Origin: an uncultured Candidatus Saccharibacteria bacterium
Lineage (GTDB): Bacteria > Patescibacteriota > Minisyncoccia > Phycocordibacterales > JABMNX01
Direction of reading: 5' to 3'
NCBI GenBank assembly: GCA_964575755.1
Contig: CAZNRH010000001.1
Coordinates: 17,100 to 81,099 of the forward strand
DNA length: 64,000 bases
Part shown: positions 1 through 64,000 of the stretch, one piece after another
Position numbering within the stretch: the first letter of the stretch is position 1
Layout of the letters: each line of letters begins with the position of its first letter
Program-made: the position numbers and the translations under genes
The notes under the pieces: generated by a model
What the model saw: the letters and a program-made list of their open reading frames with translations, nothing else
What the model was told of the DNA's origin: nothing
The model's database searches: none

Positions 1-1
1 T

Positions 2-376
2 AATAATAAAAATAAGAGATCAGGGGTTCTCTTCCAAGGACCTTTCAAAGCGATTCATATAGACTCAAATAAATACCTTTTACATTTAAGTGCATACGTG
101 AATCTCAACGATAAGGTTCATAAATTCGGCGGTCCGACTGCCGAATTAATAAAATCAAGTTGGAATGAATATGTTCAAGGAAGTAAAAGTAGTCAAAAGT
201 CAGATAAAAGAATATGCTCTACTGATATAATCCTTGAACAATTTAATAATTCCAAGGAATACGAATTATTTGCAAGGGATTCTCTTAAGGAAATTCTAAA
301 ACATAAAGAGGAAGACGATTCCTCTCAAGAAACTGAGTCCGCAGACCAGGAATTGAACCAAATGTTATTAGAATAG
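2..376 (+). CDS. IS200-like / REP-associated tyrosine (Y1, HUH) transposase, C-terminal fragment; the 5' end lies outside the window
   Basis: The reading frame is open from nt 2. Its translation NNKNKRSGVLFQGPFKAIHIDSNKYLLHLSAYVNLNDKVHKF... aligns with the C-terminal halves of the complete paralogs at 33639-34304 and 47358-48029 (shared YLLHLSAY(V/I) catalytic-Tyr region and SSWNEY motif). Confidence 0.55.
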   Translation, partial: NNKNKRSGVLFQGPFKAIHIDSNKYLLHLSAYVNLNDKVHKFGGPTAELIKSSWNEYVQGSKSSQKSDKRICSTDIILEQFNNSKEYELFARDSLKEILKHKEEDDSSQETESADQELNQMLLE

Positions 377-393
377 CCATATAATTATTACCA

Positions 394-1821
394 ATGACAA
401 CACAATTTAAAGTACAATTTTTAGCAACATTAACAATATCATTTCTCACGTTAGCTTCTACCGCCTCTGCAAAAATTATTTTTAGTGAAATAATGTACGA
501 CCTCGAAGAAGGTTCTGACAGTGGACGAGAATGGGTTGAAATATTTAACTCTAGCACGAGCGCAGTGTCGCTTTTAAGTTGGAAGTTCTATGAAGGAGAG
601 AGTAATCACGGGCTAGTGCTTGAGCAAGGAAGTGAATCTTTAGGCTCTGGAGAGTATGCACTTATTGTAAGTAACCCCAGCAAGTTTCTTTTAGATTGGC
701 CACAGTTTTCAGGAACACTTTTTGATAGTTCTTTTTCATTAAATAACACAGGGGAGACTTTCGTTATTAGAGACAGTGAGTTGGTGGATATCGATTCCGT
801 AACATATACATTAGAGTGGGGAGCATCAGGAGACGGCAATACACTTTATTACACAGGAGATTTTTGGTCTGCAGGAGTTCCAACCCCAGGCACTGGGACT
901 CTCTCAGCAGTTCAAATGGGTGATAACAGCGACCAAGGAAGTGGTCAAGAAACTCCACCACCAGTATCACCCACATCAAGTGCTGGTAACTTCACGGTAG
1001 AACAACAGATAGTCGCGTTAGCTGGAGAAGATCGAGTTGTAACCGTAGGCGCAGATTCCTTGTTTAAAGGAGAGGCTCTAGGGATTGCTGGAAAGAAGCT
1101 TGAAAATGCAAGATATATCTGGAACTTTGGCGACGGCACACGTAAAGAAGGACATAGTGTGCTTCATTATTATCGCTATCCAGGAGATTATGTAGTCACC
1201 CTAGATGTATCTTCTGGTGAATATTCTGCATCGGACCGTATAAATGTTTCAGCGAATGTTGCAAATGTTATTATTTCTCGCGGAACACAAGAGGTTATAA
1301 CAATTACAAATCTTGATGAAAATGAACTTAATCTTTCTTGGTGGAAAGTGGCAGTCGGCAGTGAGTCTTTCATGTTGCCAGAGCATACCATTATTTTGCC
1401 ACAACACGAGATACATCTTTCATCCGATATCACAGGTCTACGTCCAAATGATAGTAGCGCCGTCATATTACAATATCCAAACGGAGTTGCAGTAGAAATT
1501 AATTCGCCCGAGTACAGCAGGCCGCAGTTTGAAAGCGTGCCGATTCAATCTACTCCTCGCACGTCCTCAAGAGAGTCAATTGTCGGAACGGAAGTCTTTA
1601 AAGATAAAGTTCCTACAGAACAAGTAGGTGTATGGAACGAAATGCAGAGCAATGAAAATAATGATTATTCACAGACGTCTAGTGTTGCAAAGAGTACCCA
1701 AACAAAAGATAGTGGCTCGGCAATGTTTTGGCTAGCACTCGCCAGCATGGTTGTGCTTGGTAGTGTTTCTGCAATTGCGTTACGGCGAAAACACAAGGAC
1801 GAGATCACAATCATTGAATAA
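394..1821 (+). CDS. Secreted/surface protein with a lamin-tail-like domain and a PKD-like domain, plus a C-terminal TM anchor
   Basis: N-terminal signal peptide (LATLTISFLTLASTASA). IIFSEIMYD...EWVEIFNSS resembles the lamin-tail-domain signature. YIWNFGDGT...HYYRYPGDYVVTLDV resembles a PKD domain. C-terminal hydrophobic helix followed by RRKHKDE. Confidence 0.5.
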   Translation: MTTQFKVQFLATLTISFLTLASTASAKIIFSEIMYDLEEGSDSGREWVEIFNSSTSAVSLLSWKFYEGESNHGLVLEQGSESLGSGEYALIVSNPSKFLLDWPQFSGTLFDSSFSLNNTGETFVIRDSELVDIDSVTYTLEWGASGDGNTLYYTGDFWSAGVPTPGTGTLSAVQMGDNSDQGSGQETPPPVSPTSSAGNFTVEQQIVALAGEDRVVTVGADSLFKGEALGIAGKKLENARYIWNFGDGTRKEGHSVLHYYRYPGDYVVTLDVSSGEYSASDRINVSANVANVIISRGTQEVITITNLDENELNLSWWKVAVGSESFMLPEHTIILPQHEIHLSSDITGLRPNDSSAVILQYPNGVAVEINSPEYSRPQFESVPIQSTPRTSSRESIVGTEVFKDKVPTEQVGVWNEMQSNENNDYSQTSSVAKSTQTKDSGSAMFWLALASMVVLGSVSAIALRRKHKDEITIIE

Positions 1822-2019
1822 TCTATGGAGCACTACACGTTGATTTAGAGCCGTTTTTACAGTATAATCTGGTCTAATTAGGTATTAAATAATACCTGTC
1901 CCGTTAGAGATAATAAAAGTTAACATGCTTAAAAACAACCATTTAACAACCAATACACAAGATTCATTACTTACATTAATTTGCAATTGTTCGTCGCAAG
2001 CGAACAATCTCTAACTGGG

Positions 2020-3222
2020 ATGAAACGAGTACTTATTTTCTCAATGGCATACCACCCCTTTGTTGGCGGTGCTGAAGTAGCAGTTAAAGAAATCACTAAT
2101 CGTATCCCTCAGAAGGATGCTGAGTTCCATATGGTTACTTTGCGCTTCAATTCAGACCTACCGAAAAAACAAAAGATAGGAAACATATTAGTACATCGCG
2201 TAGGCTTACCAATACCAAGAACAAAAGATTCAATATTCTGCAAAGCACTACTTTTCTTCAATAAATTCTATTTTCAATTTGCGTCAGTATTAAAAGCACT
2301 TTCACTTCACAGAGAATATTCATATGACGCAGTATGGTCTGTCATGGCACATTCTTCAGGAGTCCCAGGAGGTTTGTTTAAAATGTTTAAACCGAAAGTG
2401 ACATATCTTCTGACACTACAAGAAGGCGATCCAATCACACATATTAAAAAGGTAATGTTCCCAGTGTATCCTTTGTTTATACAAGGTTTTAGAAAAGCAG
2501 ATCGCATGCAGACAATCTCTACATATCTGGCAAAATGGGGGACAGATATGGGGTTCAAAGGTAAACCAATAATTATACCAAACGGAGTTGATGTAAAATT
2601 ATTTTCAAAAGAATACCCAAGAAGAGAGCTTGAGACACTAAAGCAAGAATTAGAGAAAAAAGTAAATTCAGTATTTCTAGTAACCACAGGTCGGCTCGTG
2701 AAGAAAAATGGTATAGACAGCATTATTAGAGCCATGTCATATTTACCAGAACACATTTCTCTTGTTTCAGTTGGAGATGGCCCTGACGAAGGTGAACTTA
2801 AAGCACTCGCACTTGAAGAGGGTGTAATGAGCCGTGTTCATTTTATTAAAGAAATAGACAATAAAGAAATTCCAAAATATTTAAAGATCTCAGATATATT
2901 TATACGACCTTCCCGTTCAGAGGGTATGGGCAATTCATTTATAGAAGCTATGGCAGCTGGTGTACCTATCATAGGCACGCAAGAGGGCGGTATTTCAGAT
3001 TTTCTTTTTGACCCAGATAGAAACAGAGATGTGAAGCCAACAGGGCTAGCGGTAAACGTCGACGATCCAAAAGGGATTGCAGAGGCTGTACTTAGGTACA
3101 GCAGTGACGTGCTACTACGTCGCGAGGTAACTGACAATGCCAAAGCTCTAGTTGATGCTCGGTACGATTGGAAAGTCATAGTTCCTGCAATGCGTAAGAA
3201 GTTTTTTAAACTGAGTAATTAA
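2020..3222 (+). CDS. Glycosyltransferase family 4 (GT-B fold)
   Basis: C-terminal EGMGNSFIEAMAAGVPIIGT motif typical of GT4/GT1 enzymes. The ATG at 2020 (MKRVLIF) is preferred over the TTG at 1981, which lies inside a hairpin-like inverted repeat (tgttcgtcgcaagcgaaca). Confidence 0.8.
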   Translation: MKRVLIFSMAYHPFVGGAEVAVKEITNRIPQKDAEFHMVTLRFNSDLPKKQKIGNILVHRVGLPIPRTKDSIFCKALLFFNKFYFQFASVLKALSLHREYSYDAVWSVMAHSSGVPGGLFKMFKPKVTYLLTLQEGDPITHIKKVMFPVYPLFIQGFRKADRMQTISTYLAKWGTDMGFKGKPIIIPNGVDVKLFSKEYPRRELETLKQELEKKVNSVFLVTTGRLVKKNGIDSIIRAMSYLPEHISLVSVGDGPDEGELKALALEEGVMSRVHFIKEIDNKEIPKYLKISDIFIRPSRSEGMGNSFIEAMAAGVPIIGTQEGGISDFLFDPDRNRDVKPTGLAVNVDDPKGIAEAVLRYSSDVLLRREVTDNAKALVDARYDWKVIVPAMRKKFFKLSN

Positions 3223-3266
3223 TGCTTGTCCTGTTAGAGGTTATTGTATGAAATATAATTAAAAAT

Positions 3267-4442
3267 ATGAATAAAAATAAAACTGAAATCTACAAAACAT
3301 CGACCAAGAAGAGCTCTAGTGGGATGAAAATCTTAATAGCAACACCATTATATGGATCTCAAATAGGCGGTCCGTCGACTTATGTAAAAATTCTCGAAAA
3401 GATGTTGCCGAAGTATGATATTTCCGTCGTAGTAGTTCCATTTAGTACAGTTTCTAGATGGCCTAAGATAATCAGCCATATATTATTCGGATATTACATA
3501 TTTAGAGCCAGCAAGGGTGTGGACATAATATATGCACTAGATCCAATTAGTGTTGGTATACCATCAGTACTTGTTGCAAAAGTCCTAAAGAAAAAGTTTT
3601 TTGTGCGCATAGCAGGCGACTATGCATGGGAGCAAGGAGTACAACGATTTAAAGTCAAAGACCATTTAGATGTATTTTCAAAAAAGACAGACGACTATTT
3701 TGTACCAGTACTTATACTTAAGAAATTACAAAAGATGGTCGCAGAGTCAGCAGAGAAGGTGATAGTGCCAAGTAATTATTTTAAAAGAATAATCACAAAT
3801 TGGGGAGTAGATAGTAAGAAAGTCAAAGTAATTCATTCAGTTGCAGAAGATGTTCCTTTTCAGGGCAGAAAGTCAGACTTAAGAAGCATGCTCAGTTTTG
3901 ACGGCAAGATAGTCGTAAGCGCAGGGCGACTCGTACCATGGAAAGGGTTTGAGGCGCTCATAGACATCACACCCAAGTTAGTAGAGAAGTACGGCTCATT
4001 TAAGCTACTGATAGCAGGAGACGGCCCACAGATGAAAAGCCTAAGCAAGATGGTAGTAAAGAAAAAGCTAGACAACTATGTAGCCATAACAGGTTCTCTA
4101 GAGCGCGAAGTGTTGTTTAAATACATACGTGTTGCAGACGTATTTGTACTCAATACAAACTACGAAGGTCTTTCACATCAGTTACTTGAAACCATATCTA
4201 TTGGCACACCTGTTATCACGACGGATGTAGGCGGTAACCCGGAGTTAATAGATGACAAAATAAACGGGCTTCTTGTAAGTTTTAACAACAAAAAGGAGTT
4301 ATACGAAAGTATAGTATCAGTGCTCGATAGCCAAACTCTGTCCGAAAAGCTTGTACGCAACGCAAAAACAAAACTCAAAAAGTTCAACTCCGAAGATATG
4401 GTCACAAAACTCATTAAAGAGTTTAATAAGAAAAATCATTAA
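3267..4442 (+). CDS. Glycosyltransferase family 4
   Basis: NTNYEGLSHQLLETISIGTPVITTDVGGNPELI sugar-donor-binding motif. Alternative start at 3324 (MKILIATP). Confidence 0.8.
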   Translation: MNKNKTEIYKTSTKKSSSGMKILIATPLYGSQIGGPSTYVKILEKMLPKYDISVVVVPFSTVSRWPKIISHILFGYYIFRASKGVDIIYALDPISVGIPSVLVAKVLKKKFFVRIAGDYAWEQGVQRFKVKDHLDVFSKKTDDYFVPVLILKKLQKMVAESAEKVIVPSNYFKRIITNWGVDSKKVKVIHSVAEDVPFQGRKSDLRSMLSFDGKIVVSAGRLVPWKGFEALIDITPKLVEKYGSFKLLIAGDGPQMKSLSKMVVKKKLDNYVAITGSLEREVLFKYIRVADVFVLNTNYEGLSHQLLETISIGTPVITTDVGGNPELIDDKINGLLVSFNNKKELYESIVSVLDSQTLSEKLVRNAKTKLKKFNSEDMVTKLIKEFNKKNH

Positions 4443-4490
4443 TTAAACACCTTGTTGGATAGATGTTTTTTTGTGAGATAATTACGTGTA

Positions 4491-4904
4491 ATGAGTACCA
4501 TAAAATTATCAGATTTTAATAAATGGAATAAAATAAAGAAAGATGTTTCTATGAAATTAATTTCACCAAATTGCAAAGCCAGAGAAGTTTGGTGGTGTAC
4601 TATTGGTAAAAATATTGGAGTAGAACAAAGCTGTAAAGACGATACTTTCTCTCGTCCAGTTCTAGTAATTAAAGTATTTAATAGAGATATGTTTTGGGGG
4701 TTACCAATAACTTCAAGTAATTCAAATGACAAAAAAAGTAATAGTAAATTTCATTATGACGTAAGTGGTGTACCAAAATTAAAAGGTTATGTAACAATTT
4801 CACAATTACGGACTTTTGATAATAAGCGATTAATAAGAAAAATAGTAAAAATAGAAAAAGAAATGTTGGAAGAAATAAAAGAGAAAATTATAGACATTCT
4901 ATAG
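4491..4904 (+). CDS. PemK/MazF-like endoribonuclease toxin fold, with an N-terminal extension; no obvious cognate antitoxin
   Basis: REVWWCTIGKNIGVEQ...RPVLVIKVFN...GLPITSS...YVTISQLRTFDNKRLIRKIVKI matches the MazF/PemK pattern (G.EQ.G.RP.lVis, P.Ts, Q.Rt.Dk.Rl). Confidence 0.5.
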   Translation: MSTIKLSDFNKWNKIKKDVSMKLISPNCKAREVWWCTIGKNIGVEQSCKDDTFSRPVLVIKVFNRDMFWGLPITSSNSNDKKSNSKFHYDVSGVPKLKGYVTISQLRTFDNKRLIRKIVKIEKEMLEEIKEKIIDIL

Positions 4905-4920
4905 TCTGTATAAAAGATCG

Positions 4921-4945
4921 AAACCCCACCAATTGGTGGGGTTTC
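4921..4945 (+). terminator. Hairpin aaaccccacc-aattgg-tggggtttc downstream of the mazF-like gene
   Basis: Perfect 9-bp GC-rich stem 16 nt after the stop codon. No strong T-run follows, so intrinsic terminator function is uncertain. Confidence 0.4.
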
Positions 4946-5106
4946 TCGGATCCTCCGAAAAGGAATAGTGTATGTACATTATACTTGTATAACACTAAAA
5001 GTCAAATGGTAGTATGTTAATAAAAAAGCCCCCAACAGAGACAAAATTCCGTAAGGGTCTTCTTCGTGGTGATAAATACATTATACATGTACAATAAATC
5101 CAAACA

Positions 5107-6036
5107 ATGAATTCCAGCAACAATAAAAAAATCCTAATGATAACAGGGGACAAAAACCTATTTATACAGGGTACTCCACCTTATGAGCGCCTAGAGATAC
5201 AAAAGGAGCATGCCGACATAACACCCGTATTCTGGGGACATGGAGCGCTCCTGGCACCACTTAAAGAACGTGGAGCGTTTGATACGGTCACCGTACAAGA
5301 CCCATTTTGGCGCGGATTAGTAGGATTATACATTTCCACATACAAGCGAGCTCGGTTTAATGTTCAGCTACACACAGACTTAAGCTCACAAAGTTTTATG
5401 CGTAGAATTATCGCAAAAGTAGTATTACGACGAGCGCACTCAATACGTGTAGTATCATCCAAATTAAAGACTCAAGTTGAAAGTCTTGGAGTAAAAGCAT
5501 CAATTAAAGTGCTACCAATTTACTTAGATATAGAGCGATTTACTTCTGTGTTGAAAGATAAAGACACAAATACAAAGAAAACAATATTATGGGTAGGGCG
5601 TTTCGAAAAAGAAAAAGACCCATCACTAGCCATCAAAACATTAAAAGAAGTCCGTGCAAAAGACATAGACGCAGAGCTTATTATGCTTGGCGAAGGAAGT
5701 CTAAAAGATAAACTAGAAAAAGAGTCCGAAGGACAGCCAATAACATTTCACGGCTGGAGTGACCCACTGAAATACCTAGCTAAAGCAGACGTACTACTCA
5801 ATACTTCACATTACGAAGGATACGGTGCCACTATCGTAGAGGCACTCGCATCAGGAATACCAGTAGTATCACTCGATGTGGGGATAGCGCGTGAAGCAGG
5901 TGCAACTATCGCCACATATGAAGGGTTTACTAATAAAGTAGTTGAAACACTCAACTCAAACAAACCCGCTGAACTCAAGATCCAAATCCTCTCTAAAGCA
6001 CAGTGGGGAGCACAATGGAAAGAAACCCTAGCCTAA
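5107..6036 (+). CDS. Glycosyltransferase family 4
   Basis: WVGRFEKEKDP ... HYEGYGATIVEALASGIPVVSLDVG motifs. Confidence 0.75.
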   Translation: MNSSNNKKILMITGDKNLFIQGTPPYERLEIQKEHADITPVFWGHGALLAPLKERGAFDTVTVQDPFWRGLVGLYISTYKRARFNVQLHTDLSSQSFMRRIIAKVVLRRAHSIRVVSSKLKTQVESLGVKASIKVLPIYLDIERFTSVLKDKDTNTKKTILWVGRFEKEKDPSLAIKTLKEVRAKDIDAELIMLGEGSLKDKLEKESEGQPITFHGWSDPLKYLAKADVLLNTSHYEGYGATIVEALASGIPVVSLDVGIAREAGATIATYEGFTNKVVETLNSNKPAELKIQILSKAQWGAQWKETLA

Positions 6037-6141
6037 AACTTCATTAAAGCAGTATTGAAGTCAGACTTTAACGGACAAGCAGACCCAAGCAGTCATTACG
6101 TCACTTGACTAAAGATAATCTAGAGATTATCATATAAATAT

Positions 6142-6390
6142 ATGAAAAATATAATTGGGTTAAGAGAGCTAAGAGAAAATACAGAGAAATACGTTTCTCA
6201 AGTAGGGAAAGGAAAGACGTTCACAGTAGTGCGTCGTTCAAAACCTATTTTCAATATAACCCCAGTAGACGAATGGGGAGACGAAGGTGTGTGGGAAACA
6301 GTAGTGGATTTCACCAAGATAAATCCAAAAGGAGTTCCCGCTAAAGATGTGTTGAAAGCATTAAAGGAAATAAAGAAGGAAAGAAAATAA
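6142..6390 (+). CDS. Putative type II antitoxin (Phd/YefM-like), immediately upstream of a RelE/ParE-like toxin
   Basis: 82 aa. IGLRELRENTEKYVSQVGKGKTFTVVRRSKPIFNITPV resembles the Phd/YefM N-terminal pattern. There is a 5-nt gap to the downstream toxin-like ORF. Confidence 0.45.
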   Translation: MKNIIGLRELRENTEKYVSQVGKGKTFTVVRRSKPIFNITPVDEWGDEGVWETVVDFTKINPKGVPAKDVLKALKEIKKERK

Positions 6391-6395
6391 GTACC

Positions 6396-6638
6396 ATGGA
6401 TAAAGCTAAGAAATTTCTTAGAAAGTTGCCTTTTGTTAAGCAAGACCAGATTAATGAAGTAGTATCTAAAATAGTTGCAGGTAAGATCAAAAATCTTGAT
6501 ATCAAAAAACTCAAAGGTCATAAAAACTCATTTAGAGTCCGGGTTGGCGATATAAGAATAGTCTTCTCGCAAGATAAAGAGGTTACACAGATACTTTTTA
6601 TAGGCAACAGAGAAAGTTCAAAGTACGAGCCATATTAA
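6396..6638 (+). CDS. RelE/ParE-family type II toxin
   Basis: 80 aa. LKGHKNSFRVRVGDIRIVFSQDKEVTQILFIGNRESSKY matches the RelE/ParE core (L.G....yRiRvGdyRiiY......v.il.i.hR...Y). Confidence 0.6.
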   Translation: MDKAKKFLRKLPFVKQDQINEVVSKIVAGKIKNLDIKKLKGHKNSFRVRVGDIRIVFSQDKEVTQILFIGNRESSKYEPY

Positions 6639-6678
6639 AAAACCCATGATCTTTAAGCTAAAAACTAGCACCTAACCA

Positions 6679-7710
6679 ATGAAATTACTTATCCTCACAC
6701 AAAAGATAGACTCCAGTGACCCTATATTAGGTTTTTTTGTGAGATGGGCGTTGGAATTCGCAAAACATTGCGAGAGTATTGTTCTTATTTGCCTATACGA
6801 AGGCGAACATAATTTACCAGACAATGTCCGTGTACTATCGCTAGGGAAAGAAGAAGGAGTATCACGACTCACATACTTAATCAGATTCTATAAATACATT
6901 TATCAAGAACGCAAAAACTACGACTCAGTTTTTGTCCACATGAACCAAATCTACATAATCCTCGGTGGATTATTTTGGCGTTTATGGAGTAAAAAGATAA
7001 GTTTATGGTATGCACATGGTGGTGTATCAATGTCATTAAAGATAGCAGTCTTATTTACTCATAATATTTTTACATCAACAAAAAGTGGTTTCCGATTAGA
7101 GACCAATAAAACAAAAATAGTAGGGCAGGGTATAGATATAGATTTATTTAACCTGAAAAATAAAAGTAATAATGAAAGGTTTGAGATTGTTTCAATTGGA
7201 AGAATCTCTCCAGTAAAAGATTACGAGACTTTAATTGAAGCAGTTAAAATATTATCAGAAGAAAATATAAACGTGACCATTATTGGTGATGCTGGTTTGG
7301 GTGAACAAGAAAAATATCTTTCTAATTTGAAAAAGATGGTAGTTAATAAGAGTTTAGAAAATAGAGTTCATTTTATTGGAGGTATGCCAAATAATGATAT
7401 AGTAAAGTATCTACAGAGAAGCGATTTATTTGTAAATACAAGCCATACAGGAAGTCTAGATAAGGCTATTTTAGAGGCAATGTCGACAGGCACTCCTGTT
7501 TTAACCTGCAACGAAGCCGTATTAGGGGTTTTAGGAGGGTATAAAGATATTTTAATGTTTCCAAAGAAGAGCCCTAAAAGACTAGCAGAAAAAATAAAGA
7601 ATATAGTAAACATGGAGAACAAGAAAGAATTAGGAAAATCACTAAGAAATATAGTGGTAGAGAATCATAGTCTAAATAATTTCGTTAAAAAAATAATGCA
7701 ATATGTCTAA
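6679..7710 (+). CDS. Glycosyltransferase family 4
   Basis: VNTSHTGSLDKAILEAMSTGTPVLTCN motif and GT-B architecture. Confidence 0.75.
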   Translation: MKLLILTQKIDSSDPILGFFVRWALEFAKHCESIVLICLYEGEHNLPDNVRVLSLGKEEGVSRLTYLIRFYKYIYQERKNYDSVFVHMNQIYIILGGLFWRLWSKKISLWYAHGGVSMSLKIAVLFTHNIFTSTKSGFRLETNKTKIVGQGIDIDLFNLKNKSNNERFEIVSIGRISPVKDYETLIEAVKILSEENINVTIIGDAGLGEQEKYLSNLKKMVVNKSLENRVHFIGGMPNNDIVKYLQRSDLFVNTSHTGSLDKAILEAMSTGTPVLTCNEAVLGVLGGYKDILMFPKKSPKRLAEKIKNIVNMENKKELGKSLRNIVVENHSLNNFVKKIMQYV

Positions 7711-8314
7711 CAAACTTCTTATATTTAAAATGATCCTACTTAAAATTAGTAGGAAAGATCCAGTGTATGAACTTTTTATAAAAAATAAGAAGACTCTTGA
7801 TGTTGCGTGTGGGGAAGGTAATCTTCTTAAGAATGATAAAGAAAATATATACGGAATAGACATAAACAAAACACTTCTCGAACAGTTAAAAAACGAAGGA
7901 TTAAAAGTAAAATATTCAGATGTAACTAAAATTGATTTTGAAGATAGTGTATTTGATGTAGTACATTGCAGTAATATTATAGAGCACCTTGATCCAGAAT
8001 CTGCTCATAAAATGTTTCAAGAAATGAACAGGGTATTAAAACCAGAAGGAGTGATTATTCTTATAACTCCAACAGAAAAAACAATCTGGAATACCTTTGG
8101 ACATATAAAGCCGTATACACCCCAATCAATCAAAAAACTTTTACGTAAAGTAAGCCTAGAATCATTCGATTCCATACAAGGCCTTCGAATAGAGAATGTT
8201 GTGTATTATGGTTCATGGGGATGGAATAAGTTCACATTTCTTTACTCAAGCCTTATGGCAAACCTCACCCCATTTATGAGAGGTTTATATATAATGACAA
8301 TTAAAAAATATTAG
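7703..8314 (+). CDS. Class I SAM-dependent methyltransferase
   Basis: Motif I LDVACGEGNLL and post-I VVHCSNIIEHL...RVLKPEGVIIL. Confidence 0.7.
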   Translation: MSNKLLIFKMILLKISRKDPVYELFIKNKKTLDVACGEGNLLKNDKENIYGIDINKTLLEQLKNEGLKVKYSDVTKIDFEDSVFDVVHCSNIIEHLDPESAHKMFQEMNRVLKPEGVIILITPTEKTIWNTFGHIKPYTPQSIKKLLRKVSLESFDSIQGLRIENVVYYGSWGWNKFTFLYSSLMANLTPFMRGLYIMTIKKY

Positions 8315-8316
8315 GT

Positions 8317-9078
8317 ATGAATACAAAACACTCGTTTCCAAAAAACTATTTTAAAAGTGGGGTAAATACTAAAGTACAGAGCAAGGAAGAGTGTCTAGTT
8401 AATACTCCTGCGTTTCGAAGAACTTTTGTAGAGTTCATTGAGGCTTTGCCTAAAGACGCTGTTGTTCTTGACGCTGGGTGTGGCGGCGGAAAATTCTCTA
8501 GGAAGATTATTTCTTTGCGTCCAGATATCAAAATATATGCAATAGATATTAGTGATGTAGAAGATGTTTTGCCTAAGCAAATTACTTTTGTTCAAGGTTC
8601 TGTTGAAGATTTGAGAGATTATTACGAGGAGGGATTCTTTGATGCCGTTGTTTGTTTCCATGTATTAGAGCACTTGTTATATCCGATGTTAGCTATGAGT
8701 AGTTTTAAAAGCGTGTTAAAGAATGGCGGGAAAATTTATCTAGAAACTCCAAACTGGTCTCGGGGACTTGTTCCGTTTTTAGATACATATTTCTGGAATG
8801 ATTATACTCATATTAGAATTTTTACAAAAAAAACAATACGTAACTTATTTGAAGACTATGATTATAAAATACGCACCTTAATATCGGTCTCAAGTATGAC
8901 ACTTTTCACACGAAATGATTCGGTAAAAAAAATTAGTAATCTGTATAAAAAAGAAAAAGACAATAAAGGAAGTGTTTTTTCTTTCTTTAAAAGCTTTATT
9001 ACAAAGTCGCTTGCTCGAATAATTAGTGCTTTCTTGAAGGACGTCATTGTAATTATTGCTGATAGCGTTAAAAAATGA
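8317..9078 (+). CDS. Class I SAM-dependent methyltransferase
   Basis: VLDAGCGGGKFS motif I and DAVVCFHVLEHL motif. Confidence 0.7.
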   Translation: MNTKHSFPKNYFKSGVNTKVQSKEECLVNTPAFRRTFVEFIEALPKDAVVLDAGCGGGKFSRKIISLRPDIKIYAIDISDVEDVLPKQITFVQGSVEDLRDYYEEGFFDAVVCFHVLEHLLYPMLAMSSFKSVLKNGGKIYLETPNWSRGLVPFLDTYFWNDYTHIRIFTKKTIRNLFEDYDYKIRTLISVSSMTLFTRNDSVKKISNLYKKEKDNKGSVFSFFKSFITKSLARIISAFLKDVIVIIADSVKK

Positions 9079-10142
9079 AAAGAGAAGTAAAAAGGGTTAT
9101 ATATTTCAATAGTGGAGCAGTTGGAGAATTTCTTATGACGTTGTTTTTTATGATGAATATTAAGTCAGATCCTGCCAGCGACTCGCCAGAGTTCATAGTA
9201 TTTGTGCAGAAGAATAAAGGTGTTTTGATTGAACTAGCTGAGTTATTTTTCCCTTCTGTTAAAATAATCATTATAAATAAGAGGGATTTCATACATGGAG
9301 GGTTCAGTATTTTACGGTACATGTTTTCAAAAAACTGTATTGTGACACAGATGACCTTTGGGCAAGAGCGCACCATAGTAAAGGTTCTCGCACATCTCAT
9401 GGCTTTACGTAGTGGAAGTGTCTATATTGGTTGCAATGATGGTGTCAAGGTGAATAAGTATCTTTACTCACGTTTCTTTAACTTTAATCCAGATATATTA
9501 TTTTATGAGACTATGAATGAAATAGTAAAAGAGCTTGGTTTCATCCCTCATATTTCTTTCCCATATTTTAAGAGAGTTAAAGACCTTAGTAAGACAGAGC
9601 AGATAATATTAGAGAAATATGTTCTAAAAGAAAATAATTATCTCGTCCTGCATCCATTTGCGGCGAATTCACATCGTTCTTTCCCTGCTAGACGTTGGAA
9701 TGATATCATCAATAGTGTACTTAACGAACATAGTGACATAAAGATAGTTGTAACTGGTGCTCCTTCAGACGATAGCTTCGCTAGGGATATTTTATCAGGA
9801 ATCAATGATGAAAGAATTGTGAACCTTGTAGGAGTATTATCCATGGATGAACTTGTTTCTGTAATTAAACAGGCAAGTCTTTTTATAGGTGTTGATTCAG
9901 GAATTACGCACTTAGCTGGGGTACTACAAAAAAAGAGCGTGGTAATTGGTAATTATTCGAACCCTTGCTGGTTACCAGTATATAATAAACAAGCTGTCAT
10001 TCTTTTAAATCGCGACAGATGCGTTTGTAGTGGCAGAAAGACAGGGGATTGCTTCGTTCTCGATGGAGGTAATAAATATTACAGATGTATGATGGACATA
10101 AAAGATGAGAATATACTTAATTCTATACATCGGGTTTTGTAA
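9075..10142 (+). CDS. Glycosyltransferase family 9 (heptosyltransferase-like)
   Basis: LVLHPFAANSHRSFPARRWNDI...VGVLSMDELVSVIKQASLFIGVDSGITHLAGVL matches the GT9 signature (K.Wp...l.G...e...gk.sl.el.ali..a.l.vg.DSG.mHlAaA). Cys-rich C-terminus. Confidence 0.55.
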   Translation: MKREVKRVIYFNSGAVGEFLMTLFFMMNIKSDPASDSPEFIVFVQKNKGVLIELAELFFPSVKIIIINKRDFIHGGFSILRYMFSKNCIVTQMTFGQERTIVKVLAHLMALRSGSVYIGCNDGVKVNKYLYSRFFNFNPDILFYETMNEIVKELGFIPHISFPYFKRVKDLSKTEQIILEKYVLKENNYLVLHPFAANSHRSFPARRWNDIINSVLNEHSDIKIVVTGAPSDDSFARDILSGINDERIVNLVGVLSMDELVSVIKQASLFIGVDSGITHLAGVLQKKSVVIGNYSNPCWLPVYNKQAVILLNRDRCVCSGRKTGDCFVLDGGNKYYRCMMDIKDENILNSIHRVL

Positions 10143-10243
10143 TTAGTGCATGCTTTTTATGCTCGACCGTTGATACTTGTTACTTTTTCTTTCAAGTTCA
10201 TGTTTAAGAGGTTTATAGACTACTAAGTTAATCAAAGATATTT

Positions 10244-11344
10244 ATGAGTGACAGCAAAGAAAAGAATGTTATTTCATTATATATACCAAAATACTTGATT
10301 CAAGACGAAGGATATCATTACTCTATATTACTGTACCCTTTTTGGGGAGTGCAAAACATGAAAGACAGGTTTGCAAGTATTGAGACGTTTAAAAGACAAA
10401 ATTTTGATTCCTCGTATTACAGTCTTACTGAAGACAGTGATTCCGCAGATTATGTATTTCTGCCATACAGTTATTGGTATCTTATGAGACGTAACCCTAA
10501 ATTGATTTCGTTATACATGAAGGAAGCTAGGTTGCTAAACAAACCACTTTTGATAGATGCAATTGGAGATTCGATGAAAGAAATCACTATTCCAAATAGT
10601 GTAGTTTTACGATATGCGTCATATAGGAAAATTCTAAAGGATAACGATGTTATAGTACCAGTTTTTTCAGATGATTTGCTAGTAGCGCATAAAGGAGGAG
10701 AGCTTATAATAAAAGAAAAATCTAAGAAACCTATTATTGGGTTTAGCGGATGGGTTTCGTTTACCTTTTTAACGTTACCACGTTCGTATATTAGAAATGC
10801 GCACTTGCTTTTTTTAGGAATGTTTATACCATACTTTAGAGCACGTATAAAAGGAATTTTCCTTCGTAAGAAGGTCCTTAATATATTAAAGAAATCAAAA
10901 TTGATTGTACCTAACTTTCAAGAGAGAGAATCATACTCAGGAAATTCAAAAACAGCAAAAGGTGATGTAAATATATTACGCAGGGAATTTGTTCAAAATA
11001 TTCTAGAGTCAGATTATACATTATGTATACGAGGAGATTCTAATCAGTCCACTCGCTTTTTTGAAGTACTATCTTTGGGTAGGATTCCGATTTTTGTGGA
11101 CACTGACATACCACTACCTTTAGAAGATAAAATAAACTACAAAGAGTTTTGTATTTTTGTCGACTATCGAGATATCGACAGAATTGATAAAATTATTAAC
11201 GAGTTTCACAATTCTATTTCATTTAATGAATTTGAAAATATGCAGAGAAAAGCCCGTAAGGCTTATGAGATGTATTTAAGGATGGACGTATATACAAAAT
11301 ACCTCATGGAGATTCTAAAAGAAAAGTCTAAAAATAAGGCTTGA
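10244..11344 (+). CDS. Exostosin-like (GT47-like) glycosyltransferase, putative
   Basis: CIRGDSNQSTRFFEVLSLGRIPIFVDTDIPLPLEDKINYKEFCIFVD resembles the exostosin C-terminal motif (RL.EAL..GCIPVI..D...LPF...iDw..fsv.v). Confidence 0.4.
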   Translation: MSDSKEKNVISLYIPKYLIQDEGYHYSILLYPFWGVQNMKDRFASIETFKRQNFDSSYYSLTEDSDSADYVFLPYSYWYLMRRNPKLISLYMKEARLLNKPLLIDAIGDSMKEITIPNSVVLRYASYRKILKDNDVIVPVFSDDLLVAHKGGELIIKEKSKKPIIGFSGWVSFTFLTLPRSYIRNAHLLFLGMFIPYFRARIKGIFLRKKVLNILKKSKLIVPNFQERESYSGNSKTAKGDVNILRREFVQNILESDYTLCIRGDSNQSTRFFEVLSLGRIPIFVDTDIPLPLEDKINYKEFCIFVDYRDIDRIDKIINEFHNSISFNEFENMQRKARKAYEMYLRMDVYTKYLMEILKEKSKNKA

Positions 11345-11376
11345 TATAGTCTTTATTGACAGCTATACTCACTTCC

Positions 11377-13032
11377 ATGAACATACTCGCTATAAATCAG
11401 ATTCCAAGCCAAATTTCATGGCAGCACGATAGTGCGGCAGCTTTAGTTATGGATGGTAAATTTATAGCCACAGCTGAAGAAGAGCGTTTTAATCGCCTTC
11501 GTCATGCTAGGGGATATCCTAAATTAGCTGTTGAATATTGTTTAAAAGAGGGTGGTATTAAAATGAGAGATGTTGATATTATAGCCGTAGCATACGATCC
11601 ACTAGCTTTTGTTAAGACTGGAAGGATAAACTTATACCCAACAAACTTTATTAAAGATATAGTAAATTATATTTTCTTTGCTATATATCTACATGACTTA
11701 AAAAAGCAATGTGGAGCAAGGGTTGAGTATATAAATCACCATCTATCACATGCTGCGAGTGCATATCGTTGCTCTGGGTTTAAAGACGCAAATATATTAA
11801 CCATTGATGGATCAGGAGAAACAGAAAGTTTTGCTTTCTTTAAAGGGAAAGGAGGAAAATTAGAGAGAGTGTGGGACATACCTCTAGGTGGGAGATTTAC
11901 GGAGAAGAAGTGGGGTTCAATTGGTCTCGTATATTCTCGTCTTACTAACTTCTTGAATCTCGGAGTACACGGAGAAGGAAAAACAATGGGACTAGCAAGT
12001 TATGGGGAACCAAAATATGATTTTTCGACAATTTTAAATATTAAAGATCATAAACATTACAAAATAGATCGCAGAAACATAGAAAAGTTGTACGGAAATC
12101 TAGAAAGGAAAGATGGTGAAGAATTAACCCAAGAACATAAAGACTTAGCAGCGAGCCTACAAAAAGCACTAGAAGATTCAGTTGTGAATCTGGCTAGAGA
12201 GGCGTATGAAAAAACTGGTATTAGGAATTTTTGCTTGGCTGGTGGGGTCACGCTTAACTGTAATACTAATAGTAAGCTTTTGGAGCAGGATTTTTGTGAC
12301 AAGTTATTTATACAACCAGCAGCACATGATGGGGGAATATCACTTGGTGCAGCATTGGAAGTCTCTTATATAGTAGGGGACAACCCAGACTTTAATCTTA
12401 TTCATGCATATTGGGGGCCAGGGTTCTCAAATGAAGAAATAGAAGAGGTTCTTAAAAACGCAAAAGTAGAGTATAAATATCATAATAATATTGAAGAAAT
12501 TACTGCAAAATATGTAACAGACGGTAATATGGTCGGTTGGTTTCAAGGACGTATGGAAATGGGTCCAAGAGCTTTGGGTAACAGGACGATTCTTGCCGAT
12601 CCGACGATAAAAGATATAGCAGATAAGGTAAATGTCGAAATAAAACACAGAGAAGTATGGAGACCTTTCGCACCCTCTGTTGCTGAAGAAAGTGCGACAA
12701 AATTCTTTGAAGGAGTAGATAAGGCAAAAGACAGCCCTTTCATGCTACATACTTTTTATATAAAAGATAAATACAAAGATACTTTCCCTGCAATTACTCA
12801 TGTAGATGGCAGTAGTAGGATACAAACAGTGAGAAAAGAACAAAATGAAAAATATTATAAACTTCTAAAGGAAATAGAGAAGATTAATGGTTATCCAATG
12901 ACTTTGAATACCTCATTTAATGACAATGGTGAGCCAATTGTGTGTACTCCAAGAGACGCTCTTCGTTGTTTCTTCTCAACAGGCTTCGATGTTTTAGTAA
13001 TCGGGGATTATCTTGTAAAGAAAAATGGATAA
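11377..13032 (+). CDS. Carbamoyltransferase (NodU/CmcH/TobZ family)
   Basis: N-terminus MNILAINQ...HDSAAALV.DGK.IA.AEEERFNR.RHARGYP...HHLSHAASAY is the hallmark of the O-carbamoyltransferase kinase-like domain, followed by a large C-terminal domain. Start moved to the ATG at 11377. Confidence 0.8.
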   Translation: MNILAINQIPSQISWQHDSAAALVMDGKFIATAEEERFNRLRHARGYPKLAVEYCLKEGGIKMRDVDIIAVAYDPLAFVKTGRINLYPTNFIKDIVNYIFFAIYLHDLKKQCGARVEYINHHLSHAASAYRCSGFKDANILTIDGSGETESFAFFKGKGGKLERVWDIPLGGRFTEKKWGSIGLVYSRLTNFLNLGVHGEGKTMGLASYGEPKYDFSTILNIKDHKHYKIDRRNIEKLYGNLERKDGEELTQEHKDLAASLQKALEDSVVNLAREAYEKTGIRNFCLAGGVTLNCNTNSKLLEQDFCDKLFIQPAAHDGGISLGAALEVSYIVGDNPDFNLIHAYWGPGFSNEEIEEVLKNAKVEYKYHNNIEEITAKYVTDGNMVGWFQGRMEMGPRALGNRTILADPTIKDIADKVNVEIKHREVWRPFAPSVAEESATKFFEGVDKAKDSPFMLHTFYIKDKYKDTFPAITHVDGSSRIQTVRKEQNEKYYKLLKEIEKINGYPMTLNTSFNDNGEPIVCTPRDALRCFFSTGFDVLVIGDYLVKKNG

Positions 13033-13894
13033 AAATTTTAATATTGATTTTATAGGAGTTGGTTTTTCTCGTTGTGGCACTACGTGGATTGCTAAATGTT
13101 TACAGGAGCATCCAGAGATTTGCACGCCAGAATGGAAAGAGACTCATTTCTTTGATTTTGACTATAATTACAATAAAGGGCTAGATTTCTATAAATCTTT
13201 TTTTAAGGATTGTGAAGGAAAAGTCACAGGAGAATATTGCCCTGAATATATTTATGAAGAGAAAGCACTTCAAAGGATAAAGAAACATTTTCCTAATGCT
13301 AAAATTATCGTCTCTGTTCGTAATCCAACTGATCGTGCATTCTCTCATTTTTTATACGGTAAAAGAAAAAATAAATACGCAAATGAATTCAGTGAATTAT
13401 TTAAAACAGATCCTCGTGAAGTAATTGATAGAAGTAAGTATGCAGAATATATAACTACGGCGTATAAATATTTTGCTCCGAAGAACGTACTCATAGTTGT
13501 TCACGATGACTATAAAAATAATCCGAAAGAATTTATACAAAACATGTATAAGTTTCTTGAAGTAGATGGTGAATTTATACCACCATCGCTATTAATTGAG
13601 ATGAATAAATCAAAAGATTTACGGTATAAATTTAATTGGTTTGAACAATTATTTACAGATAGAATGAGAAAAAAGAAGCGCTTATTTTGGAGAATTATAA
13701 TAGGAGTTTTGAAGTTCTTTAAGATTAGCTCACTTCTTATTTTTTTAAGAGGGGAAAATAAAAACACTAATTCTTCTAACGAAGATGAGTTTATTTCAAA
13801 TAACGACAGAAATAGATTAAGAAAAATATATAAAAATGATATCGAAAGCCTAGAAAAAATATTAAAAAGAGACTTAAGTGTATGGAAAAATTAA
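13025..13894 (+). CDS. Sulfotransferase family protein
   Basis: 5'-PSB motif GVGFSRCGTTWIAKCL and 3'-PB motif VRNPTDRAFSHF. Confidence 0.7.
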   Translation: MDKNFNIDFIGVGFSRCGTTWIAKCLQEHPEICTPEWKETHFFDFDYNYNKGLDFYKSFFKDCEGKVTGEYCPEYIYEEKALQRIKKHFPNAKIIVSVRNPTDRAFSHFLYGKRKNKYANEFSELFKTDPREVIDRSKYAEYITTAYKYFAPKNVLIVVHDDYKNNPKEFIQNMYKFLEVDGEFIPPSLLIEMNKSKDLRYKFNWFEQLFTDRMRKKKRLFWRIIIGVLKFFKISSLLIFLRGENKNTNSSNEDEFISNNDRNRLRKIYKNDIESLEKILKRDLSVWKN

Positions 13895-15039
13895 AAAATC
13901 CAAACAGAAATATCTTTCTTATATATCAAGGACGTTTTCCTAGTGAAATGGCCGCAGCCCTGTTTGCTGCAAAAAGTTGCGAGTCCTTTGCTGAAGTTGA
14001 CAATAAAGTAACAATGTTAGTTCCACGCAGATTAGGTAGAGTTAAAGATGATCCTTTTAAATACTATAAAATTAAGAATAATTTTAAAGTAGTACATCTC
14101 CCAGTTATTGATTTATTCAAAGTTCCATTCTTAAATTATGTAGCATTTGTTTTGAATCACATTACGTTCGCGGTATCGTGTCTAGTTTACTTGCTTTTGC
14201 GTGCCAATAAAGAAGATGTTATTTATTCAAATGAAACGTTACCACTACTTCTCCCTGCTTATTTTTTTAAGAATTCATTATATGAAGTACATAATTATCC
14301 AGAAAGAAATCTCTTCATGTATAAAAGACTTTTTGCACACATGAGATGGATTCTGGTAACTAATAGGTGGAAATTAGAAAAATTAGTAGAGCAATTTAAT
14401 TTACCACAAGGGAAATCATTTTATGAGCCAAATGCTGTTGAAATAGAGGAATTCGATATCCCAGTTTTTAAAGAGGAAGCCCGTAGGAAACTCAACCTCT
14501 CAATTAATAAAAAACTCGTAGTCTATACAGGGCATCTATATAGCTGGAAGGGAGCTGATACACTTGCGCATGCCGCTACATTACTTACAGATGACTACTC
14601 AGTACTCTTTGTGGGCGGAACGAAACATGACCTTAAAAGGTTTAAAGATGAATTTGGCAGTATAACGAATGTACAGTTTATTGGACATCGTCCACATCCA
14701 GAGGTTCCATTATGGCAAAAAGCAGCAGATGTATTAGTTCTTCCAAACACTGCAAAAGAAGATATTTCAAAATACTACACTTCTCCAATGAAGCTTTTTG
14801 AATATATGGCGAGTAAGCGTCCAATAGTTGCTTCGCGTATACCCTCTATTGTTGAAATCCTTAATGATGAGAATGCTGTTTTGGTTGAGCCAGATAACCA
14901 CAAAGCACTTTCTGATGGTATTATGAAGGTGTTAAACGATGGATCATTGTCAAAACGTCTTAATAGTAAAGCTTTTAAGGACATACAGTTTCACTCGTGG
15001 CACGCACGCGCCTTGCGCATAATGAAGGAAATAAATTAA
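13882..15039 (+). CDS. Glycosyltransferase family 4
   Basis: VVYTGHLYSWKGADTL ... EYMASKRPIVASRIPSIVEIL. Confidence 0.75.
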   Translation: MEKLKNPNRNIFLIYQGRFPSEMAAALFAAKSCESFAEVDNKVTMLVPRRLGRVKDDPFKYYKIKNNFKVVHLPVIDLFKVPFLNYVAFVLNHITFAVSCLVYLLLRANKEDVIYSNETLPLLLPAYFFKNSLYEVHNYPERNLFMYKRLFAHMRWILVTNRWKLEKLVEQFNLPQGKSFYEPNAVEIEEFDIPVFKEEARRKLNLSINKKLVVYTGHLYSWKGADTLAHAATLLTDDYSVLFVGGTKHDLKRFKDEFGSITNVQFIGHRPHPEVPLWQKAADVLVLPNTAKEDISKYYTSPMKLFEYMASKRPIVASRIPSIVEILNDENAVLVEPDNHKALSDGIMKVLNDGSLSKRLNSKAFKDIQFHSWHARALRIMKEIN

Positions 15040-15047
15040 TTACATAT

Positions 15048-15701
15048 ATGCACAAAGAAGATTCTCAATTCATACTAAAACGCTTCGATGATGTAAACAA
15101 ATCAAAGACGTTTACTCATATACTAAAAGAACTTGATCTAGGAAATAAATCAGTTCTAGATATAGGATGCTCCCATGGCGAGTTCCTTGCCCGTTTTGGC
15201 ACTGGGAGTGTTGGGTTGACAATTTCCCCTGAAGAAGTAGATTATGGAAAAGGGAAAGGTCTAGATATACGAGTTGGAAACATTGAGTCTAGTGATGTTC
15301 CGGTGAGTGAAACATTCGATGTAATTTTTGCAAATAACATACTTGAACACCTATATTCTCCTCACGGATTCCTAGTTGATATTAAGAAATATTTGAAGGA
15401 AGATGGGGTCTTGATACTAGGAGTTCCAATAATTCCAAAAGTCACTAGTTTACTTCGTTTGAAGAAATTCAGAGGAAGTCTTGCGGTGAGTCATATTAAT
15501 TTTTTTACTACCAAGACTCTCGAGAAGACTATTGAACGTGGAGGATGGAATATACTTCAATCCCGCAGTTTTAGGTTCTTTATTCGTATTTTTGACAGAA
15601 TCCTATATAGTATAACTCCACACATATACGTAGTTGCTACACTAAATAAAGACTTTAAATATCATGAGAAGCGATTAAAAGAGCTGGAGGGGTATAAATA
15701 A
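15048..15701 (+). CDS. Class I SAM-dependent methyltransferase
   Basis: VLDIGCSHGEFL motif I and DVIFANNILEHLYSPHGFL. ATG at 15048 chosen to avoid overlap with the upstream gene. Confidence 0.7.
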   Translation: MHKEDSQFILKRFDDVNKSKTFTHILKELDLGNKSVLDIGCSHGEFLARFGTGSVGLTISPEEVDYGKGKGLDIRVGNIESSDVPVSETFDVIFANNILEHLYSPHGFLVDIKKYLKEDGVLILGVPIIPKVTSLLRLKKFRGSLAVSHINFFTTKTLEKTIERGGWNILQSRSFRFFIRIFDRILYSITPHIYVVATLNKDFKYHEKRLKELEGYK

Positions 15702-15707
15702 GATTCT

Positions 15708-16541
15708 ATGTTTAAAAGGCTTTCAATTACATTTTCCGATATATCAAAGATTTTTTCAAAAAGATATCTGACTATTAGCGGAAAGATCAAGCTACTACAC
15801 ACGTATTGCTTAATCACGTTTAAAAGATTTATTGATGGTAGGTTATTAAAGGTAAAAAAACAAAAATTCCTTTCTTTTGTCGTAGAGTTCGAAAACTTTT
15901 CTGATTTCTATTGGACATTTAAAGAGATATTTATTGACGATGAATATTATTTTAAGTCTGAAAAAGAAGACCCTTTTATTATTGACTGCGGGGGAAATAT
16001 TGGACTAGCAACTCTGTATTTTAAATACTTATATCCAAAGGCTAAGATCCTTGTATTTGAAGCATTTCCAGAAAATGCTAAAATCCTTGGAAAAAATATT
16101 ACACTTAATAACTTAAACGGTGTTGAATTAGTTCAAAAAGCTGTTGGTGATGATGTTGGTGAATTAGAGATGTATGGAGATAATAGAGCTGCAACTATAT
16201 GTAAAGACATGGCAAGTACTCATGATAAAATTAGTAGTGTGAAGGTTCCCATAGTTAAATTATCTGAATATATTAAAGATGATGTGGATTTTCTAAAAAT
16301 GGATATAGAGGGTGCTGAGGGTGATGTGATTATGGAATTATCAGGAAATAATGTACTACATAAAATTAAACAGATAACGATGGAGTACCATACAATTTCT
16401 GGAGGTAACGTATTATCGGATCTTTTATCTTACTTGGAAGATAATAATTTCAAGGTATCGTTTATAAGTAATGTAAACAGGGTTACTGATCTGAATATGA
16501 GAAGTTTTTCTCATATGATGCTTGTGGCTGTGCGTAATTAG
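15708..16541 (+). CDS. FkbM-family methyltransferase
   Basis: IIDCGGNIGLATLYFKYLYPKAKILVFEAFPEN (Methyltransf_21 / FkbM motif). Confidence 0.7.
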   Translation: MFKRLSITFSDISKIFSKRYLTISGKIKLLHTYCLITFKRFIDGRLLKVKKQKFLSFVVEFENFSDFYWTFKEIFIDDEYYFKSEKEDPFIIDCGGNIGLATLYFKYLYPKAKILVFEAFPENAKILGKNITLNNLNGVELVQKAVGDDVGELEMYGDNRAATICKDMASTHDKISSVKVPIVKLSEYIKDDVDFLKMDIEGAEGDVIMELSGNNVLHKIKQITMEYHTISGGNVLSDLLSYLEDNNFKVSFISNVNRVTDLNMRSFSHMMLVAVRN

Positions 16542-16548
16542 TAAATAT

Positions 16549-17382
16549 ATGAAAAATATAATCCATAGGGTAGAAAGGTATTTCTCGGACAGCATACGAA
16601 TCGTTAAAGGTAAAAATTTAAATATATATAAGAAAGTTATACTTTTTTACTACTACACAAAAGTATCTATCGTTAATTTTTTAAATGGAAGAATAATAAA
16701 TTTAAAATCTATTAAGTTTTTGTCATTTCAGATATATTTCGACTCGATTTCAGAACTAGATATGTTGGTAGGGGAAGTGTTTGTCCACGAACCATATCAT
16801 TTTGAATCTACAAAAGATAACCCAGTTATATATGATTGTGGAGGAAATATAGGGATATCTGTTCTATATTTCAAATATTTATATCCCAAGGCTGAAATTA
16901 AAGTTTTTGAACCATCGCCCGAAGTATTTTCTACTCTTCAAAAAAATATAACAAATAATAATTTAGAAAAAGTAGAGGCATATAGTGTTGCTTTATCTGA
17001 TTCCGATGGAATTATTGATATATTTGTTCGCCAAGAAATGTCTCTAGCTACGACGACTGCGGATGAAGAAAGGCATGGTGGAATTAGAGTAAGTGTAGAG
17101 AAAAATAAATTATCGAATTTTATAGAAGGAGATGTGGATTTATTGAAAATGGATGTGCAGTTGTCTGAGGTTGCAGTATTTAATGACTTAGATGTATCGA
17201 GCACTATGAGAAATATCTCTCAGGTAATAATGGAATTTCATTACTCTCCAAGTAGTGAAAAAAATAAACTTTCTGCCATAATTAAAAATTTCGAGAAACA
17301 TAATTTTGATTACAAAATTGAATTCAACGCTGAAAAACTAGATGGTTTCAAAACATATATTATAAATGCTGTTAAAAAATAG
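16549..17382 (+). CDS. FkbM-family methyltransferase (tandem paralog)
   Basis: IYDCGGNIGISVLYFKYLYPKAEIKVFEPSPE. Paralogous to the upstream gene. Confidence 0.7.
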   Translation: MKNIIHRVERYFSDSIRIVKGKNLNIYKKVILFYYYTKVSIVNFLNGRIINLKSIKFLSFQIYFDSISELDMLVGEVFVHEPYHFESTKDNPVIYDCGGNIGISVLYFKYLYPKAEIKVFEPSPEVFSTLQKNITNNNLEKVEAYSVALSDSDGIIDIFVRQEMSLATTTADEERHGGIRVSVEKNKLSNFIEGDVDLLKMDVQLSEVAVFNDLDVSSTMRNISQVIMEFHYSPSSEKNKLSAIIKNFEKHNFDYKIEFNAEKLDGFKTYIINAVKK

Positions 17383-17384
17383 AT

Positions 17385-18752
17385 ATGAAAACAATCCTAA
17401 TAGTCATATCAAAAGACATTATTATAAGAAATATTTTCGACACCGATTTTTGGCCATCTCTAGTAAAAAATATTCTAAATACTCGTATTGTACTTCTTGT
17501 TGAAAAAGAAAAAGTAGAATATTTCCGAGAACGTTTTCGAGATGCGGACGACATTATAGGATATAAGAGAGAATCATATAGTGGATACAACAAGTTCTTA
17601 ATGTTTCTTGTTCGCACAGGAATTCGTTCACATAGCACTACTACATATAGGTGGCGTGCATATAAGCGAGGTCATACAGGTTTGCTGATTACATTGATAA
17701 AGAGCTTGATCTCCCAGACACTCGGTCGTATGCGTTTGTATAAGTATTTTATTCGTATACTCGTGATCCATATGCATATTTCAGATGAAATTAAGAATAT
17801 ATATAATGAAATAAATCCTGATATTATTTTCACTCCTTCTCTTATTGACACTGACTTTGATGTTCCGATTGCAGTTGAAGCGAGAAGGCTAGGAATTCAT
17901 GTGGTTGGTATGGTTCGCAGTTGGGATAATTTGAATAATCACGGATTACTTGCGTTTGTACCAGACAGATTTATTGTACAGAACGCATGGCTTAAAGGAT
18001 CCGCAGAAAAGTTCCAAGCTATACCGAAAGGTTTTATTAAGGATGTTGTTGGACTTCCTCACTATGATTTATATAAAGACACTTCACGATATATAAAATC
18101 TCGAGAAGAATTTTTTACACAATATGGACTTGATCTTAACAAAAAACTTATTCTATTAGGTGGTTCAGATTTTTATTATACAGAGGATGTTTTACCAAAA
18201 GTTATCAATAAGCTTATAGAATCTAAGCAGATTACGGAACCAGTTCAGGTCATATTTCGACCACATCCAGTATCACTTTTTAACATAAAAGAGTATAAAC
18301 TCAACGAGCTCAAGCACATTGCTCTAGACCCAACATTTGTTGATACAGGGACAGCAAAGTTTTCTAATGAAGAAAAATTTGTAAATTTAATGACACACTC
18401 AGATATTATTATAAATATCGCATCAACATTATCTATTGACGGGGCAGTATTCGATACCCCAGTAATTTGTATTAATTTTGACGATTCAGCTAGGAAACTT
18501 TCGAGATGGGAATCAGTTCATCGGTTATATGATACATTTGATCACTATGAACAGCTTGTAAAGACAGGAGGAGTTAGAACACCACAGTCTCACCAAGAGC
18601 TAGCAAAAGATATTAATGATTATTTAAAAGATCCATCAATAGATAAAGAAGGGCGAAAACAAATCCTAGAAAACTTCGTTGAGCCTTTTGATGGTAAAAC
18701 AAGCGAACGTTTAGCTACTATCCTTGTGAAAGAAACTAGTAATATTGTCTAG
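17385..18752 (+). CDS. Putative capsule/teichoic-acid-type polysaccharide biosynthesis transferase (KpsS/KpsC- or TagF-like); family assignment uncertain
   Basis: 455 aa soluble protein in the glycan locus next to nonulosonate genes. Contains an FRPHP motif reminiscent of the Capsule_synth/TagF HP motif. Weak similarity only. Confidence 0.3.
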   Translation: MKTILIVISKDIIIRNIFDTDFWPSLVKNILNTRIVLLVEKEKVEYFRERFRDADDIIGYKRESYSGYNKFLMFLVRTGIRSHSTTTYRWRAYKRGHTGLLITLIKSLISQTLGRMRLYKYFIRILVIHMHISDEIKNIYNEINPDIIFTPSLIDTDFDVPIAVEARRLGIHVVGMVRSWDNLNNHGLLAFVPDRFIVQNAWLKGSAEKFQAIPKGFIKDVVGLPHYDLYKDTSRYIKSREEFFTQYGLDLNKKLILLGGSDFYYTEDVLPKVINKLIESKQITEPVQVIFRPHPVSLFNIKEYKLNELKHIALDPTFVDTGTAKFSNEEKFVNLMTHSDIIINIASTLSIDGAVFDTPVICINFDDSARKLSRWESVHRLYDTFDHYEQLVKTGGVRTPQSHQELAKDINDYLKDPSIDKEGRKQILENFVEPFDGKTSERLATILVKETSNIV

Positions 18753-18834
18753 TTTGCAGATATGTAACCGTTTGATATCATTGAGTGTTATAAGTACTAA
18801 TAATTATGGATAAAAATCAACACACATACGTAAT

Positions 18835-19911
18835 ATGAATAATGAGTTATTTCAAGATTTATTTGTACTAGAGATAGCAAATAATCACTGGGGAGATATA
18901 AACAGAGGACTTCGTATCGTTCGCGAGTATGCACATATAGTAAAGAAGAACGATATTAAAGCAGCTATAAAGCTGCAGATTCGTGACGTGGAGTCTTTTA
19001 TACATAAAGATTATCTTCCAAGCGTAGAAGTTGATAGGGAAAAAGATAAAGAAATTACAAATGCTCCTGGGTCAAGTTCTAGGTATATTAAAAAAACACT
19101 TACTACAAAGCTTTCTAAAGAGAAATTTCAAAAACTAGTCGATGAAATAAAAACACACAACATGATTGTTATAGCAACTCCGTTTGACGAGAAATCAGTT
19201 GATTTATGTGTTGAGCTTGGTGTTGAGATTTTAAAGATAGCGAGTCAAGATGCAAACGACTGGACACTTATAGAAAAAATGGTTTCTGTACATATACCGA
19301 CCATAATATCCAATGGGGGAACTGGAATAAAGGACCTAGATCGCGTTGTTGGTATTTTTAAAGACGAGGACATACCACTTGCAGTTAATCATTGTGTATC
19401 ATTATATCCATCTGAAGACAACGAACTAGACCTTCATCAAATAGATTTTCTTAAAAAGCGTTATCCTAATCATGTTATTGGGTTTTCTACGCATGAATAC
19501 AATGACTGGTACTCATCGGTAATGATGGCATATGCTAAAGGTGCACGCACATTTGAGCGACATGTTGATATAGAGGCAGACGGGATTCCTGTGTCAAAAT
19601 ACTGTTCAATACCACGACAGGTAGATGAGTGGTTTAAGGCGTATCTTAAAGCAAAGGAAATGTGTGGCAGGGAAGGAATGGGTGAGCGTATTATTCCTGA
19701 AAAGGAGCAAGAATATGTTAAAAGTGTTTCCAGAGGAGTTTATGCGTTGAGAGATTTACCTAAAGGGTATACGATAAATAAAGAAGGAATCGATAAAGAT
19801 TTCTATTTTGCGATCCCTCTTCTTAGTAATCAGTATTCTTCACGTGAGATGGGTGATGCAATCGTACTACAAGACCAAGTAAGGGAAAACTCTCCTGTTT
19901 TAAAAAAATAA
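18835..19911 (+). CDS. Nonulosonic (sialic/pseudaminic/legionaminic) acid synthase, NeuB family
   Basis: LEIANNHWGDINRGLRIVREYA...IKLQ, ILKIASQD and a C-terminal SAF-like region. NeuB TIM-barrel signature. Confidence 0.7.
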   Translation: MNNELFQDLFVLEIANNHWGDINRGLRIVREYAHIVKKNDIKAAIKLQIRDVESFIHKDYLPSVEVDREKDKEITNAPGSSSRYIKKTLTTKLSKEKFQKLVDEIKTHNMIVIATPFDEKSVDLCVELGVEILKIASQDANDWTLIEKMVSVHIPTIISNGGTGIKDLDRVVGIFKDEDIPLAVNHCVSLYPSEDNELDLHQIDFLKKRYPNHVIGFSTHEYNDWYSSVMMAYAKGARTFERHVDIEADGIPVSKYCSIPRQVDEWFKAYLKAKEMCGREGMGERIIPEKEQEYVKSVSRGVYALRDLPKGYTINKEGIDKDFYFAIPLLSNQYSSREMGDAIVLQDQVRENSPVLKK

Positions 19912-19915
19912 TTAT

Positions 19916-20821
19916 ATGTTTGATACAGAGAAAAAAATATTTAAAAATGTTCACTGGTCTATTTTTGTACTAGCCGGAGGATTCCTATGGGCCTTGTATA
20001 TTTTTCTAATGAATACTATTGGCTCTACAATTTCTATACTAGGAACGATATTCCTAGTGGTGCTTATTGTTAGTTTAGTACAAGTTGTAGTGGGAGTGCT
20101 ATTTACGGCTCGTTCAGGTTTTCTATTTTTCCCAGGGCAACGTCCGGTGATTGGTTCTATATTACTTGGGATATTAAATGCTTATTCAGTAGTTGTCATA
20201 TTATATCTTTTCGGAATATATGAGCTTTCTGTTGTTACTGTAGCATTCTTTGTTGCACTTACTCTGTTTCCACAGGTGATGATTGAACGTATTTTATCTA
20301 GGAAAACTGGTAATGTAATAACTGCCTTTATTCTTATATTTGTAGGGCTATATGCAATTGTTATGGAAGTTGGCGGCGGATTCCCTAATCTTAATTGGCT
20401 TTGGTTAGCTCTTACACTACCCATTGCGTCAATCGTAGGTGAGGTTATAAATCGTAAAATAGGCTCATCTGCGAGTTTTTCACAATGGGTACACCATCTA
20501 TGGTCTGGTATCCCTGCTTTTTTGATCGCATCCATGTTTTTACTATATTCTTATAGACTTTCTATTGCAGAAGTACTTAGAACCATTGATTCGTCACTAC
20601 TACTACTTTCTGCTACAGCGGGCATTTCTATCGTTGTGTTTATGTTTGTAAGAGGGCGTGCATATATGGCAGGTGGAGATATTGTTCAAAAGAAATTTTT
20701 CATACTCATTCTTTTTTTAACATTACTTCTGGTCTCTAGTGTGATATCAGGCAGTCTAGCAATAGGAGGGTTTATAGCTACCGTGTCGTTACTATTTTCA
20801 TTTCTAGTGTTGTTAAAGTAG
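19916..20821 (+). CDS. Polytopic membrane protein (~10 TM), possible DMT/EamA-like transporter
   Basis: Ten hydrophobic segments. Located between neuB-like and CMP-sugar synthetase genes. No diagnostic motif. Confidence 0.35.
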   Translation: MFDTEKKIFKNVHWSIFVLAGGFLWALYIFLMNTIGSTISILGTIFLVVLIVSLVQVVVGVLFTARSGFLFFPGQRPVIGSILLGILNAYSVVVILYLFGIYELSVVTVAFFVALTLFPQVMIERILSRKTGNVITAFILIFVGLYAIVMEVGGGFPNLNWLWLALTLPIASIVGEVINRKIGSSASFSQWVHHLWSGIPAFLIASMFLLYSYRLSIAEVLRTIDSSLLLLSATAGISIVVFMFVRGRAYMAGGDIVQKKFFILILFLTLLLVSSVISGSLAIGGFIATVSLLFSFLVLLK

Positions 20822-20835
20822 AGTTTGTAAGCATT

Positions 20836-21558
20836 ATGAATACATTTACCTGCGTTATACCAGCTCGATACAAATCAACTCGATTTGAGGGAAAATCACT
20901 TGCAGTGATACATGGTAAATCTATGGTTGTGTGGGTTGCAGAGCATGCCAGTAATGCGTCTAGAGTCTCACTGGCTATAGTGGCCACTGACGATGAACGT
21001 ATTGCTGATGTTGTAGAGGATGCTGGATACAAGGCTGTAAAAACTCCTGATTGTCCTGATGGATCATCTAGGGTTGCTTATGTAGCAAAAAACATTGATG
21101 ATGAGTGGATTTTTGAAATGCAGGGAGACCAGCCTATGGTTACCCCAGAAATCATTGATGATTTTATCCATAGAGCTTGTGTAGCCATAGAAAAGAACCC
21201 AGAAATTGATGTAGTAATTCCATACGCTCCGGCAACTAAAGAGCATACAGATTCTTTAGATGTTTTGAAAGTTGTAAAGACAGAAAGTGACAGGCTTGTA
21301 TTTCAGACACGTCAGCCGATTCATACAGGGTGGCGTACCCTTGGATTATATCTATGGAAAAAGGAAGCACTTTTGAAGTTTGCTGAGTTACCAGTTTCTG
21401 ATATTGAACGCATAGAAGATAGTCACCCAATTCGTTTATATATAAATGATTTCTATGTCCATGGTCTGCTCATTGAAGACACTGCATGGGTTGAAGTCGA
21501 TAGAGAGAGTCAAGTAGTTGAGGTGGAAGAAATAATGAAGAAAAAAGGAATTGTGTAA
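20836..21558 (+). CDS. CMP-nonulosonate / CMP-Kdo cytidylyltransferase (NeuA/KdsB family)
   Basis: CVIPARYKSTRFEGKSLAVIHGKSMVVWV matches the KdsB/NeuA N-terminal motif (IPAR..S.R.P.K.L..I.GK.M). Confidence 0.7.
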   Translation: MNTFTCVIPARYKSTRFEGKSLAVIHGKSMVVWVAEHASNASRVSLAIVATDDERIADVVEDAGYKAVKTPDCPDGSSRVAYVAKNIDDEWIFEMQGDQPMVTPEIIDDFIHRACVAIEKNPEIDVVIPYAPATKEHTDSLDVLKVVKTESDRLVFQTRQPIHTGWRTLGLYLWKKEALLKFAELPVSDIERIEDSHPIRLYINDFYVHGLLIEDTAWVEVDRESQVVEVEEIMKKKGIV

Positions 21559-21599
21559 CTAGCTATAAGTAAACCACTCACTATTTAAGTCTGTAGAAC

Positions 21600-22853
21600 C
21601 TATTTAAGTCTGTAGAACAAATATATAGATACAAATAAATTAGTAAATCGTGTAAGTAGGATACTTGCTATTGCTCCCCATATTCCATAAAGAGGTAATA
21701 AGACCAGAAGTAATCCTATTCTAGTTATTGGGATGATAGTGTTTAGAATGTATAGTTCTCGCTTTTTTGCATGCGCAATAAGGGTTTGTCCAAACAAAGA
21801 TGCTGGAAAGGAAAGAATAATTATTGCAAAAACTTGAGAATACAGCACAGAGTCAATGTATCTTGGAAATATAAATTTATATAAATACGGAGCAATAATA
21901 ATATAAAAAATAAAAAGCAAAACAGAGAAGAAGAATACTATTAGTGCTTTTCTCGGAATTGATGACTTCAACTCTTTGATATCTCTAGTACTAAACTTAG
22001 GTAAAGCAAGACTTTGAAGTATTCCATTAAATACCCCAAATTCCCTTGGTGGGGCCAAAGCAAAGGAGTATATTGCCAAAAGAGCAGGTCCTAAATAGTG
22101 AAACATAAGAAGGTTATCAATATTGTTTCCAATATTGCCAATAAACTTCATTACGCTTAAGTGTTTTGCATACGGTATAGTATGTAAGTCCTCGTTGGTA
22201 TTAGAGACAGGGCGGGTTTTTTTTACGAGAATATGTAAGGATATGCCTATAACAGCACTCGAAAGGAAAAAGATAAGAACAATTATGACTGGATTATTCG
22301 TTAAAAATACCGTGACGATAAGTGCTATTGTAGAAATTACACCACTAATCACTCCATATATAGCACTTGTTTTAAAATCTTTTCTTCCGCGCAGATATGA
22401 ATCAAAAAGAAAAAAGCTTTTTTGTAATGGTAAAAGTACAGCTATAATTAAAAGAATGATAGCTAGTGTATTATTTTCATTTATAAAATAATAAATAGAC
22501 CCAGCTAAACCTATGAAAAACAATAGGATATTCCACTTAAGTAAAGTCTTGAAGCCTGAAAGAAATGAACCTTCGTATCCTTGTGATACAGCACGCACTA
22601 CAACAGACCCCATTCCTGTTAGTGAAAATGCTCCGATGATACCCGCTATTGAGATGGCGAACTTATACGCACCATACGTTTCTTTAGATAAAAGTTTTGC
22701 AAACACCACAGTTAGTGTGATGGCTAAAAGAGAGTTTATTATCTGAGTTGCAGAAAGTACAGAACCGCTCTTGGCAAGGTAGAGCATGTCTGTTTTAGTA
22801 TATTTCTCGCTCCAACGCATGAGTCGGTATAGTTTATTTTTAGCTGTTTTCAT
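21600..22853 (-). CDS. Polysaccharide flippase (Wzx-like, MOP superfamily)
   Basis: 417 aa, about 12 TM helices, charged N-terminus. Confidence 0.6.
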   Translation of the reverse strand: MKTAKNKLYRLMRWSEKYTKTDMLYLAKSGSVLSATQIINSLLAITLTVVFAKLLSKETYGAYKFAISIAGIIGAFSLTGMGSVVVRAVSQGYEGSFLSGFKTLLKWNILLFFIGLAGSIYYFINENNTLAIILLIIAVLLPLQKSFFLFDSYLRGRKDFKTSAIYGVISGVISTIALIVTVFLTNNPVIIVLIFFLSSAVIGISLHILVKKTRPVSNTNEDLHTIPYAKHLSVMKFIGNIGNNIDNLLMFHYLGPALLAIYSFALAPPREFGVFNGILQSLALPKFSTRDIKELKSSIPRKALIVFFFSVLLFIFYIIIAPYLYKFIFPRYIDSVLYSQVFAIIILSFPASLFGQTLIAHAKKRELYILNTIIPITRIGLLLVLLPLYGIWGAIASILLTRFTNLFVSIYLFYRLK

Positions 22854-23478
22854 TAAGTTTATATATTAAGGTGACACCGATAGAGGCTTCTAATTTATAT
22901 CCATATCGAGAAAGAAAGGAGTCTATGCCTTCTTTGTTTGAATTTTCGACGGATATTACAGTTGGTTTTATAGACCAGTTGTGTGATTTTAATACTTCTA
23001 GGTCTAAACCTTCCACATCAATGTTCATGTAGTCTATATGTGATATCTTATACTTTTTTATAATATCCCCAAGGGGAAGAGATTGTATTTCTTTTGTGCC
23101 AAGAAAGGTTGGATATTTTTTACTCATTAAGTCTTTTGCAACATTTTCGTTTAGAGTATTGTACGCTCCGTCTGAGAACATAAAATACTTATTTTTTCCA
23201 ATGTCTCCTGTCGCAAAGTTTGCAAAAGCATCTCTTTTTCGAAAGATTCTATATAGTATTTTCAGGTTAGGATTTGGGTCGATAGAAAGTCCATTCCATC
23301 CTTTTAAATAAAGAGCATGTGTGTTTGAGTACAAGATGGGTTGATAGGCACCAACATCAACATAAATCCCTTCCTTTTTACCTTTAAAGAGTGATTGGAT
23401 AACAACATCTTCGCCAAACTGACTAAATGACTTGTTGTATCTAAATCGCCTAAAAAACGTCTTTATAATATCTTTCAT
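22840..23478 (-). CDS. FkbM-family methyltransferase
   Basis: SQFGEDVVIQSLFKGKKEGIYVDVGAYQPILYSNTHALYLKGWNGLSIDPNP (FkbM N-terminal motif sqfGqD...fvDvGAn). Confidence 0.55.
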   Translation of the reverse strand: MKDIIKTFFRRFRYNKSFSQFGEDVVIQSLFKGKKEGIYVDVGAYQPILYSNTHALYLKGWNGLSIDPNPNLKILYRIFRKRDAFANFATGDIGKNKYFMFSDGAYNTLNENVAKDLMSKKYPTFLGTKEIQSLPLGDIIKKYKISHIDYMNIDVEGLDLEVLKSHNWSIKPTVISVENSNKEGIDSFLSRYGYKLEASIGVTLIYKLNENS

Positions 23479-23512
23479 ATATTGTCATTAATATAACATC
23501 TAAGTAGCCTTT

Positions 23513-25750
23513 ATGTTACAGTTATATCTAATGCAAATTGAGAAAATATTACGAAAGTTCGTGACGTGGGGCATATTCCTCGTGCCGTTTATACCTCTTA
23601 TAGTCTCATCCTTCTTATTCTTCCCATTTATCACAGGAAAGAATTTTGCGTTTCGTATTATAGTCGAATTACTATTTGGTGGCTGGCTCGCACTCATACT
23701 TTATAACAGGTCTTATCGCCCTAAATTCTCATGGCTTCTAGCATCAATAGCCATATTTGTAGGTATTATAGCTGTCGCTGATATAACAGGAGAGAATCCC
23801 CTTAAGAGTATTTGGAGCAATTTCGAGCGCATGGAAGGTCTTGTCACACTCGTACACCTCTTTATGTATTTCCTTGTAGCGGGATCTGTTCTTAATACTG
23901 AAAAGCTATGGACAAGGTTCTTAAACACGTCCGTTTTTGTAAGTGGTCTACTCGGTATCTATGGTCTTTTCCAACTTCTGGGACGTTTTGATATTCATCA
24001 AGGGAGTGTGAGACTAGACGCAACACTAGGTAATGCTACATATTTTGCCATCTACATGTTCTTCCATGTATTTATAACTACGTTCTTATTACTTCGCTGG
24101 AAGGGAAGTCGTTATGTCTCATATATATATGGTGGACTTATCGCACTTCAGGTCGCAATGATATATTTCACTGCAACACGAGGTACCATCCTCGGACTTC
24201 TTGGTGGGGTAACTCTCTCTGGTCTACTCATCGCCATTTTCGGTGGCCGGACCGCTGGAAACACAGGAGAGGTTGGAGAAAATAATAACAAGCTTAGAAA
24301 AATAGCCATCGGTGCAATTATTGGTGTCTTAGTAATAGTCAGCGGATTCTTTTTAATAAAAGACACAGACTTTGCAAAAGATAGCCCAGTACTTAGCAGG
24401 TTTACTGGCATATCTCTTTCAGAGGGGACTGTACAAGCACGGTTCTTAATTTGGAGCGTTGCAATGAAGGGAGTAAAAGAGCGACCTATTCTAGGTTGGG
24501 GTCAAGAAAACTTCAATTTTGTATTTAATAAATACTACAAGTCAGAGCTGTATGCTCAAGAGCAGTGGTTCGACAGGGTACACAACTTCGTATTCGATTG
24601 GCTTATAGCCGGAGGTGTTCTTGGTTTACTCGCTTACGTATCAATGTTCCTAGCCACACTCTTTTATTTATGGAGAAAGAAAAACACGTTCTTTTCAATT
24701 AATGAAAAAAGTATTTTCACTGGACTTCTTGCCGGCTACACGTTTCACAATCTTTTTGTATTCGATAATATAGTAAGCAGTATTCTTTTCTTTACCATAA
24801 TGGCTTTTGTGTATTGGACGTATAAAGAAAGTACGAGGGTGTTGTATATGGAAGATATAGAAGACAATTTAGATAAGAGTATGATCTCACGTATCTACGT
24901 ACCTATAATAATAATTCTTACCATTTTTTCAGTATATGTAGTCAATAGTAAAGGCATATTAACTGCAAAAACATTACTAAATGCAATTTCAATACCTGCG
25001 GGTCATCCAGACCAAATACCTTTACTTAAAAAAGCACTTTCATATAATTCATATGGAGATCAAGAAATACGTGAACAGTTAGGAATGCTTTCTACACGTA
25101 TTGCTGGGAGTCAACTTGATATAACAATAAAACAAGAATACCTTACTCTTTCTGTTACAGAGATGCAGAAGCAGATTGAAAAAGTAGATAATGACGCACG
25201 TACACAAATATTTACAGGGACACTTTTAGATTCGTTTGGGCAATATGATACAGCAAGAGTGTATATTAATAGAGCAAACGAACTTTCTCCTAACAAACCA
25301 ACTATATTATTTCAGCTAGGACTCAACACACTTAATAGGGGAGACATAGCTGGAGCACTTGAAGTATTCAAGCATGCATATGACATAGCACCACAATATG
25401 AACAAGCACAAATCTTTTATGCAATAGGGGCTATTTATGCAAGGGACGAAAAGTTACTTGAGGAAATTCTTGTACCAGTGTACGGGTCTGTAATAGTTGA
25501 TAACGACAGATTACTTCAGGCGTATTTCAATACCAAACAGTTAGATAAAGCTCTTGGTATATGGCAACTTCGTGTAGAGAGTAAGCCTAATGATCCACAA
25601 TCACACGTAGGGCTTGCTGCAGTGTACTTAGAGCTCAATAGACGGGTAGAAGCAGAACAAGAAATACAAAAAGCGATAGATCTAGACCCAAACTTCAAAG
25701 AACAAGGCGAATATTACATTAGTGAAATAAAAGCTGGCAGGAATCCATAA
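23513..25750 (+). CDS. O-antigen ligase/polymerase-like membrane protein with C-terminal TPR repeats
   Basis: N-terminal ~430 aa polytopic region with a Wzy_C-like segment (ATRGTILGLLGG). C-terminal ~250 aa TPR-like repeats. Confidence 0.55.
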   Translation: MLQLYLMQIEKILRKFVTWGIFLVPFIPLIVSSFLFFPFITGKNFAFRIIVELLFGGWLALILYNRSYRPKFSWLLASIAIFVGIIAVADITGENPLKSIWSNFERMEGLVTLVHLFMYFLVAGSVLNTEKLWTRFLNTSVFVSGLLGIYGLFQLLGRFDIHQGSVRLDATLGNATYFAIYMFFHVFITTFLLLRWKGSRYVSYIYGGLIALQVAMIYFTATRGTILGLLGGVTLSGLLIAIFGGRTAGNTGEVGENNNKLRKIAIGAIIGVLVIVSGFFLIKDTDFAKDSPVLSRFTGISLSEGTVQARFLIWSVAMKGVKERPILGWGQENFNFVFNKYYKSELYAQEQWFDRVHNFVFDWLIAGGVLGLLAYVSMFLATLFYLWRKKNTFFSINEKSIFTGLLAGYTFHNLFVFDNIVSSILFFTIMAFVYWTYKESTRVLYMEDIEDNLDKSMISRIYVPIIIILTIFSVYVVNSKGILTAKTLLNAISIPAGHPDQIPLLKKALSYNSYGDQEIREQLGMLSTRIAGSQLDITIKQEYLTLSVTEMQKQIEKVDNDARTQIFTGTLLDSFGQYDTARVYINRANELSPNKPTILFQLGLNTLNRGDIAGALEVFKHAYDIAPQYEQAQIFYAIGAIYARDEKLLEEILVPVYGSVIVDNDRLLQAYFNTKQLDKALGIWQLRVESKPNDPQSHVGLAAVYLELNRRVEAEQEIQKAIDLDPNFKEQGEYYISEIKAGRNP

Positions 25751-25777
25751 ACCAATTTTTGGTAAAATAAAAAATAA

Positions 25778-25811
25778 AAGCGGGCGTTGCCTACAGCAAT
25801 GCCCGCTTTCA
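25778..25811 (+). terminator. Rho-independent terminator (aaagcgggcgttgc-ctacagc-aatgcccgcttt)
   Basis: GC-rich hairpin gcgggc...gcccgc followed by ttt, 28 nt after the stop of the 23513 gene. Confidence 0.6.
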
Positions 25812-26089
25812 CAGCCCAAAAACTTGCATCTTTATAGATATATGCTATACTATTTCCTGTGAGTGTCACTTAAGTTGTGACTCTACCGAAAATCTACGTA
25901 AGATCCGTCCTTGTGGCGGATTTTGCGTCTCTAGTGCTTTTTTACACTTAGTTACTGTATACTTATACTCATATTCAGATTGTCCCAATATACGGGGGGC
26001 GGCGGCACTCACATCAGATTTTTGTTTGGAGCTCGCACCCGCTCCCCATATATCGGGGGAATTTAAAGTTTTAAGCATAGAATACGTTT

Positions 26090-27103
26090 ATGGAAATCCA
26101 AAAAGACGTTTCTTTAAAAGAATTTACGACATTTCGTATCGGCGGTTCTGCCGATTTTTTTGTTTGTGTACAAAGCGTCAGTGAGTTAAAAAAGGCTATT
26201 ACCTATGCACAAGAACATACATTAAAAGTTTTCATACTAGGTAGTGGTTCAAATATAGTTTTTAAAGACGAAGGATTTAGAGGACTTGTTATAAAAATAG
26301 AAATAAAAGGAGTAGTGTGCAACAACACAAAAGGTGACGGTGTTATTTTAGAAGTTGGAGGAGGTGAGGTATTTGATGAACTCATTTCATATTGTGTTAA
26401 GAATAATTATTATGGACTCGAAAACCTTTCTGCAATACCAGGAACTGTTGGCGCATCTCCAGTCCAAAATATTGGAGCATATGGAGTAGAAGTAAAAGAT
26501 TTAATAAAATACGTAGACACGATTAACATACATACATGCAAAACAAAAAGATTTACAAAAAGTGAATGTAAGTTTGTATATAGAGACAGTTTCTTTAAAA
26601 CAGAAAAAGGTAAAGAGTACGTGATTATTCATGTGTGTTTCAAATTAAAAAAACAAAATAAATTAAATCTCTCATACTCTGATCTAGCAAAATATTTTAG
26701 AGAGAATAAAGCCACCTCATTAACTGAGGTACGAGAAGCCATTATTAATATCAGAAGAAACAAGTTTCCAGATCTAGACAAAGTAGGAACTGCAGGCTCA
26801 TTCTTTAAGAACCCCATTGTTACAGATATAGAATACAGTGCACTACAAGGGCAATTTGAGTCTATTCCATCGTATAGAAGCAGTGTTGGGTATGTGAAGA
26901 TACCTCTTGGTTTTATCCTTGAAAAGTTAGGATGGAAAGGTAGAGAGTACAAACAATTATGTATTTATGATAAACAAGCTTTAGTTATTGTTAATAAAAA
27001 AAATGCCACAGCGAAACAATTAAATGAATTATCAAACATGATAGAAAAAGACGTTATGGAAAAGACGGGAATTAAAATTGAGAAAGAAGTTACTTTTGTA
27101 TAA
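26090..27103 (+). CDS. murB: UDP-N-acetylenolpyruvoylglucosamine reductase
   Basis: FTTFRIGGSADFF, ILGSGSNIVF and LSAIPGTVGASPVQNIGAYGVEV are MurB FAD-binding motifs. Confidence 0.85.
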   Translation: MEIQKDVSLKEFTTFRIGGSADFFVCVQSVSELKKAITYAQEHTLKVFILGSGSNIVFKDEGFRGLVIKIEIKGVVCNNTKGDGVILEVGGGEVFDELISYCVKNNYYGLENLSAIPGTVGASPVQNIGAYGVEVKDLIKYVDTINIHTCKTKRFTKSECKFVYRDSFFKTEKGKEYVIIHVCFKLKKQNKLNLSYSDLAKYFRENKATSLTEVREAIINIRRNKFPDLDKVGTAGSFFKNPIVTDIEYSALQGQFESIPSYRSSVGYVKIPLGFILEKLGWKGREYKQLCIYDKQALVIVNKKNATAKQLNELSNMIEKDVMEKTGIKIEKEVTFV

Positions 27104-27112
27104 ATAGTTATC

Positions 27113-27229
27113 GAAATAACTTTTAAAAAAATAATTATTTTAATTCTGAAATAACTTTCAAAATTTTAAGACTTTTTGTTTTAAAATAATTTTGAAATAA
27201 CTTTCTAAATATTTATTTAGAAAGTTATC
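27113..27229 (+). promoter_or_regulatory. Three direct copies of GAAATAACTTT plus an inverted copy, upstream of the H1-like gene
   Basis: cgaaataacttt (27113), gaaataactttc (27148), gaaataactttc (27194), inverted gaaagttatcc (27219), in an AT-rich spacer. Confidence 0.3.
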
Positions 27230-27371
27230 CACAAAAATATTTTATAATGAATTGTGTTTGCATACTTCGCGTTCGATAATATAAGTAACTTCTCTAACGC
27301 GTTACAACTATTTCTTTTGTACAAAAGGGAAGACGTGGTCGTTATTACTCAAACTATTTAAATCAAACTTC

Positions 27372-27560
27372 ATGGCAGCAAAAAAACGAAAAGTTGCAAA
27401 ACGAAAAGTTGCAAAGCGAAAGCCAGCAAAACGTAAAGCAGCAAAGAGGAAGCCTGCAAAGCGTAAAGCAGCTAAACGAAAGCCTGCAAAGCGTAAGGCA
27501 GCAAAAAGGAAGCCTGCAAAGCGTAAGGCAGCAAAAAGGACCACCCGACGACGACGATAG
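27372..27560 (+). CDS. Lysine/alanine-rich histone H1-like (Hc1/AlgP-tail-like) DNA-binding protein
   Basis: 62 aa of KRK(P/V)AK(R)KAA decapeptide repeats. Built from ~30-nt tandem DNA repeats. The two antisense ORFs are low complexity and are rejected. Confidence 0.55.
   Translation: MAAKKRKVAKRKVAKRKPAKRKAAKRKPAKRKAAKRKPAKRKAAKRKPAKRKAAKRTTRRRR
27399..27545 (+). repeat. Tandem ~30-nt repeats (aaacg[a/t]aagc[c/a]gcaaagcg...) encoding the KRKPAKRKAA units
   Basis: Visible periodicity: gcaaaacgtaaagcagcaaagaggaagcct / gcaaagcgtaaagcagctaaacgaaagcct / gcaaagcgtaaggcagcaaaaaggaagcct. Confidence 0.6.
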
Positions 27561-27751
27561 ATAGTCCTTTTGCAAGACTATTTTTAACAGAAACTCCCCA
27601 AAAGGTCAAATAAGAATCATATTGGTACTGATTTGACCTAATTGTAGGAGTTTTTGTTGTCTATGGGTGTATTATTAACAGCCACTTATGCAAGTAATTT
27701 TTTACATAAAAACAGGCTCTTGGGGCGTATCTATGATATTATTGTCATCGT

Positions 27752-30286
27752 ATGATTTTTCTAAAAAAACTGTTTACAGTAGACGAACACAAGAAAGAGC
27801 TCAAAAAGCTTAGTCCTATTGTTGAAAAAATTAATGGACTTGAGGAGTCTTTTAGTGTTCTTTCTGATTCAGATTTAAAAAACAAAACGGAAGAGTTTAA
27901 AAAGCGCCTTATGGAGGGTGAGTCATTAGACGACATACTTCCAGAAGCATTTGCCGCAGTAAGAGAAGCCGCTAAGAGAACACTTGATCAAAGACATTTC
28001 GATGTACAACTTCTTGGGGGTATTACCTTACATAAGGGAAATATTTCAGAAATGAGAACAGGAGAAGGAAAGACTCTTGTAGCAACACTCCCTGCATATT
28101 TGAACGCATTGTCAGGCCTTGGGGTGCATGTAGTTACAGTAAACGACTACCTTTCAAGACGTGACGGCGTTTGGATGGGACAGATTTATACATTTCTAGG
28201 TTTGTCGGTTGGTGTAATAAACCAAGAATCTTCTTTCCTGTATGACAAGACAATCACACAGGATACAAAAGAAGACGAAGAGCGTGACGAATTAGGTTCA
28301 TTTAAAGTCGTGCATGAGTTTTTACGTCCAAGTACAAGGAGAGAGTCATATGAGGCAGACATAACATACGGCACAAACAACGAATTTGGTTTTGATTATC
28401 TTCGCGACAATATCGAATACGAAACAAGTTCACTACGACAACGTGGACACAATTTCGTAGTAGTAGATGAAATAGACTCTATTTTAATAGACGAAGCGCG
28501 GACACCTTTAATCATCTCAGCACCTACAGCAGATCCAGAAAACCTGTATGCAATGTTTGCAGGAATAGTAGCTAATCTTAAAATAGAAGAAGACTTTGTT
28601 GTAGATGAGAAACAAAAGGCTATTTCACTAACAGATACAGGAATAGAAAAAACAGAAAAGATATTAGGTATAGATAATATTTACACAGATAAAGGAGTGA
28701 AGTATGTACACCACCTAGAAACTGCAGTTCGAGCTAAGGCACTATTTGATAAAGATAAAGAATATGTCGTAAAAGACGATGAGGTCGTTATTGTAGATGA
28801 GTTTACAGGGCGGCTTCAGCCAGGACGTCGTTGGTCTGAGGGCCTCCATCAGGCGATAGAAGCAAAAGAAGGCGTGTCAGTTCAAAAAGAATCACGTACA
28901 TTCGCATCTATTACATACCAAAACTATTTCAGACTATACAACAAGCTTGCAGGTATGACAGGTACAGCGCTCACATCTTCAGAAGAGTTTTATAAAGTGT
29001 ACGGTCTTACAGTGGTATCAATACCAACCAATGTAGATCCAAAGAGATTAGACCAAGAAGATCTAATCTATCAGAGTGAAGTAGGAAAGTTTAAAGCAAT
29101 AGCCAAGAAAGTAAAAGAGCTCAACAAAGAAGGTCAACCAGTACTTATAGGTACAGTATCAATAGAGAAAAATGAATTACTCAGTTCTTTTCTTAAAAAA
29201 GAAGGAGTACAGCATAAAACATTAAATGCAAAGAACCACGAAAACGAAGGAGAAATCATCGCGCAGTCAGGAAGTAAGGGTAATGTAACCATAGCCACAA
29301 ACATGGCAGGGCGCGGAGTCGATATCAAACTTGGTGGAAACCCAGGTGGAGAAGAAGAATATGAGGAAGTAAAAAAGCTCGGCGGGCTCTTTGTACTCGG
29401 CACAGAGCGCCATGAAGCACGGCGTATAGACAACCAATTACGTGGACGTTCAGGAAGACAGGGTGACCCAGGAGAAACTCAGTTTTTTGTTTCCCTAGAA
29501 GACTCACTTATGCGAGTGTTCGCTTCAGATATGATTAAGCGTATGATGGGGCGTTTTGGCATACCAGAAGATCAACCAATAGAAAATAAAATGATTACGC
29601 GTTCGCTTGAGTCAGCACAGACAAAGATAGAAGGTTTTCATTTTGATTCACGAAAACACGTACTGCAGTATGACGACATTTTAAATCAACAAAGAACAAT
29701 TATATATAAAAGAAGAAGGGGAATATTACAAGGAGAAAAAAACGATGTATTACTTGCTATAGACAGTGTTATAGGGGGAGATACACACCTACTTAAAACA
29801 GTTGGAGATAAAAAAGAGTTGTTAGGGGAAGACGAGTTTGTTTCTACAGTACGAAGAATGCTGCTGCAAACAATCGATATGCTGTGGGTAGAGCATCTTG
29901 AGATGATGGATTACATGCGTTCAAGTGTAAATCTACGTGCATATGGTCAGCGCGACCCACTTGTAGAATACAAAAAGGAGGGATTGCGTATGTTTAAAGA
30001 GATGGAAGAGTCATACAAACATCAAATCAGAAGCGTATTACCGAATATCGGTGTAAACGCATTCGTAAAAGAAGAACAGAAAATGAAAGAAGTCCACGAT
30101 AGTGCAAAACTAATCAGTAGTAACGTACAAAAGAACGGCCCAACTGATCCTTTAAAGAATACAAATAAAATAGGTAGAAACGACATGGTTACAATTACAG
30201 ACGGTAAAGATACAAAAGAAATGAAGTACAAAAAAGCACAACATCTTATAGAAAGTGGCGAGTGGAGTATAAAAAATGAAGAGTGA
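27752..30286 (+). CDS. secA: Preprotein translocase ATPase SecA
   Basis: MRTGEGKTLVATLPAYLNAL Walker A, DEAD-like helicase motifs, LGGLFVLGTERHEARRIDNQLRGRSGRQGDPG. No C-terminal zinc finger. Confidence 0.95.
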   Translation: MIFLKKLFTVDEHKKELKKLSPIVEKINGLEESFSVLSDSDLKNKTEEFKKRLMEGESLDDILPEAFAAVREAAKRTLDQRHFDVQLLGGITLHKGNISEMRTGEGKTLVATLPAYLNALSGLGVHVVTVNDYLSRRDGVWMGQIYTFLGLSVGVINQESSFLYDKTITQDTKEDEERDELGSFKVVHEFLRPSTRRESYEADITYGTNNEFGFDYLRDNIEYETSSLRQRGHNFVVVDEIDSILIDEARTPLIISAPTADPENLYAMFAGIVANLKIEEDFVVDEKQKAISLTDTGIEKTEKILGIDNIYTDKGVKYVHHLETAVRAKALFDKDKEYVVKDDEVVIVDEFTGRLQPGRRWSEGLHQAIEAKEGVSVQKESRTFASITYQNYFRLYNKLAGMTGTALTSSEEFYKVYGLTVVSIPTNVDPKRLDQEDLIYQSEVGKFKAIAKKVKELNKEGQPVLIGTVSIEKNELLSSFLKKEGVQHKTLNAKNHENEGEIIAQSGSKGNVTIATNMAGRGVDIKLGGNPGGEEEYEEVKKLGGLFVLGTERHEARRIDNQLRGRSGRQGDPGETQFFVSLEDSLMRVFASDMIKRMMGRFGIPEDQPIENKMITRSLESAQTKIEGFHFDSRKHVLQYDDILNQQRTIIYKRRRGILQGEKNDVLLAIDSVIGGDTHLLKTVGDKKELLGEDEFVSTVRRMLLQTIDMLWVEHLEMMDYMRSSVNLRAYGQRDPLVEYKKEGLRMFKEMEESYKHQIRSVLPNIGVNAFVKEEQKMKEVHDSAKLISSNVQKNGPTDPLKNTNKIGRNDMVTITDGKDTKEMKYKKAQHLIESGEWSIKNEE

Positions 30287-30312
30287 ATGTTCGAAGCTAA
30301 GCTTCGAACATT
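30286..30312 (+). repeat. REP-like palindrome aatgttcgaagct-a-agcttcgaacatt
   Basis: Perfect 13-bp arms. Overlaps the last base of the secA stop codon. Confidence 0.6.
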
Positions 30313-30412
30313 TTAAACAAACAAGGACATTCGATGTTCATAAATCAAAAAAATATGAGATCAAAAGAAGAATTGCATCATTTTAATTGCAAAGAGTGCG
30401 GTAAATGGTAGA

Positions 30413-30435
30413 TGTTCGAAGCTTAGCTTCGAACA
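30413..30435 (+). repeat. REP-like palindrome tgttcgaagct-t-agcttcgaaca (inverted partner of 30286)
   Basis: Same family. Its centre is the reverse complement of the first copy. The pair brackets a 100-nt spacer. Confidence 0.6.
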
Positions 30436-30477
30436 CTCTGAACAAGATTGTTCGTTTTCTGTTATACTGCTTTATAT

Positions 30478-30960
30478 ATGGCAGAAGACGTTTCAGACAA
30501 ACTCCACGAAATTCCTGTTACAGCGATTATTACTAAGGACGGCAAGTACCTAATTATACGTCGTGCGAAAACCAAGAAGAAATTCCCAGGTATGTGGTGT
30601 GTTCCAGGCGGACGCTTGGAAGTTTCAGATTATAAAGATTTACCAAAAGATACTAACCATCACTGGTTTAACATTGTAGAAAAAACACTCCGAAGAGAGG
30701 TAGAAGAAGAAGTTGGTCTTCAGATTGATAACATAGATTATCTAACAAGTCTTGCAATGATTGTTGGAGAGTATCCTTCATTAATTCTTTCTTTCACGGC
30801 AGATTATAAAAGTGGAGAAGTAACACTCCAAGAAGAAGAGCTTGATAAAGCGCAGTGGGTAACACTCGAAGAAGCTAAAGAATACAATCTGATAGAAGGT
30901 ATTTATGATCAGCTTGTGATGGCTAATGATCAAGTGAAGAGGATTAAAAGTGATTTATAA
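30478..30960 (+). CDS. NUDIX hydrolase
   Basis: Nudix box GGRLEVSDYKD...TLRREVEEEVGL. ATG at 30478 (MAEDVSDKL) preferred. Confidence 0.7.
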   Translation: MAEDVSDKLHEIPVTAIITKDGKYLIIRRAKTKKKFPGMWCVPGGRLEVSDYKDLPKDTNHHWFNIVEKTLRREVEEEVGLQIDNIDYLTSLAMIVGEYPSLILSFTADYKSGEVTLQEEELDKAQWVTLEEAKEYNLIEGIYDQLVMANDQVKRIKSDL

Positions 30961-30981
30961 ATAATAATAATTAAAGATTAT

Positions 30982-31542
30982 ATGGAGAAAATATCTATAC
31001 CAGTATTACTTGGAACAGGGCGTGTTGATAACTCATCGAAGCTAGTAGCAGACTTTGTCACACAACAAGTAGAAAAGAACGAAAAGATAGAAACACAACT
31101 AGTTCAAGTAGAAGATTTTAAATACACAGAGACAACACCACCGTGGGGAAGTGGCGGTACAGATGAATCACCAACCAAATGGAAAGAAATAATGACAAAA
31201 GCAGATGGACTTATTATTGTTGTACCAGAATACAATCACGGATATCCTGGAGAGCTCAAGTTAGTATTAGATTCACTATATAAAGAATACGAAAAGAAGC
31301 CAGTATTACTATGTGGAGTTTCAGCTGGTGGTCTAGGAGGGGCACGTGTCGTTGAGAATATGTTACCAGTAATGATAGGACTTAAAATGGTACCGATTCC
31401 AAGTACATTATATTTCTCTGGAGTAGGTAAACTCTTTAATAAAGACGGGTTAATTCAAGAAGAAGGACATGAAGAGCGTATAGCAAAAGCGCTCACGGAG
31501 CTTATATCGTACGCAGACACTCTAAAGAAAGCCCGTTCCTAG
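30982..31542 (+). CDS. NADPH-dependent FMN reductase / flavodoxin-like fold protein
   Basis: IIVVPEYNHGYPGELKLVLD matches the NADPH-dependent FMN reductase motif. Confidence 0.65.
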   Translation: MEKISIPVLLGTGRVDNSSKLVADFVTQQVEKNEKIETQLVQVEDFKYTETTPPWGSGGTDESPTKWKEIMTKADGLIIVVPEYNHGYPGELKLVLDSLYKEYEKKPVLLCGVSAGGLGGARVVENMLPVMIGLKMVPIPSTLYFSGVGKLFNKDGLIQEEGHEERIAKALTELISYADTLKKARS

Positions 31543-31581
31543 AGATGATATAAAGTTAGATATAAGGTAATATAAATACAA

Positions 31582-31917
31582 ATGGGGATAATCACAAAAC
31601 TACTTATAACAGTACTAGCACTACTTCTGGTATCACAATACGTACCGGGTATTACTGTTGCGAGCTTCTATATTGCGCTTATTGTTGCAGTGGTGCTCGG
31701 ATTAGTTAATCTTATATTAAAGCCAATCCTTGTTATTTTAACGTTGCCAATAACACTTCTAACATTAGGTTTGTTCACATTTGTCATAAATGCACTTTTG
31801 TTTTGGTTCGTTTCTACTTTTATAGATGGATTTGTTGTAGATGGATTTATCTCAGCATTCATTGGAGCATTCTTTGTTGCAGGAGCGCACTACCTTGCTG
31901 AGAAGTTTGTAGACTAA
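31582..31917 (+). CDS. DUF360 / phage-holin-4-2 family membrane protein
   Basis: LPGITVASFYIALIVAVVLGLVNLILKPILVILTLPITLLTLGLFTFVINALLFW...GFVVDGF matches the PF04020 pattern (LPG..v......al.lgllN...rPil..lTLP.t.lTlGlf..viNal). Confidence 0.7.
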   Translation: MGIITKLLITVLALLLVSQYVPGITVASFYIALIVAVVLGLVNLILKPILVILTLPITLLTLGLFTFVINALLFWFVSTFIDGFVVDGFISAFIGAFFVAGAHYLAEKFVD

Positions 31918-31922
31918 ATATT

Positions 31923-32588
31923 ATGTCTAAAAATAGAGATACAATGATAGAAGTAAGTCTTTTTCTGATACTTATAGCTTTTGTACTCGCATTCTTTTTT
32001 AATGATGTAGCAGTATCATTTGTCAGTGGATATATAGGAGAGAATTATATTCTGAGTATATTTTTGTTTATATTTATAATATTCAGTGCCACAGTTGTTG
32101 CACCACTCACCACAATCCCGTTTATTGCACCAATAGGCGTTTTATTTTTTGGTCCATTTTGGACTGCAGTATTTGCAATCATAGGGTGGGCAACAGGCGC
32201 TGTTGTAGCATTTCAAATTTCACGACATGTCGGACGTAATATACTTTCTCGCTTTGTAAGTCTTGATAAATTAGACGCATATCAAAAATATATACCGGAG
32301 AACACAGAGTTTGTGTCCCTCGTATGTTTACGCCTTTTTTTGTCGGTAGACATCCTCAGTTACGCAGTGGGTTTATTTAGTCGCATTTCTCTGGTAAAGT
32401 ACACCATTGCTACGATTATCGGAATAACACCATTCTCATTCATTATTTCTTATGGGGTGAGTGCTGTACTAGTAAAAGACACTAAGATTATGATTTATAG
32501 TGCGGTTGCAGGTATTGTATTATTAGTATCAGTATTTATATATTATTCTAGAAATATAGCGAAAAAAGAGGAAATAATGGACAAATAA
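31923..32588 (+). CDS. DedA/TVP38/TMEM64-family membrane protein
   Basis: PLTTIPFIAPIGVLFFGPFW...IGWATGAVVAFQISRHVGRNIL matches the SNARE-associated/DedA core. Confidence 0.6.
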   Translation: MSKNRDTMIEVSLFLILIAFVLAFFFNDVAVSFVSGYIGENYILSIFLFIFIIFSATVVAPLTTIPFIAPIGVLFFGPFWTAVFAIIGWATGAVVAFQISRHVGRNILSRFVSLDKLDAYQKYIPENTEFVSLVCLRLFLSVDILSYAVGLFSRISLVKYTIATIIGITPFSFIISYGVSAVLVKDTKIMIYSAVAGIVLLVSVFIYYSRNIAKKEEIMDK

Positions 32589-32589
32589 C

Positions 32590-33570
32590 ATGAAATTTAT
32601 AGACGAAATAACATTAACAGTAAAAGCAGGAAACGGCGGCAGCGGCGTCGTTAGATGGCTCCAACAAAGAGGAAATCCTCGAGGTGGTCCTGTTGGTGGA
32701 GACGGTGGCAGTGGTGCAGACGTGTACGCGAAAGCAGTACGCGACATAAACATACTTTCCAAATACAGAGGAGATACGGATTTCGTCGCAGAAAACGGAG
32801 GAGACGGTGGCAGGTTAAGTAGACATGGAAAGAACGGAGACACGTTGTACATAAAGTTGCCAATAGGATCAATTATAAAAAATACCGAGACAGGGGAGAC
32901 GTTTGAGTTGCTAGAAGACGGGCAAGAAACGATAATGCTCTCAGGGGGGCGTGGGGGGCTCGGTAACGAGCATTTTAAGAGCTCAGTAAATGTAGTACCA
33001 AAACAAAGCACGAAGGGTAAGCAAGGTGGCTACGCAAAGTTTGAAATAGAGCTATCTTTAATAGCTGATGCAGGTTTTATAGGATTACCAAATGCAGGTA
33101 AATCTAGTCTACTAAACACAATAACCAAAGCAGATGCAAAAGTCGGTAGTTATCAATTCACAACTCTAGACCCAAACCTGGGAGATTTTTACGGGTTTAT
33201 TCTCGCAGACATACCAGGGATAATCGAAGGAGCATCAGAGGGTAAAGGTCTAGGACATAAGTTTCTTAAGCACATAACACGAACGAAAATACTTGTTCAT
33301 TGTATATCACTTGAAAGTGAAGATGTGGTAGAAGACTATCAAACTATTCGTAATGAACTAATTTCATATAACAAAGAGCTCGGAGATAAGAAAGAAATAA
33401 TAATACTCACCAAGAGTGATTTAGTTTCAGATGAAAAATTAAAAAGCGTACAAGACACTCTATCTAAAGAAACACAGAGCAACATCGTCCATATGTCTAT
33501 TCTGGATGACGAGTTAGTTAAAAGTTTTTCAGACACACTCACCTTGTTACTTCAAAAGGGAAGCGAATAA
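32590..33570 (+). CDS. obg: GTPase Obg/CgtA
   Basis: MKFIDEITLTVKAGNGGSGVV Obg fold N-terminus, glycine-rich repeats, G1 ADAGFIGLPNAGKSSLL, G3 DIPG. Confidence 0.95.
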   Translation: MKFIDEITLTVKAGNGGSGVVRWLQQRGNPRGGPVGGDGGSGADVYAKAVRDINILSKYRGDTDFVAENGGDGGRLSRHGKNGDTLYIKLPIGSIIKNTETGETFELLEDGQETIMLSGGRGGLGNEHFKSSVNVVPKQSTKGKQGGYAKFEIELSLIADAGFIGLPNAGKSSLLNTITKADAKVGSYQFTTLDPNLGDFYGFILADIPGIIEGASEGKGLGHKFLKHITRTKILVHCISLESEDVVEDYQTIRNELISYNKELGDKKEIIILTKSDLVSDEKLKSVQDTLSKETQSNIVHMSILDDELVKSFSDTLTLLLQKGSE

Positions 33571-33573
33571 ACC

Positions 33574-33612
33574 CATCATAATGTGCGAAGCTTAGCTTCG
33601 CACATTATGATG
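33574..33612 (+). repeat. 39-nt perfect palindrome catcataatgtgcgaagct-t-agcttcgcacattatgatg
   Basis: 19-bp arms. Starts 4 nt after the obg stop codon. Confidence 0.65.
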
Positions 33613-33638
33613 ATAATTACATGGTAGTATAAATCTAT

Positions 33639-34304
33639 ATGAGGAAGATTATTTTTGCACAAGGTGAATATTACCACCTCTTTTGTCGAGGAAATAACAA
33701 ACAAACCATATTTCGAGATAATCGTGATAAGATACGTTTTTTATTTCTTATTTTAAATTTCCAATCTCCGATGACACATAATAACTTAGGGCGTTATGTC
33801 AATAATTATGTTAAAGATTCAACTTTTAATATAAAAGACGAGGATATTGATACCATGATTGAAGATAGATATGTTGAATTAGTTAGCTTTGCGTTAATGC
33901 CTAATCACTTTCATCTTATTGTTAAAGAAGTCGAAGATAAAGGAGTATCTCAATACATGCATAGAGTATTGACTTCATACACTAAGTATTTTAATGCCAA
34001 ACATGAGCATACAGGACATTTATTTCAAGGCTCATATGGAGCTGTACATGTCAGCGATAATGAACAACTGCTTTATTTGTCAGCATACATACATAGAAAT
34101 CCTCGAGATATAAAAAAGTGGTTTAATAAAGAAAGAGAGTACTACTGGTCAAGCTATCAAGATTATATTAATAAAAATCGTTGGGGTAAATTACTTGAGA
34201 ACAGCATAATAATAGATCAATTTAAAGACGGTAAAGATTACGATGGGGAAGTACAACAAAGCGGAGCAAAAGAATTACTTGATGAGAAACACACAATAAT
34301 TTAA
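33639..34304 (+). CDS. IS200-like / REP-associated tyrosine transposase (RAYT-like, HUH Y1)
   Basis: GEYYHLFCRGNNKQTIF N-terminus, HuH motif MPNHFHLIV, catalytic-Tyr region QLLYLSAYIHRNP. Paralog of 47358-48029. Confidence 0.6.
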   Translation: MRKIIFAQGEYYHLFCRGNNKQTIFRDNRDKIRFLFLILNFQSPMTHNNLGRYVNNYVKDSTFNIKDEDIDTMIEDRYVELVSFALMPNHFHLIVKEVEDKGVSQYMHRVLTSYTKYFNAKHEHTGHLFQGSYGAVHVSDNEQLLYLSAYIHRNPRDIKKWFNKEREYYWSSYQDYINKNRWGKLLENSIIIDQFKDGKDYDGEVQQSGAKELLDEKHTII

Positions 34305-34309
34305 CTATC

Positions 34310-34340
34310 AAAATGTGCGAAGCTTAGCTTCGCACATTTT
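34310..34340 (+). repeat. 31-nt palindrome aaaatgtgcgaagct-t-agcttcgcacatttt
   Basis: Same core as the left palindrome. Starts 6 nt after the transposase stop. Confidence 0.65.
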
Positions 34341-34434
34341 GATCAAAGTACACTTTGTTTTTTGATAGAGGGAATAGAGTCGTAATAGTGAAGTAGTGGA
34401 AGAGGATGGGAGTATTTGTTATAGTATTCCTACA

Positions 34435-35850
34435 ATGGAATCTAAATATACACCAACCATAGGTCTTGAAATACACGCAGAGCTCAAAACAAAGACAAAG
34501 ATGTTTTGTAATTCAAAGAACGATCCAGATGAAAAACGTCCTAATGTAAATGTGTGTTCGGTGTGTATGGCGCACCCAGGAACACTTCCGGTTATAAATA
34601 AAGAAGCTGTTAAGCATGTGCTTAAAGTTGGTCTAGCGCTTGGTGGAGAGTTGGCAGACTTCACAGAGTTCGATAGAAAAAATTATTTCTATCCAGACAT
34701 CCCTAAAGGCTATCAAATCAGTCAGTACAAGTACCCACTTATATCAGGTGGAAGTATTAATGGTATAGAGATTACACGGATTCATCTAGAAGAAGATACT
34801 GCACGTTCAACTCACGACAAAGGAGAAAAAAGTCTAGTAGATTTCAACCGTGCAGGCATCCCACTTATGGAGCTGGTTACAGAGCCAGTCATCACAAATG
34901 CAAAAGATGCTAGTGACTTTGCTAAAGAGTTGCAATTACTTTTACGATATCTCGGGGCAGGAGACGCAAATATGGAAAAGGGCGAGATGCGAGTAGAAGC
35001 AAATATCTCAGTGAGTAGTACAGGCAAAATGGGTACCAAAGTCGAGATTAAGAACTTAAACTCCTTTAAAGTAGTAGAGAAATCAGTCGAATACGAGATA
35101 TCTCGGCAGATTAAGGTATTAGAAGAGGATGGAGAAGTAGTTCAGGAAACACGAGGGTGGGATGAAAACAAACAAATAACCTTTTCTCAAAGAATTAAAG
35201 AGGAGTCACATGACTATCGCTATATGCCTGACCCAGATTTACCTAAGTTAAAAATCTCGGAGTTACAGGATTTCGATAAAAATGAGTTAAAAAGAGAAAT
35301 ACCAGAACTTCCGTGGAAGAAGAGAAATTATTATATGAACGATCTCGGTATTAAAAAACAGGACGCTGATCTGTTTGTAAACAATAAAGCATACAGAACT
35401 CTTTTAGATGAGTATGTAATCCCTTCTTTTAAAGAAAATAGTAAAAGATTTAGCTTAGCAGTTAACTATATCGCTTCTGATGTTGTTGGGATGACTTCTC
35501 GACTTGGCGAGAATAGCGTACCTCTTGGTTCTAATTTTACTGAATTAATAGAGATGATCAGTGCTAATGAGGTCTCGTCTCGTGGAGGAAAAGACATACT
35601 TCAAATACTTTTGTCAGAAGGAGGCGACCCGAGAAAAGTTGCAGAGTCGGGCGGACTACTTCAGGAAAATGACAAAGACAAATTACAAAAACTTATAGAC
35701 GAAATAATATCCGAGAATAGAGAAGTTGTAGAAGATTACAAAAAAGGGAAGGAAGCATCTCTACAATTCTTAATAGGGCAAGGGATGAAAAAGAGCAAAG
35801 GCTCGGCTAACCCAGAATTATTAAAAACTATTTTACTTAAATCTATTTAA
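34435..35850 (+). CDS. gatB: Asp-tRNA(Asn)/Glu-tRNA(Gln) amidotransferase subunit B
   Basis: MESKYTPTIGLEIHAELKTKTKMFC N-terminus, GatB catalytic core and C-terminal GatB/YqeY domain. The ORF-track start at 34396 adds 13 non-conserved residues. Confidence 0.9.
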   Translation: MESKYTPTIGLEIHAELKTKTKMFCNSKNDPDEKRPNVNVCSVCMAHPGTLPVINKEAVKHVLKVGLALGGELADFTEFDRKNYFYPDIPKGYQISQYKYPLISGGSINGIEITRIHLEEDTARSTHDKGEKSLVDFNRAGIPLMELVTEPVITNAKDASDFAKELQLLLRYLGAGDANMEKGEMRVEANISVSSTGKMGTKVEIKNLNSFKVVEKSVEYEISRQIKVLEEDGEVVQETRGWDENKQITFSQRIKEESHDYRYMPDPDLPKLKISELQDFDKNELKREIPELPWKKRNYYMNDLGIKKQDADLFVNNKAYRTLLDEYVIPSFKENSKRFSLAVNYIASDVVGMTSRLGENSVPLGSNFTELIEMISANEVSSRGGKDILQILLSEGGDPRKVAESGGLLQENDKDKLQKLIDEIISENREVVEDYKKGKEASLQFLIGQGMKKSKGSANPELLKTILLKSI

Positions 35851-35957
35851 CTTAAAAGTTTATATAAATCAAAGCCAGTTCGCCTATACGGAGTCTGTTT
35901 ATTGTTATTATTTACAATCCCCACACACAATCTTTTTTACGTTGTTGTATCGTTTAT

Positions 35958-37232
35958 GTGGAGTATAATATGTATATGAAAAGTTTAACTATAGAAGGAA
36001 AGAAATTTATCTCGTCAAAACAAGCTGCCGAGATTATGGGGTACACCCAAGACTACATCGGCCAGCTTGCGCGTAGTGGTAAAATCTCGGCACAACGCGT
36101 AGGAGGAGTTTGGTATATAGACGAGTCAGAACTTTCTGGACAATCTTCTAATATCTCTAAAGAAAACATAAAAAAAGGAAAATTTATAGATAATTTATTT
36201 TACAAAAATAAAAACGATATAGTTAGTGAGATAGACGTTAAAAATCTATTGGATGCCAATAAAAGTAAAAAAGAAAACATAACCTTCGAAGGTGTGGATT
36301 ATATCTCGTCAAAACAAGCTGCCGAGATTATGGGGTACACCCAAGACTACATCGGCCAGCTTGCGCGTAGTGGTAAAATCTCGGCTAGGCAAATAGGAAG
36401 GGGTTGGTATATACCACGATCAGTAGTGGATAAGAAAACCACTGAAAACAAAAATAATCCAATAACTTCATTCCAAGTAAATGAACAGGAAGAAATAGTG
36501 GAGACTCTTACTATTAACAAAGAAGTTAATAACGCTAACATAAGTACAAAATCAAAAGAGCAACAGAGTATAGTAGCTATCAGTAAGCCAAAAACCCCTC
36601 AAAAAGAGGTGTTTAATGACATGGTTACATTTCATGACAATAAAGATAGTAGAGGCGTAGAAAAAGAGTTACATGGATCTACTAAGATACATATAAACAA
36701 GAGAGAACAGCCCTTAATAAGCAAGAGGAACAAAGACGACTATTACTACCCATCTTTTTTAAGTGCTTCATATTCTTTAGATGATACACCGTTGGTTCCT
36801 ACACCAATGCGTTCACGAGAACCTGTACTTCATAAAATAGTAACAGGAGAGAGGAATGAAGTAGAAAAACATATAAAAGAAAGACAGCTGAACAGAGAAG
36901 ATAATAGTTTGTATTCAAAAAAAGTAATAAAAGATACCCTAAAACCCAAAAGACAGTCGTTGATGCAAAAATCACCAATGTCACTCATAAAAATCGCTTC
37001 ACTGGCGACTACTGTGGTTGTTGTTGCCTCAATCGTTACATTTATACCCCATACATCTGTATTTAGCTCTAGTACAAGCACTCTAAAGACGGTTTTCTTA
37101 TTTAAGACACCAGATAGTGGTAGTACTTTAAAGGCTGAAGTTACTCAATCTATACCAGATTCATTAATGGAGAGAATGATAGGTGTATTCAGTAGCTTTA
37201 CTGAAGAGAAAATAGAATATAATTCTAAATAA
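35958..37232 (+). CDS. Protein with two tandem excisionase-type HTH (HTH_17-like) domains, a low-complexity linker and a C-terminal TM anchor
   Basis: FISSKQAAEIMGYTQDYIGQLARSGKISA(Q/R)(R/Q)(V/I)G(G/R)(V/G)WYI occurs twice. A hydrophobic segment MSLIKIASLATTVVVVASIVTFIP lies near the C-terminus. Confidence 0.45.
   Translation: MEYNMYMKSLTIEGKKFISSKQAAEIMGYTQDYIGQLARSGKISAQRVGGVWYIDESELSGQSSNISKENIKKGKFIDNLFYKNKNDIVSEIDVKNLLDANKSKKENITFEGVDYISSKQAAEIMGYTQDYIGQLARSGKISARQIGRGWYIPRSVVDKKTTENKNNPITSFQVNEQEEIVETLTINKEVNNANISTKSKEQQSIVAISKPKTPQKEVFNDMVTFHDNKDSRGVEKELHGSTKIHINKREQPLISKRNKDDYYYPSFLSASYSLDDTPLVPTPMRSREPVLHKIVTGERNEVEKHIKERQLNREDNSLYSKKVIKDTLKPKRQSLMQKSPMSLIKIASLATTVVVVASIVTFIPHTSVFSSSTSTLKTVFLFKTPDSGSTLKAEVTQSIPDSLMERMIGVFSSFTEEKIEYNSK
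36008..36091 (+). repeat. 84-nt direct repeat, copy 1 (identical copy at 36302-36385), inside the 35958 gene
   Basis: tatctcgtcaaaacaagctgccgagattatggggtacacccaagactacatcggccagcttgcgcgtagtggtaaaatctcggc appears twice, 294 nt apart and in frame. Confidence 0.8.
36302..36385 (+). repeat. 84-nt direct repeat, copy 2
   Basis: Identical to 36008-36091. Confidence 0.8.
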
Positions 37233-37518
37233 TATATAATTATCGTATTTAAACGCCATCTCGTTAAAACGAGGTGGTGTTTTGTATCAGTATAAGAAGA
37301 TTATCCAATACTACTAACTTTATACATGTTAGTACGACCTAGTTTGTAGTTCGTCAGTCCAGACTATCTTTACTTTAAAACATTTTTTATTATTTTAATT
37401 TTCTTGTTCTCTTAATATTTATTAAAAGACAAATCTAAAAGACTTTTCCACAAACAAAAAGACATGTCCTTAAGAAAATGTTGTAGAATGTAGTTAAATC
37501 GTGTTAGCGACCATAGGT

Positions 37519-40500
37519 ATGAGTAAAGAAGTTTTTTTCAATAACAAAAAATATTTATCTTCTAAAGATGCCGGCAATCAGGCTGGTTATACTCACGACT
37601 ATATTTCTAGATTATGTCGAGAGAGGAGAATCCCAGGTGAGAAAGTGGGTGGATCTTGGTATGTAGAGGCTGAACCTTTCTTCATTTTTTTGGATGAACA
37701 AAAAAATAAAAAAAGTGAAAGTAATAAGAACTTATCAAAAGAGTGTAAGCAGAATTATAAAAAGACAACTGAAGAATATGAGGAACAAGTAATGTCACGT
37801 TTAGAATTACCAGAATTCCCAAAATATCTTTTACAAGAAGTAACAGCTGTAGTAATTTCTATTGTTTTAGTTTTTGGTGTGTACTTCGCAAAAGATTCTT
37901 TGTATGTTCGAGATGTAATTGATTCATCACAATCAAACATTTCTAGAATTTATGAAGACACAAATGATTCCGTAAATACATTCAGAGAATTATTTACATA
38001 TAAAAATATTGCAAATAGCACATTGAAAGTTGTTACATCAGGAAGCAATATTATCGAACAAGGGTTAGTTCGTTATTATTCTTTTATTAATACTTCTGGA
38101 GAAGTAGTTGTGGCAACTTCACACAAAGTAAAAGAAATAAAAAGACAAGTTACTGTTGAGAATATTAAAACTACCACCACAAATAAGGTTACTAAAATCG
38201 TTGCCCTTGTTTCTGAAAGGGTAAAAAAATTAAACCAAGATATAAAAAACGTAGCGCATAAAATCAAATATACATTTACAAAAGAAAATACATTGACTTT
38301 AGTATCTTCTACTAAAAATTACATAGTGTCATCTGCGAGCTCTGCGGTATTTAACACACAGTTAGCTATGACAAGCGCCCAAGGAGCACTTATAAGTGCC
38401 CCAGAGTTTATCGGACGATTTATCGAGGGTATCAGGGTGCGTTTAGTTAGTTGGCTTAACGTCAATGATGTTAAAACACCTTTTGCCACTGTTACTGAAA
38501 AAGACGATACCGCAGTATTAATAACCCAACCAACTATAAAAAGAGTAATAGAGACACAGCATGTAGTAGTACAGTCAGGTATAACGGAGTCGTTTGTATT
38601 AACTAAGCTAGAACAGTTAAACAACAAGCTAAAGTCAGAAATCTATAAACTCTCTTCAATAAACGCAGGTAATATCGTCAACAACTACAATGTAATCTCT
38701 CAAACTAACAAGATAGATAAACTTAAAGGGGTTGCAATCACAGGGTCTACGTTTACTGACGGTACTATTAGTGGAAGTACATCATTTTCTGGTACAACAG
38801 GCTCTTTCAGTGGAGCGGTATCAGTAGCATCACTTACCGTAACAGGAGATACAACCTTGAGTGGAAGCCTTTCATTAGGTGGACTTACTGTAGATACCGC
38901 AGGGCTTGTATATCTCTCCTCCTCATCAAATGTTGGAATTGGTACATCGACACCATACGCAAAACTTTCGGTTGTGGGTCCAGTAGTAGGAGAGTATTTT
39001 CACGCCACATCAACCACCGCCACCTCAACCTTTGCAGGAGCTCTCCTAGTAACTCGTGCACCAACAGTAGCCCACACATTTTCGTCATGGGTTACGGGCG
39101 CTTCAAACTCAGCACTCTTTGACGCTTCTCTTGTCATTAATCCAACTACAGCTACAGCAGACTCTAACTTAATTTCTGCAGCAGTGGGTGGCTCCGTACG
39201 TTTCTTAGTAGACGCAGAAGGTGACGTATTCGTGAAAAATCTTACTTCAGTTGGTTCTGTAACATTGTCCACCACATCTGCATCCTCTTTTACTGTTGAG
39301 GGTAATACAACATTGGGGGATGCAATCACAGACACCACAACAATCAATGGAACACTCACGGTTACTGGTGCGACAAGTGTATCAACAGTTGATGGAAACT
39401 TCGGAGTCGGAACTACGTCCCCGTGGGCACGCCTTTCAGTATCTGGTGTTGCAGGTGCAAGTACACCTCTGTTTTCAATCTCTACCACAACAGCAGGCAA
39501 CGCAACAAGTACTGCCATCTTTGTTGATGAAAACGGAAAATTTGGTATCGGTACTACATCACCATTCGCACAGCTCTCGGTGGCGGGCAACGGACTCTTT
39601 AGTGGTACACTCACGACTACCAATCTAATAGCAAGCAGTATTTCTACATTGAACTCACTTTCTTTAACTGGTCTCGCTACATTTACAAATGGATTTATTT
39701 CACAAGCTTCCTCAACCATCTCAAGTGGTGGACTCACAACAGTTGGTTACTCCACAACAACCAAAGCACTTGTTGTACAAGGTGCCTCGGCAACTTCAAC
39801 ATTCGCAGGCGGTCTTGCAGTAGAAACCTCAGGATTTGTGTACGATTACAGTACGAATAGAGTTGGAATTGGTACCACTTCACCACTAGCCAAGCTCGAT
39901 ATATACGGCGACATAATTTTGTCAGGGACAGACAGACACTTAAACTTTGGTGATACATCAGGAACAAATGGTTACGGTTTCCGTGACAACTCAGGCACAA
40001 TGCAATTCAAAGACTCAGCAGGAGCATGGGCTGCTTTTGGTTCAGGAGGAGGTTCAGACATTTTTTCTCTAACAGACGCAACAACAGTAGAAGCAACCAC
40101 AACAAATGCAGGCATCAGTCTTAAATTAGATTACTTCACTGCCACTTCAACAACCGCAACTTCAACCTTTGCCGGCGGTCTTGCAATTGAAACATCAGGA
40201 TTAGTCTATGATTATTCTACTGGAAATGTTGGTATAGGTACTGCGAGTCCAACACAAGCTCTTGATGTTGGAAGCGGTAACATAACCACTACAGGCACAC
40301 TAGCGGCTGGTGCGACGACACTTAATGGTCAGACAATAGTTGGTGGGACAGGTTCTGTATCTGTAGGTAGTTTGGTTGGTGAATTACAGGTTCAAAAAAC
40401 TGGGACAAATGTAGCCGCATTTTCTGCTTATGAAAACTTTACTAGTGGCGCAGGTCTTGTTCTCGGCCATTCTCGTGGGACATCTATAGGTGCATTTAAT

Positions 40501-41451
40501 ACCGTTATTACAGGAGATGGAGTTGGACATATTGATTTTGCAGCAGCTGACGGAACAGACTTAAATAATCTAGCTGCAAGTATCCTTGTATCTGTTGAGG
40601 GTACAATAGCAGGGAACAGGACTCCAGGTAAGATTGAGTTCCAAACAGGAGCTGATGCTGCTGGCTCCGCACTTACCACCGCCCTCACCCTAGACTCCAG
40701 TCAGAACTCTACGTTTGCTGGTACCATAGGTTCTGACATAATAACTATTACATCAGCAAGTGACCAAAAACTTATACTTGCTGGTTCAGCTTCTCCTAGG
40801 TTAACTCTGACACCAACTAGCGGGGATGAATTTAGCATTCAAAACAACACAGGAGTCTTAAAATTCACAAATAATACAGATAGCGACAGGGTTGATTTAA
40901 CGATAGATGGAGATGGCAATGTTGGCATTGGAACTTCAACCCCATGGGGCAAGCTTTCAGTTGAGATGGACACAGTAAACCCTTCATTTGTAGTATCAAA
41001 TCAAGGCTCATCAACTCCAGCACTATACATAAGTGGAGTAAACCAAGATGGAGTTATTGGTATTGGTACAAAAGGAGGCTCAGGCAGGCGACTTGATGTA
41101 TTTGACGCTGGGAATCCTCAGCTTCGTCTATCGCAGACGAGCAGTATCTTCACGAACTTCCAAGTCGCCGCATCAACAGGAGACCTCACGATTGACCTTA
41201 ATCCAAACACAAGCGCGACAGATATATACATGACGCAAACAGGCGGTACTACTGGCGCAAACCTGCGTGTATGTGAAGGAACAGCATGTCCAAGTGTAGT
41301 AATCAATAACGGTGGTAATGTGCTTGTAGAAAACGCAGTCTATTTTGGCAACGGCTTCCGCATAGACCAAGTAGTAGGCACAACCACAGAGATAGCGGTC
41401 TACGGTGTAACATCAACCACAACCCCAATCATCATTTTTGATGAGTTCTAG
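37519..41451 (+). CDS. Giant membrane-anchored protein: N-terminal excisionase-type HTH, single TM, ~1180-aa extracytoplasmic Thr/Ser/Gly-rich region with tail-fibre-like (V/I)GIGT(T/S)SP.AKL.V repeats
   Basis: KKYLSSKDAGNQAGYTHDYISRLCRERRIPGEKVGGSWYV (HTH_17-like), TM LLQEVTAVVISIVLVFGVYFA, then at least seven copies of the GIGTTSP(W/F/L)A(K/R/Q)L(S/D)V motif and duplicated FAGGLA(V/I)ETSG(F/L)VYDYST blocks. Start may be the TTG/GTG at 37501. Confidence 0.5.
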   Translation: MSKEVFFNNKKYLSSKDAGNQAGYTHDYISRLCRERRIPGEKVGGSWYVEAEPFFIFLDEQKNKKSESNKNLSKECKQNYKKTTEEYEEQVMSRLELPEFPKYLLQEVTAVVISIVLVFGVYFAKDSLYVRDVIDSSQSNISRIYEDTNDSVNTFRELFTYKNIANSTLKVVTSGSNIIEQGLVRYYSFINTSGEVVVATSHKVKEIKRQVTVENIKTTTTNKVTKIVALVSERVKKLNQDIKNVAHKIKYTFTKENTLTLVSSTKNYIVSSASSAVFNTQLAMTSAQGALISAPEFIGRFIEGIRVRLVSWLNVNDVKTPFATVTEKDDTAVLITQPTIKRVIETQHVVVQSGITESFVLTKLEQLNNKLKSEIYKLSSINAGNIVNNYNVISQTNKIDKLKGVAITGSTFTDGTISGSTSFSGTTGSFSGAVSVASLTVTGDTTLSGSLSLGGLTVDTAGLVYLSSSSNVGIGTSTPYAKLSVVGPVVGEYFHATSTTATSTFAGALLVTRAPTVAHTFSSWVTGASNSALFDASLVINPTTATADSNLISAAVGGSVRFLVDAEGDVFVKNLTSVGSVTLSTTSASSFTVEGNTTLGDAITDTTTINGTLTVTGATSVSTVDGNFGVGTTSPWARLSVSGVAGASTPLFSISTTTAGNATSTAIFVDENGKFGIGTTSPFAQLSVAGNGLFSGTLTTTNLIASSISTLNSLSLTGLATFTNGFISQASSTISSGGLTTVGYSTTTKALVVQGASATSTFAGGLAVETSGFVYDYSTNRVGIGTTSPLAKLDIYGDIILSGTDRHLNFGDTSGTNGYGFRDNSGTMQFKDSAGAWAAFGSGGGSDIFSLTDATTVEATTTNAGISLKLDYFTATSTTATSTFAGGLAIETSGLVYDYSTGNVGIGTASPTQALDVGSGNITTTGTLAAGATTLNGQTIVGGTGSVSVGSLVGELQVQKTGTNVAAFSAYENFTSGAGLVLGHSRGTSIGAFNTVITGDGVGHIDFAAADGTDLNNLAASILVSVEGTIAGNRTPGKIEFQTGADAAGSALTTALTLDSSQNSTFAGTIGSDIITITSASDQKLILAGSASPRLTLTPTSGDEFSIQNNTGVLKFTNNTDSDRVDLTIDGDGNVGIGTSTPWGKLSVEMDTVNPSFVVSNQGSSTPALYISGVNQDGVIGIGTKGGSGRRLDVFDAGNPQLRLSQTSSIFTNFQVAASTGDLTIDLNPNTSATDIYMTQTGGTTGANLRVCEGTACPSVVINNGGNVLVENAVYFGNGFRIDQVVGTTTEIAVYGVTSTTTPIIIFDEF

Positions 41452-41535
41452 CTAGCCATCTTCGACAAATCCTAACGACTGTTGAAGTCAGACTTCAACA
41501 GTCAACAATACTCAAATCAAAAAATAAATTACAGC

Positions 41536-42333
41536 ATGTTATCGCAATACATAAACGAATTACGACTTTTTATACAAAATTTCACCAGGTGGATACTCTC
41601 ACTGCTTGTATTAACCATTTTCTTTTTTAGCTTTGGATTAAAAGAAGTTGTGTTGATGGGTAAAACTTTAGTACTCCCTCTTCCGGTCAGTGCATCATTT
41701 GCAACACAACTTTTTAATTACATGACGACGGACCTAATACCCGAAGGAGTTACACTTATTGTCACCAATCCTCTTACAGCATTTATTGCACAAATTAAAA
41801 TTGCACTACTTTTGGCATTTATTTTCACATTACCGTTTCTTTTATATAGACTCATTCAATATTTCTCTCCAGCACTGTACATGAAAGAAAAAGTTTCAGT
41901 ACTTAAGGTCGCACTTCCGTCTGCACTATTGTTTACACTTGGAGTAGCATTTTCATATTTAGTTCTCATTCCGCCAACATTCACTCTCTTGTATGCCTAC
42001 ACAGATAACATTAGCGCTGTACCATTTTTTACTGTGAATGAATTTATTGGTATTGTATTAGCGCTTGTTTTCGCGACTGGGATAATGTTTTTACTACCAG
42101 TATCTATGGTATTACTGAGTCGTCTTGGTTTAGTGCCACCTAATTTTTGGCGGGCGCAATGGCGTTATGCACTACTATTCTTCCTCATTGTTTCTGCTAT
42201 AATTACACCAGATGGAAGTGGTGTTACTATGACGCTACTTTCTATTCCGATGGCAGGACTTTATGGAGTTGGCTTAGTGATAAGTCAAAAGAGTACTGTA
42301 AACAGTCGGAAAACAAAAATTAATTATTTATAA
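41536..42333 (+). CDS. tatC: Twin-arginine translocase subunit TatC
   Basis: Six TM segments. EL-R-like N-terminus (INELRLFI). C-terminal SAIITPDGSGVTMTLLSIPMAGLYGVGLVIS matches the TatC motif (aiiTPpD......la.Pm..LYE). An alternative TTG start at 41482 adds 18 aa. Confidence 0.75.
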   Translation: MLSQYINELRLFIQNFTRWILSLLVLTIFFFSFGLKEVVLMGKTLVLPLPVSASFATQLFNYMTTDLIPEGVTLIVTNPLTAFIAQIKIALLLAFIFTLPFLLYRLIQYFSPALYMKEKVSVLKVALPSALLFTLGVAFSYLVLIPPTFTLLYAYTDNISAVPFFTVNEFIGIVLALVFATGIMFLLPVSMVLLSRLGLVPPNFWRAQWRYALLFFLIVSAIITPDGSGVTMTLLSIPMAGLYGVGLVISQKSTVNSRKTKINYL

Positions 42334-42386
42334 ATCATTAACCAGGTTGCAGGTTTTAGCAAATCAGGTTTTGGGTCTAAGTTACC

Positions 42387-42415
42387 CTAATTCCTAATTC
42401 CTAATTCCTAATTCC
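42387..42415 (+). repeat. Four tandem copies of the heptamer CTAATTC immediately upstream of tatA
   Basis: ctaattcctaattcctaattcctaattcc ends 9 nt before the tatA ATG. Related TAATTCCTAATTC motifs precede the ORFs at 42962 and 43465. Confidence 0.7.
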
Positions 42416-42424
42416 TTTTAAATT

Positions 42425-42655
42425 ATGTTCGGACTAGGAATACCAGAGATTATAATAATATTACTAGCGATAGGGATTCTATTGTTTGGTAGTAAGAAGA
42501 TCATAGAACTTGCTCGTTCAATGGGGCGTTTTACTGGGGAGTTTAAAAAAGGCAAGAGTGATATAGAAGCAGAAATGAAAAAGTCAGAAACTGACGCTAT
42601 ACAAGAAGCACCAGTAGATACAGCTGCAAGTAACGAAGGCGACAATAATAAATAA
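42425..42655 (+). CDS. tatA: Twin-arginine translocase subunit TatA/E
   Basis: MFGLGIPEIIIILLAIGILLFGSKKIIELARSMGRFTGEFKKGK matches the TatA consensus (TM helix, FG.KK hinge, amphipathic helix). Confidence 0.8.
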   Translation: MFGLGIPEIIIILLAIGILLFGSKKIIELARSMGRFTGEFKKGKSDIEAEMKKSETDAIQEAPVDTAASNEGDNNK

Positions 42656-42664
42656 TCATAGTAG

Positions 42665-42928
42665 ATGAAAGAGACTCAAACAAAAAACAAAGAAGTAGTT
42701 TTTAACAGGCACAGAAGGACATTTCTTACTGTTGCTGGTACGGGTGTCATAGCTTTTATTTTAGGGAAGATATTTGGGCCAAGCATTAACCTTTTCTCGA
42801 AAGATCATGCTATTAGCGAGAAAGAGTTTCGTAATTTTCGTATCGTCGAGACAAATAAAGAGATGAAGTTCTACGACCGTGGAGGAAACGAAATATTTAT
42901 TGTAGATAAAGAAAGTTTTGCACAATAA
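42665..42928 (+). CDS. Small protein with a twin-arginine-like signal/anchor (NRHRRTFLTVAGTGVIAFILG); possible Tat substrate
   Basis: RRTFL fits the S/T-R-R-x-F-L Tat motif. An h-region follows. The mature part is about 55 aa. Located 9 nt after tatA. Confidence 0.4.
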   Translation: MKETQTKNKEVVFNRHRRTFLTVAGTGVIAFILGKIFGPSINLFSKDHAISEKEFRNFRIVETNKEMKFYDRGGNEIFIVDKESFAQ

Positions 42929-42961
42929 ATAGATTTAATCACTAATTCCTAATTCACTATC

Positions 42962-43366
42962 ATGACAATGCGCATCTCAGCAACCCGAATAGATATGGAT
43001 GATAAAATCCTTCAAAAACCAGTTTTGAAGGATTATGGAGAGACTCTTACGAGTGCTAATAGTAGTACTACGTACACAATAGACCTAACCCTTGGCAACA
43101 CGTTTAAAATCACAATGACGGGTAATTGTACATTTACGTTTTCAAATCCACCTGTTACAGGAACAACAGGAAGCTTTACTCTTATTTTAATTCAAGACGG
43201 TACAGGTACACGTACGGCAACATGGCCTGCGTCAGTTGATTGGGCTGGAGGCACAGCTCCAACTCTTACTACAACTGCAACTACAGGTACGGACATCATA
43301 ACTTTTATAACAACTGACGGCGGAACAATTTGGTGGGGTTTTGCAGCTGGTATTAATATGAGCTAA
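42962..43366 (+). CDS. Hypothetical small Thr/Gly-rich beta-type protein
   Basis: 134 aa with no motif recognised. Preceded by a TAATTCCTAATTC motif. Same strand, tight spacing with neighbours. Confidence 0.35.
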   Translation: MTMRISATRIDMDDKILQKPVLKDYGETLTSANSSTTYTIDLTLGNTFKITMTGNCTFTFSNPPVTGTTGSFTLILIQDGTGTRTATWPASVDWAGGTAPTLTTTATTGTDIITFITTDGGTIWWGFAAGINMS

Positions 43367-43464
43367 AGGTGAGTTATAAATGTCTTAATTACACTTAATT
43401 CTTGATTATTAATCTACACTTACTCTATGTTTAATTCTTTATTCATAATTCCTAATTCTTTTCT

Positions 43465-46400
43465 ATGCCATTAGGAGCAGAATTCAGAGGACTACTTGGA
43501 ACTGCTGGAACCTCCAGTAGCTCTTTCGTGATTCCACAATCAATCCGCTTTAACGACAACGACTTAGCATATATGTCCAGGACACCTTCAGTGGCCGGTA
43601 ACCGCAAGACATGGACTTGGAGTGGTTGGGTTAAACGTGGGAGTTTAGGAGGTTCCCAAGTAATATTTGGTGCTGGTGCGAACAGTTCTGATAGAGCTTT
43701 ATTTTATTTCAGTGGGGACAATCCTACATTTATTATAAGTGCTGCGTCAGTTAATATAGGGTTTATAAAGACTACACAAGTATTACGAGATCCTTCAGCG
43801 TGGTATCATCTTGTTCTTGTTGTTGATACAACTCAAGCTACAGCGGCTAATAGATTAAAGATGTATATAAACGGGGAGCAAGTAACATCGCTTTCTACTG
43901 CAACATATCCAGCTCAGAATACAGATACTTATATCAATTACACAGAAATTCATAGGATAGGTAGTGATTCCGCAACCATCTCAAGTCTTATGGATGGCTA
44001 CCTCGCAGACGTACACTTCATTGATGGTTCTGCACTAGCCGCTTCCGACTTTGGTGAAACAGACGCTAACGGTAGTTGGGTTCCTATTGAGTTTGACAGT
44101 AGTGCTATCGCCGCAGAAACAGTCACCTCTAGTTACTGTACCAGTGCCGTTGATGCTACAGATAGCGCCTCTTACACATTCTCTAGCCAGTCTATTGGCA
44201 CAGCGACATCAGACAGAATAGTCGTAGTCACCACCGCGCAAGGTAACGTCGGTATGACTGTGGGTTCTCTGACCGTTGGAGGCATCAGTGCGACTGAGGC
44301 TATTGAAATAACTGAAAGCACTGGGTACGCCACTTCTGGGCAATGGTATGTACCAGTTCCAACAGGAACAACTGCTGACATAGTTGTTAATATTTCAGGT
44401 GGTACTGCATCAAGATGTGGTATCACAGTTCACGCAATATATGGCTCTAGTGGAAAGCCCTACGCAACAGCTTACGCTGAACAGGACTACCCTCTTATTC
44501 AATCCATCCAAGTTCCCGATAATGGGGTGATCATCGGCGCGTCAATGGTTAATTCCGGTGCGCCAACTGTCACTTGGACTAACCTCACTGAACGAGTTGA
44601 CGAAGTAATTGAGAGCGCCTCATCCTCACAATCTGTGGCTTCGGATGCATTTGCTACGGGCGGGTCAATAACTGTTACCTGCTCCCCTGCGTCAGATAAC
44701 CGTGAAGTGCTAACCCTAACTTCATGGGGCGCGGTAGGAGGCTACGGCACCAACGGCTTTTATATTGATGGGGCTGACAGTGCTAATCTTGGTTTAGATG
44801 TGAATGCAGTAACTAGCACGGCTTTAACAGTTACATTCACAGATAGCTCGGTAGATACATCAAACAGTACAGCCTACACATTTTCTTCTCAGGCAATCGG
44901 CGCAGCAGGAAGTGATCGTACTATTGTCGTTGCTACAAATGGTGAGGGTGGAGGCGCAAGTCGCTATGTCAGCACACTGACCATTGGCGGCGTAAGTGCA
45001 ACAAAAATAGTTTCTAGCTTATCAGAAAACCTCTATTGGCCTTGTGAGATGTGGAAAGCTGTCGTCCCAACAGGCACTACGGCGGATATTATCGTTACTT
45101 GGGATAGTAACATGTCTGAGTGTGGCTTAGGGGTGTGGGATGTTCGTAATATGGGGGGGGTGTTTTCTTCTGGTACAGATAGTACAGACCCCGGAAATAC
45201 CACCCTGTGGATACCTGCTGGTGGCGTTGGGATTGGTTCTATGAAAAGCGGTGGCGGGGTTGCATCGTACACTTGGACAGGATTAACCAAAGACTATGAT
45301 GAACTTGTTGACAGTGCGAACAATGGGTATCATTCAGGAGCCAGTATAACAAACGCAACGGCACAGTCTCTTGCTATTGAGGCCAACCCTTCCGGTGGTT
45401 CACAGTTTGCATTTTGTGCCGTGTCCTTTGTGATGGCAAATGATAATTCATTTGCCCCTTCCGGCCTGACAACTGCCGATCAAATGCTCGACAGCCCGAC
45501 CGATGATGCGGCGAATGGGATTGGCAATTACTGCACTTGGAACGTACTTAATAACTCGGGTCCAGGATACACATGGTCAAATGGCAATCTAAAGTCAACT
45601 TCGGATGCTCAAGGTCAGGACGGCGCATCTGGAACACTCCATGCTTCTTCTGGTAAATATTATTTTGAGTACACTGTCGACGCTATCGTAACTGGTGGAA
45701 CTGTATATGGAGTATGTACTGATGGTTGTGCGGCCTCTAGTGATATGGTTGACGGCACGGTCGCGGGTGGTATGGATCTTTATGGCGGTGGCGAAGTTTA
45801 TGGATACAGAGGAACCGGAGGAAAAGTTGATATTTCCTCCGACACAGCTTACGGGACTTCGTTCGTCGCTACTGATGTAATTGGCGTAGCTCTAGATTTA
45901 GATAATGGAATTATTTGGTTCAGTAAGAACGGCGCTTGGCAAGAATCTGCGACGCAGGGCGAGATCGAAGCAGGGACTACGACCAACGCAGCATTTACAT
46001 GGACCCCAGCTGGTCAGTTCTGGACTATTTGGATGCACGATTTTGGTGCAAATTCATCTGGCACTTTTAATGGGGGTCAATCAGGTTTTACGTATACCCC
46101 TCCAACAGGTTTCAAAGCTCTTTGTACCGCCAACCTCCCAGCCCCTACTATTACAGACCCTAGCGCCTACAATCAGACAGAACTCTTTACAGGTAATTCA
46201 GCCACAAATGTTATTACGTTTAGTGGTAACTCCACAATGCAACCAGACTTAGTATGGATTAAGCGACGGGATTGGTTAGGAAGTAACCATGTTATTACTG
46301 ATAGTGTTCGTGGTGTTACCAAGGAGATTAACTCGGACCTTACTAATGCAGAGTCCACGGAAGCTACTGGCTTAACTTCTTTTGATACAAATGGATTTAC

Positions 46401-47175
46401 TATTGGATCACATGGTGATTATAATACTAGTGGGAAGCTACAAGTAGCGTGGTGTTGGAAGGCAGGTGGCGCTGGCGTTTCAAACACTGACGGCTCCGTT
46501 ACATCAACTGTCAGTGCCGATACAACAAGTGGTTTCTCGATTGCCAAGTATACTGGGCTAGATGCTGCCATAACGGTCGGGCATGGACTATCAAGTGCTC
46601 CAGAATTCATAATAGTCCGTAATCTTTCGGCTGTTGCCAGTTGGGCTGTGTATCATAAAGATATGACAGGCGCAACCTACTACTTGACGCTTGACACAAC
46701 CGTAGCACAAGCTGGACCTGATGCTAGTATTTTTTCAGCCGCACCAACTGCTACTATCCTTAATATTGGGAACAGTATCAGAACAAGTCGCGCATCAGAG
46801 AACTTTATTGCTTATTCTTGGCACTCAGTTTCTGGCTTCTCCGCTTTTGGCACATACACAGGCAACGGTTTAGCAGATGGGCCTTTTGTTCATTGTGGTT
46901 TTAGGCCAGCGTTTATTATGATTAAAAACATAACTTCTGCTGGAAGTTGGAATTTGATAGATGTTAAAAGAGATAACTATAACGTTGTGTCAAGACGTTT
47001 ATTAGCACAAGCCCCTGATGTGGAAGTTACCGGGGGAACTTATATGGATATCACCTCAAATGGTTTCAAACGGCGTTCAACAAACTTCAACACGGACACA
47101 GAAATATATCTTTACGCAGCATTCGCAGAACACCCGTTCGGTGGTGATGGTGTCTCTCAAGCACGAGCACGGTAG
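43465..47175 (+). CDS. Giant (1236 aa) protein with an N-terminal LamG/concanavalin-A-like lectin domain and a long Thr/Ser/Gly/Ala-rich beta-repeat region
   Basis: FYFSGDNPTFIISAASVNIGF...WYHLVLVVDTTQATAANRLKMYINGEQV matches the LamG-like jelly-roll signature (W.HLv.v.d......lYvnG). No classical signal peptide. Preceded by a cataattcctaattc motif. GC visibly higher than the surrounding genes. Confidence 0.5.
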   Translation: MPLGAEFRGLLGTAGTSSSSFVIPQSIRFNDNDLAYMSRTPSVAGNRKTWTWSGWVKRGSLGGSQVIFGAGANSSDRALFYFSGDNPTFIISAASVNIGFIKTTQVLRDPSAWYHLVLVVDTTQATAANRLKMYINGEQVTSLSTATYPAQNTDTYINYTEIHRIGSDSATISSLMDGYLADVHFIDGSALAASDFGETDANGSWVPIEFDSSAIAAETVTSSYCTSAVDATDSASYTFSSQSIGTATSDRIVVVTTAQGNVGMTVGSLTVGGISATEAIEITESTGYATSGQWYVPVPTGTTADIVVNISGGTASRCGITVHAIYGSSGKPYATAYAEQDYPLIQSIQVPDNGVIIGASMVNSGAPTVTWTNLTERVDEVIESASSSQSVASDAFATGGSITVTCSPASDNREVLTLTSWGAVGGYGTNGFYIDGADSANLGLDVNAVTSTALTVTFTDSSVDTSNSTAYTFSSQAIGAAGSDRTIVVATNGEGGGASRYVSTLTIGGVSATKIVSSLSENLYWPCEMWKAVVPTGTTADIIVTWDSNMSECGLGVWDVRNMGGVFSSGTDSTDPGNTTLWIPAGGVGIGSMKSGGGVASYTWTGLTKDYDELVDSANNGYHSGASITNATAQSLAIEANPSGGSQFAFCAVSFVMANDNSFAPSGLTTADQMLDSPTDDAANGIGNYCTWNVLNNSGPGYTWSNGNLKSTSDAQGQDGASGTLHASSGKYYFEYTVDAIVTGGTVYGVCTDGCAASSDMVDGTVAGGMDLYGGGEVYGYRGTGGKVDISSDTAYGTSFVATDVIGVALDLDNGIIWFSKNGAWQESATQGEIEAGTTTNAAFTWTPAGQFWTIWMHDFGANSSGTFNGGQSGFTYTPPTGFKALCTANLPAPTITDPSAYNQTELFTGNSATNVITFSGNSTMQPDLVWIKRRDWLGSNHVITDSVRGVTKEINSDLTNAESTEATGLTSFDTNGFTIGSHGDYNTSGKLQVAWCWKAGGAGVSNTDGSVTSTVSADTTSGFSIAKYTGLDAAITVGHGLSSAPEFIIVRNLSAVASWAVYHKDMTGATYYLTLDTTVAQAGPDASIFSAAPTATILNIGNSIRTSRASENFIAYSWHSVSGFSAFGTYTGNGLADGPFVHCGFRPAFIMIKNITSAGSWNLIDVKRDNYNVVSRRLLAQAPDVEVTGGTYMDITSNGFKRRSTNFNTDTEIYLYAAFAEHPFGGDGVSQARAR

Positions 47176-47311
47176 ACTTCGATTTGGCGCATCTTTGTTG
47201 CGCCAGGCAACATACATTTCTCGTTCAAATATGCGACGTCCAACATCGCATATTTGAACAGAGCGTAACACCTACTCAAGAATAATATTTTGAATATCTC
47301 CAATATAGAAA

Positions 47312-47352
47312 CATCATATCACTTGGAGGTTCGACCTCCAAGTGATATGATG
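47312..47352 (+). repeat. 41-nt palindrome catcatatcacttggaggt-tcg-acctccaagtgatatgatg
   Basis: 19-bp perfect arms. Its outer catcata...tatgatg arms are shared with the 33574 palindrome. Confidence 0.65.
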
Positions 47353-47357
47353 TTTCT

Positions 47358-48029
47358 ATGCGTAAAACACCTTTTATAAACGGAGAGTTTTATCATCTTT
47401 ACAATCGTGGTGTAGACAAAAGAAATACTTTTGAGGACCAAGAAGATGTTAATAGATTTTTTCAAAGTATGGAAGAATTTAATGTAGTCGAGCCAGTGGG
47501 GAGTATTTATGAAAATTCATTCAGAAAAAAGAACAAACTTGGAGGTCGAACCTCCAAGTTAGATAAGTTAGTAGAATTTGTTTGTTATTGTATTAATCCT
47601 AATCATTATCATTTTATAGTGTCGCAAACTAGAGACAACGGCATTAGTGAATTTATGAAAAGACTGTCAGGGGGATATACATATTATTTTAATAATAAAA
47701 ACAAAAGATCAGGATCCCTTTTTCAAGGTACATTTAAATCTGTTCACATAGACTCAAATGAGTACCTACTACATTTAAGTGCTTATGTAAATTTAAATAA
47801 CAAAGTACATAAACTTAATAGTTCATCCTATAAGTTAGTGAGATCAAGTTGGAATGAATATATAGAGAGGAATAAAAAAAGACAAGCTGATTTTTGCGAG
47901 AAAAGTATTGTTTTAGGTCAATTTAAAAACCCCTCAGAATATAAAGTTTTTGCAGAAAATTCTTTGAATGATATTTTATACCACAAGTCTCAGAAGGAAA
48001 TAGGGTCTCTAATTATAGAAAAATTATAA
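47358..48029 (+). CDS. IS200-like / REP-associated tyrosine transposase (RAYT-like, HUH Y1)
   Basis: GEFYHLYNRGVDKRNTF, HuH INPNHYHFIV, catalytic-Tyr region YLLHLSAYVNLN. Paralog of 33639-34304 and of the 5' fragment at 2-376. Confidence 0.6.
   Translation: MRKTPFINGEFYHLYNRGVDKRNTFEDQEDVNRFFQSMEEFNVVEPVGSIYENSFRKKNKLGGRTSKLDKLVEFVCYCINPNHYHFIVSQTRDNGISEFMKRLSGGYTYYFNNKNKRSGSLFQGTFKSVHIDSNEYLLHLSAYVNLNNKVHKLNSSSYKLVRSSWNEYIERNKKRQADFCEKSIVLGQFKNPSEYKVFAENSLNDILYHKSQKEIGSLIIEKL
47536..47560 (+). repeat. REP palindrome aacttggaggt-cga-acctccaagtt inside the transposase ORF (encodes KLGGRTSKL)
   Basis: Same family as the flanking palindromes. Lies in-frame within the CDS at a position where the paralog 33639 has unrelated sequence. 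Confidence 0.6.
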
Positions 48030-48052
48030 TTTTCAAATAAAAATCCAATAGT

Positions 48053-48079
48053 CTACTTGGAGGTTCGACCTCCAAGTAG
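48053..48079 (+). repeat. 27-nt palindrome ctacttggaggt-tcg-acctccaagtag
   Basis: 12-bp arms. Starts 24 nt after the transposase stop. Confidence 0.65.
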
Positions 48080-48142
48080 TAAATAATCCACGGCCTGTGC
48101 TGTATTTTAAGGTGATAATATTGATATAATAGTAGTAATAGT

Positions 48143-49534
48143 ATGTTTCAGAAACTTACACATTTTATTAAATACCATAACGCGCTACCTATAGTGCTAT
48201 CACTTATTCTGCTTAGTTCAGGCGCTGTGTTTGCTGCGAGTCCCCAGGCACGAGAAGCTATTATTTCAGAAGAGACAACAGTTCGTTCAGTTGATAACAG
48301 TTATATTATTAGTGTTAATTTAGAAACTCATAATCCACAACTCCAGATTACTTTAGTTGAAGAAGATGACGCAAATTATTATGTGTCATATGAATACGAC
48401 ACTATCTCCATAGATGACTATATATGGAAGGGATTTCGAATTAGTGAAACACTCACTGTATCAAAAGGCTCTTTGAACAGTCGTGACTTAGGTCTGTATG
48501 TTGCAGAAGAAATTAGCGAGATAATAGACAGTGAGGACGATTATCTTAATAAAGTACAGTCAATAGAAAAGAAAACAGGAGTCACTAATAAAGTTGTAAC
48601 GACAGAATATTCGGGTCTTATCGGTAAAATGTTGAGCTCGAAAGACGAAGAGTTTGAGGGATATGTGCCAATTATTCCAGACAAGAAACCAATTGTTAAT
48701 TCTGTTGGCGAAAGGAAGGTTAGTGCACAAATTGCTACTTTGAATGAGGTTTCAGCACAAGTTGCTGTTGCATTACCAAGTGAAGAAGAAATCAAACAAA
48801 TTATTCGCGACAGAGTTGAAGAACTTATCGCTGAAGGTGTTACAACGATAACAACATCGTCCAATACTTCGACTGACACAAGTACGTCAGAGGGTTCAGA
48901 TACTGCAGCTCCTATTATTAGTATTAACGGAAACAACCCAGCTAATATTGCGCTTAACTCATCATATTCAGACCTCGGTGCAACTGTGACTGATAACGTA
49001 AGTGAGAATCTTGGTATAAGTTATGCGGTGGATGGAGTTATTGTTTCTACTATTAATTTAGACACTTCATCTGACATAACATACACAATTACATATAGTG
49101 CGACAGACCAGGTTGGTAACATAGGCACTGCTACACGTACTGTAATTGTAGGTACAGGAATAGTAGATACAACTGAAACCACTGCAACAACTACTCCTGA
49201 AGTAGTAGTTATACTTGACATCACAGCACCTATTATTACTATAGTAGGTAACAATACAGAGAATATTGAGCAAGGCATAGTCTATATAGATCAAGGAGCA
49301 ATCGCTACTGACGATACAGATGGAGATATAACCCTGAATATAATTACTGTAAATCCAGTGGACACTACCAAAGTAGGTACATACACTGTGACTTACAATG
49401 TTGCTGATAAAGTAGGAAACAGTGCGCTTGAGGTAGCTAGAGAGATAGTGGTAGTTACGCCTGAAGCAGTTATTCCACCAGAAGAGACAACATCTTCAAC
49501 TACTCCTAAAACAGCAACTTCTACGAGTGAGTAG
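48143..49534 (+). CDS. Secreted protein with two Ig-like (DUF5011/BIG-type) domains
   Basis: Signal peptide (LSLILLSSGAVFAAS). Two repeats of D(T/I)(A/T)APII(S/T)I.GNN...Y.D.GA.(V/A)TD......(I/V)...V(D)T...GTYTVTY.A.D..GN.....R.(V/I)VV match the DUF5011 Ig-like pattern. Confidence 0.45.
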   Translation: MFQKLTHFIKYHNALPIVLSLILLSSGAVFAASPQAREAIISEETTVRSVDNSYIISVNLETHNPQLQITLVEEDDANYYVSYEYDTISIDDYIWKGFRISETLTVSKGSLNSRDLGLYVAEEISEIIDSEDDYLNKVQSIEKKTGVTNKVVTTEYSGLIGKMLSSKDEEFEGYVPIIPDKKPIVNSVGERKVSAQIATLNEVSAQVAVALPSEEEIKQIIRDRVEELIAEGVTTITTSSNTSTDTSTSEGSDTAAPIISINGNNPANIALNSSYSDLGATVTDNVSENLGISYAVDGVIVSTINLDTSSDITYTITYSATDQVGNIGTATRTVIVGTGIVDTTETTATTTPEVVVILDITAPIITIVGNNTENIEQGIVYIDQGAIATDDTDGDITLNIITVNPVDTTKVGTYTVTYNVADKVGNSALEVAREIVVVTPEAVIPPEETTSSTTPKTATSTSE

Positions 49535-49597
49535 TATACAAGCTTTTCAAACAATATTTCTGTATAATACGTATGAACAACACGTAATAATATTTTT

Positions 49598-50626
49598 ATG
49601 ACAAAAACACGAGTAGCAATCAACGGATTTGGCAGGATAGGGCGAGCATTCCTAAAGCTTTCAGAGAACAACGACCAGTTTGAAGTCGTTGCAATTAATG
49701 ACCTTGGCGACCTAGAGAACCTTGCATATCTCCTTAAGTACGATTCTGTATATGGAGCAAGTGGTTTTAATATTGAAACAAAAGGCGATGCTCTTGTGAT
49801 AGGTGGGCGCGAGGTAACATTTTTGTCTGAACCAGACCCTAAAAAACTTCCATGGAAAGACATGGATATAGACATGGTGCTCGAGTCTACGGGAGTTTTC
49901 GCAAGTTATGAAAAGTCACGTGTACACCTTGATGCAGGAGCAAAACGCGTCGTTATTTCCGCACCTGTAAAAGATGCGCCTCCATCTGGTATTAACGGAG
50001 CTACAGTGCTTATGGGTATTAATGAAGACAAACTTCAGACATGCGATATTAGCTCTAATGCATCGTGTACAACAAATGCAGGTTCTCCGATCATACAAAT
50101 TCTTAAAGAAGAAGTTGGGATTGAAAAAGCATTACTTAACACTGTACATGGATACACATCAACACAATCTATTGTCGATAGTCCAAACAAAAAAGATTTC
50201 AGAAAAGGTCGTGCAGCAGCACAGAATATTATTCCGTCGACAACAGGTGCTGCAATCGCAACAACTAAAGCAATAACTTCGCTTGATGGAAAGTTCGATG
50301 GCATAGCACTTCGTGTGCCAGTAGTAGCTGGCTCTATTGTTGACATTACCTTTATAGCCAAGAGAGACGTAACTGCAGAGGAGATTAACAACATACTTAC
50401 AGAAGCATCAAAGAAAGATAGGTGGAAGGGTATATTTACAGTTACTAATGAACCTATCGTATCAACAGATATCTTAGAGAATACACACACTTCAATAGCA
50501 GACTTATCATTCACTCGTGTTGTTGGTGGCAATCTTGTAAAGGTTCTTTCTTGGTATGACAACGAAATAGGGTATACAAATGCACTTGTTATGCATATGG
50601 CTAAATCCGCATCATACTTATCTTAA
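49598..50626 (+). CDS. gap: Glyceraldehyde-3-phosphate dehydrogenase
   Basis: NGFGRIGR NAD-binding motif. Active-site SNASCTTN. Confidence 0.9.
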   Translation: MTKTRVAINGFGRIGRAFLKLSENNDQFEVVAINDLGDLENLAYLLKYDSVYGASGFNIETKGDALVIGGREVTFLSEPDPKKLPWKDMDIDMVLESTGVFASYEKSRVHLDAGAKRVVISAPVKDAPPSGINGATVLMGINEDKLQTCDISSNASCTTNAGSPIIQILKEEVGIEKALLNTVHGYTSTQSIVDSPNKKDFRKGRAAAQNIIPSTTGAAIATTKAITSLDGKFDGIALRVPVVAGSIVDITFIAKRDVTAEEINNILTEASKKDRWKGIFTVTNEPIVSTDILENTHTSIADLSFTRVVGGNLVKVLSWYDNEIGYTNALVMHMAKSASYLS

Positions 50627-50647
50627 ATTATTTTTATATAGATATTC

Positions 50648-51088
50648 ATGAAAATATACATAGCAACTGATCACGCAGGATTTGAATTAAAAAACAAACT
50701 AGTTCCGTTTATTGAAGGTCTTGGTCATGATGTTGTTGATTTTGGTGCTAGTGTATATGACGAAGATGATGACTATCCTGACTTCATCTCAAAAGTTTCC
50801 GCAGAGGTTTCAAAAGACGAAGACAGTAATCGCGGCATTGTATTGGGAGGCTCTGGACAAGGAGAAGCAATAGTTGCTAATCGTACACGTGGAGTTAGAG
50901 CGGTAGTGTATTACGGTGGAAATACAGAAATTGTTCGACTAGGAAGAAACCACAATAATGCAAACATTCTTTCTTTGGGGGCTCGATTTATATCAGATGA
51001 AGAAGCGCAGAGCGCAGTACGAATTTTTCTTGAGACTGCATTTTCAGGAGACGAAAGACATGTCCGTCGTATCAAAAAAATAATTTAA
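50648..51088 (+). CDS. rpiB: Ribose-5-phosphate isomerase B
   Basis: MKIYIATDHAGFELKNKLVPFIEGLGHDVVDFG is the RpiB/LacAB family N-terminus. Confidence 0.85.
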   Translation: MKIYIATDHAGFELKNKLVPFIEGLGHDVVDFGASVYDEDDDYPDFISKVSAEVSKDEDSNRGIVLGGSGQGEAIVANRTRGVRAVVYYGGNTEIVRLGRNHNNANILSLGARFISDEEAQSAVRIFLETAFSGDERHVRRIKKII

Positions 51089-51094
51089 ATCTTT

Positions 51095-51799
51095 ATGGTC
51101 GAAATTATCCCTGCAATAATGCCAGATAATTATGATGACCTCCTCCTAAAAGCAGGTCGTGTTAAGGGTTTTGTTTCGTGCGCGCAGATAGATGTTATGG
51201 ATGGAAAGTTCGTGCCATCTGTAAGTTGGCCATATGACAAACAAGGTAAAGAGCAGTTTAAAGAAATGGTAAAAGACGACAAGATGTTGCCGTTTTGGGA
51301 GGATATATCTTACGAGATAGATCTTATGGTTGAGCACCCAGAGGAGGTCATTTTAGATTGGGTGTCACTTGGAGCTCGCAGAATACTCGTACATATAGAG
51401 AGTGTAAATAATCCCAAAGAGATCATTTCTTTAATAGACGACATGTTATCTAACGAGAAAGATCTTGAAGGCAGGAGTCCAGTTGAGTTTGGTATAGCTA
51501 TTGGCGCACAGACTTCGATAAATGTGATAGCTCCTTATATACATGATATAGAGGTTGTACAGCTGATGGGAATTAAAAAGATTGGATATCAAGGAGAAAA
51601 GTTTGATGAACATGTAATTGATAGAATAAAAGATTTGCAGAGAGAATACCCGCATCTTATAATAAGTATTGACGGAGGAGTAAATTTTGACAGCGCTCCT
51701 GAGTTAATTAAAGCAGGTGCCACCAGATTAGTTTCTGGTTCCACTATATTTAATAGTGAAGATATACAAGAGGCAATATATAAACTTAAACAAAAGTAG
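51095..51799 (+). CDS. rpe: Ribulose-phosphate 3-epimerase
   Basis: IIPAIMPDN...DVMDGKFVP, ISIDGGVN and TRLVSGSTIF match the Rpe TIM-barrel motifs. Confidence 0.7.
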   Translation: MVEIIPAIMPDNYDDLLLKAGRVKGFVSCAQIDVMDGKFVPSVSWPYDKQGKEQFKEMVKDDKMLPFWEDISYEIDLMVEHPEEVILDWVSLGARRILVHIESVNNPKEIISLIDDMLSNEKDLEGRSPVEFGIAIGAQTSINVIAPYIHDIEVVQLMGIKKIGYQGEKFDEHVIDRIKDLQREYPHLIISIDGGVNFDSAPELIKAGATRLVSGSTIFNSEDIQEAIYKLKQK

Positions 51800-51818
51800 A
51801 CTTAATTTTTAATACACA

Positions 51819-52682
51819 ATGACAAGTATAGATGAAACAAAAGTATGTGAGTTAGACACAAAGGCAAATGAGATTCGCCAGACAATAATAGAGATGCTTT
51901 ATGAGGCTGGATCAGGACACACTGCAGGCCCACTTGGTATGGCAGATATTTTTACTGCTTTTTACTTCCATATTCTTGACCACAAGCCAGATGACCCAAC
52001 ATGGGAAGATCGCGATCGTTTAATACTTTCAAATGGACACATAGTACCTGTGAGGTACGCTACCATGGCACACGCTGGGTACTTTTCTATTGAAGAAGTA
52101 AAGACTCTACGAAAGTTTGGTTCACGTATGCAAGGACACCCAGAGCTAGAAAAGATTCCCGCACTTGAAACAACGTCGGGACCACTAGGGTCAGGATTAG
52201 GGCAAGCAGCTGGAATAGCTTATGGCGCACGCATGGATCAGAAAAAGTTCAGAGTATATTGCTTATTATCTGATGCAGAGCATCAAGCTGGTAACTTATG
52301 GGAGTCAGCAATGTTTGCAGGAGTAAACAAACTCTCAAATATTACAGGAGTAATCGACAGAAACAATATCCAAATCAATGGCATGACAGAAGATGTGATG
52401 CCACTTGAGCCACTACGAGAGAAATATGAAGCATTTGGGTGGCATGTTATCGATGTAGATGGGCACAACATAGAGGCATTTGTAGATGCAGTAGAAGAGT
52501 CGAAAGCAATTTATGAAAAGCCAACCATGATTATTGCGCACACAATCCCAGGCAAGGGTATTGAAGGCATAGAGTTTGACTACACATGGCACGGCAAGCC
52601 ACCTAAAGAGGGTGAAGCAGAAGAGTTTCTTAGGGAGTTACGTATACTTAAAGGAAAGATAAAATGTGGAGGTCATGATTAA
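51819..52682 (+). CDS. Transketolase, N-terminal (TPP-binding) subunit of a split enzyme
   Basis: GSGHTAGPLGMADIFTAFYF, GHPE and TTSGPLGSGLGQAAGIA. Confidence 0.9.
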   Translation: MTSIDETKVCELDTKANEIRQTIIEMLYEAGSGHTAGPLGMADIFTAFYFHILDHKPDDPTWEDRDRLILSNGHIVPVRYATMAHAGYFSIEEVKTLRKFGSRMQGHPELEKIPALETTSGPLGSGLGQAAGIAYGARMDQKKFRVYCLLSDAEHQAGNLWESAMFAGVNKLSNITGVIDRNNIQINGMTEDVMPLEPLREKYEAFGWHVIDVDGHNIEAFVDAVEESKAIYEKPTMIIAHTIPGKGIEGIEFDYTWHGKPPKEGEAEEFLRELRILKGKIKCGGHD

Positions 52683-52687
52683 AATAT

Positions 52688-53683
52688 ATGATTAATAAAG
52701 ACGCGAAATTAGTAAAACAAATATTTGAAACAGAAACTCTTGAACAGGGCTCAACTCGTGATGGTTTTGGAAGTGGGGTAGTTGAAGCAGGTGAAACAGA
52801 CGAAAATGTTGTGGTGCTCTGTGCTGACCTCGCAGAAAGTACTCGCTCACACTTGTTTAAAGAGAAATTTCCAGATAGGTATATTGAGATGGGTGTTGCA
52901 GAGCAAAATATGGCAACAATAGCATCAGGTCTCGCAAATTATGGCAAGATTCCATTTATTACAAGCTACGCAGCTTTTTCTCCGGGGCGAAACAACGAGC
53001 AAATACGCACAACAATTTCACTTAACAATGTACCAGTAAAAATATGCGGTATGCACGCAGGTGTTTCTGTTGGTCCAGACGGAGCTACACACCAACAGCT
53101 CGAGGACATGGCGCTTATGAGGGTTCAGCCAAACATGACGGTTGTGTACCCGTGTGATGTAGAAGAAGCACGTAAAGCAACAATAGTGGCAGCAAAGACA
53201 GGTAAGCCGATGTATCTTCGATTTTCACGTTCAAACACTCCAATATTTACCACAAAAGATTCACCATTTGAAATAGGGAAGGCAGAGTTGTTGTGGAAGG
53301 CAGAGAAACCACAAGCAACAATAATTGCATGTGGGCCGTTACTATACAAAGCACTTGTTGTAGCAAAAGAGCTCTCTGAAGAAGGAGTTAATCTTTTAGT
53401 ATTAAATAACCACACTATTAAACCAATGGACACAAAAGCTGTGCTTCGGTGTGCAAAGGCAAGTGGCGCAGTAGTTACTGTAGAAGAACACCAAGTCGCT
53501 GGGGGTATGGGTTCTGCTGTAGCAGAGGTCTTAGCAAAAGAATATCCAGTGCCGATGGAATTTATTGGAGTACACGACAAGTTTGGACAATCTGGAGAAC
53601 CAGAAGAATTAATTGAACACTATGGTATGGGAGTCTCTGCAATCAAAAAAGCTGTTTTAAAAGTTATAGAAAGGAAGAATTAA
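52688..53683 (+). CDS. Transketolase, C-terminal (pyrimidine-binding) subunit
   Basis: RDGFGSGVVEAGE and IEMGVAEQNMATIASGLA. Adjacent to the N-terminal subunit. Confidence 0.9.
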   Translation: MINKDAKLVKQIFETETLEQGSTRDGFGSGVVEAGETDENVVVLCADLAESTRSHLFKEKFPDRYIEMGVAEQNMATIASGLANYGKIPFITSYAAFSPGRNNEQIRTTISLNNVPVKICGMHAGVSVGPDGATHQQLEDMALMRVQPNMTVVYPCDVEEARKATIVAAKTGKPMYLRFSRSNTPIFTTKDSPFEIGKAELLWKAEKPQATIIACGPLLYKALVVAKELSEEGVNLLVLNNHTIKPMDTKAVLRCAKASGAVVTVEEHQVAGGMGSAVAEVLAKEYPVPMEFIGVHDKFGQSGEPEELIEHYGMGVSAIKKAVLKVIERKN

Positions 53684-53737
53684 ACAGCAAAACTAGTCTT
53701 GCTGTTTGAATGGCTTTACAGAGCCACGTATTATATA

Positions 53738-53762
53738 AATGCCCCAGACATGTGGGGCATTT
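53738..53762. terminator. Bidirectional hairpin aatgcccca-gacatg-tggggcatt between convergent tkt and pfkB-like genes
   Basis: 9-bp stem with AT-rich flanks on both strands. A second hairpin acagcaa...ttgctgt at 53685-53707 follows the tkt stop. Confidence 0.5.
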
Positions 53763-53765
53763 AAT

Positions 53766-54767
53766 TTATAATTTTGAGACCTCGTAGCCTTCTGGAGCAT
53801 CTTTGAGATACTGCTCTAACTTTTCTTTTGTAACGAGGCCAGCTTGCGCGCCGATGTGTTGCACAACCTGCATAGAATTAATAGGTCCTCTAGTAAGTGC
53901 CTCGGGGAGCGTCATGCCGAGCGCAAGCATTGAAGTTACTGTTGAAGAAAAAGAATCTCCCGCTCCAGTTCTATCAGTTGGTGGAGCTGGGTCTGGATAC
54001 ATTGGCATTTGCCACGTATTGTTTCCGTCATATGCAAATGCTCCACGTGGTCCGTCTGTAATTATGACAGTTTTTGGACCAAGAGCGTGCATCTCCTTCA
54101 TTAATTCTTTAATATCGTCCGAGTCATTTTTAAGTATAGATTGTGCTTCTTGTTTGTTACAGAAGAAAAGTGCAGTAACTTTGTAAATATCTTTCAAAGT
54201 CTCTGCACCAAGTTTAATTTGGAATGTTCCTGGTTGGAAAGCGAGGTTTACCTCAGGGTTATCTTTTATATATTGGGCAATCTCATGATGGTATGGAAGT
54301 GAGTTTTCTCCAACAGAAGAAAAGTACATCCATTTTGGTGGTACTTCAAATTTAGGAAGATTGTATTCATAGTCATGATGTTTGATTAGAATTGTACGCT
54401 CTGCATCATAAAGCAACACATAGTGGTAGTTGGATTTTTTCCCTTTTTCTACTGATACAAATTGAGTGTCAACACCTTCTTTTTTTAGTTGTTCAAGTAT
54501 TTCTTCTCCATTTTTATCGTTCCCCAGATTAGTTACAATAGCTGATTTTAATCCAAGTCTGTGTGCTGAGACTGCTGCATTTGGACTATTTCCAACAGCT
54601 GGCACTACGGTAACTTTTTCGTATGGTAGTTTAGCTCCAAAGTCCATACATAATTTACAGTTATCCTTATCAACATCGCAATTAACACTGGCGTTCTTGA
54701 GTTGTATAAAAGCGTCAGTAACAATGTCACCAACAGCTACAAAATCTAATTGTTCCATATGCTTCAT
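53766..54767 (-). CDS. PfkB-family carbohydrate kinase (ribokinase/fructokinase-like)
   Basis: DFVAVGDIVTDAF N-terminal motif. PfkB signature-2 DRTGAGDSFSSTV. Confidence 0.7.
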   Translation of the reverse strand: MKHMEQLDFVAVGDIVTDAFIQLKNASVNCDVDKDNCKLCMDFGAKLPYEKVTVVPAVGNSPNAAVSAHRLGLKSAIVTNLGNDKNGEEILEQLKKEGVDTQFVSVEKGKKSNYHYVLLYDAERTILIKHHDYEYNLPKFEVPPKWMYFSSVGENSLPYHHEIAQYIKDNPEVNLAFQPGTFQIKLGAETLKDIYKVTALFFCNKQEAQSILKNDSDDIKELMKEMHALGPKTVIITDGPRGAFAYDGNNTWQMPMYPDPAPPTDRTGAGDSFSSTVTSMLALGMTLPEALTRGPINSMQVVQHIGAQAGLVTKEKLEQYLKDAPEGYEVSKL

Positions 54768-55130
54768 ATAGTAGCATATTTGACTGATAGCTATGTTTCC
54801 TATATATTAGTTTTAATATTAAGTGCACAAATTTGGAGGTATAGTACAGTGGAACTGAAATCAAAAAGGCTCGACGAACTTAAAACAGGAGACGTCTTTA
54901 TAATTCCTAACATAGAATATCAAGATGAAACCATTGTATATCAACATAATGGTTTTGGAGGAGATTCTTCAATGTGTGGAGTGGCTGAAAAATATTCTAT
55001 TTTAAAAAGAGTACCTCTTGACGGGCTTTGTTGTGTGGCTCCAAATGCAAAAGATTTCAAAGAGACTTTAAAAGACCCCTCAACAATGGTTCATGTTCTT
55101 TACTTCAGCATTCCGCCTCATAGGCGGTAA
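54750..55130 (+). CDS. Hypothetical protein
   Basis: 126-aa ORF filling an otherwise empty 360-nt gap. Followed by a + strand hairpin and T-run terminator. No recognisable motif. True start may be internal. Confidence 0.3.
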   Translation: MFHMLHIVAYLTDSYVSYILVLILSAQIWRYSTVELKSKRLDELKTGDVFIIPNIEYQDETIVYQHNGFGGDSSMCGVAEKYSILKRVPLDGLCCVAPNAKDFKETLKDPSTMVHVLYFSIPPHRR

Positions 55131-55152
55131 GATAATATAAAGCCATTATAAT

Positions 55153-55187
55153 AAGCGACGCCTACAGCGTCGCTTTTCTTTTTTTTA
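55153..55187 (+). terminator. Rho-independent terminator aagcgacgc-ctacag-cgtcgctt + T9
   Basis: 8-bp GC-rich stem followed by ttcttttttttt. Confidence 0.65.
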
Positions 55188-55206
55188 ATATGCTACAATA
55201 GTTTTA

Positions 55207-56070
55207 ATGAAATCACTACGAGAGTATGTAGCAGAAGCTGAGGTAAATAAGGTTGCAATTGGGCACTTTAATATTTCTGATACTGAGCAATTACATGCGA
55301 TTTTTAATACAGCTAAAAAGCTTAATCTGCCCATTATAATAGGTACATCAGAAGGAGAGCGTGATTTCGTAGGGGTTAAACAAGCGGTAGCTCTTGTAAA
55401 AAGTCTTCGTGAGGAACACAACTACCCTATTTTCTTAAATGCAGACCACACTTATTCACTAGAGAGAGTGAAAGAAGTCGTAGACGCAGGGTATGATGCT
55501 GTTATTTTCGACGGCACCAAGCTCCCCTTTGAAGAAAATATTGCAGAAACTAAGAAAGCGGTCGAGTATGCACGGAGTGTCGATGCAAACATTATTGTAG
55601 AGGGAGAGATAGGGTACATTGGCACATCTTCAAAAGTACTTGATGAATTACCTAAGGGTGTTGATCCAGAAGGCGCTGTAACAACTGAAGAGGAGGTATC
55701 AAGGTATGTTAAAGAAACAGGAGTTGATTTAGCTGCACCTGCAGTAGGCAATCTGCATGGCATGCTTAAGGGAGGCAAAAATCCAATGTTAAACATAGAA
55801 CAAATCGTTAAGTTAAGAAAAGCTGGTGGCGTACCAATAGTACTTCATGGAGGTTCCGGTATTTCTGACGAAGACTTTAGGTCTGCAATAGAGGCTGGAG
55901 TTTCGACCATACATATCAATACAGAAATCCGCATTGCATACCGAGAAGGAATAGAAGAAGCACTTAAAGAAAACCCTGATGAAATAGCACCATACAGGTT
56001 TATGAAAAAAGGGGCTGAGAATGTCGCTAAGGTAGTTGAGAAACGACTACGTCTATTCAATAATATTTAA
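55207..56070 (+). CDS. fba: Class II fructose-1,6-bisphosphate aldolase
   Basis: KVAIGHFNISD, LHGGSGISDEDF and STIHINTE are class II aldolase motifs. Confidence 0.85.
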   Translation: MKSLREYVAEAEVNKVAIGHFNISDTEQLHAIFNTAKKLNLPIIIGTSEGERDFVGVKQAVALVKSLREEHNYPIFLNADHTYSLERVKEVVDAGYDAVIFDGTKLPFEENIAETKKAVEYARSVDANIIVEGEIGYIGTSSKVLDELPKGVDPEGAVTTEEEVSRYVKETGVDLAAPAVGNLHGMLKGGKNPMLNIEQIVKLRKAGGVPIVLHGGSGISDEDFRSAIEAGVSTIHINTEIRIAYREGIEEALKENPDEIAPYRFMKKGAENVAKVVEKRLRLFNNI

Positions 56071-56150
56071 ATCAGGTTAATAATCTTTAAACCAAGTTAA
56101 TAATCTATAAATAAGTTACGAATTGGGTAAGACTACATCTCATATAAAAC

Positions 56151-56168
56151 CTTACGATATATCGTAAG
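56151..56168. repeat. Palindrome cttacgatatatcgtaag (copy 1 of 3)
   Basis: Perfect 18-nt palindrome preceded by aaac. Confidence 0.6.
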
Positions 56169-56214
56169 AAATCAAAGAAAAAAATAACCAAAGAAAAAAA
56201 TAACAGCAAAAACA

Positions 56215-56240
56215 AAACCTCACGATATATCGTAAGGTTT
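56215..56240. repeat. Palindrome aaacctcacgatatatcgtaaggttt (copy 2); probable bidirectional terminator
   Basis: One mismatch in the arms. Lies 7 nt beyond the stop of the minus-strand gene. T-runs on both strands. Confidence 0.6.
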
Positions 56241-56246
56241 TGGAAT

Positions 56247-56648
56247 TTACAATTCGTCAATAAACTTTTTAAAGGATTTTTTCTTGCCAGTGAAAGCTAG
56301 AGCGACAATAGATTCAAGAAGAGCATCTAAAGACCCTTCTTTGCTATTCTTCCAAACCCAATCTGTAGTGTGTTTGTATTTACCAAACTCAACAGCTAAC
56401 GAGAAACGTTTAGCAGTTGAAGGACTTACTCCTAATAATTCACTTATTTTATATAAAGAAACTCCTTTTCTTATAAGAAGTAACATCCCAATACGTTTAG
56501 CAAGCATTATAGTTTCTGTTTCGGTTAATAATTCCTCAAGAACCAGAGCACGTTTTTTAGATCCAGTATCTCTAAGTAATGTGTAAAAATGTTTTTCTAG
56601 ACCCTTCTTTATATCGGCATCGAGTTTCTTTTGTGAAATATGTGGCAT
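56247..56648 (-). CDS. Small HTH DNA-binding protein (TrpR-like YerC/YecD-type), putative
   Basis: 133 aa. LYKISELLGVSPSTAKRFS is an HTH-like segment. It is the only minus-strand gene here, flanked on both sides by the same palindrome. Confidence 0.4.
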   Translation of the reverse strand: MPHISQKKLDADIKKGLEKHFYTLLRDTGSKKRALVLEELLTETETIMLAKRIGMLLLIRKGVSLYKISELLGVSPSTAKRFSLAVEFGKYKHTTDWVWKNSKEGSLDALLESIVALAFTGKKKSFKKFIDEL

Positions 56649-56652
56649 ATAT

Positions 56653-56678
56653 AAACCTTACGATATATCGTAAGGTTT
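56653..56678. repeat. Palindrome aaaccttacgatatatcgtaaggttt (copy 3), in the 5' region of the minus-strand HTH gene
   Basis: Perfect 26-nt palindrome 5 nt upstream of the start codon. Followed by the same ggttttggaat tail as copy 2. Confidence 0.6.
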
Positions 56679-56749
56679 TGGAATAGTACAGATAGTCTAA
56701 GTTGTGTATAATTATTTAAATAAAGATAAAATATAATATAAAACTTATT

Positions 56750-57715
56750 ATGAAAGTATACGTAACACGAGCTATTCCAGAAAGCGGAATTAATTTATTA
56801 AAGGAAGCTGGGCACGAGATTGTAGTCAGTGAGAAAGATGGCGTACTTACTAAAGAAGAGCTTATAGCGGAGCTAAAAAAAGCAGAGTACGATGCAGTTA
56901 TACCGCTTCTAACAGACACTATTGATGCAGATATATTTGATGCAGTACCGAGTGCTAAAATTTTTGCTAATTACGCTGTCGGGTATAACAATATAGATGT
57001 AGAAGAAGCTAAGAAGCGTGGAGTTACAATCACAAACACCCCAGGCGTACTCACAAATACAGTAGCTGAGCACACTATTGCGCTTATGCTCTCTATTACG
57101 TCACGTATTGCAGAAGCAGATAGATTTACAAGAGCGGGCAAATACGATGGTTGGGCACCAATGCTTTTCTTAGGAACAGACCTTAAATATAAAACTCTTG
57201 GAATACTTGGAGCTGGGCGGATTGGACAGAGGGTCGCGCATATAGCGTCGCGCGGGCTTGGTATGAAGGTATGCTATTACGATATTAAACAAAACGAAAA
57301 GTTTGAAAAGGAGTACGATGCGCAGTTTAAATCAACAGTTGACGAAGTCCTCGAGGTAGCTGATGTTGTGACAACTCACGTTCCACTTCTTGATTCCACA
57401 CGACACCTTATAAACAAAGAAAGTCTTTCTAAAATGAAGCCAACTGCGTACCTAGTAAACTCATCTCGCGGTCCTGTTATTGACGAGAGTGCGCTGGTAG
57501 AAGCGCTTAAGGGTGGTGTAATTAAGGGCGCAGCACTAGATGTATTTGAAGATGAGCCAGCTCTCGCTGACGGCTTACAGGAGCTCGATAACGTGGTTAT
57601 CACTCCACACATAGCCTCAGCTACTGAAGGTACTCGTGGCAAAATGTCAGAAATAGCCGCCCAAAATATTATTAATTTCTTAGAAGGAAAAACTCCAGAA
57701 AACATAGTTGGATAA
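56750..57715 (+). CDS. D-isomer-specific 2-hydroxyacid dehydrogenase (glyoxylate/hydroxypyruvate reductase-like)
   Basis: NAD motif LGILGAGRIGQRVA. Catalytic-region VNSSRGPVIDE...ALD. Confidence 0.8.
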   Translation: MKVYVTRAIPESGINLLKEAGHEIVVSEKDGVLTKEELIAELKKAEYDAVIPLLTDTIDADIFDAVPSAKIFANYAVGYNNIDVEEAKKRGVTITNTPGVLTNTVAEHTIALMLSITSRIAEADRFTRAGKYDGWAPMLFLGTDLKYKTLGILGAGRIGQRVAHIASRGLGMKVCYYDIKQNEKFEKEYDAQFKSTVDEVLEVADVVTTHVPLLDSTRHLINKESLSKMKPTAYLVNSSRGPVIDESALVEALKGGVIKGAALDVFEDEPALADGLQELDNVVITPHIASATEGTRGKMSEIAAQNIINFLEGKTPENIVG

Positions 57716-57769
57716 TATCAATTTCTTTACTTGATTTTAAGGGCAAAGTCCGTATACTAGATACTCAAT

Positions 57770-58447
57770 ATGACAGAAACACTTCAAGTTAGAAAACGAG
57801 AGGGAAAAAAGTCCCTAAAGCAATTGCGAGGAGGCAGTGAAATGCCAGCAGTTTTTTATGGACCTAAGGAAGAAACCACATCAATCGCTATTAATAAAGA
57901 CACATTTAATAAACTCTGGAGAGAAGCAGGAGAGTCAACAGTGATTGAACTTAAAGGAGATGGAATTGAAAACGAGGTCCTTATACACAAGGTTGATGTA
58001 CATCCAGTTACTGGAGAGCCTAGACACGCTGACTTTTATGTTATGGAGAAAGGTAAGAAGGTTACCATTAAGGTTCCACTTGAATTCGTAGGAGTTTCTC
58101 CTGCTGTAAAAGAGCTTGGAGGAGTCTTGGTTAAAGTAATGCACGAAATTGAAATCGAGGTACTTCCAAAAGATTTACCACAGAATATTGAAGTAAGTAT
58201 TGAATCACTAGAAAATTTTGAAAGTCACATACTAGCAAAAGATATTGCAATTCCAGAAAGCGCAGAATTGATTATAGATGGAGAAGAAACAGTTGCCCTT
58301 GTAAACGAAGCAAAGGAAGAAGAAGAGCCAGAAGTAGAAGCTTCAATTGACGACATAGAAGTAGAAGAGAAAGGTAAGAAAGAGGATGACGATTCCTCGG
58401 AAGGAATCGCGTCCAAAGACGTTAAACAAGAATCTACTGACGCCTAA
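57770..58447 (+). CDS. rplY: 50S ribosomal protein L25 / general stress protein Ctc, with an acidic C-terminal extension
   Basis: L25 N-terminal domain (LQVRKREGKKSLKQLRGGSEMPAVFYG) and Ctc-type beta-barrel. The last ~16 codons derive from a repeated palindromic element. Confidence 0.8.
   Translation: MTETLQVRKREGKKSLKQLRGGSEMPAVFYGPKEETTSIAINKDTFNKLWREAGESTVIELKGDGIENEVLIHKVDVHPVTGEPRHADFYVMEKGKKVTIKVPLEFVGVSPAVKELGGVLVKVMHEIEIEVLPKDLPQNIEVSIESLENFESHILAKDIAIPESAELIIDGEETVALVNEAKEEEEPEVEASIDDIEVEEKGKKEDDDSSEGIASKDVKQESTDA
58385..58429 (+). repeat. 45-nt element gatgacgattcctcggaaggaatcgcgtccaaagacgttaaacaa inside the rplY 3' end
   Basis: Near-identical to 62712-62756 in rpsB (2 substitutions). 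Contains the inverted repeat cgattcc/ggaatcg. Confidence 0.75.
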
Positions 58448-58475
58448 TCTAAATTAAAAAGAATAATCTCAATAT

Positions 58476-58505
58476 AAAAATACTCCAGTATACTGGAGTA
58501 TTTTT
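58476..58505 (+). terminator. Rho-independent terminator (tactccagta-tactggagta + T5)
   Basis: 10-bp perfect stem followed by ttttt, 29 nt after the rplY stop. Confidence 0.65.
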
Positions 58506-58601
58506 ATATTGTTGAGTGGATAGTATGGTTAATAATTTTACAAAAGTTTTACCACTACGTATTTCGACAAATGTACTATATTGGTATAATAACTATTAAT
58601 C

Positions 58602-59978
58602 ATGACTTCTGCGCGCAAACCCACTAATATATATTATTTTGTATGGTTCATACTGTCATGCGTTTTTTTGTTAAGTACGTATGTGGCAACTACATCTGCT
58701 CAAGTTGCAGATCAGCAAGTAGAACAGCGCAAAGCAGAGCTTGAAGCAGAGCTCGCAGAAATCGAAAAAGAAATAGAGGGACAACAAGTGCTACTGGATG
58801 ACAAACAAGAAGAAAGAGTTTCACTGGAGCGAGACGTAGCTATTTTAGATGCAAAGATAGATAAAGCTAAACTTTCCATCAGAGCACGTGATTTGGAAAT
58901 TAGAGGTATCACTCAAAATATTTCAGGTAAGCAAAAAACAATAGGAACACTCAATGACAAATTACAGCGAGAGAAAGAGTCCCTTGCTCAATTAATTCGA
59001 AAGACAAATGAAATAGATGACTACTCACTTGCTGAGATAGTATTAGGGAACCAAGACTTTTCTGCTTTTTTCGAAGACCTTGATAATTTTGATGCTATAA
59101 AGGCTGGACTTTCTGAGTCTTTTAAAGAAATAGCAGCGACGAAAGACGATACATACACACAAAAGGAGGCATTAGAGACACGGCGCGCTTCAGAGCAGGA
59201 ATTGCGTGGTATTCAAAACCTAGAGAAAAAGAAGATAGAAGTTCAAGAAAGGGAGCGACAGAAAATTCTTGATATAACAAAAGGTGAAGAGGCTGCATAC
59301 CAAACGCTTATCACGGTTAGTTTAAAATCAGCTGCAGAGATAAAAGCAGAGCTCTTTACACTTCGTGGTTCAGCCCCAATACCATTTGCAGACGCTTATC
59401 AATATGCGCTCGATGCGTCACGTGCCACTGGAGTACGTCCAGCACTTATACTTGGTGTAATCGCTCAAGAGTCTAATTTAGGTGAAAATGTAGGGCAATG
59501 TCTCTTAACTAATAGTCCTAAAAAGGGAGATGGTAAGGGCGTAAACACAGGAAGGTTCTTTGATGGAGTGATGAAACCAAACCGTGATGTGGATCCATTT
59601 TTAGCTATTGTAACTGAGCTTGGTATTAATCCGTACGGACAAGTTGTATCGTGCCCCCCTTCATATGGTTATGGTGGAGCTATGGGGCCTGCGCAATTTA
59701 TACCCTCTACGTGGGATTTATATAAAGTGCGTATCGCAAAGGCTGCTAAACAAAACCCTCCAAACCCATGGGATCCACGTACAGCATTTACAGCATCAGC
59801 GCTCTTAATGATGGACAACGGAGCAGATAAAGGTACCCGAGCATCAGAGAAGCTAGCCGCTCTAAGATACTTTGCTGGCTGGAAGAACGCACGAAATCCA
59901 AGATACGATTTTTATGGAGAGGGGGTTTTGGAGTTGGCTGATCATTATCAGGAACTCATAGACGTCCTAGAGAGCTAG
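58602..59978 (+). CDS. Coiled-coil protein with a C-terminal MltB-like lytic transglycosylase domain
   Basis: N-terminal signal anchor, ~230 aa heptad-rich coiled coil, then ILGVIAQESNLG...GAMGPAQFIPSTW...DPRTAFTASALLM matching the lytic transglycosylase family 3 motifs (ES..., GAMGQtQFmPsT, D...SaAnyL). Confidence 0.55.
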   Translation: MTSARKPTNIYYFVWFILSCVFLLSTYVATTSAQVADQQVEQRKAELEAELAEIEKEIEGQQVLLDDKQEERVSLERDVAILDAKIDKAKLSIRARDLEIRGITQNISGKQKTIGTLNDKLQREKESLAQLIRKTNEIDDYSLAEIVLGNQDFSAFFEDLDNFDAIKAGLSESFKEIAATKDDTYTQKEALETRRASEQELRGIQNLEKKKIEVQERERQKILDITKGEEAAYQTLITVSLKSAAEIKAELFTLRGSAPIPFADAYQYALDASRATGVRPALILGVIAQESNLGENVGQCLLTNSPKKGDGKGVNTGRFFDGVMKPNRDVDPFLAIVTELGINPYGQVVSCPPSYGYGGAMGPAQFIPSTWDLYKVRIAKAAKQNPPNPWDPRTAFTASALLMMDNGADKGTRASEKLAALRYFAGWKNARNPRYDFYGEGVLELADHYQELIDVLES

Positions 59979-60168
59979 AGCTTTCATAGTTGGTGAATTT
60001 CTTTGTCGTTTCATAAAAAATGTCATTCGTCGTACCCTAGGTACGCCTATTTCCATTTTTACCTCACTCCTCGAACTGTATTCAACTAATGAAAACTCTA
60101 GGTGGTTATTGTAGATATAAATTATAAAAAAACTTAACCCTGTTCGACTACGTCGGACATGGTTTAAA

Positions 60169-60450
60169 TTATGGACGATTGTGGTCCATAAGTTCTTCAA
60201 GTGTATACCAAGCTGCGAAGCTCAAACACATTTGTACTGCTGTAAGGTGACTGCCGGTTTTTCTTAGTTTTGCTGGATCTTTTGCATACTCTTTAACGCC
60301 TTCACAAAGGTAATGAGCGTGTTTTAATAGTTCAAAGTCACTAAGGGCATAAAACGTCCTTTTAGGGTCCATACGCTCTTTTGGTACGTCGGCGGCACGA
60401 AGTCTTTTTTCGTACATCTTAATAACCGAAATAATTTTCTCAGGTGTCAT
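60169..60450 (-). CDS. Hypothetical protein
   Basis: 93-aa ORF alone on the minus strand, with no overlap with other genes. No motif recognised. Confidence 0.3.
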   Translation of the reverse strand: MTPEKIISVIKMYEKRLRAADVPKERMDPKRTFYALSDFELLKHAHYLCEGVKEYAKDPAKLRKTGSHLTAVQMCLSFAAWYTLEELMDHNRP

Positions 60451-60548
60451 GTCACGTACTCCATAAGGTTATTTGATTTCTGTTGTGAGTGTACTCGTCC
60501 ATGTATAGTATTGCAAGCAGCTCATTTTTTTGGTATTCTGTGTGAACT

Positions 60549-60812
60549 ATGAAAAAGGATATTCATCCAGAGAATTACAGACAAGTCATCTTCCACGACA
60601 ACTCAAGTGGAGAGCAGTTTCTTATTGGTTCAACAGTTGATACATCAGAGACAGCTAAATGGACAGACGGTAAAGAATATCCAGTCTACAATGTAGAAAT
60701 CTCAAGTGCATCACACCCATTTTATACAGGTAAAGAAAAGATGCTTGATACAGCAGGACGAGTAGAGAAGTTCAAGGCTCGAGAAGCAGCAGCAAAGAAA
60801 GCTAAAAAATAA
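60549..60812 (+). CDS. rpmE: 50S ribosomal protein L31
   Basis: [10 protein letters not shown]...HPFYTGK signature. Confidence 0.85.
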
Positions 60813-60880
60813 CTACGTAAAAGAAAGCCCTGCATGTGTTCATGATGGGGTTTTTCTTATTTTTGTACTAAAATTAAGTT

Positions 60881-61858
60881 ATGGATAAAGAAACACTAAA
60901 AAACTACCGTGAAAACCACAAGACGGCTTTTCTGGTGGAACAATATGACAAGCTAGTAAAGCAAGAAGAAGAGACAAAAGAGATGTCAAAAGATCCTGAG
61001 GTTATGGAGTTAGCGACTGATGAGCTTAATGCAATAAAAGTGCAACAAGACGAGCTTGTTAAACAAATGGAGCTTATAACAAAATCAGATGAGGAAGAAG
61101 AGAAGTTTCCAAATGAATTAATTCTTGAGGTGCGTGCAGGGGCAGGAGGCGAAGAAGCCGCCATCTTTGCTGAACAATTGGCATTTATGTATGAGAGATA
61201 TTCAGAGAAGCAGGGGTGGCAGTACAGGGTAATAAATGAATCAAAGAGCTCTCTTGGTGGATACAAAGAGGTGGTGGTTGAAATTCGCGGTAAAGATTCT
61301 TATAAAAAACTTAGACACGAGACAGGGGTGCATCGAGTACAACGTATCCCATCGACTGAAAAACAAGGTCGTATACACACCTCAACTGCTTCAGTAGCCA
61401 TATTACCTATTCGTAAGAAGGCAAAAGTTGAACTTAATCCCGCTGACCTAGAAATTGAGTTTTCTCGTTCTGGTGGAGCGGGTGGGCAAAATGTGAATAA
61501 GGTCGAGACAGCTGTTAGGGTTATACATAAGCCCACTAGTATTGATGTCCGTAGCACATCAGAGAGAAGTCAACAGAAAAACCGCGAGCAAGCAATGAGT
61601 ATACTACAAGCGAAATTACAACTCTTAGCAGAAGAAGAGCAAGCTCAGAAAATAGCAAAAGAGCGTAAAGAGCAAGTAAAAACAGCAGATCGCTCAGAAA
61701 AGATAAGGACGTATAACTTCTCGCAAGACCGTATAACCGACCACAGAATAAAGAAATCTTGGTCGAATATAGTTGGTGTTATGGGAGGTGAGCTTAATGA
61801 CATAATTGAGTCATTTGACGATTATGATACCTCGCAAGGTATCATGTCCACAGACTAA
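60881..61858 (+). CDS. prfA: Peptide chain release factor 1
   Basis: GGQ motif ([18 protein letters not shown]). P(S/A)T tripeptide region [14 protein letters not shown] is typical of RF1. No RF2-type frameshift site. Confidence 0.8.
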
Positions 61859-61991
61859 GCAAAAATCGCGTCTGATATTTCGCAAAATATCATGTCCACA
61901 GACCGGAGACGTGTTAAAAGATACGTAAGACTATGATACTATACATATTGCGAAAGTACCCTTTATTTGCTAGACTCTTCAAGTATTAACT

Positions 61992-62798
61992 ATGGAAGAA
62001 ACAAAAACTAAAACAACAACAGGAGATATAATCGGTTCAATGTTTGAAGTTGGTGCTCATTTTGCGTACAGCAAATCCCGTCGACATCCGACGGTAAGTT
62101 CGTATATATTTGGGACAAAGGACAAGGTAGAGATTTTTGACCTAGAAAAGACAAAAGGTCTCCTTGATAATGCCCTAGAGTTTGTTGAGAAGCTTTCAAA
62201 AGAGGGTAAAACTGTACTATTTGTAGCTGGCAAGAACGAGGCTCGTAATATAATAAAAAGCACAGCTCTTTCTCTAGATATGCCTTATGTAACTGGACGA
62301 TGGATTGGCGGGACTCTTACTAATTTCGAACAAATCAAAAAACAAATATTACGTCTTGAAGAATTAACCTCTGAAAAAGAAAAAGGCGAGCTAGCAAAGA
62401 AATACAATAAAAAGGAGTTAGTCATGCTTAATCGCGAAATGGAATCTCTAGAGAATATATTTGGCGGACTTATTTCAATGAAATCATTGCCGTCTGCACT
62501 TATTGTTATAGACACCAAGCGTGAATACATCGCAGTGGAAGAAGCAAAAAAGAAGGGGATACCAGTTATTGCATTAATGAACTCAGACTGCAGTCTCTTG
62601 AGTGCGGATTATCCAATTTTGGCAAACGACGCTTCAATGAAGAGCATTGTATTTTTTGTTAATCTAATCTCAGATACATACAAAAAGAATAAATTTGCTG
62701 GTAAGGCTGTTGATGACGATTCCTCGCAAGGAATCGCGTCCGAAGACGTTAAACAAAAGACCATAGAACTCAAGGAGTCAGGGAGTGTATCGAAATAG
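61992..62798 (+). CDS. rpsB: 30S ribosomal protein S2, with a C-terminal extension
   Basis: S2 core (FEVGAHFAYSKSRRHP, VLFVAGK). The C-terminal DDDSSQGIASEDVKQ is encoded by the repeated 45-nt element. Confidence 0.85.
   Translation: MEETKTKTTTGDIIGSMFEVGAHFAYSKSRRHPTVSSYIFGTKDKVEIFDLEKTKGLLDNALEFVEKLSKEGKTVLFVAGKNEARNIIKSTALSLDMPYVTGRWIGGTLTNFEQIKKQILRLEELTSEKEKGELAKKYNKKELVMLNREMESLENIFGGLISMKSLPSALIVIDTKREYIAVEEAKKKGIPVIALMNSDCSLLSADYPILANDASMKSIVFFVNLISDTYKKNKFAGKAVDDDSSQGIASEDVKQKTIELKESGSVSK
62712..62756 (+). repeat. 45-nt element gatgacgattcctcgcaaggaatcgcgtccgaagacgttaaacaa inside the rpsB 3' end
   Basis: Near-identical to 58385-58429 in rplY. A third, partial copy lies at 311-334 in the RAYT fragment. 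Confidence 0.75.
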
Positions 62799-62836
62799 AC
62801 CGTCTGATCACGTATTAATACATAAATATATAAACC

Positions 62837-63427
62837 ATGGTAACAATGGACCAAATTAAAGAGCTGAGAGAACTGACTGGTATATCAGTTATGCAATGCA
62901 AGAAAGCTCTTGAGGAAGCTGATGGTGATATTGAAAAGGCTAAAGTTATACTCCGAAAGCAGAGTGGAGATATTGCAGCCAAGAAATCAAGTCGAAATCT
63001 CGGTTCAGGAGTTGTTGAGTCATATATTCACAGCACAAAGCAGGTTGGAGCTATTGTGGTTCTTTCTTGCGAGACTGATTTTGTTGCCAAAAACGAAGGT
63101 TTTGTACAACTAGCTAAAGATATAGCTATGCATATAACTGCTTCATATCCACAATTCATAAAGAAAGAAGATGTTACAGAAGGAGATACCAAAGCAGCTC
63201 GTGCAGTATTTCAAAAAGAGATTAAAGATCAGTCTGGAGACAAGCCAGAAGAAATGCAAGAAAAGATTTTACAAGGTAAGATGGATTCATTTTTGAAAGA
63301 TAAAGTTTTACTTGATCAAAGTTATATAAAAGATCCAAGTCTTACTATTGGCAATCTTGTTGAGGCTGCTACTCAAAAATTTGGAGAGAATATAGTAATA
63401 TCTAACTTTACACGACACTCAATATAG
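62837..63427 (+). CDS. tsf: Elongation factor Ts (short form)
   Basis: UBA-like N-terminus IKELRELTGISVMQCKKALEEADGDIEKA and dimerisation core. Confidence 0.85.
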   Translation: MVTMDQIKELRELTGISVMQCKKALEEADGDIEKAKVILRKQSGDIAAKKSSRNLGSGVVESYIHSTKQVGAIVVLSCETDFVAKNEGFVQLAKDIAMHITASYPQFIKKEDVTEGDTKAARAVFQKEIKDQSGDKPEEMQEKILQGKMDSFLKDKVLLDQSYIKDPSLTIGNLVEAATQKFGENIVISNFTRHSI

Positions 63428-63450
63428 ATTGGTGTTAGTGTAATATTATT

Positions 63451-63843
63451 ATGATAAGTATAAGCGCATTTGTCATCTCATTATTTGGAATCATATCGCT
63501 TTTGTATTTTCGCTCATGGGAAATACGTCGTGGCGAGAGGTTCTTCAGTGACGAAAGAGAAAAGCTGGACGAAAAGGTGATTTCTTTTGGTGAGTATATA
63601 AACAAATTTTCCGTGATATTTGATCGCTCTATAATTCTTCGTATATATCACACCACTGCTCACTATTTTGCACTTATTGTTCTTGGTACAATAAAAATCA
63701 TTGAGAGGAGAATGGTATATTTACTTGAACATATAAGAGGGAAGCGCGAAATAAAGAGAGGGGTTACTCAGTCAGAGTTTCTTAAGCGGGTTGCAGATCA
63801 CAAGCAAAGCCTTGAAAAACCACCAGTAAATAAGGTAGAATAG
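63451..63843 (+). CDS. Hypothetical small membrane protein
   Basis: 130 aa with an N-terminal TM helix. No motif recognised. Confidence 0.3.
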   Translation: MISISAFVISLFGIISLLYFRSWEIRRGERFFSDEREKLDEKVISFGEYINKFSVIFDRSIILRIYHTTAHYFALIVLGTIKIIERRMVYLLEHIRGKREIKRGVTQSEFLKRVADHKQSLEKPPVNKVE

Positions 63844-63867
63844 GAAAACTTAAACATAAGTAAATAA

Positions 63868-63940
63868 GCCACCTTAGCTCAGTTGGTAGAGCAACTCACT
63901 TGTAATGAGTAGGTCGTGGGTTCGAATCCCTCAGGTGGCT
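63868..63940 (+). tRNA. tRNA-Thr (anticodon UGU)
   Basis: Cloverleaf: acceptor gccacct/aggtggc, D-arm tagctcagttggtagagca, anticodon stem-loop actca-cttgtaa-tgagt (anticodon TGT), T-arm gtgggttcgaatccctc. No encoded CCA. Confidence 0.85.
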
Positions 63941-64000
63941 CAGAGTGTTTTACGAGGAGGCACACTGAGAAGTGTGCCTGCGCACACTTCGTAGGGATTC

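Follow-up and report, generated by a model that had tools for sequence, protein, structure and literature searches.

A probable Phd/YefM-RelE type toxin-antitoxin cassette within a glycosyltransferase array of a patescibacterial genome

The stretch of DNA analysed, in the following called the window (64,000 nucleotides), contains a glycan locus spanning from about 2 to 15.7 kb, in which a series of glycosyltransferases (GTs), among them several of the GT4 type, is encoded together with GT9-like and GT47-like enzymes, several methyltransferases, a carbamoyltransferase and a sulfotransferase. Within this array, and on the same strand, lie two small open reading frames (ORFs) preceded by a compact upstream region, with the following features:

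6105-6133, plus strand: sigma-70-like promoter, with TTGACT (6105-6110), a 17-nt spacer and TATCAT (6128-6133), 10 of 12 positions matching in a promoter scan
6114-6131, no strand assigned: putative operator, the perfect palindrome GATAATCT-AG-AGATTATC, inverted repeat I7
6142-6390, plus strand: antitoxin gene, 82 aa, ATG start (ORF list)
6396-6638, plus strand: toxin gene, 80 aa, ATG start (ORF list)

The stop codon of the antitoxin gene is separated from the ATG of the toxin gene by the 5 nt GTACC (6391-6395), and coordinates and gap thus agree with a first-pass annotation of this DNA, which had described ORFs of 82 and 80 aa, 5 nt apart, as interrupting a run of GT4 genes. The interruption itself has equally been substantiated, as the adjoining genes are group-1/GT4 glycosyltransferases by Pfam: the three ORFs flanking the pair (3267-4442, 5107-6036 and 6679-7710) match Glycos_transf_1 at 1e-22 to 3e-34, and matches to the same family are found for the ORFs at 1981-3222 and 13882-15039.

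The first gene is a Phd/YefM-family antitoxin by sequence and by modelled fold, which specifies the type of the small upstream antitoxin that had been proposed from the sequence. The NCBIfam model TIGR01552 (prevent-host-death antitoxin family) is matched with 26.9 bits at a cut-off of 20.8, and Pfam PF02604 (PhdYeFM_antitox) aligns at 1.4e-5 with 25.2 bits, under its gathering score of 29.8. An indexed protein search retrieved 516 homologues, most of them 79-93 aa long, of which many or most carry a precomputed PF02604 match; the source records label several of them 'prevent-host-death family antitoxin'. Wherever these names are informative about the taxon, they refer to Patescibacteria (Kaiserbacteria, Campbellbacteria, Paceibacterota, Parcubacteria group). 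The AF2 model of the antitoxin, built with 32 homologues (mean pLDDT 75), is organized as follows:

residues 3-6: strand
residues 7-22: helices
residues 27-31 and 34-39: strands
residues 3-45 as a whole: Phd/YefM-type N-terminal DNA-binding and dimerisation domain
residues 45-66: low confidence
residues 67-81: C-terminal helix

The model shows the N-terminal beta-alpha-beta-beta fold expected of the Phd/YefM family, and Foldseek relates the N-terminal half to the N-terminal domain of Mycobacterium tuberculosis VapB46 (TM-score 0.9), P1 Phd and YefM; VapB46 is also found by the sequence profile of the antitoxin in the PDB (E=0.011). After the N-terminal domain follows an acidic motif, part of a signature PVDEWGDEGxWE...DF...GVP that is nearly invariant across the antitoxin family, and no PDB relative of the C-terminal half including PVDEWGDEGxWE was obtained in single-sequence and profile searches. 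As modelled, the low-confidence residues 45-66 and the helix 67-81 would fit a segment that folds on binding. Conservation is higher in the antitoxin (mean column identity 62%) than in the toxin (42-46%), which is unusual in toxin-antitoxin (TA) pairs.

The second gene is a minimal toxin of the RelE/ParE superfamily by sequence and fold, and the RelE/ParE core noted by the first-pass annotation is indeed present, in the form KLKGHKNSFRVRVGDIRIVF ... R72 ... Y77. The toxin matches PHROG 1213 'RelE-like toxin' at 1.3e-9. Taken alone, the window toxin scores just under the gathering score of 23 of Pfam ParE_toxin (PF05016; 3.6e-4, 21.5 bits), and no match was found in NCBIfam; among 140 diverse representatives of the toxin family, PF05016 is matched by 66, at best with 3.4e-9. 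The indexed search retrieved 28 toxin homologues, among which one bears the name 'RelE/ParE family toxin'. When 1.84 billion cluster representatives were searched exhaustively with an HMM, 811 matched at E<=1e-10 and, at the looser limit of E<=1e-3, 4845, the count of 811 referring to one representative per 50%-identity cluster. The AF2 model of the toxin (pLDDT 82, pTM 0.69, last 9 residues of low confidence) contains:

residues 2-9 and 13-28: helices
residues 36-38, 45-50, 53-60 and 63-71: strands, forming a three- to four-stranded sheet

With its pair of N-terminal helices lying against an antiparallel sheet, the model has a microbial-RNase-like fold.

Whether such a toxin is to be placed with the RelE mRNA endonucleases or with the ParE gyrase poisons can be addressed by its closest relatives and by its conserved residues. 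A ParE-type toxin would leave the pair a type II TA module with replication as the blocked process, and in its favour PF05016, named ParE_toxin, is the sole Pfam family matched by the toxin, though this model covers RelE-like proteins too; in addition, ParE_like or ParE-like_toxin models are matched by 4 of the 140 family members. Against it, the name carried by the PHROG match is RelE-like, and the PDB matches of the toxin family profiles consist of RelE proteins only, with ParE absent: Methanocaldococcus jannaschii RelE3 (3bpq_B) at 1.6e-7 and 1.2e-8, Pyrococcus horikoshii aRelE (1wmi_A) at 1e-4 and 6e-6, and Escherichia coli RelE at E of about 0.008-0.02. Equally, ranks 1-7 of the Foldseek list of the toxin model are occupied by RelE3, M. 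tuberculosis RelE1 and RelE2 and Thermus thermophilus RelE, all with a probability of 1.00, whereas the first ParE (8c26_A) appears at rank 43 with a probability of 0.41. The family furthermore has a set of nearly invariant residues. Among the 140 representatives R47 is invariant, and K6, K37, K38, L39, G41, R49, G51, R54, R72 and Y77 are each conserved to at least 90%; a conserved His or Glu was not found among them, and all conserved residues of the family are intact in the window toxin. HMM alignments pair the arginines as follows:

window R47: E. coli RelE K52; P. horikoshii aRelE R58
window R49: E. coli RelE R56 (beside K54, across a 2-residue indel); aRelE R60
window R54: E. coli RelE R61; aRelE R65
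window R72: E. coli RelE R81; aRelE R85

Y77 falls outside the stretch aligned to E. coli RelE and is probably the counterpart of Y87, judged from the spacing (5 residues from R72 to Y77, 6 from R81 to Y87). Equivalents of K52/K54, R61 and R81 and a C-terminal Tyr, the latter paired by spacing, are the residues by which the RelE subfamily can be recognized. ParE toxins are not known to possess the RelE catalytic basic residues. In E. coli RelE, the general base has been assigned to K52 or K54 and the general acid to R81, and Y87 positions the substrate (PMC5027501), and arginines occur at the corresponding sites in other RelE homologues (PMC4989188). Because residues matching the RelE catalytic K52/K54, R61 and R81 and the C-terminal Tyr are nearly invariant in the family, a ribosome-dependent mRNA endonuclease of the RelE type is more likely than a gyrase poison of the ParE type, as far as can be judged from the sequence. 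Membership in the ParE subfamily has been rejected, with no ParE among the profile matches and the RelE-type arginines kept, and we consider a gyrase poison very unlikely. The RelE/ParE-type toxin of the first-pass annotation can thus be narrowed to a RelE-like protein by PHROG family, profile and fold.

The RelE-like toxin and its antitoxin can be compared with several known systems. The closest solved relatives of the toxin are found in archaeal RelBE systems (M. jannaschii RelB3-RelE3, 3bpq; P. horikoshii aRelB-aRelE, 1wmi). In the profile search E is 1.2e-8 for RelE3 and 6e-6 for aRelE. RelE3 is also at Foldseek rank 1 with a TM-score of 0.69, at an identity of only about 25%, and four aRelE arginines (R58, R60, R65 and R85) align with those of the toxin. 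Archaeal RelEs and the window toxin share a small size and a core of the form K-L-K/R-G ... (Y/F)R(V/A)R(V/L)GD(I/Y)R. Unlike in archaeal RelBE, the window antitoxin is of the Phd/YefM type with its own N-terminal DNA-binding domain and the host is a bacterium (Patescibacteria); similarity of the antitoxin to archaeal RelB was not detected in single-sequence and profile searches of the PDB. With E. coli RelBE (RelE 4v7j/4v7k/4fxe), the pair has in common the superfamily, the fold, the antitoxin-first operon and the C-terminal Tyr, and the basic residues K52/(K54)/R56, R61 and R81 align with those of the toxin, in a match that is weak (E 0.008-0.02). Relative to E. coli RelE, the window toxin is shorter by 15 residues overall and by 2 residues in a hairpin, and its model shows no C-terminal helix. 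Furthermore, E. coli RelB is a ribbon-helix-helix protein and not of the Phd/YefM type.

A combination of a Phd/YefM-fold antitoxin with a ribosome-dependent RNase of the RelE superfamily, as predicted for the window pair, is realized in YefM-YoeB and in M. tuberculosis RelBE1 and RelBE2 (2a6q, 9g12, 3g5o), and chains of these complexes are found by the toxin as well as the antitoxin model. Modules of this class are expected to carry a palindromic operator within their promoter. Compared with it, the N-terminal domain of the window antitoxin is a short form, nearest to VapB46, and its C-terminal part (PVDEWGDEGxWE) is without detectable counterpart. On the toxin side, YoeB is without the lysine and arginine residues found in RelE, and its general acid is His83 (PMC5027501); unlike YoeB, the window toxin family keeps the RelE-like arginines and is without a conserved His or Glu. 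With Phd-Doc of phage P1, finally, the N-terminal domain of the antitoxin has the Phd fold in common (3hs2, 4zm0; TM-score about 0.6, 26% identity), while the toxin of that system is a Fic/Doc kinase and the window toxin is RelE-like. Phd binds palindromic operator sites.

The region upstream of the antitoxin gene can be read as a compact promoter-operator. As a promoter-like match alone is not significant, with 9 found versus 8.9 expected in the AT-rich region, the assignment of the promoter rests on conservation across loci: TTGACW, a spacer of 16-17 nt and a -10 hexamer of TATCAT, TAAACT or TAATCT recur at the loci L004, L007, L008, L012 and L013 of the relatives listed below, and L016 shares the layout with a degenerate -35 hexamer (TTGTAT). 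In the window, the ATG of the antitoxin gene lies 8 nt past the -10 box, and in all seven loci only 6-8 nt separate the -10 hexamer from the ATG. Neither a leader nor a Shine-Dalgarno sequence would fit into this interval, and the cassette mRNA is therefore probably leaderless.

In the palindrome at 6114-6131, two half-sites of the form GATWATC lie 11 bp apart and overlap the spacer and the -10 box. The 64-kb window contains a single match to GATWATC-N4-GATWATC, also when 1 mismatch is permitted, versus 0.06 expected, and the bases of this operator are invariant in an alignment of the window with L007 and L004, though synonymous sites are saturated. Related paired half-sites (GATWAWC-like, equally 11 bp apart) are present in the spacers of L008, L012, L013 and L016. 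By analogy with known antitoxins, this suggests that the antitoxin may bind at the putative operator and regulate its own expression. Nothing within or near the cassette reached the gathering score in Rfam.

Taken as a whole, the unit is a self-contained cassette that spans about 534 bp (6105-6638), carries a promoter of its own and has the antitoxin gene first. In every relative whose context was examined, a toxin-family gene follows downstream of the antitoxin gene, with toxin-profile HMM scores of 67-133 bits, and two small adjacent co-oriented genes are thus kept as a pair, as in a type II TA operon; homologues of the pair keep a length of 78-82 aa. The neighbours of the pair differ from locus to locus:

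L004: tRNA-editing domain gene / Exo_endo_phos
L007: MurC / SNase
L008: FtsH / unknown
L012: SecY / adenylate kinase (adk), within the ribosomal-protein cluster
L013: T2SSE / NusA
L015 and L016: Mg-chelatase-like / TrmB

The distribution is patchy and independent of context. When the DNA of the window is aligned with that of both L007 and L004, similarity starts abruptly at the -35 hexamer (about 6105) and stops at the stop codon of the toxin gene (6638), with unrelated flanks on both sides. The gap between the genes amounts to 5 nt in L004 and 4 nt in L007, and in the more distant relatives L008, L012, L013 and L016 there is an overlap of 8-38 nt between them; short gaps and overlaps of this kind are typical of translational coupling. 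Compared with two orthologous cassettes, the antitoxin gene has a dN/dS of 0.03-0.04 and the toxin gene one of 0.05-0.12, at saturated synonymous sites, and both genes are under strong purifying selection.

Searches beyond the chromosome yielded little. No plasmid or phage copy was found by tblastn in PLSDB and INPHARED, where the matches reached only 31-38% identity, with E values of about 1e-4, and IMG/VR contained no antitoxin match and three partial toxin matches (residues 19-57). A second copy of either family is absent from the window, as assessed by HMM scans of its six-frame translation. A role in defence is unsupported because PADLOC gave no match to the pair. With the pairing, the family and fold assignments and the selection described above, we consider it probable that the two ORFs are a real and ordinary chromosomal type II TA module of the Phd/YefM-RelE type.

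For a TA module inside a glycan locus, addiction, stabilisation of the locus and phage defence are conceivable roles, or it may have none; stabilisation of the island and an insertion hotspot, both raised by the first-pass annotation, are candidate readings. By its position, the cassette looks like an incidental insertion between two genes of a variable cell-surface locus and not like a participant in glycan synthesis. For the downstream GT (6679-7710), a search in GTDB representative genomes and JGI metagenomes for close relatives with which an empty site could be compared gave only sequences of 26-43% identity, none with the pair, as in the distantly related GT loci L010 and L017. In the neighbouring intergenic gap, one gene upstream, a solitary MazF/PemK-like gene of low G+C content is located (4491-4904), and together with the cassette it suggests that insertions may be tolerated in this part of the glycosyltransferase array, in keeping with a permissive, variable region.

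From the stop codon of the toxin gene (6638) to the start of the next GT gene (6679), no terminator-like site is predicted, and read-through from the cassette promoter into the GT genes is therefore possible. This possibility, together with a conservation of the antitoxin that exceeds that of the toxin, can be claimed for a reading of the pair as a remnant that is inactive or has been domesticated, for example a transcription regulator and its cofactor without further toxic effect on the cell, which might regulate the downstream GT genes. The conserved residues of the toxin are, however, all intact in the window copy, the toxin gene is itself under purifying selection, and the location of the pair beside unrelated genes in relatives speaks against a specific link to glycan genes, so that we regard a remnant as highly improbable. 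That the two ORFs are components of the glycan pathway or chance ORFs in AT-rich DNA, for which their same-strand position inside the GT array is the only support, has a practically negligible probability and is refuted by hundreds of homologues of conserved length, by family and fold matches that indicate TA proteins, by dN/dS values of 0.03-0.12 and by relatives in which the pair adjoins murC, ftsH, secY/adk, nusA or tRNA-editing genes, the synteny with glycan genes that the first-pass annotation had named as an argument against its own reading being absent there and the pair being absent from the L010 and L017 GT loci.

For the Phd/YefM-RelE type module, a course of events can be proposed of which each step is drawn by analogy with RelBE, YefM-YoeB and Phd-Doc. 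A dimer of the antitoxin would occupy the two GATWATC half-sites in the spacer and -10 box and thereby repress its own, probably leaderless, transcript, while translation of the toxin would be coupled to that of the antitoxin gene. The acidic segment DEWGDEGxWE and the C-terminal helix of the antitoxin might wrap around the toxin and mask its arginine-rich face. Once the supply of antitoxin ends or the antitoxin is degraded, free toxin would enter the ribosomal A site and cut the mRNA, whereupon translation would halt. Cleavage would use R47/R49 (K52/K54 in E. coli RelE), R54 (R61), R72 (R81) and Y77 (probably Y87).

A module of this kind is standard and known, and close homologues have already been annotated automatically as antitoxin and RelE/ParE toxin in public records. 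Mildly unusual are the minimal 80-aa toxin and the more conserved antitoxin with its invariant acidic motif, as well as the compact leaderless promoter-operator and the lack of a visible mobility signature despite many insertion contexts. A further-reaching reading, which we consider unlikely, would combine these features into a Patescibacteria-specific 'minimal RelE' cassette, a bare unit of about 530 bp that would move into intergenic gaps, even in the ribosomal-protein/secY-adk cluster, without recognisable integrase, repeats or target-site duplication, with a leaderless operator-promoter and a more conserved antitoxin whose acidic motif is shared by no solved antitoxin. If this applies, the features could reflect a new mode of neutralisation or a second role of the antitoxin in ultra-small bacteria.

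The annotation of the two small genes is settled by these data, in that they form an accessory toxin-antitoxin cassette and are not glycan enzymes, and the current understanding of TA systems is left unchanged by it. The suggestion that every TA module is notable in a very small genome has been weakened: the family is very common in Patescibacteria, and TA genes in candidate-phyla bacteria, these among them, have been reported earlier (PMC4742961). Reduced genomes had been expected to be poor in TA genes (PMC12455944). With 811 toxin representatives at E<=1e-10, one Phd/YefM-RelE subfamily is nevertheless widespread in Patescibacteria despite their reduced genomes, and the conserved compact promoter-operator of this subfamily is directly testable.

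The Phd-RelE pair is not the only toxin-type coding capacity in this part of the glycosyltransferase array, as a further toxin-like gene lies one gene 5' of the pair, between the first and the second of the nearest GT4 genes, followed by an intergenic region (4905-5106) with two sequence signals of its own:

4491-4904, plus strand: PemK/MazF-like toxin gene, 137 aa, with Pfam and PHROG matches
4920-4945: G+C-rich hairpin, a perfect palindrome, inside the intergenic region
5005 to 4978, minus strand: strong promoter-like site (TTGACT-16-TATAAT), directed toward the hairpin

The product of the toxin-like gene matches Pfam PemK_toxin (9e-13) and the PHROG 'MazF-like growth inhibitor' (7e-19), and the G+C content of the gene is 0.27-0.29 versus approximately 0.40 in its neighbours. 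Since the gap to the upstream gene is just 48 nt, no antitoxin ORF is evident beside it. Equally without an antitoxin is a homologue of 62% identity located 3' of dnaB in a Campbellbacteria MAG.

The hairpin could serve as a transcription terminator for either strand. As the minus-strand promoter-like site faces this hairpin, the region may give rise to a small RNA of approximately 55 nt in convergent orientation to the MazF-like gene. The sole Rfam match in the intergenic region is a sub-threshold hit to rnk_pseudo (38 bits versus a gathering score of 55).

The glycan locus encodes unusually many tailoring functions, and other ORFs of the window can equally be listed:

394-1821: protein of secreted type that carries LTD and PKD domains, preceding the glycan locus
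9075-13894 (within the glycan locus): transferases resembling GT9 and GT47 (exostosin); a carbamoyltransferase and a sulfotransferase; at least three SAM methyltransferases
27372-27560, plus strand: 62-aa ORF with tandem (P/A)AKRK(A/V)AKRK repeats over nearly its whole length
37501-41451, plus strand: very large ORF, 1316 aa
43465-47175, plus strand: very large ORF, 1236 aa, Thr/Ser/Gly-rich

The extremely basic product of the 62-aa ORF, situated in a 650-nt gap with a MurB-like gene on one side and secA on the other, is similar to histone-H1-like proteins, and a 134-aa Thr-rich ORF precedes the ORF of 1236 aa.

On other patescibacterial contigs, relatives of the Phd-RelE cassette sit between secY and adk within the conserved ribosomal-protein gene cluster (L012, 3001-3475) or are flanked by a T2SSE ATPase gene and nusA (L013). 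Throughout the antitoxin family an acidic motif, PVDEWGDEGxWE..DF (window 6274-6315, antitoxin residues 45-58), is nearly invariant; nothing in the PDB matches it. Mean column identity amounts to 62% in the antitoxin family (alignment A2) versus 42-46% in the toxin family. The C-terminal regions of antitoxins usually evolve fast, and such strong conservation of the antitoxin is therefore unusual.

Follow-up and report, generated by a model that had tools for sequence, protein, structure and literature searches.

Twelve tightly packed plus-strand ORFs were listed between positions 9075 and 21558 of the window, the whole 64-kb stretch of DNA analysed (Table 1). Neighbouring genes mostly overlapped or lay at most 14 bases apart, with wider gaps of 101 bases before 10244 and 82 bases before 18835. 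The full locus spanned approximately 1981 to 25750; its GC content was lower than that of the flanks (0.348 vs. 0.386), and its gene content was variable between the conserved flanks murB and secA. The glycan gene content claimed by the earlier note was confirmed by Pfam, NCBIfam and PDB searches. Three genes were absent from that note, namely the GT4 gene at 13882, the gene for the 455-aa protein at 17385 and the gene for a 301-aa membrane protein at 19916.

Table 1. Genes of the surface-glycan locus, with positions in the window.
Feature	Position	Strand	Basis or remark
GT4 glycosyltransferases (four; upstream part of locus)	1981-3222, 3267-4442, 5107-6036, 6679-7710	+	Pfam Glycos_transf_1
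MazF-like toxin	4491-4904		Interrupts GT4 series of 1981-7710
Phd/ParE pair	6142-6638		Interrupts GT4 series of 1981-7710
Class I SAM methyltransferases (two)	7703-8314, 8317-9078	+	Pfam Methyltransf_11/23/25
GT9-family (heptosyltransferase-like) glycosyltransferase	9075-10142	+	PF01075, 71 bits
GT47/exostosin-like glycosyltransferase	10244-11344	+	PF03016, 57.6 bits; C-terminal nucleotide-sugar domain
O-carbamoyltransferase, TobZ/NodU/CmcH type (Kae1-like + YrdC-like domains)	11356-13032	+	Pfam, PDB
PAPS-type carbohydrate sulfotransferase	13025-13894	+	PF00685, 80 bits
GT4 glycosyltransferase	13882-15039	+	Pfam
Class I methyltransferase	14997-15701	+	Pfam
FkbM methyltransferase	15708-16541	+	Pfam
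FkbM methyltransferase	16522-17382	+	Pfam; public gene call (L001) starts at 16549
TagF/BFO_1060-like GT-B protein, 455 aa	17385-18752	+	NCBIfam BFO_1060, 51 bits
NeuB-family PEP-condensing ulosonic-acid synthase, 3g8r-type subfamily	18835-19911	+	PF03102, 120 bits
Orphan 10-helix DMT-fold transporter, 301 aa	19916-20821	+	AF2 model, fold search
KdsB-like CMP-sugar cytidylyltransferase (CTP_transf_3)	20836-21558	+	PF02348, 95 bits
Wzx-type flippase	21600-22853	-	PF01943 and PF13440
Third FkbM methyltransferase	22840-23478	-	PF05050, 62 bits
Wzy_C membrane protein (O-antigen ligase/polymerase/O-oligosaccharyltransferase family), C-terminal TPR domain	23513-25750	+	PF04932, 61 bits; TPR families

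The four upstream GT4 genes had counterparts (38-50% identity) 5' of the carbamoyltransferase gene in L158. The GT9 heptosyltransferase-like call was borne out, with a match confined to the C-terminal domain (residues 180-316) and scores of about 52 bits against LPS heptosyltransferase equivalogs, whose cut-offs are 135-185. The exostosin-like call also held, on an alignment limited to the last ~75 positions of the profile (217-292); PDB sequence matches to EXT1/2/EXTL3 were marginal. The GT9 gene was not conserved in the related loci compared, nor was the GT47-like gene in related CPR loci, its one weak match (28% identity) being in the non-CPR locus L055. The GT4 protein at 13882 was 53-56% identical to counterparts in L007, L009, L088, L089 and L158, and in the closest related loci its gene followed the carbamoyltransferase or the carbamoyltransferase-sulfotransferase pair. 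The methyltransferase trio behind it (14997 to 17382) was conserved in L007/L009/L158. Three class I and three FkbM methyltransferases had been counted between 9075 and 21558; all belong to these families, but the class I genes at 7703 and 8317 and the FkbM gene at 22840 lie outside that range. The flippase and the O-antigen ligase/TPR protein were both present as well, just beyond it. A Wzx flippase gene occupied the equivalent position in L007, L009, L168, L169, L171 and L175, and the Wzy_C-TPR gene stood before murB and secA in L171/L172 and before secA in L007/L175.

The carbamoyltransferase matched both Pfam domains (Carbam_trans_N 179 bits, Carbam_trans_C 230 bits), aligned over its full length with TobZ (320 bits), NovN (305 bits) and GdmN (291 bits) in the PDB, contained the motif INHHLSHAASAY and was 84% identical in L007/L009/L158. 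The sulfotransferase carried a 5'-PSB motif (GVGFSRCGTTW), KETHFF and a 3'-PB motif (RNPTDRAFSHF); the 5'-PSB, KExHFF and 3'-PB motifs were kept in four orthologs. Its best structural matches were the bacterial sulfotransferase 3rnl and heparan-sulfate 3-O-sulfotransferases. Profile searches, the refutation test set in advance for these two enzymes, reassigned neither of them, so both calls stand. Searches of the 64-kb window revealed neither a PAPS synthase nor a carbamoyl-phosphate source nor an HAD phosphatase. In the Pacebacteria genome L176, a gene for a PAPS synthase fusion (ATP sulfurylase + APS kinase) lay at a distance of about 6 kb from the corresponding cluster.

The core order carbamoyltransferase, sulfotransferase, GT4, methyltransferase, FkbM, FkbM, 455-aa transferase, NeuB-like synthase, cytidylyltransferase recurred in other Parcubacteria genomes (L007/L158, L009, L010, L169/170 and L176), indicating that the grouping is not due to chance; L171, L174, L175, L088 and L089 kept part of it. 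The TagF-like, NeuB-like and cytidylyltransferase genes stood next to one another in about 10 independent CPR loci, and the longest contigs of the three agreed in length in 17 database clusters. The 455-aa gene lay directly 5' of the NeuB-like gene in CPR loci, except in L176, where a second sulfotransferase gene stood between them.

The synthase, described earlier as NeuB-like, is a member of the NeuB family but fell far short of the NeuB and PseI equivalogs, scoring 106-108 bits against cut-offs of 400 and 340, respectively. Its closest structure was 3g8r (191 bits; NeuB and PseI structures 62-70 bits), and by sequence it is placed in a large 3g8r clade of the NeuB family without a characterised member. 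The histidines of GFSTHEY and FERH aligned with the corresponding histidines of 3g8r and of the NeuB structure 6ncs, and KLQ and KIAS were conserved in the same alignments. A basic SRYxKKT insert, which could bind a sugar phosphate, was invariant across the subfamily, whose motifs occurred in at least 590 GTDB species. Outside CPR, the clade occupied ThDP-enzyme/NDP-deoxyhexose cassettes; no CTP_transf_3 partner was found in other phyla, the neighbour there being the ThDP enzyme, and the product in those phyla may be something other than a building block for glycans.

CTP_transf_3 (KdsB/NeuA) family enzymes make CMP-keto-acid sugars. The member in the window had been read as NeuA, a reading that was not upheld: it scored 165 bits with the KdsB subfamily model (cut-off 193) and 29 bits with PseF, and its 13 best PDB matches were all KdsB, NeuA structures appearing only at E ~1e-4 to 1e-3. 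It formed a discrete CPR clade with bona fide KdsB as the nearest outgroup (32-38% identity). An HAD phosphatase gene followed the cytidylyltransferase in L007, L009, L175, L169, L174 and L176, and an HAD phosphatase and/or DMT gene was present in 11/11 CPR loci examined. The NeuC/PseB-type upstream enzymes that the earlier note proposed to look for were not found within the 64 kb. The reading as a NeuB/NeuA nonulosonic-acid pathway was upheld only in part, and these scores and the lack of NeuC/Pse/Leg enzymes in the 64-kb window argue against a standard sialic-acid pathway. Since neither the scores nor the missing NeuC/Pse enzymes fit that pathway, the sugar is best described, from sequence, as a CMP-activated 3-deoxy-2-ulosonic acid of unspecified chain length; Kdn derived from Man-6-P and a C8 acid resembling Kdo are among the candidates.

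The BFO_1060 match of the 455-aa protein covered profile positions 28-361 of 365, and all 28 family members matched this model. The AF2 model (pLDDT 93) had a GT-B fold, and an RPHP motif was conserved. Genetics in Tannerella forsythia show that BFO_1060-family members are needed for the transfer of Pse/Leg derivatives from CMP donors (PMC5420450). We propose that the 455-aa protein acts as a CMP-ulosonate transferase. The DMT-fold protein had no Pfam match at E<=5 and formed only 19 clusters among 1.84 billion representatives. Its AF2 model reached a pLDDT of 89, and the top 35 hits of a PDB fold search were DMT transporters without exception, among them the CMP-sialic acid transporter, Vrg4, SLC35B1 and LicB (TM 0.62), a search that does not separate nucleotide-sugar transporters from small-molecule DMT importers. 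In other genomes the protein was fused with the cytidylyltransferase (P0126) or the NeuB-like synthase (P0130); its gene lay between those for the two enzymes in the window, L010, L174 and L176, and directly followed a NeuB C-terminal fragment in L168. It most likely feeds the pathway by importing either the sugar that serves as precursor or the ulosonic acid in free form. The TagF/BFO_1060-like transferase and the DMT-fold transporter, both overlooked earlier, complete the acidic-sugar module.

Taken together, the profile and structure-database searches bore out a locus for assembling and tailoring a glycan, in which the carbamoyl-, sulfo- and methyltransferases are credible. We consider it reasonably probable (about 0.6) that the region from 9075 to 21558 is the central part of a ~24-kb surface-glycan locus of the Wzx/Wzy_C type in a Parcubacteria-like CPR bacterium; the evidence throughout is inference from the sequence of an uncultured organism. 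We expect the locus to decorate a surface glycan with carbamoyl, sulfate and methyl groups as well as an acidic keto-sugar. The analysis itself demonstrates the family assignments, the catalytic motifs, the synteny kept across CPR genomes, the gene fusions and the folds of the DMT and GT-B proteins; we infer in which order the steps occur, which sugars serve as donors and acceptors, what the ulosonic acid is, in which direction and on which substrate the transporter works, and which molecule is the final acceptor. The GT4, GT9-like and GT47-like transferases would build a lipid-linked oligosaccharide at the cytoplasmic face, which the TobZ-type enzyme would O-carbamoylate from carbamoyl phosphate and ATP via carbamoyl-AMP, the PAPS-type enzyme would O-sulfate, and the FkbM and class I SAM enzymes would methylate. 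The synthase would form a 3-deoxy-2-ulosonic acid by condensing an aldose or aldose phosphate with PEP, the KdsB-like enzyme would convert this to a CMP-sugar, and the TagF/BFO_1060-like GT-B enzyme would move it onto the glycan; the DMT-fold protein would import the precursor sugar or free ulosonic acid, as LicB feeds LicC in the choline pathway. Wzx would then flip the completed unit, and the Wzy_C-TPR protein would polymerise it or ligate it to a surface acceptor.

A Kdo-type C8 route is unlikely. In it, the NeuB-like enzyme would replace KdsA (PEP + arabinose 5-phosphate) and the HAD protein of related loci KdsC, and CMP-Kdo made by the KdsB-like enzyme would enter a capsule-like glycan of an organism that lacks LPS. 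The relationship of the cytidylyltransferase to bona fide KdsB, the HAD genes following it in six related loci, the basic insert of the synthase and the pentose-phosphate enzymes encoded in the window are consistent with this route. However, an arabinose-5-phosphate isomerase (SIS/CBS) was absent from the window and the related loci examined, the cytidylyltransferase fell under every KdsB cut-off in a clade of its own, and the synthase subfamily is common in Proteobacteria already equipped with KdsA and KdsC, where it is paired with the ThDP enzyme and not with KdsB.

A canonical sialic-acid-type set seems quite improbable. It would make the 455-aa protein a NeuC-like hydrolysing UDP-GlcNAc 2-epimerase, with the NeuB-like enzyme yielding Neu5Ac or a Pse/Leg-type acid, the cytidylyltransferase acting as NeuA and a host-like sialic acid cap as the outcome. 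However, Epimerase_2 matched 0/28 members of the 455-aa family, as against 28/28 for BFO_1060 and 26/28 for Glyphos_transf, and among PDB entries the family profile retrieved TarL and Cps3D, with no epimerase reaching E<=10. Beyond the poor fit of the synthase to NeuB/PseI and of the cytidylyltransferase to NeuA or PseF, the synthase subfamily never stood beside NeuC/Pse/Leg genes in 70+ other genomes, and an epimerase at this position would leave the module without a transferase. Host mimicry by the glycan found no support in the analysis. A teichoic-acid-like phosphodiester polymer, with the TagF-like protein as CDP-alditol phosphotransferase, a CDP-linked donor from the cytidylyltransferase and a functionally unrelated NeuB-like enzyme, is very improbable: the 455-aa family matched Pfam Glyphos_transf (26/28) and TarL, the ribitol-phosphate polymerase (E 1.6e-6), but only 3-5/28 members weakly matched the TarB and TarL NCBIfam models, a poorer fit than that to BFO_1060 (28/28), the cytidylyltransferase is of neither the TagD nor the TarI type, glycerol-3-P/ribitol-5-P supply genes were absent, and the DMT-protein fusions tie the NeuB-like gene to the cytidylyltransferase unit.

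Rhizobial Nod-factor tailoring (NodU/NolO carbamoyl, NodH sulfate with NodPQ, NodS/NoeI methyl) shares the three decorations with the locus, and the carbamoylation and sulfation enzymes come from common superfamilies. The comparison drawn in the earlier note holds as chemical analogy only: the carbamoyltransferase reached 155 of the 1000 bits set as cut-off for the NodU equivalog, NodC/NodB/NodA backbone machinery was absent, and the sulfotransferase was nearest to heparan-sulfate 3-OST-like enzymes. As in the lic operon of Streptococcus pneumoniae and Haemophilus (LicB, LicC, LicD), a DMT-fold permease is combined with a cytidylyltransferase and a surface-glycan-decorating transferase; however, the predicted cargo is a keto-acid sugar, not phosphocholine, no kinase is present, and the DMT protein is a separate orphan family without significant sequence match to the choline importer LicB. 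The Kdn pathway of Bacteroides thetaiotaomicron comprises Kdn-9-P synthase, an HAD phosphatase and CMP-Kdn synthetase; a NeuB-family synthase, an HAD phosphatase and a cytidylyltransferase suffice, and dedicated upstream enzymes are not needed, since central metabolism provides the sugar phosphate used as substrate. L007, L009 and L175 match this pathway in gene content, but the HAD of the related loci is a capped HAD_2 enzyme rather than one of the KdsC-like C0 type, and the window has no HAD gene. As in NeuB/PseI/LegI systems with NeuA/PseF/LegF, the synthase belongs to the NeuB fold family, with conserved metal-binding His and PEP-binding Lys, and the adjoining CTP_transf_3 enzyme suggests the same logic of synthesis, CMP activation and transfer. 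In contrast to those systems, the synthase is of the 3g8r clade, the cytidylyltransferase is KdsB-like, NeuC/PseBCFGH/LegBCHG partners are absent, and a DMT transporter forms an integral third part of the module. A further comparison is with Wzx/Wzy-dependent O-antigen, capsule and S-layer glycan loci, among them general O-glycosylation loci like that of T. forsythia. In contrast to these, neither an initiating phosphoglycosyltransferase nor a chain-length regulator was found in the window, the locus belongs to a CPR bacterium, Wzy_C carries a TPR domain, and the acidic-sugar genes are not Pse/Leg/Neu orthologs. The locus nevertheless resembles them in its several GT-B glycosyltransferases, tailoring methyltransferases, Wzx flippase and Wzy_C-family protein, in the pairing of a CMP-activated acidic sugar and a transferase of the BFO_1060 type, and in its low GC content and variable content between murB and secA.

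Twelve plus-strand ORFs occupied 9075-21558, the stretch described in the earlier note as a glycan-tailoring block; most of them overlapped or lay at most 14 bases apart, and the two largest gaps were 101 and 82 bases. The gene content named in that note was recovered by profile searches, but two of the class I methyltransferases, one FkbM methyltransferase, the flippase and the ligase/TPR protein fell outside the block, and three genes inside it had been left unmentioned. Both genes expected of a Wzx/Wzy locus, a flippase and a Wzy_C-family protein, were found downstream. No Bac_transf or MraY/WecA-type match was obtained among the window ORFs scanned for an initiating polyprenyl-phosphate glycosyl-phosphate transferase, and this enzyme may be encoded elsewhere in the genome. 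Counts of promoter-like sites (74 versus 83.5 in shuffled sequence) and terminator-like sites (10 versus 8.4) in 6001-26000 stayed near or under chance level and were uninformative, and an Rfam scan of the window returned one tRNA only.

Features of the glycan locus and of the remainder of the window (a single number is an ORF start)
Feature	Position	Strand	Basis or remark
475-aa protein	394-1821		lamin-tail and PKD domains; directly upstream of glycan locus
Four GT4 and two class I methyltransferase genes	1981-9078		split by toxin-antitoxin genes (MazF-like and Phd/ParE)
MazF/PemK-like toxin	4491-4904		E 9e-13; between GT4 genes
Phd-like antitoxin and ParE-like toxin	6142-6638		both below Pfam gathering score; between GT4 genes
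GT9	9075	+	profile search
GT47-like, C-terminal domain only	10244	+	profile search
Carbamoyltransferase	11356	+	profile search
Sulfotransferase	13025	+	profile search
GT4	13882	+	profile search
Class I methyltransferase	14997	+	profile search
FkbM methyltransferase	15708	+	profile search
FkbM methyltransferase	16522	+	profile search
455-aa protein	17385	+	weak Glyphos_transf and BFO_1060 matches
NeuB family	18835	+	profile search
301-aa membrane protein	19916	+	Pfam match absent
CTP_transf_3 cytidylyltransferase	20836	+	profile search
Convergent Wzx flippase, third FkbM, Wzy_C-TPR protein	21600-25750		murB and secA come next
Wzx flippase	21600-22853		PF01943/PF13440
Wzy_C-TPR protein	23513-25750		PF04932
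111-aa ORF	31582-31917		Phage_holin_4_2 match, E 6e-31
IS200/Y1-transposase-like ORF	33639-34304		
Giant ORF, 1316 aa	37501-41451		no Pfam match
Giant ORF, 1236 aa	43465-47175		Laminin_G_3, SPRY and DUF7483 domains
IS200/Y1-transposase-like ORF	47358-48029		

The housekeeping genes of the window (SecA, Obg, GatB, a split transketolase, RpiB, Rpe, RF, S2 and EF-Ts) are typical for a small CPR/Patescibacteria genome. The closest genome in the GTDB species set was a MAG of Candidatus Wolfebacteria; its NeuB-like protein and that of the window were 64% identical. Several features beside the main cluster were also recorded. The syntenic locus L158 showed no toxin-antitoxin genes between its four GT4 genes. 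The lamin-tail/PKD protein is possibly a surface protein and a target of glycosylation. The two transposase-like ORFs flank the region with the two giant ORFs; GC content, 0.37 over the window, rose to 0.485 at 44-46 kb, and this segment may be mobile or horizontally acquired. The holin-like ORF lies between genes for an FMN reductase and a VTT-domain membrane protein.

The grouping of the cluster genes is conserved and not accidental. When related loci from other genomes (L numbers) were compared, the order carbamoyltransferase, sulfotransferase, GT4, methyltransferase, FkbM, FkbM, 455-aa protein, NeuB-like synthase, cytidylyltransferase was repeated in L007/L158 and in Wolfebacteria NORP156 (L009), and the core order recurred with rearrangements in L010, L169/170 and L176. 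Variants without the sulfotransferase (L088, L089, L174) or without the carbamoyltransferase (L171, L175) were also found. The genes for the 455-aa protein, the NeuB-like synthase and the cytidylyltransferase were adjacent in about 10 independent CPR loci, and in 17 database clusters the three had longest contigs of identical length. Among the loci compared, the GT9 and GT47-like genes were specific to the window genome. In the common flank, secA came after Wzx and Wzy_C-TPR; murB was also present in the window and L171/172, and obg and gatB further along in the window, L007 and L175. Given these shared flanks, the glycan locus behaves like a variable island whose chromosomal position is fixed.

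The first of the tailoring enzymes was a carbamoyltransferase, as had been proposed. Carbam_trans_N (179 bits) and Carbam_trans_C (230 bits) were both matched over the full length of the protein, and TobZ aligned end to end (320 bits) with the metal motif HHLxHAASAY in register; NovN and GdmN also matched. The Kae1-like domain carried the INHHLSHAASAY motif, and a YrdC-like domain was also present. Its score against the NodU equivalog, a curated NCBIfam model, was 154.7 bits and the cut-off is 1000, so identity as a NodU ortholog was rejected; the likeness to Nod factors is a matter of chemistry alone. The carbamoyltransferase was 84% identical across L007, L009 and L158, compared with 54-65% for neighbouring cluster genes, which could reflect unusually strong constraint or recent transfer of this single gene.

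The PAPS-type sulfotransferase claim was likewise borne out. PF00685 was matched at 80 bits, the 5'-PSB (GVGFSRCGTTW), catalytic base (KETHFF) and 3'-PB (RNPTDRAFSHF) motifs were all present, and four orthologs kept them as GVGxSR(C/S)GTTW, KExHFF and RNPx(D/E)RAFSHF. The nearest structures were the bacterial sulfotransferase 3rnl and heparan-sulfate 3-O-sulfotransferases. A catalytic Lys is usual in the 5'-PSB loop of PAPS sulfotransferases; in this loop (residues 14-21, SRCGTT) Arg occupied the Lys position, and it was kept in all four orthologs. A conserved hydrophobic stretch, LFWRIIIGVLKFFKI, lies in the C-terminal third and could anchor the protein in the membrane. Neither an ATP sulfurylase nor an APS kinase was found in the window. 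In the Pacebacteria locus L176, a fused PUA_2/ATP-sulfurylase/APS-kinase gene (PAPS synthase, 19281-20918) was located about 6 kb from the cluster, which suggests that bacteria of this kind are able to make PAPS. The L176 cluster has two sulfotransferases, and VTC, DUF4956 and CotH genes lie between it and the PAPS synthase. A tblastn search of the window with the PAPS synthase, the HAD protein and other unknown ORFs of related loci gave no match.

Judged by sequence, the synthase is a genuine NeuB-family enzyme with its predicted catalytic histidines and lysines in place. PF03102 was matched at 120 bits, GFSTHEY and FERH aligned with the corresponding His motifs in 3g8r and in 6ncs, a NeuB structure, and H220, H243, K46 and K134 were invariant in the subfamily. 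Scores were below the cut-offs of both NeuB_NnaB (TIGR03569; 105.7 versus 399.65 bits) and PseI (TIGR03586; 107.8 versus 340.25 bits). The family assigned in the earlier note stood; nonulosonate specificity was not confirmed, and the protein was not moved to another aldolase family. The best structural relative was 3g8r, an uncharacterised member of the family (191 bits), with NeuB and PseI structures at 62-70 bits. No SAF domain (PF08666) was matched in the window synthase; two close homologs have one, and the alignment with 3g8r runs through the C-terminal region. The subfamily was found, with its two signature motifs, in at least 590 GTDB species, with 53-57% identity across phyla.

Upstream enzymes of the NeuC/PseB type (NeuC, PseB/C/H/G and LegB/C/H/G) were looked for in the 64-kb window and none was found; none was present either among the 25 largest neighbour clusters around the synthase subfamily in 84 loci, the nine largest of which were Pfam-annotated. 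Outside CPR, the clustered neighbours in these 84 loci included an adjacent ThDP enzyme of about 600 aa (64 loci), NDP-sugar dehydratases/epimerases (55), GT2 (40), DegT (38), an adjacent HAD_2 phosphatase (33), FkbM (29) and a sugar nucleotidyltransferase (24). Such non-CPR loci (L004-L087; e.g., L033:11192-13027 and L005:9454-14394) carry the synthase subfamily in a conserved cassette with an acetolactate-synthase-like ThDP enzyme, the HAD_2 phosphatase, NDP-hexose dehydratase/epimerase, DegT, methyltransferases, GT2 and GtrA; a DHQ-synthase-like gene was added in about 10 loci and an FGGY kinase in 7. The cassette has the look of a pathway not yet characterised, leading to a cyclitol or to a branched or higher-carbon sugar; its ThDP enzyme may be fed by the NeuB-like product.

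The cytidylyltransferase had been read as NeuA-type, and this reading failed. Its 13 best PDB matches were all KdsB (KdsB structures at E 1e-24 to 1e-14), the PseF score was 29.5 bits, and NeuA structures were matched at E 4e-4 to 9e-4 only. Scores against KdsB models were also below cut-off (NF003952, 164.8 versus 193 bits; TIGR00466, 96 versus 155). The protein fell into a separate CPR clade (about 64 clusters); outside it, scores dropped steeply and the next proteins were bona fide KdsB, 32-38% identical. On these comparisons it is placed nearest KdsB and not NeuA, PseF or LegF. A 3-deoxy-2-ulosonic acid of unspecified chain length is the best description of the pathway product, with Kdn and a Kdo-like C8 acid as candidates; Kdn needs only Man-6-P.

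Two overlooked genes, encoding the 455-aa protein and the 301-aa membrane protein, complete the ulosonate module. The 455-aa protein scored 51.1 bits against the BFO_1060 NCBIfam domain, below the cut-off of 200, with profile positions 28-361 of 365 aligned. Sampled family members matched BFO_1060 in 28 of 28 cases (best E 6e-24), Glyphos_transf in 26 of 28 and Epimerase_2 in none of the 28. In Tannerella forsythia, members of the BFO_1060 family are needed for addition of a Pse/Leg derivative from CMP donors to the O-glycan (PMC5420450). The family profile matched TarL and a TagF-like capsule polymerase in PDB, and the RPHP motif of the 455-aa protein aligned with KMHP of TarL; the GT-B fold and the conserved HP phosphate-binding motif of BFO_1060/TagF-like transferases were both found.

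The 301-aa protein had no Pfam match at E<=5, and its homologs matched EamA at E 0.004-0.009 only, below the gathering score. An exhaustive search of 1.84 billion representatives returned 19 clusters only. The structural model had ten helices (pLDDT 89, pTM 0.87), and its top 35 PDB matches were all DMT proteins with TM-scores of 0.51-0.66, among them the CMP-sialic acid transporter, SLC35B1, Vrg4, LicB, TPT and YddG. As modelled, the protein has a 10-TM DMT fold. The fold search did not discriminate between substrates: the CMP-sialic acid transporter had the best E-value, and the other five named transporters had equal or higher TM-scores. The protein is also tied to its neighbours by natural fusions, a DMT-cytidylyltransferase (P0126) and a NeuB-like-DMT protein (P0130), in which the partners belong to the same subfamilies as the window proteins. 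With a family HMM, the DMT gene was located between the synthase and cytidylyltransferase genes in L010, L174 and L176, and beside the cytidylyltransferase gene in L168.

An HAD phosphatase gene, a DMT gene or both were present in 11 of 11 CPR loci; no HAD gene was found in the 64 kb of the window. The DMT gene occurred alone in the window, L168, L171/172 and L010, the HAD gene alone in L007/158, L008/9, L175 and L011, and both in L169/170, L174 and L176. The two genes as mutually exclusive alternatives, suggested by the window and L168, are refuted by the loci that carry both. L171 carries the NeuB::DMT fusion; there, a PhyH-family dioxygenase gene adjoins the TagF-like gene and a NUDIX hydrolase gene follows the cytidylyltransferase gene (5646-6551 and 11116-11550), the latter in the position of the HAD gene of other loci; these may be extra modification or turnover steps for the ulosonate.

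Where gene, family and fold data do not show a step directly, we infer the following route. The GT4, GT9 and GT47-like enzymes would build a lipid-linked oligosaccharide that would then be O-methylated, O-carbamoylated and O-sulfated. The synthase would join PEP to an aldose or an aldose phosphate; the product would be turned into the CMP-sugar by the KdsB-like enzyme and moved onto the glycan by the TagF/BFO_1060-like enzyme. For the DMT protein, import of a precursor or of the free acid is the most plausible role: LicB feeding LicC offers a parallel, and uptake of this kind suits CPR bacteria as scavengers. The HAD enzyme of related loci may free the product from a phosphorylated intermediate or make a free aldose. 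Wzx would flip the unit, and the Wzy_C-TPR protein would polymerise it or ligate it to an acceptor. This acceptor could be a protein, since the Wzy_C domain is common to O-oligosaccharyltransferases. A bolder reading, to which we give roughly one chance in eight, is that CPR/Parcubacteria possess a lineage-specific pathway for an undescribed CMP-activated ulosonic acid, with a new NeuB subfamily for its synthesis and an orphan DMT protein whose fold is that of eukaryotic nucleotide-sugar transporters. Should this protein carry the CMP-sugar across the membrane instead of importing a precursor, glycosylation would take place outside the cytoplasm, with the surface of the cell or of its host cell as a possible target. 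Bacteria would then have, for the first time, a counterpart of the Golgi CMP-sialic acid transporter system, acting on a glycan that also bears sulfate and carbamoyl groups. Mimicry of a host, raised in the earlier note, was unsupported.

Ultra-small in size, CPR bacteria live mostly as episymbionts, and few have been cultured; to our knowledge, little is established about how they build their surface and attach to hosts. The conserved locus predicts a glycan that carries methyl, carbamoyl and sulfate groups and is capped by a keto-acid sugar activated with CMP, and it offers concrete, testable targets in the form of mass-spectrometric signatures and enzymes for expression. It brings together three uncharacterised families, the 3g8r-type NeuB synthase, the KdsB-like cytidylyltransferase clade and the orphan DMT transporter, and assigning the synthase substrate would annotate homologs across those many species and phyla. 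In the literature library searched, no paper was found linking Patescibacteria with nonulosonic acids or dealing with Parcubacteria sulfotransferases, and searches on 3g8r and on NeuB with KdsB and Patescibacteria found nothing relevant.

The module shares with known nonulosonate systems the logic of synthase, CMP activation and transferase; the window proteins do not qualify as NeuB/PseI, NeuA, KdsB or NodU equivalogs. The locus as a whole conforms to the known Wzx/Wzy_C-type surface-glycan loci; what is unusual are the recurrent decorations and the non-canonical ulosonic-acid module specific to CPR.

Follow-up and report, generated by a model that had tools for sequence, protein, structure and literature searches.

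The described proteins closest to the one reported here are the chlamydial Hc2 (HctB) and Hc1 (HctA), which are Lys/Ala-rich and made of pentapeptide repeats. The likeness extends to close control of a DNA condenser that may be toxic: Hc1 is regulated post-transcriptionally by a small RNA. Hc2 has 165-237 aa, and one study relates its length to the number of lysine-rich pentamers (PMC2848022). A basic, low-complexity and polyanion-neutralising K/R/A/P composition is also found in the C-terminal tails of H1, protamines, AlgP of Pseudomonas, BpH1 of Bordetella, NF038053 proteins, and the tails of mycobacterial HupB/MDP1 and Ku. Two papers describe PAKKA and KPAA units (PMC3553676, PMC5974015), which the AKRKP/PAKRK repeats of the present protein resemble. 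AlgP, an H1-like protein, organises polyphosphate granules (PMC9239181), so composition alone does not identify the target of such a polycation.

We focused on a small gene between murB and secA in a 64-kb stretch of DNA from a member of the Paceibacteria (Patescibacteria/CPR) (the whole stretch analysed; hereafter, the window). Its family members have 12-88 aa and are thus shorter than Hc2, and the repeat is the whole protein, whereas H1-like proteins carry or join a folded domain or run much longer. Unlike the chlamydial proteins, the family belongs to another phylum, is not known to follow a developmental cycle and has a DnaA-box-like promoter together with a cis leader. The proteins bS22, bL37, Thx and eL41 are likewise tiny, extremely basic and easily missed by annotation, but each of them is fixed in length and specific in sequence, whereas the present family is a repeat of variable length. 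Our preferred reading, to which we assign a probability of about 0.5, is that the locus is a self-contained unit encoding a domain-less protamine/H1-tail-like polycation, possibly coupled to replication through DnaA.

A conserved gene for a lysine- and arginine-rich repeat protein

27372-27560, forward strand: polycation gene, ATG to TAG, 62 aa, pentapeptides AKRK[V/P/A], with syntenic orthologues

The translated product (MAAKKRKVAKRKVAKRKPAKRKAAKRKPAKRKAAKRKPAKRKAAKRKPAKRKAAKRTTRRRR) contains 22 K, 15 R, 16 A and 4 P and no D/E, that is, 37 basic residues (60%) and no acidic ones, with a predicted pI of ~12 and mass of 7.2 kDa. Tandem Repeats Finder placed 4.9 copies of a 30-nt period at 27395-27540, with 86% matches and a sub-period of 15 nt. 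Both the K/R-rich repeat product and the 30-nt tandem repeats of the preliminary description were therefore recovered. When four AKRKPAKRKA units were compared, 25/25 pairwise nucleotide differences were synonymous, CGA to AGG among them (the Arg codons of the array are CGA, CGT and AGG). The units are 14% diverged, synonymously throughout, a pattern that speaks against fast turnover by homogenisation.

A K/R-rich ORF of at least 10 aa was kept directly 5' of secA, on the same strand, in 27 relatives whose loci were recovered through SecA alone, so the conservation check proposed at the outset came out positive. In three further SecA-recovered loci the ORF was interrupted, either by a gap of 100 N or because the contig ended, and a metagenome pattern scan added ~20 members. 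Within the Paceibacteria, a clade of these ultra-small CPR bacteria thus keeps the small gene in synteny beside secA. At one locus (L083) the gene next to the K-rich ORF was pilin-like, not secA.

The family ORFs usually start with MAAKK (MAAK in 22/45) and frequently end in an R/K run. The 45 detected ORFs, a set that includes one false positive (L103), consist of K (45%), A (22%), R (11%), V (7%), T (6%) and P (4%), with zero aromatics, 2 acidic residues in total and ~0.2% Leu. No column of the protein alignment is invariant. It is difficult to see how members of 12-15 aa could serve as architectural proteins of the nucleoid.

The closest relative, L002 (SecA identity 90%), has a product of 88 aa, and the 78-nt difference from the window lies wholly in indels inside the repeat array. 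This equals 26 codons, which fits five pentapeptide units of 15 nt and a single extra codon. The length variability foreseen earlier is thus seen between relatives, as whole repeat units; hypervariability by slippage within populations is a hypothesis.

Because all 25 differences between units are synonymous and K/R-rich ORFs occur at the same place in relatives, the ORF is a genuine gene missed by annotation, and purifying selection acts on it at the protein level. Gene callers skip the gene or extend the ORF through the leader, and in public catalogues the members are present solely as unnamed ORFs with falsely extended N-termini. Short-read assemblies break at the repeat, annotation is misled by it, and the family is therefore systematically under-counted.

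The 62-aa protein had no Pfam domain at E ≤ 1 and is repeat throughout, with no globular domain; it lacks the combination of winged helix (PF00538) and basic tails that defines linker histone H1. Against Pfam HC2 (PF07382) it scored 9.8 bits (E = 1.1) versus a gathering cut-off of 40 bits, so homology to Hc2 cannot be claimed, and 5/31 family members gave any HC2 match (best E = 0.023). Against NCBIfam NF038053 (hist_H1_lk_Burk) it scored 11.3 bits (E = 0.31; cut-off 80). The likeness to Hc1/H1 and AlgP tails drawn in the preliminary description stands for composition, which is of the H1-tail/Hc2/AlgP kind; by the scores above, the protein is not a member of the HC2 or Burkholderia H1-like HMM families. 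The features of bacterial H1-like/protamine-like polycations as a functional kind were present, namely K/R/A/P low-complexity repeats, a high pI, no acidic residues and variation in repeat number.

Searches of PDB, Pfam and NCBIfam returned nothing meaningful for the small protein. A phmmer-type search with the 62-mer gave no match at E ≤ 1e-3, and the best matches of a profile from 32 members were unnamed ORFs at E ≥ 0.38. Exact look-ups of the window protein, ten relatives and SecA returned no record, and that of MurB matched a single 1.3-kb Logan contig. Literature searches returned no account of such proteins in CPR. The AlphaFold single-sequence model was a long featureless helix (pLDDT 76, pTM 0.29) and is uninformative. 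As ligands of a low-complexity polycation, RNA, ribosomes or polyphosphate are equally possible.

By analogy with the known polycations, the product is probably a protamine-like counter-ion of nucleic acid. It would act as a sequence-independent counter-ion and condensing agent, with the chromosome as the likeliest target.

The promoter and its DnaA-box-like site

27223-27233, forward strand: AGTTATCCACA, holding the DnaA-box consensus 9-mer TTATCCACA at 27225-27233; conserved among relatives
27234-27251, forward strand: A/T-rich tract between the box and the -35; a T-run then an A-run in the consensus of 26 SecA-found loci
27252-27257, forward strand: putative -35 hexamer TTGTGT (family consensus aTTGt; TTGTnT)
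27275-27280, forward strand: putative -10 hexamer GATAAT, 17 nt after the -35

A predicted promoter, conserved at fixed spacing, flanks the small gene. In the comparison of the window with L002, the 149 nt from box to ATG were 89.9% identical and gap-free, and identity was 81.9% for secA nucleotides (60% at third codon positions) and 70.5% for murB. The predicted start of transcription, near 27285-27287, would belong to a sigma-70-type promoter (TTGTGT, 17 nt, GATAAT) whose A/T tract we take to resemble an UP element. Support for the -35 is comparative only, because TTGTGT falls under the threshold of a generic promoter scan.

The sole conserved upstream cis-element is the DnaA-box-like AGTTATCCACA, which overlaps the site first described as an inverted repeat copy. 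TTATCCACA matches the DnaA-box consensus exactly and has a single exact occurrence in the 64-kb window. Twenty related loci have an exact AGTTATCCACA at the homologous position and 5 more have variants of 1-2 mismatches there; it occurs once per ~10-kb locus, at that site. In 18/26 loci, 51-52 nt separate the box and the best -10-like hexamer. The box centre lies ~59 nt 5' of the inferred transcription start, and a single conserved DnaA-box sequence at about -64 to -54 would have the geometry of an upstream activator site.

DnaA is documented as a transcription factor that regulates genes besides dnaA, e.g., gidAB-parAB in Pseudomonas aeruginosa (PMC13438810). The present site is like those DnaA operators (including that of dnaA autoregulation) in its exact TTATCCACA and its placement upstream of a promoter. 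Unlike them, it is a single putative box at a fixed ~-59 in several unrelated promoters of one clade, with no oriC nearby. The box was also found upstream of an HTH_17 gene and LexA-like genes, and the pattern-matched loci had an identical distance from box to -10. In other bacteria the box pattern also retrieved oriC-type contexts (dnaA, dnaN, recF, rnpA, yidD); these loci were arranged as dnaA-dnaN-recF-gyrB-gyrA or similar, and the N-termini of their proteins look like those of other phyla. An oriC at the present locus was rejected on three grounds: the single exact box in 64 kb, the absence of a dnaA signature from the window, and a GC skew that is positive across the window, with the cumulative skew rising almost throughout and no sign change at 27 kb.

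The box may instead be the operator of another factor, e.g., the membrane-anchored double HTH_17 protein encoded at 35970-37232, whose small regulon would comprise the K-rich gene, the gene of the factor itself and LexA-like genes, and perhaps pilins. This is a possibility that we take seriously while leaning against it. TTATCCACA or a variant with 1-2 changes lies within the upstream 105 nt of 6/6 HTH_17 genes, there is one box per promoter without a cluster, and the constant spacing to the -10 hints at a dedicated activator. However, the element is exactly the near-universal DnaA 9-mer, at many loci also with its high-affinity flanks, and a non-palindromic 9-11-mer fits the monomeric domain IV of DnaA better than a typical dimeric HTH factor. 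With DnaA as the preferred factor, the box may link production of the polycation to DnaA and to the state of replication. DnaA binding at the box, DNA binding by the product and the transcription start are predictions from sequence.

The leader RNA

27281-27371, forward strand: end of the -10 to the ATG, holding the ~85-nt 5' leader; start inferred near 27285-27287
27284-27288 with 27345-27349, forward strand: predicted outer helix P1, AGUAA with UUACU
27289-27295 with ~27327-27332, forward strand: predicted inner helix P2, CUUCUCU with GGGAAG, from the RNAalifold consensus of four close relatives
27337-27341, forward strand: GGUCG, near-invariant in family leaders

Shine-Dalgarno sequences are lacking genome-wide, and a leader of ~85 nt would be exceptional in a genome otherwise using leaderless mRNAs. 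GGTCG was present in 40/45 leaders, against a mean of 0.84 and a maximum of 5 in shuffles. The closing helix of the leader differs in sequence among loci, and in a permutation test the observed value was reached by 0/5000. An A/U-rich unstructured stretch without a Shine-Dalgarno sequence lies 3' of the hairpin. The fold of the window leader itself was not unusual (z = +0.26). Rfam gave no leader match at gathering score and chance-level matches only at E ≤ 10. A scan for GGTCG with a closing helix of at least 8 bp was unspecific (210 matches vs 255 in reversed sequence). MAFFT alignments of the leaders lost the register of GGTCG and the helix. The conserved leader hairpin displaying GGUCG probably sets mRNA stability or translation.

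The leader also bears on a ribosome- or RNA-associated role, in which the clade would have its own small basic ribosomal protein or rRNA chaperone, comparable to bS22, bL37, Thx or eL41, and the leader would be an autoregulatory mimic of its rRNA site. We regard this as unlikely. The layout does resemble that of a ribosomal protein gene, with a strong-looking promoter and UP-like tract, a long conserved leader that is exceptional among leaderless mRNAs, and its own terminator, and CPR ribosomes lack some standard proteins. But a pure low-complexity repeat of 12-88 aa contrasts with the fixed length and specific contacts of ribosomal proteins, such a polycation is unlikely to recognise a specific GGUCG hairpin, and the DnaA-box promoter suggests a DNA-related physiology.

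Flanking repeats, transcript ends and significance

27104-27222, forward strand: AT-rich, non-conserved spacer (22% GC) that follows the murB stop
27113-27123, 27148-27158 and 27194-27204, forward strand: exact copies of GAAATAACTTT, spaced 35 and 46 nt
27106-27121, forward strand: small hairpin AGTTAT-CGAA-ATAACT in the spacer
27197-27211 and 27214-27228: arms ATAACTTTCTAAATA and TATTTAGAAAGTTAT of a perfect 15-nt palindrome, the left arm in the spacer

The preliminary description placed three direct and one inverted copy of GAAATAACTTT upstream of the gene. The three direct copies are exact, and the inverted one is partial: AAAGTTAT at 27221-27228 shares 8/11 bases with the reverse complement of GAAATAACTTT, forms part of the right arm of the palindrome and overlaps AGTTATCCACA. 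The motif search it called for returned no further exact GAAATAACTTT in the 64-kb window, and 9 matches at ≤1 mismatch against 3.9 expected. The RNA fold of the spacer had z = -4.25, driven by the palindromes. The local repeat structure is real, non-random and strain-specific. The array was present in L001 only (a Logan contig of the same strain) and absent at that position from the other 200 loci.

A conserved GAAATAACTTT operator array is not supported, because the array is missing from L002. An operator array controlling the gene in the window strain is, in our judgement, very unlikely. Three exact copies in 92 nt with a partial inverted copy are far beyond chance, and a factor reading AAAGTTAT, which is common to the copies and the extended box, could in principle bind them. 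Yet the copies are absent from the closest relative and other family loci and sit in the least conserved part of the locus, the spacer (70.7% identity with 27 gap positions between window and L002, vs 89.9% from box to ATG), and their reverse complement fits the DnaA 9-mer at just 4/9 positions, on which ground they were also rejected as weak DnaA boxes. A 7-of-9 DnaA-like site at 27108-27116 was discarded as well, being at chance frequency. The three copies may be strain-specific inverted duplications of the 5' flank of the box (AAAGTTAT), outside the conserved control logic.

It is highly improbable that the functional product is chiefly RNA, i.e., a structured transcript of ~280 nt with the GGUCG hairpin, the ORF being secondary or the transcript dual-function. 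The leader is better conserved than the adjoining coding DNA, GGUCG is nearly invariant and the ORF can shrink to 12 codons. Against this, the ATG-GCN-GCN-AAA start, the frame and the K/R composition are conserved in all members, the differences between repeat units are all synonymous, and no Rfam family matches.

27559-27660, forward strand: two terminator-like hairpins in tandem; the first (27559-27583) is small and precedes UUUUU, the second (27585-27659) is long
27734-27754, forward strand: putative secA extended -10, TGaTATTAT at 27734-27742, 9 nt before the secA ATG at 27752

The 3' side of the long hairpin runs into UUUUUGUUG. The region had a folding energy of -35.5 kcal/mol (z = -4.39) and a U-run, as in intrinsic terminators, and GC-rich hairpins with T-runs occupy the corresponding position in relatives; a generic terminator scan with stricter loop and GC rules reported none. 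The TGnTAnnAT motif recurs in relatives ~7-12 nt before the secA ATG. A distance of only 9 nt from the extended -10 to the ATG points to a (near-)leaderless secA mRNA independent of the small gene. The tandem terminators would stop the small transcript ahead of secA, which would use its own promoter.

A regulatory leader peptide for secA, either a monitor like Escherichia coli SecM or a Lys/Arg-sensing attenuator using the downstream terminator, is barely plausible: the ORF is conserved immediately 5' of secA on the same strand, as SecM is, a terminator lies 0-30 nt past the stop codon and some members have merely 12-19 aa, but the family is non-homologous to SecM and lacks a signal peptide or other hydrophobic segment, an arrest motif, aromatics and nearly all Leu, terminators and a separate secA promoter intervene, the L083 neighbour is not secA, long repeat arrays are under purifying selection, and secA is outside amino-acid biosynthesis.

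Returning to the polycation, a wider version of the preferred reading seems to us rather unlikely. It would make this domain-less "genetic protamine" of 12-88 aa the main nucleoid counter-ion of a clade of Paceibacteria, DnaA a class-I-type activator at the ~-59 box, the box the mark of a DNA-centred regulon (the membrane-anchored HTH_17 protein, a LexA-like repressor and possibly pilins), and the previously undescribed GGUCG hairpin leader an added layer of post-transcriptional control.

CPR/Patescibacteria cells are among the smallest known and have very few recognisable regulators and nucleoid proteins. A conserved, apparently strongly promoted and unannotated micro-gene offers a concrete candidate for packing and neutralising their DNA, and as a 62-mer its product can be synthesised. 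Through its promoter, a role of DnaA, or of another factor, in regulating transcription can be tested in a minimal genome, and its GGUCG leader is a candidate for a new cis-regulatory RNA where mRNAs are otherwise leaderless.

The small lysine-rich gene and its locus

The window has a low GC content (~37%) and comes from a Patescibacteria (CPR) genome of the Paceibacteria/Parcubacteria type. Relatives of its SecA were found in MAGs labelled Kaiserbacteria, Nomurabacteria, Taylorbacteria and Paceibacterota, the closest being CAZVBS010000015 (hereafter L002; 90% SecA identity). A small ORF, its 30-nt repeats and copies of an 11-mer, GAAATAACTTT, had been reported in a preliminary description, and all were found between murB and secA.

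Features of the locus
23513-25750, O-antigen-ligase/TPR protein
26090-27103, murB
268 nt, spacer from murB to the small ORF
27372-27560, + strand, small ORF (62 aa)
191 nt, spacer from the small ORF to secA
27752-30286, secA

Elsewhere, the window encodes glycosyltransferases, Obg, GatB, TatC, enzymes of glycolysis and the pentose-phosphate pathway, L25, a release factor and S2. A MazF/PemK-type toxin gene (4491-4904) lies inside the glycosyltransferase cluster, and two paralogous IS200-like Y1 transposase genes (PF01797) are at 33639-34304 and 47358-48029, both on the + strand. A 1316-aa ORF (37501-41451) had no Pfam match, and the gene of a 1236-aa LamG/SPRY/DUF7483 protein (43465-47175) includes the GC maximum of the window (0.485 vs ~0.37).

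Tandem Repeats Finder placed 4.9 copies of a 30-nt unit, with a sub-period of 15 nt, at 27395-27540. The four AKRKPAKRKA units, in which Arg is encoded by CGA, CGT and AGG, show 25 pairwise nucleotide differences, all synonymous (25/25). Among loci chosen solely for encoding a SecA relative, 27 had, directly 5' of secA and on the same strand, a K/R-rich ORF of 10 aa or more, and three more had one broken by a gap of 100 N or by the end of the contig; none was found 5' of secA in the more distant CPR and non-CPR loci of this set. A promoter-pattern scan of metagenomes recovered ~20 additional family members. The synonymous variation, the synteny and the independent recovery together indicate that the small ORF is a genuine conserved gene, and its conservation in relatives was borne out by both the syntenic and the metagenomic members. 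The 45 detected ORFs, which include one false positive (L103), are 12-88 aa long (median 33) and consist of 45% K, 22% A, 11% R, 7% V, 6% T and 4% P, with no aromatic and a total of two acidic residues; 22 of the 45 begin with MAAK. Within the window, outside the frames of other genes, the small ORF is the sole ORF of its kind.

The window and L002 differ here by 78 nt (26 codons), wholly through indels inside the repeat array, a difference that five pentapeptide units of 15 nt and one further codon would account for. The repeat units diverge by 14%, purely synonymously, which argues against very fast turnover. Two relatives (L006 and L008) have 100-N gaps inside the K-rich ORF, and the Logan contig of the same strain (L001) ends at window position 27315, 57 nt short of the ORF; the repeat therefore breaks short-read assembly. 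Because assemblies break or gap exactly there, MAGs probably under-represent the family.

Look-up in a collection of 15 billion sequences found neither the window protein nor any of ten relatives. A profile search detected the family solely in unnamed ORFs that carry a spurious extension at the N-terminus, the extra residues being translated leader ('...VVDHHR...' corresponds to GGTCGATCATCAC). Gene calls that start too far 5' and translate the leader are the public entries P0002, P0003, P0004, P0007, P0008, P0013 and P0015, all unnamed and without a Pfam domain. The small-ORF protein had no significant family in Pfam, NCBIfam or PDB, and our literature search did not find a paper describing such proteins in CPR. 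The small ORF is thus a conserved micro-gene so far unannotated.

Promoter, leader and terminators

Features flanking the small ORF
27113, 27148 and 27194, exact copies of GAAATAACTTT
27197-27211 and 27214-27228, arms of a perfect 15-nt palindrome
27223-27233, conserved 11-mer box AGTTATCCACA
27284-27288 with 27345-27349, leader outer helix (AGUAA with UUACU)
CUUCUCU with GGGAAG, leader inner helix
27337-27341, leader GGUCG
27559-27583, hairpin 1 after the small-ORF stop codon
27585-27659, hairpin 2 after the stop codon, running into UUUUUGUUG

In the 26 loci found through SecA, an A-run is followed by AGTTATCCACA, 18 A/T-rich nt (a T-run, then an A-run), TTGTnT, 17 nt and GATAAT, and the box lies 51-52 nt from the best -10-like hexamer in 18 of the 26. 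Each locus has AGTTATCCACA once, at the corresponding site, and this 11-mer contains the 9-mer TTATCCACA, by its sequence a canonical DnaA box, which occurs once in the window. With a transcription start 6-8 nt 3' of the -10, the box would span ~-64 to -54, which we take to be the geometry of an upstream activator site (class-I activator); the A/T-rich tract 5' of TTGTnT is presumably an UP-like element. The same search pattern in other bacteria led to dnaA, dnaN, recF, rnpA and yidD neighbourhoods with clusters of boxes. An origin at the present site was ruled out by the single box, the positive GC skew on both sides and the absence of dnaA from the window.

The three GAAATAACTTT copies, with no others in the 64 kb, had been proposed as an operator array. 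The comparison with L002, which has no copies, was decisive against this: from the murB stop codon to the box, the segment holding the 11-mers, nucleotide identity is 70.7% with 27 gap positions, compared with 89.9% and no gaps over the 149 nt from box to ATG, 81.9% over the first 900 nt of secA (60% at third codon positions) and 70.5% over the last 600 nt of murB. Outside the window, the array occurs in L001 only. Each of the three 11-mers repeats, in the opposite orientation, the sequence AAAGTTAT that flanks the box on its 5' side; as RNA or DNA they form AT-rich hairpins. We interpret them as duplications specific to this strain rather than as conserved operators. An inverted copy had also been claimed, and a partial one exists, but it is only the right arm of the 15-nt palindrome and overlaps AGTTATCCACA. 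Directly 3' of the murB stop codon, a hairpin (AGTTAT-CGAA-ATAACT, 27106-27121, then TTTT) could act as a weak terminator for murB. A second AGTTATC lies within it, and TTATCGAAA (27108-27116) agrees with the DnaA box at 7 of 9 positions, no more than expected by chance.

Even a weak SD-like 4-mer precedes just 8 of the 51 window genes, and in many a -10-like hexamer (TAnnAT) stands 6-12 nt before the start codon (for example 394, 3267, 4491, 33639, 48143, 55207, 56750, 58602 and 27752). Together these suggest that mRNAs of this genome typically have no leader or almost none. The secA gene, with TGaTATTAT at 27734-27742 and ATG at 27752, has this short spacing, also in relatives. Against this background the ~85-nt leader of the small gene stands out. 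GGTCG, the commonest 5-mer of the AT-rich leader region, was found in 40 of 45 leaders (shuffles: mean 0.84, maximum 5), and GGUCG occupies the 3' edge of a helix-closed loop. The minimal form is a simple hairpin (GCAAUAAAU-auuuucGGUCG-GUUUAUUGC in L101; L137 and L088 are similar), and larger forms have a second hairpin inserted in the loop. Helix sequences vary among loci, and the 5' and 3' strands pair better within a locus (mean 6.9 bp) than across loci (5.6 bp; 0/5000 permutations reached the observed value). The window leader has an ordinary fold (z = +0.26), and a leader consensus of four sequences had no double compensatory changes. The MAFFT alignment of leaders was unfit for a covariance model, a generic structural scan for the leader form had no specificity, and the leader had no match in Rfam.

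The two hairpins after the stop codon together reach -35.5 kcal/mol (z = -4.39), and in relatives GC-rich hairpins with T-runs occupy this position and a separate secA promoter follows. Because of these terminators and the separate promoter, the small gene appears monocistronic and its linkage to secA a conserved gene order, not an operon. The regulatory anatomy is distinctive: it combines an UP-like promoter with a DnaA-box-like site at ~-59, a GGUCG hairpin in the leader and tandem terminators.

Other genes behind the box and the role of the product

The AGTTATCCACA/TTATCCACA box also lies 5' of two other families, a double HTH_17 protein with a C-terminal membrane segment and LexA-like genes. 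HTH_17 homologues in three loci (L003, L007 and L025) have an exact TTATCCACA upstream, in L003 with the distance between box and -10 that the K-rich gene has, and those in L005 and L052 have a one-mismatch box.

HTH_17 gene of the window
35916-35925, degenerate box AATCCCCACA
35942-35947, -35
35964-35969, -10
35970/35976-37232, ORF

The LexA-like genes (N-terminus MLTPKQKQI..DYIKK...) have the box in five metagenome loci recovered with a fixed-distance pattern (L105, L112, L123 from a Hainich 0.1-um groundwater sample, L155 and L162), with AGTTATCCACA at the same distance, 41-43 nt, from an ATAAT -10 and ATG at +83 to +86. This gene set fits DnaA acting as a transcription factor, as documented elsewhere (PMC13438810). 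The sequences equally allow the box to be read by another factor, for example the HTH_17 protein itself; its gene may be co-regulated, or may encode the box-binding factor.

The product is, by its sequence, a domain-less polycation whose composition groups with H1 tails, protamines, chlamydial Hc2, AlgP and the PAKKA tails of mycobacterial HupB and Ku; the length of Hc2 also shifts by the number of lysine-rich pentamers (PMC2848022). HC2 was the sole recurring sub-threshold match of the family. The description of an H1-like protein is plausible in kind, by composition, but membership of the HC2 and Burkholderia H1-like families was tested and failed, so 'works like' is the limit of what can be claimed.

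On the likeness to H1 tails, protamines, Hc2 and AlgP, the favoured role is that of a sequence-independent nucleic-acid counter-ion or condensing agent, probably with the chromosome as target. RNA or ribosomes are equally plausible as electrostatic targets, and polyphosphate can be one, after AlgP (PMC9239181). We lean towards the chromosome because the promoter has a DnaA box and the other genes with this box are DNA-related. The shortest members (12-15 aa) resemble encoded polyamines more than architectural proteins.
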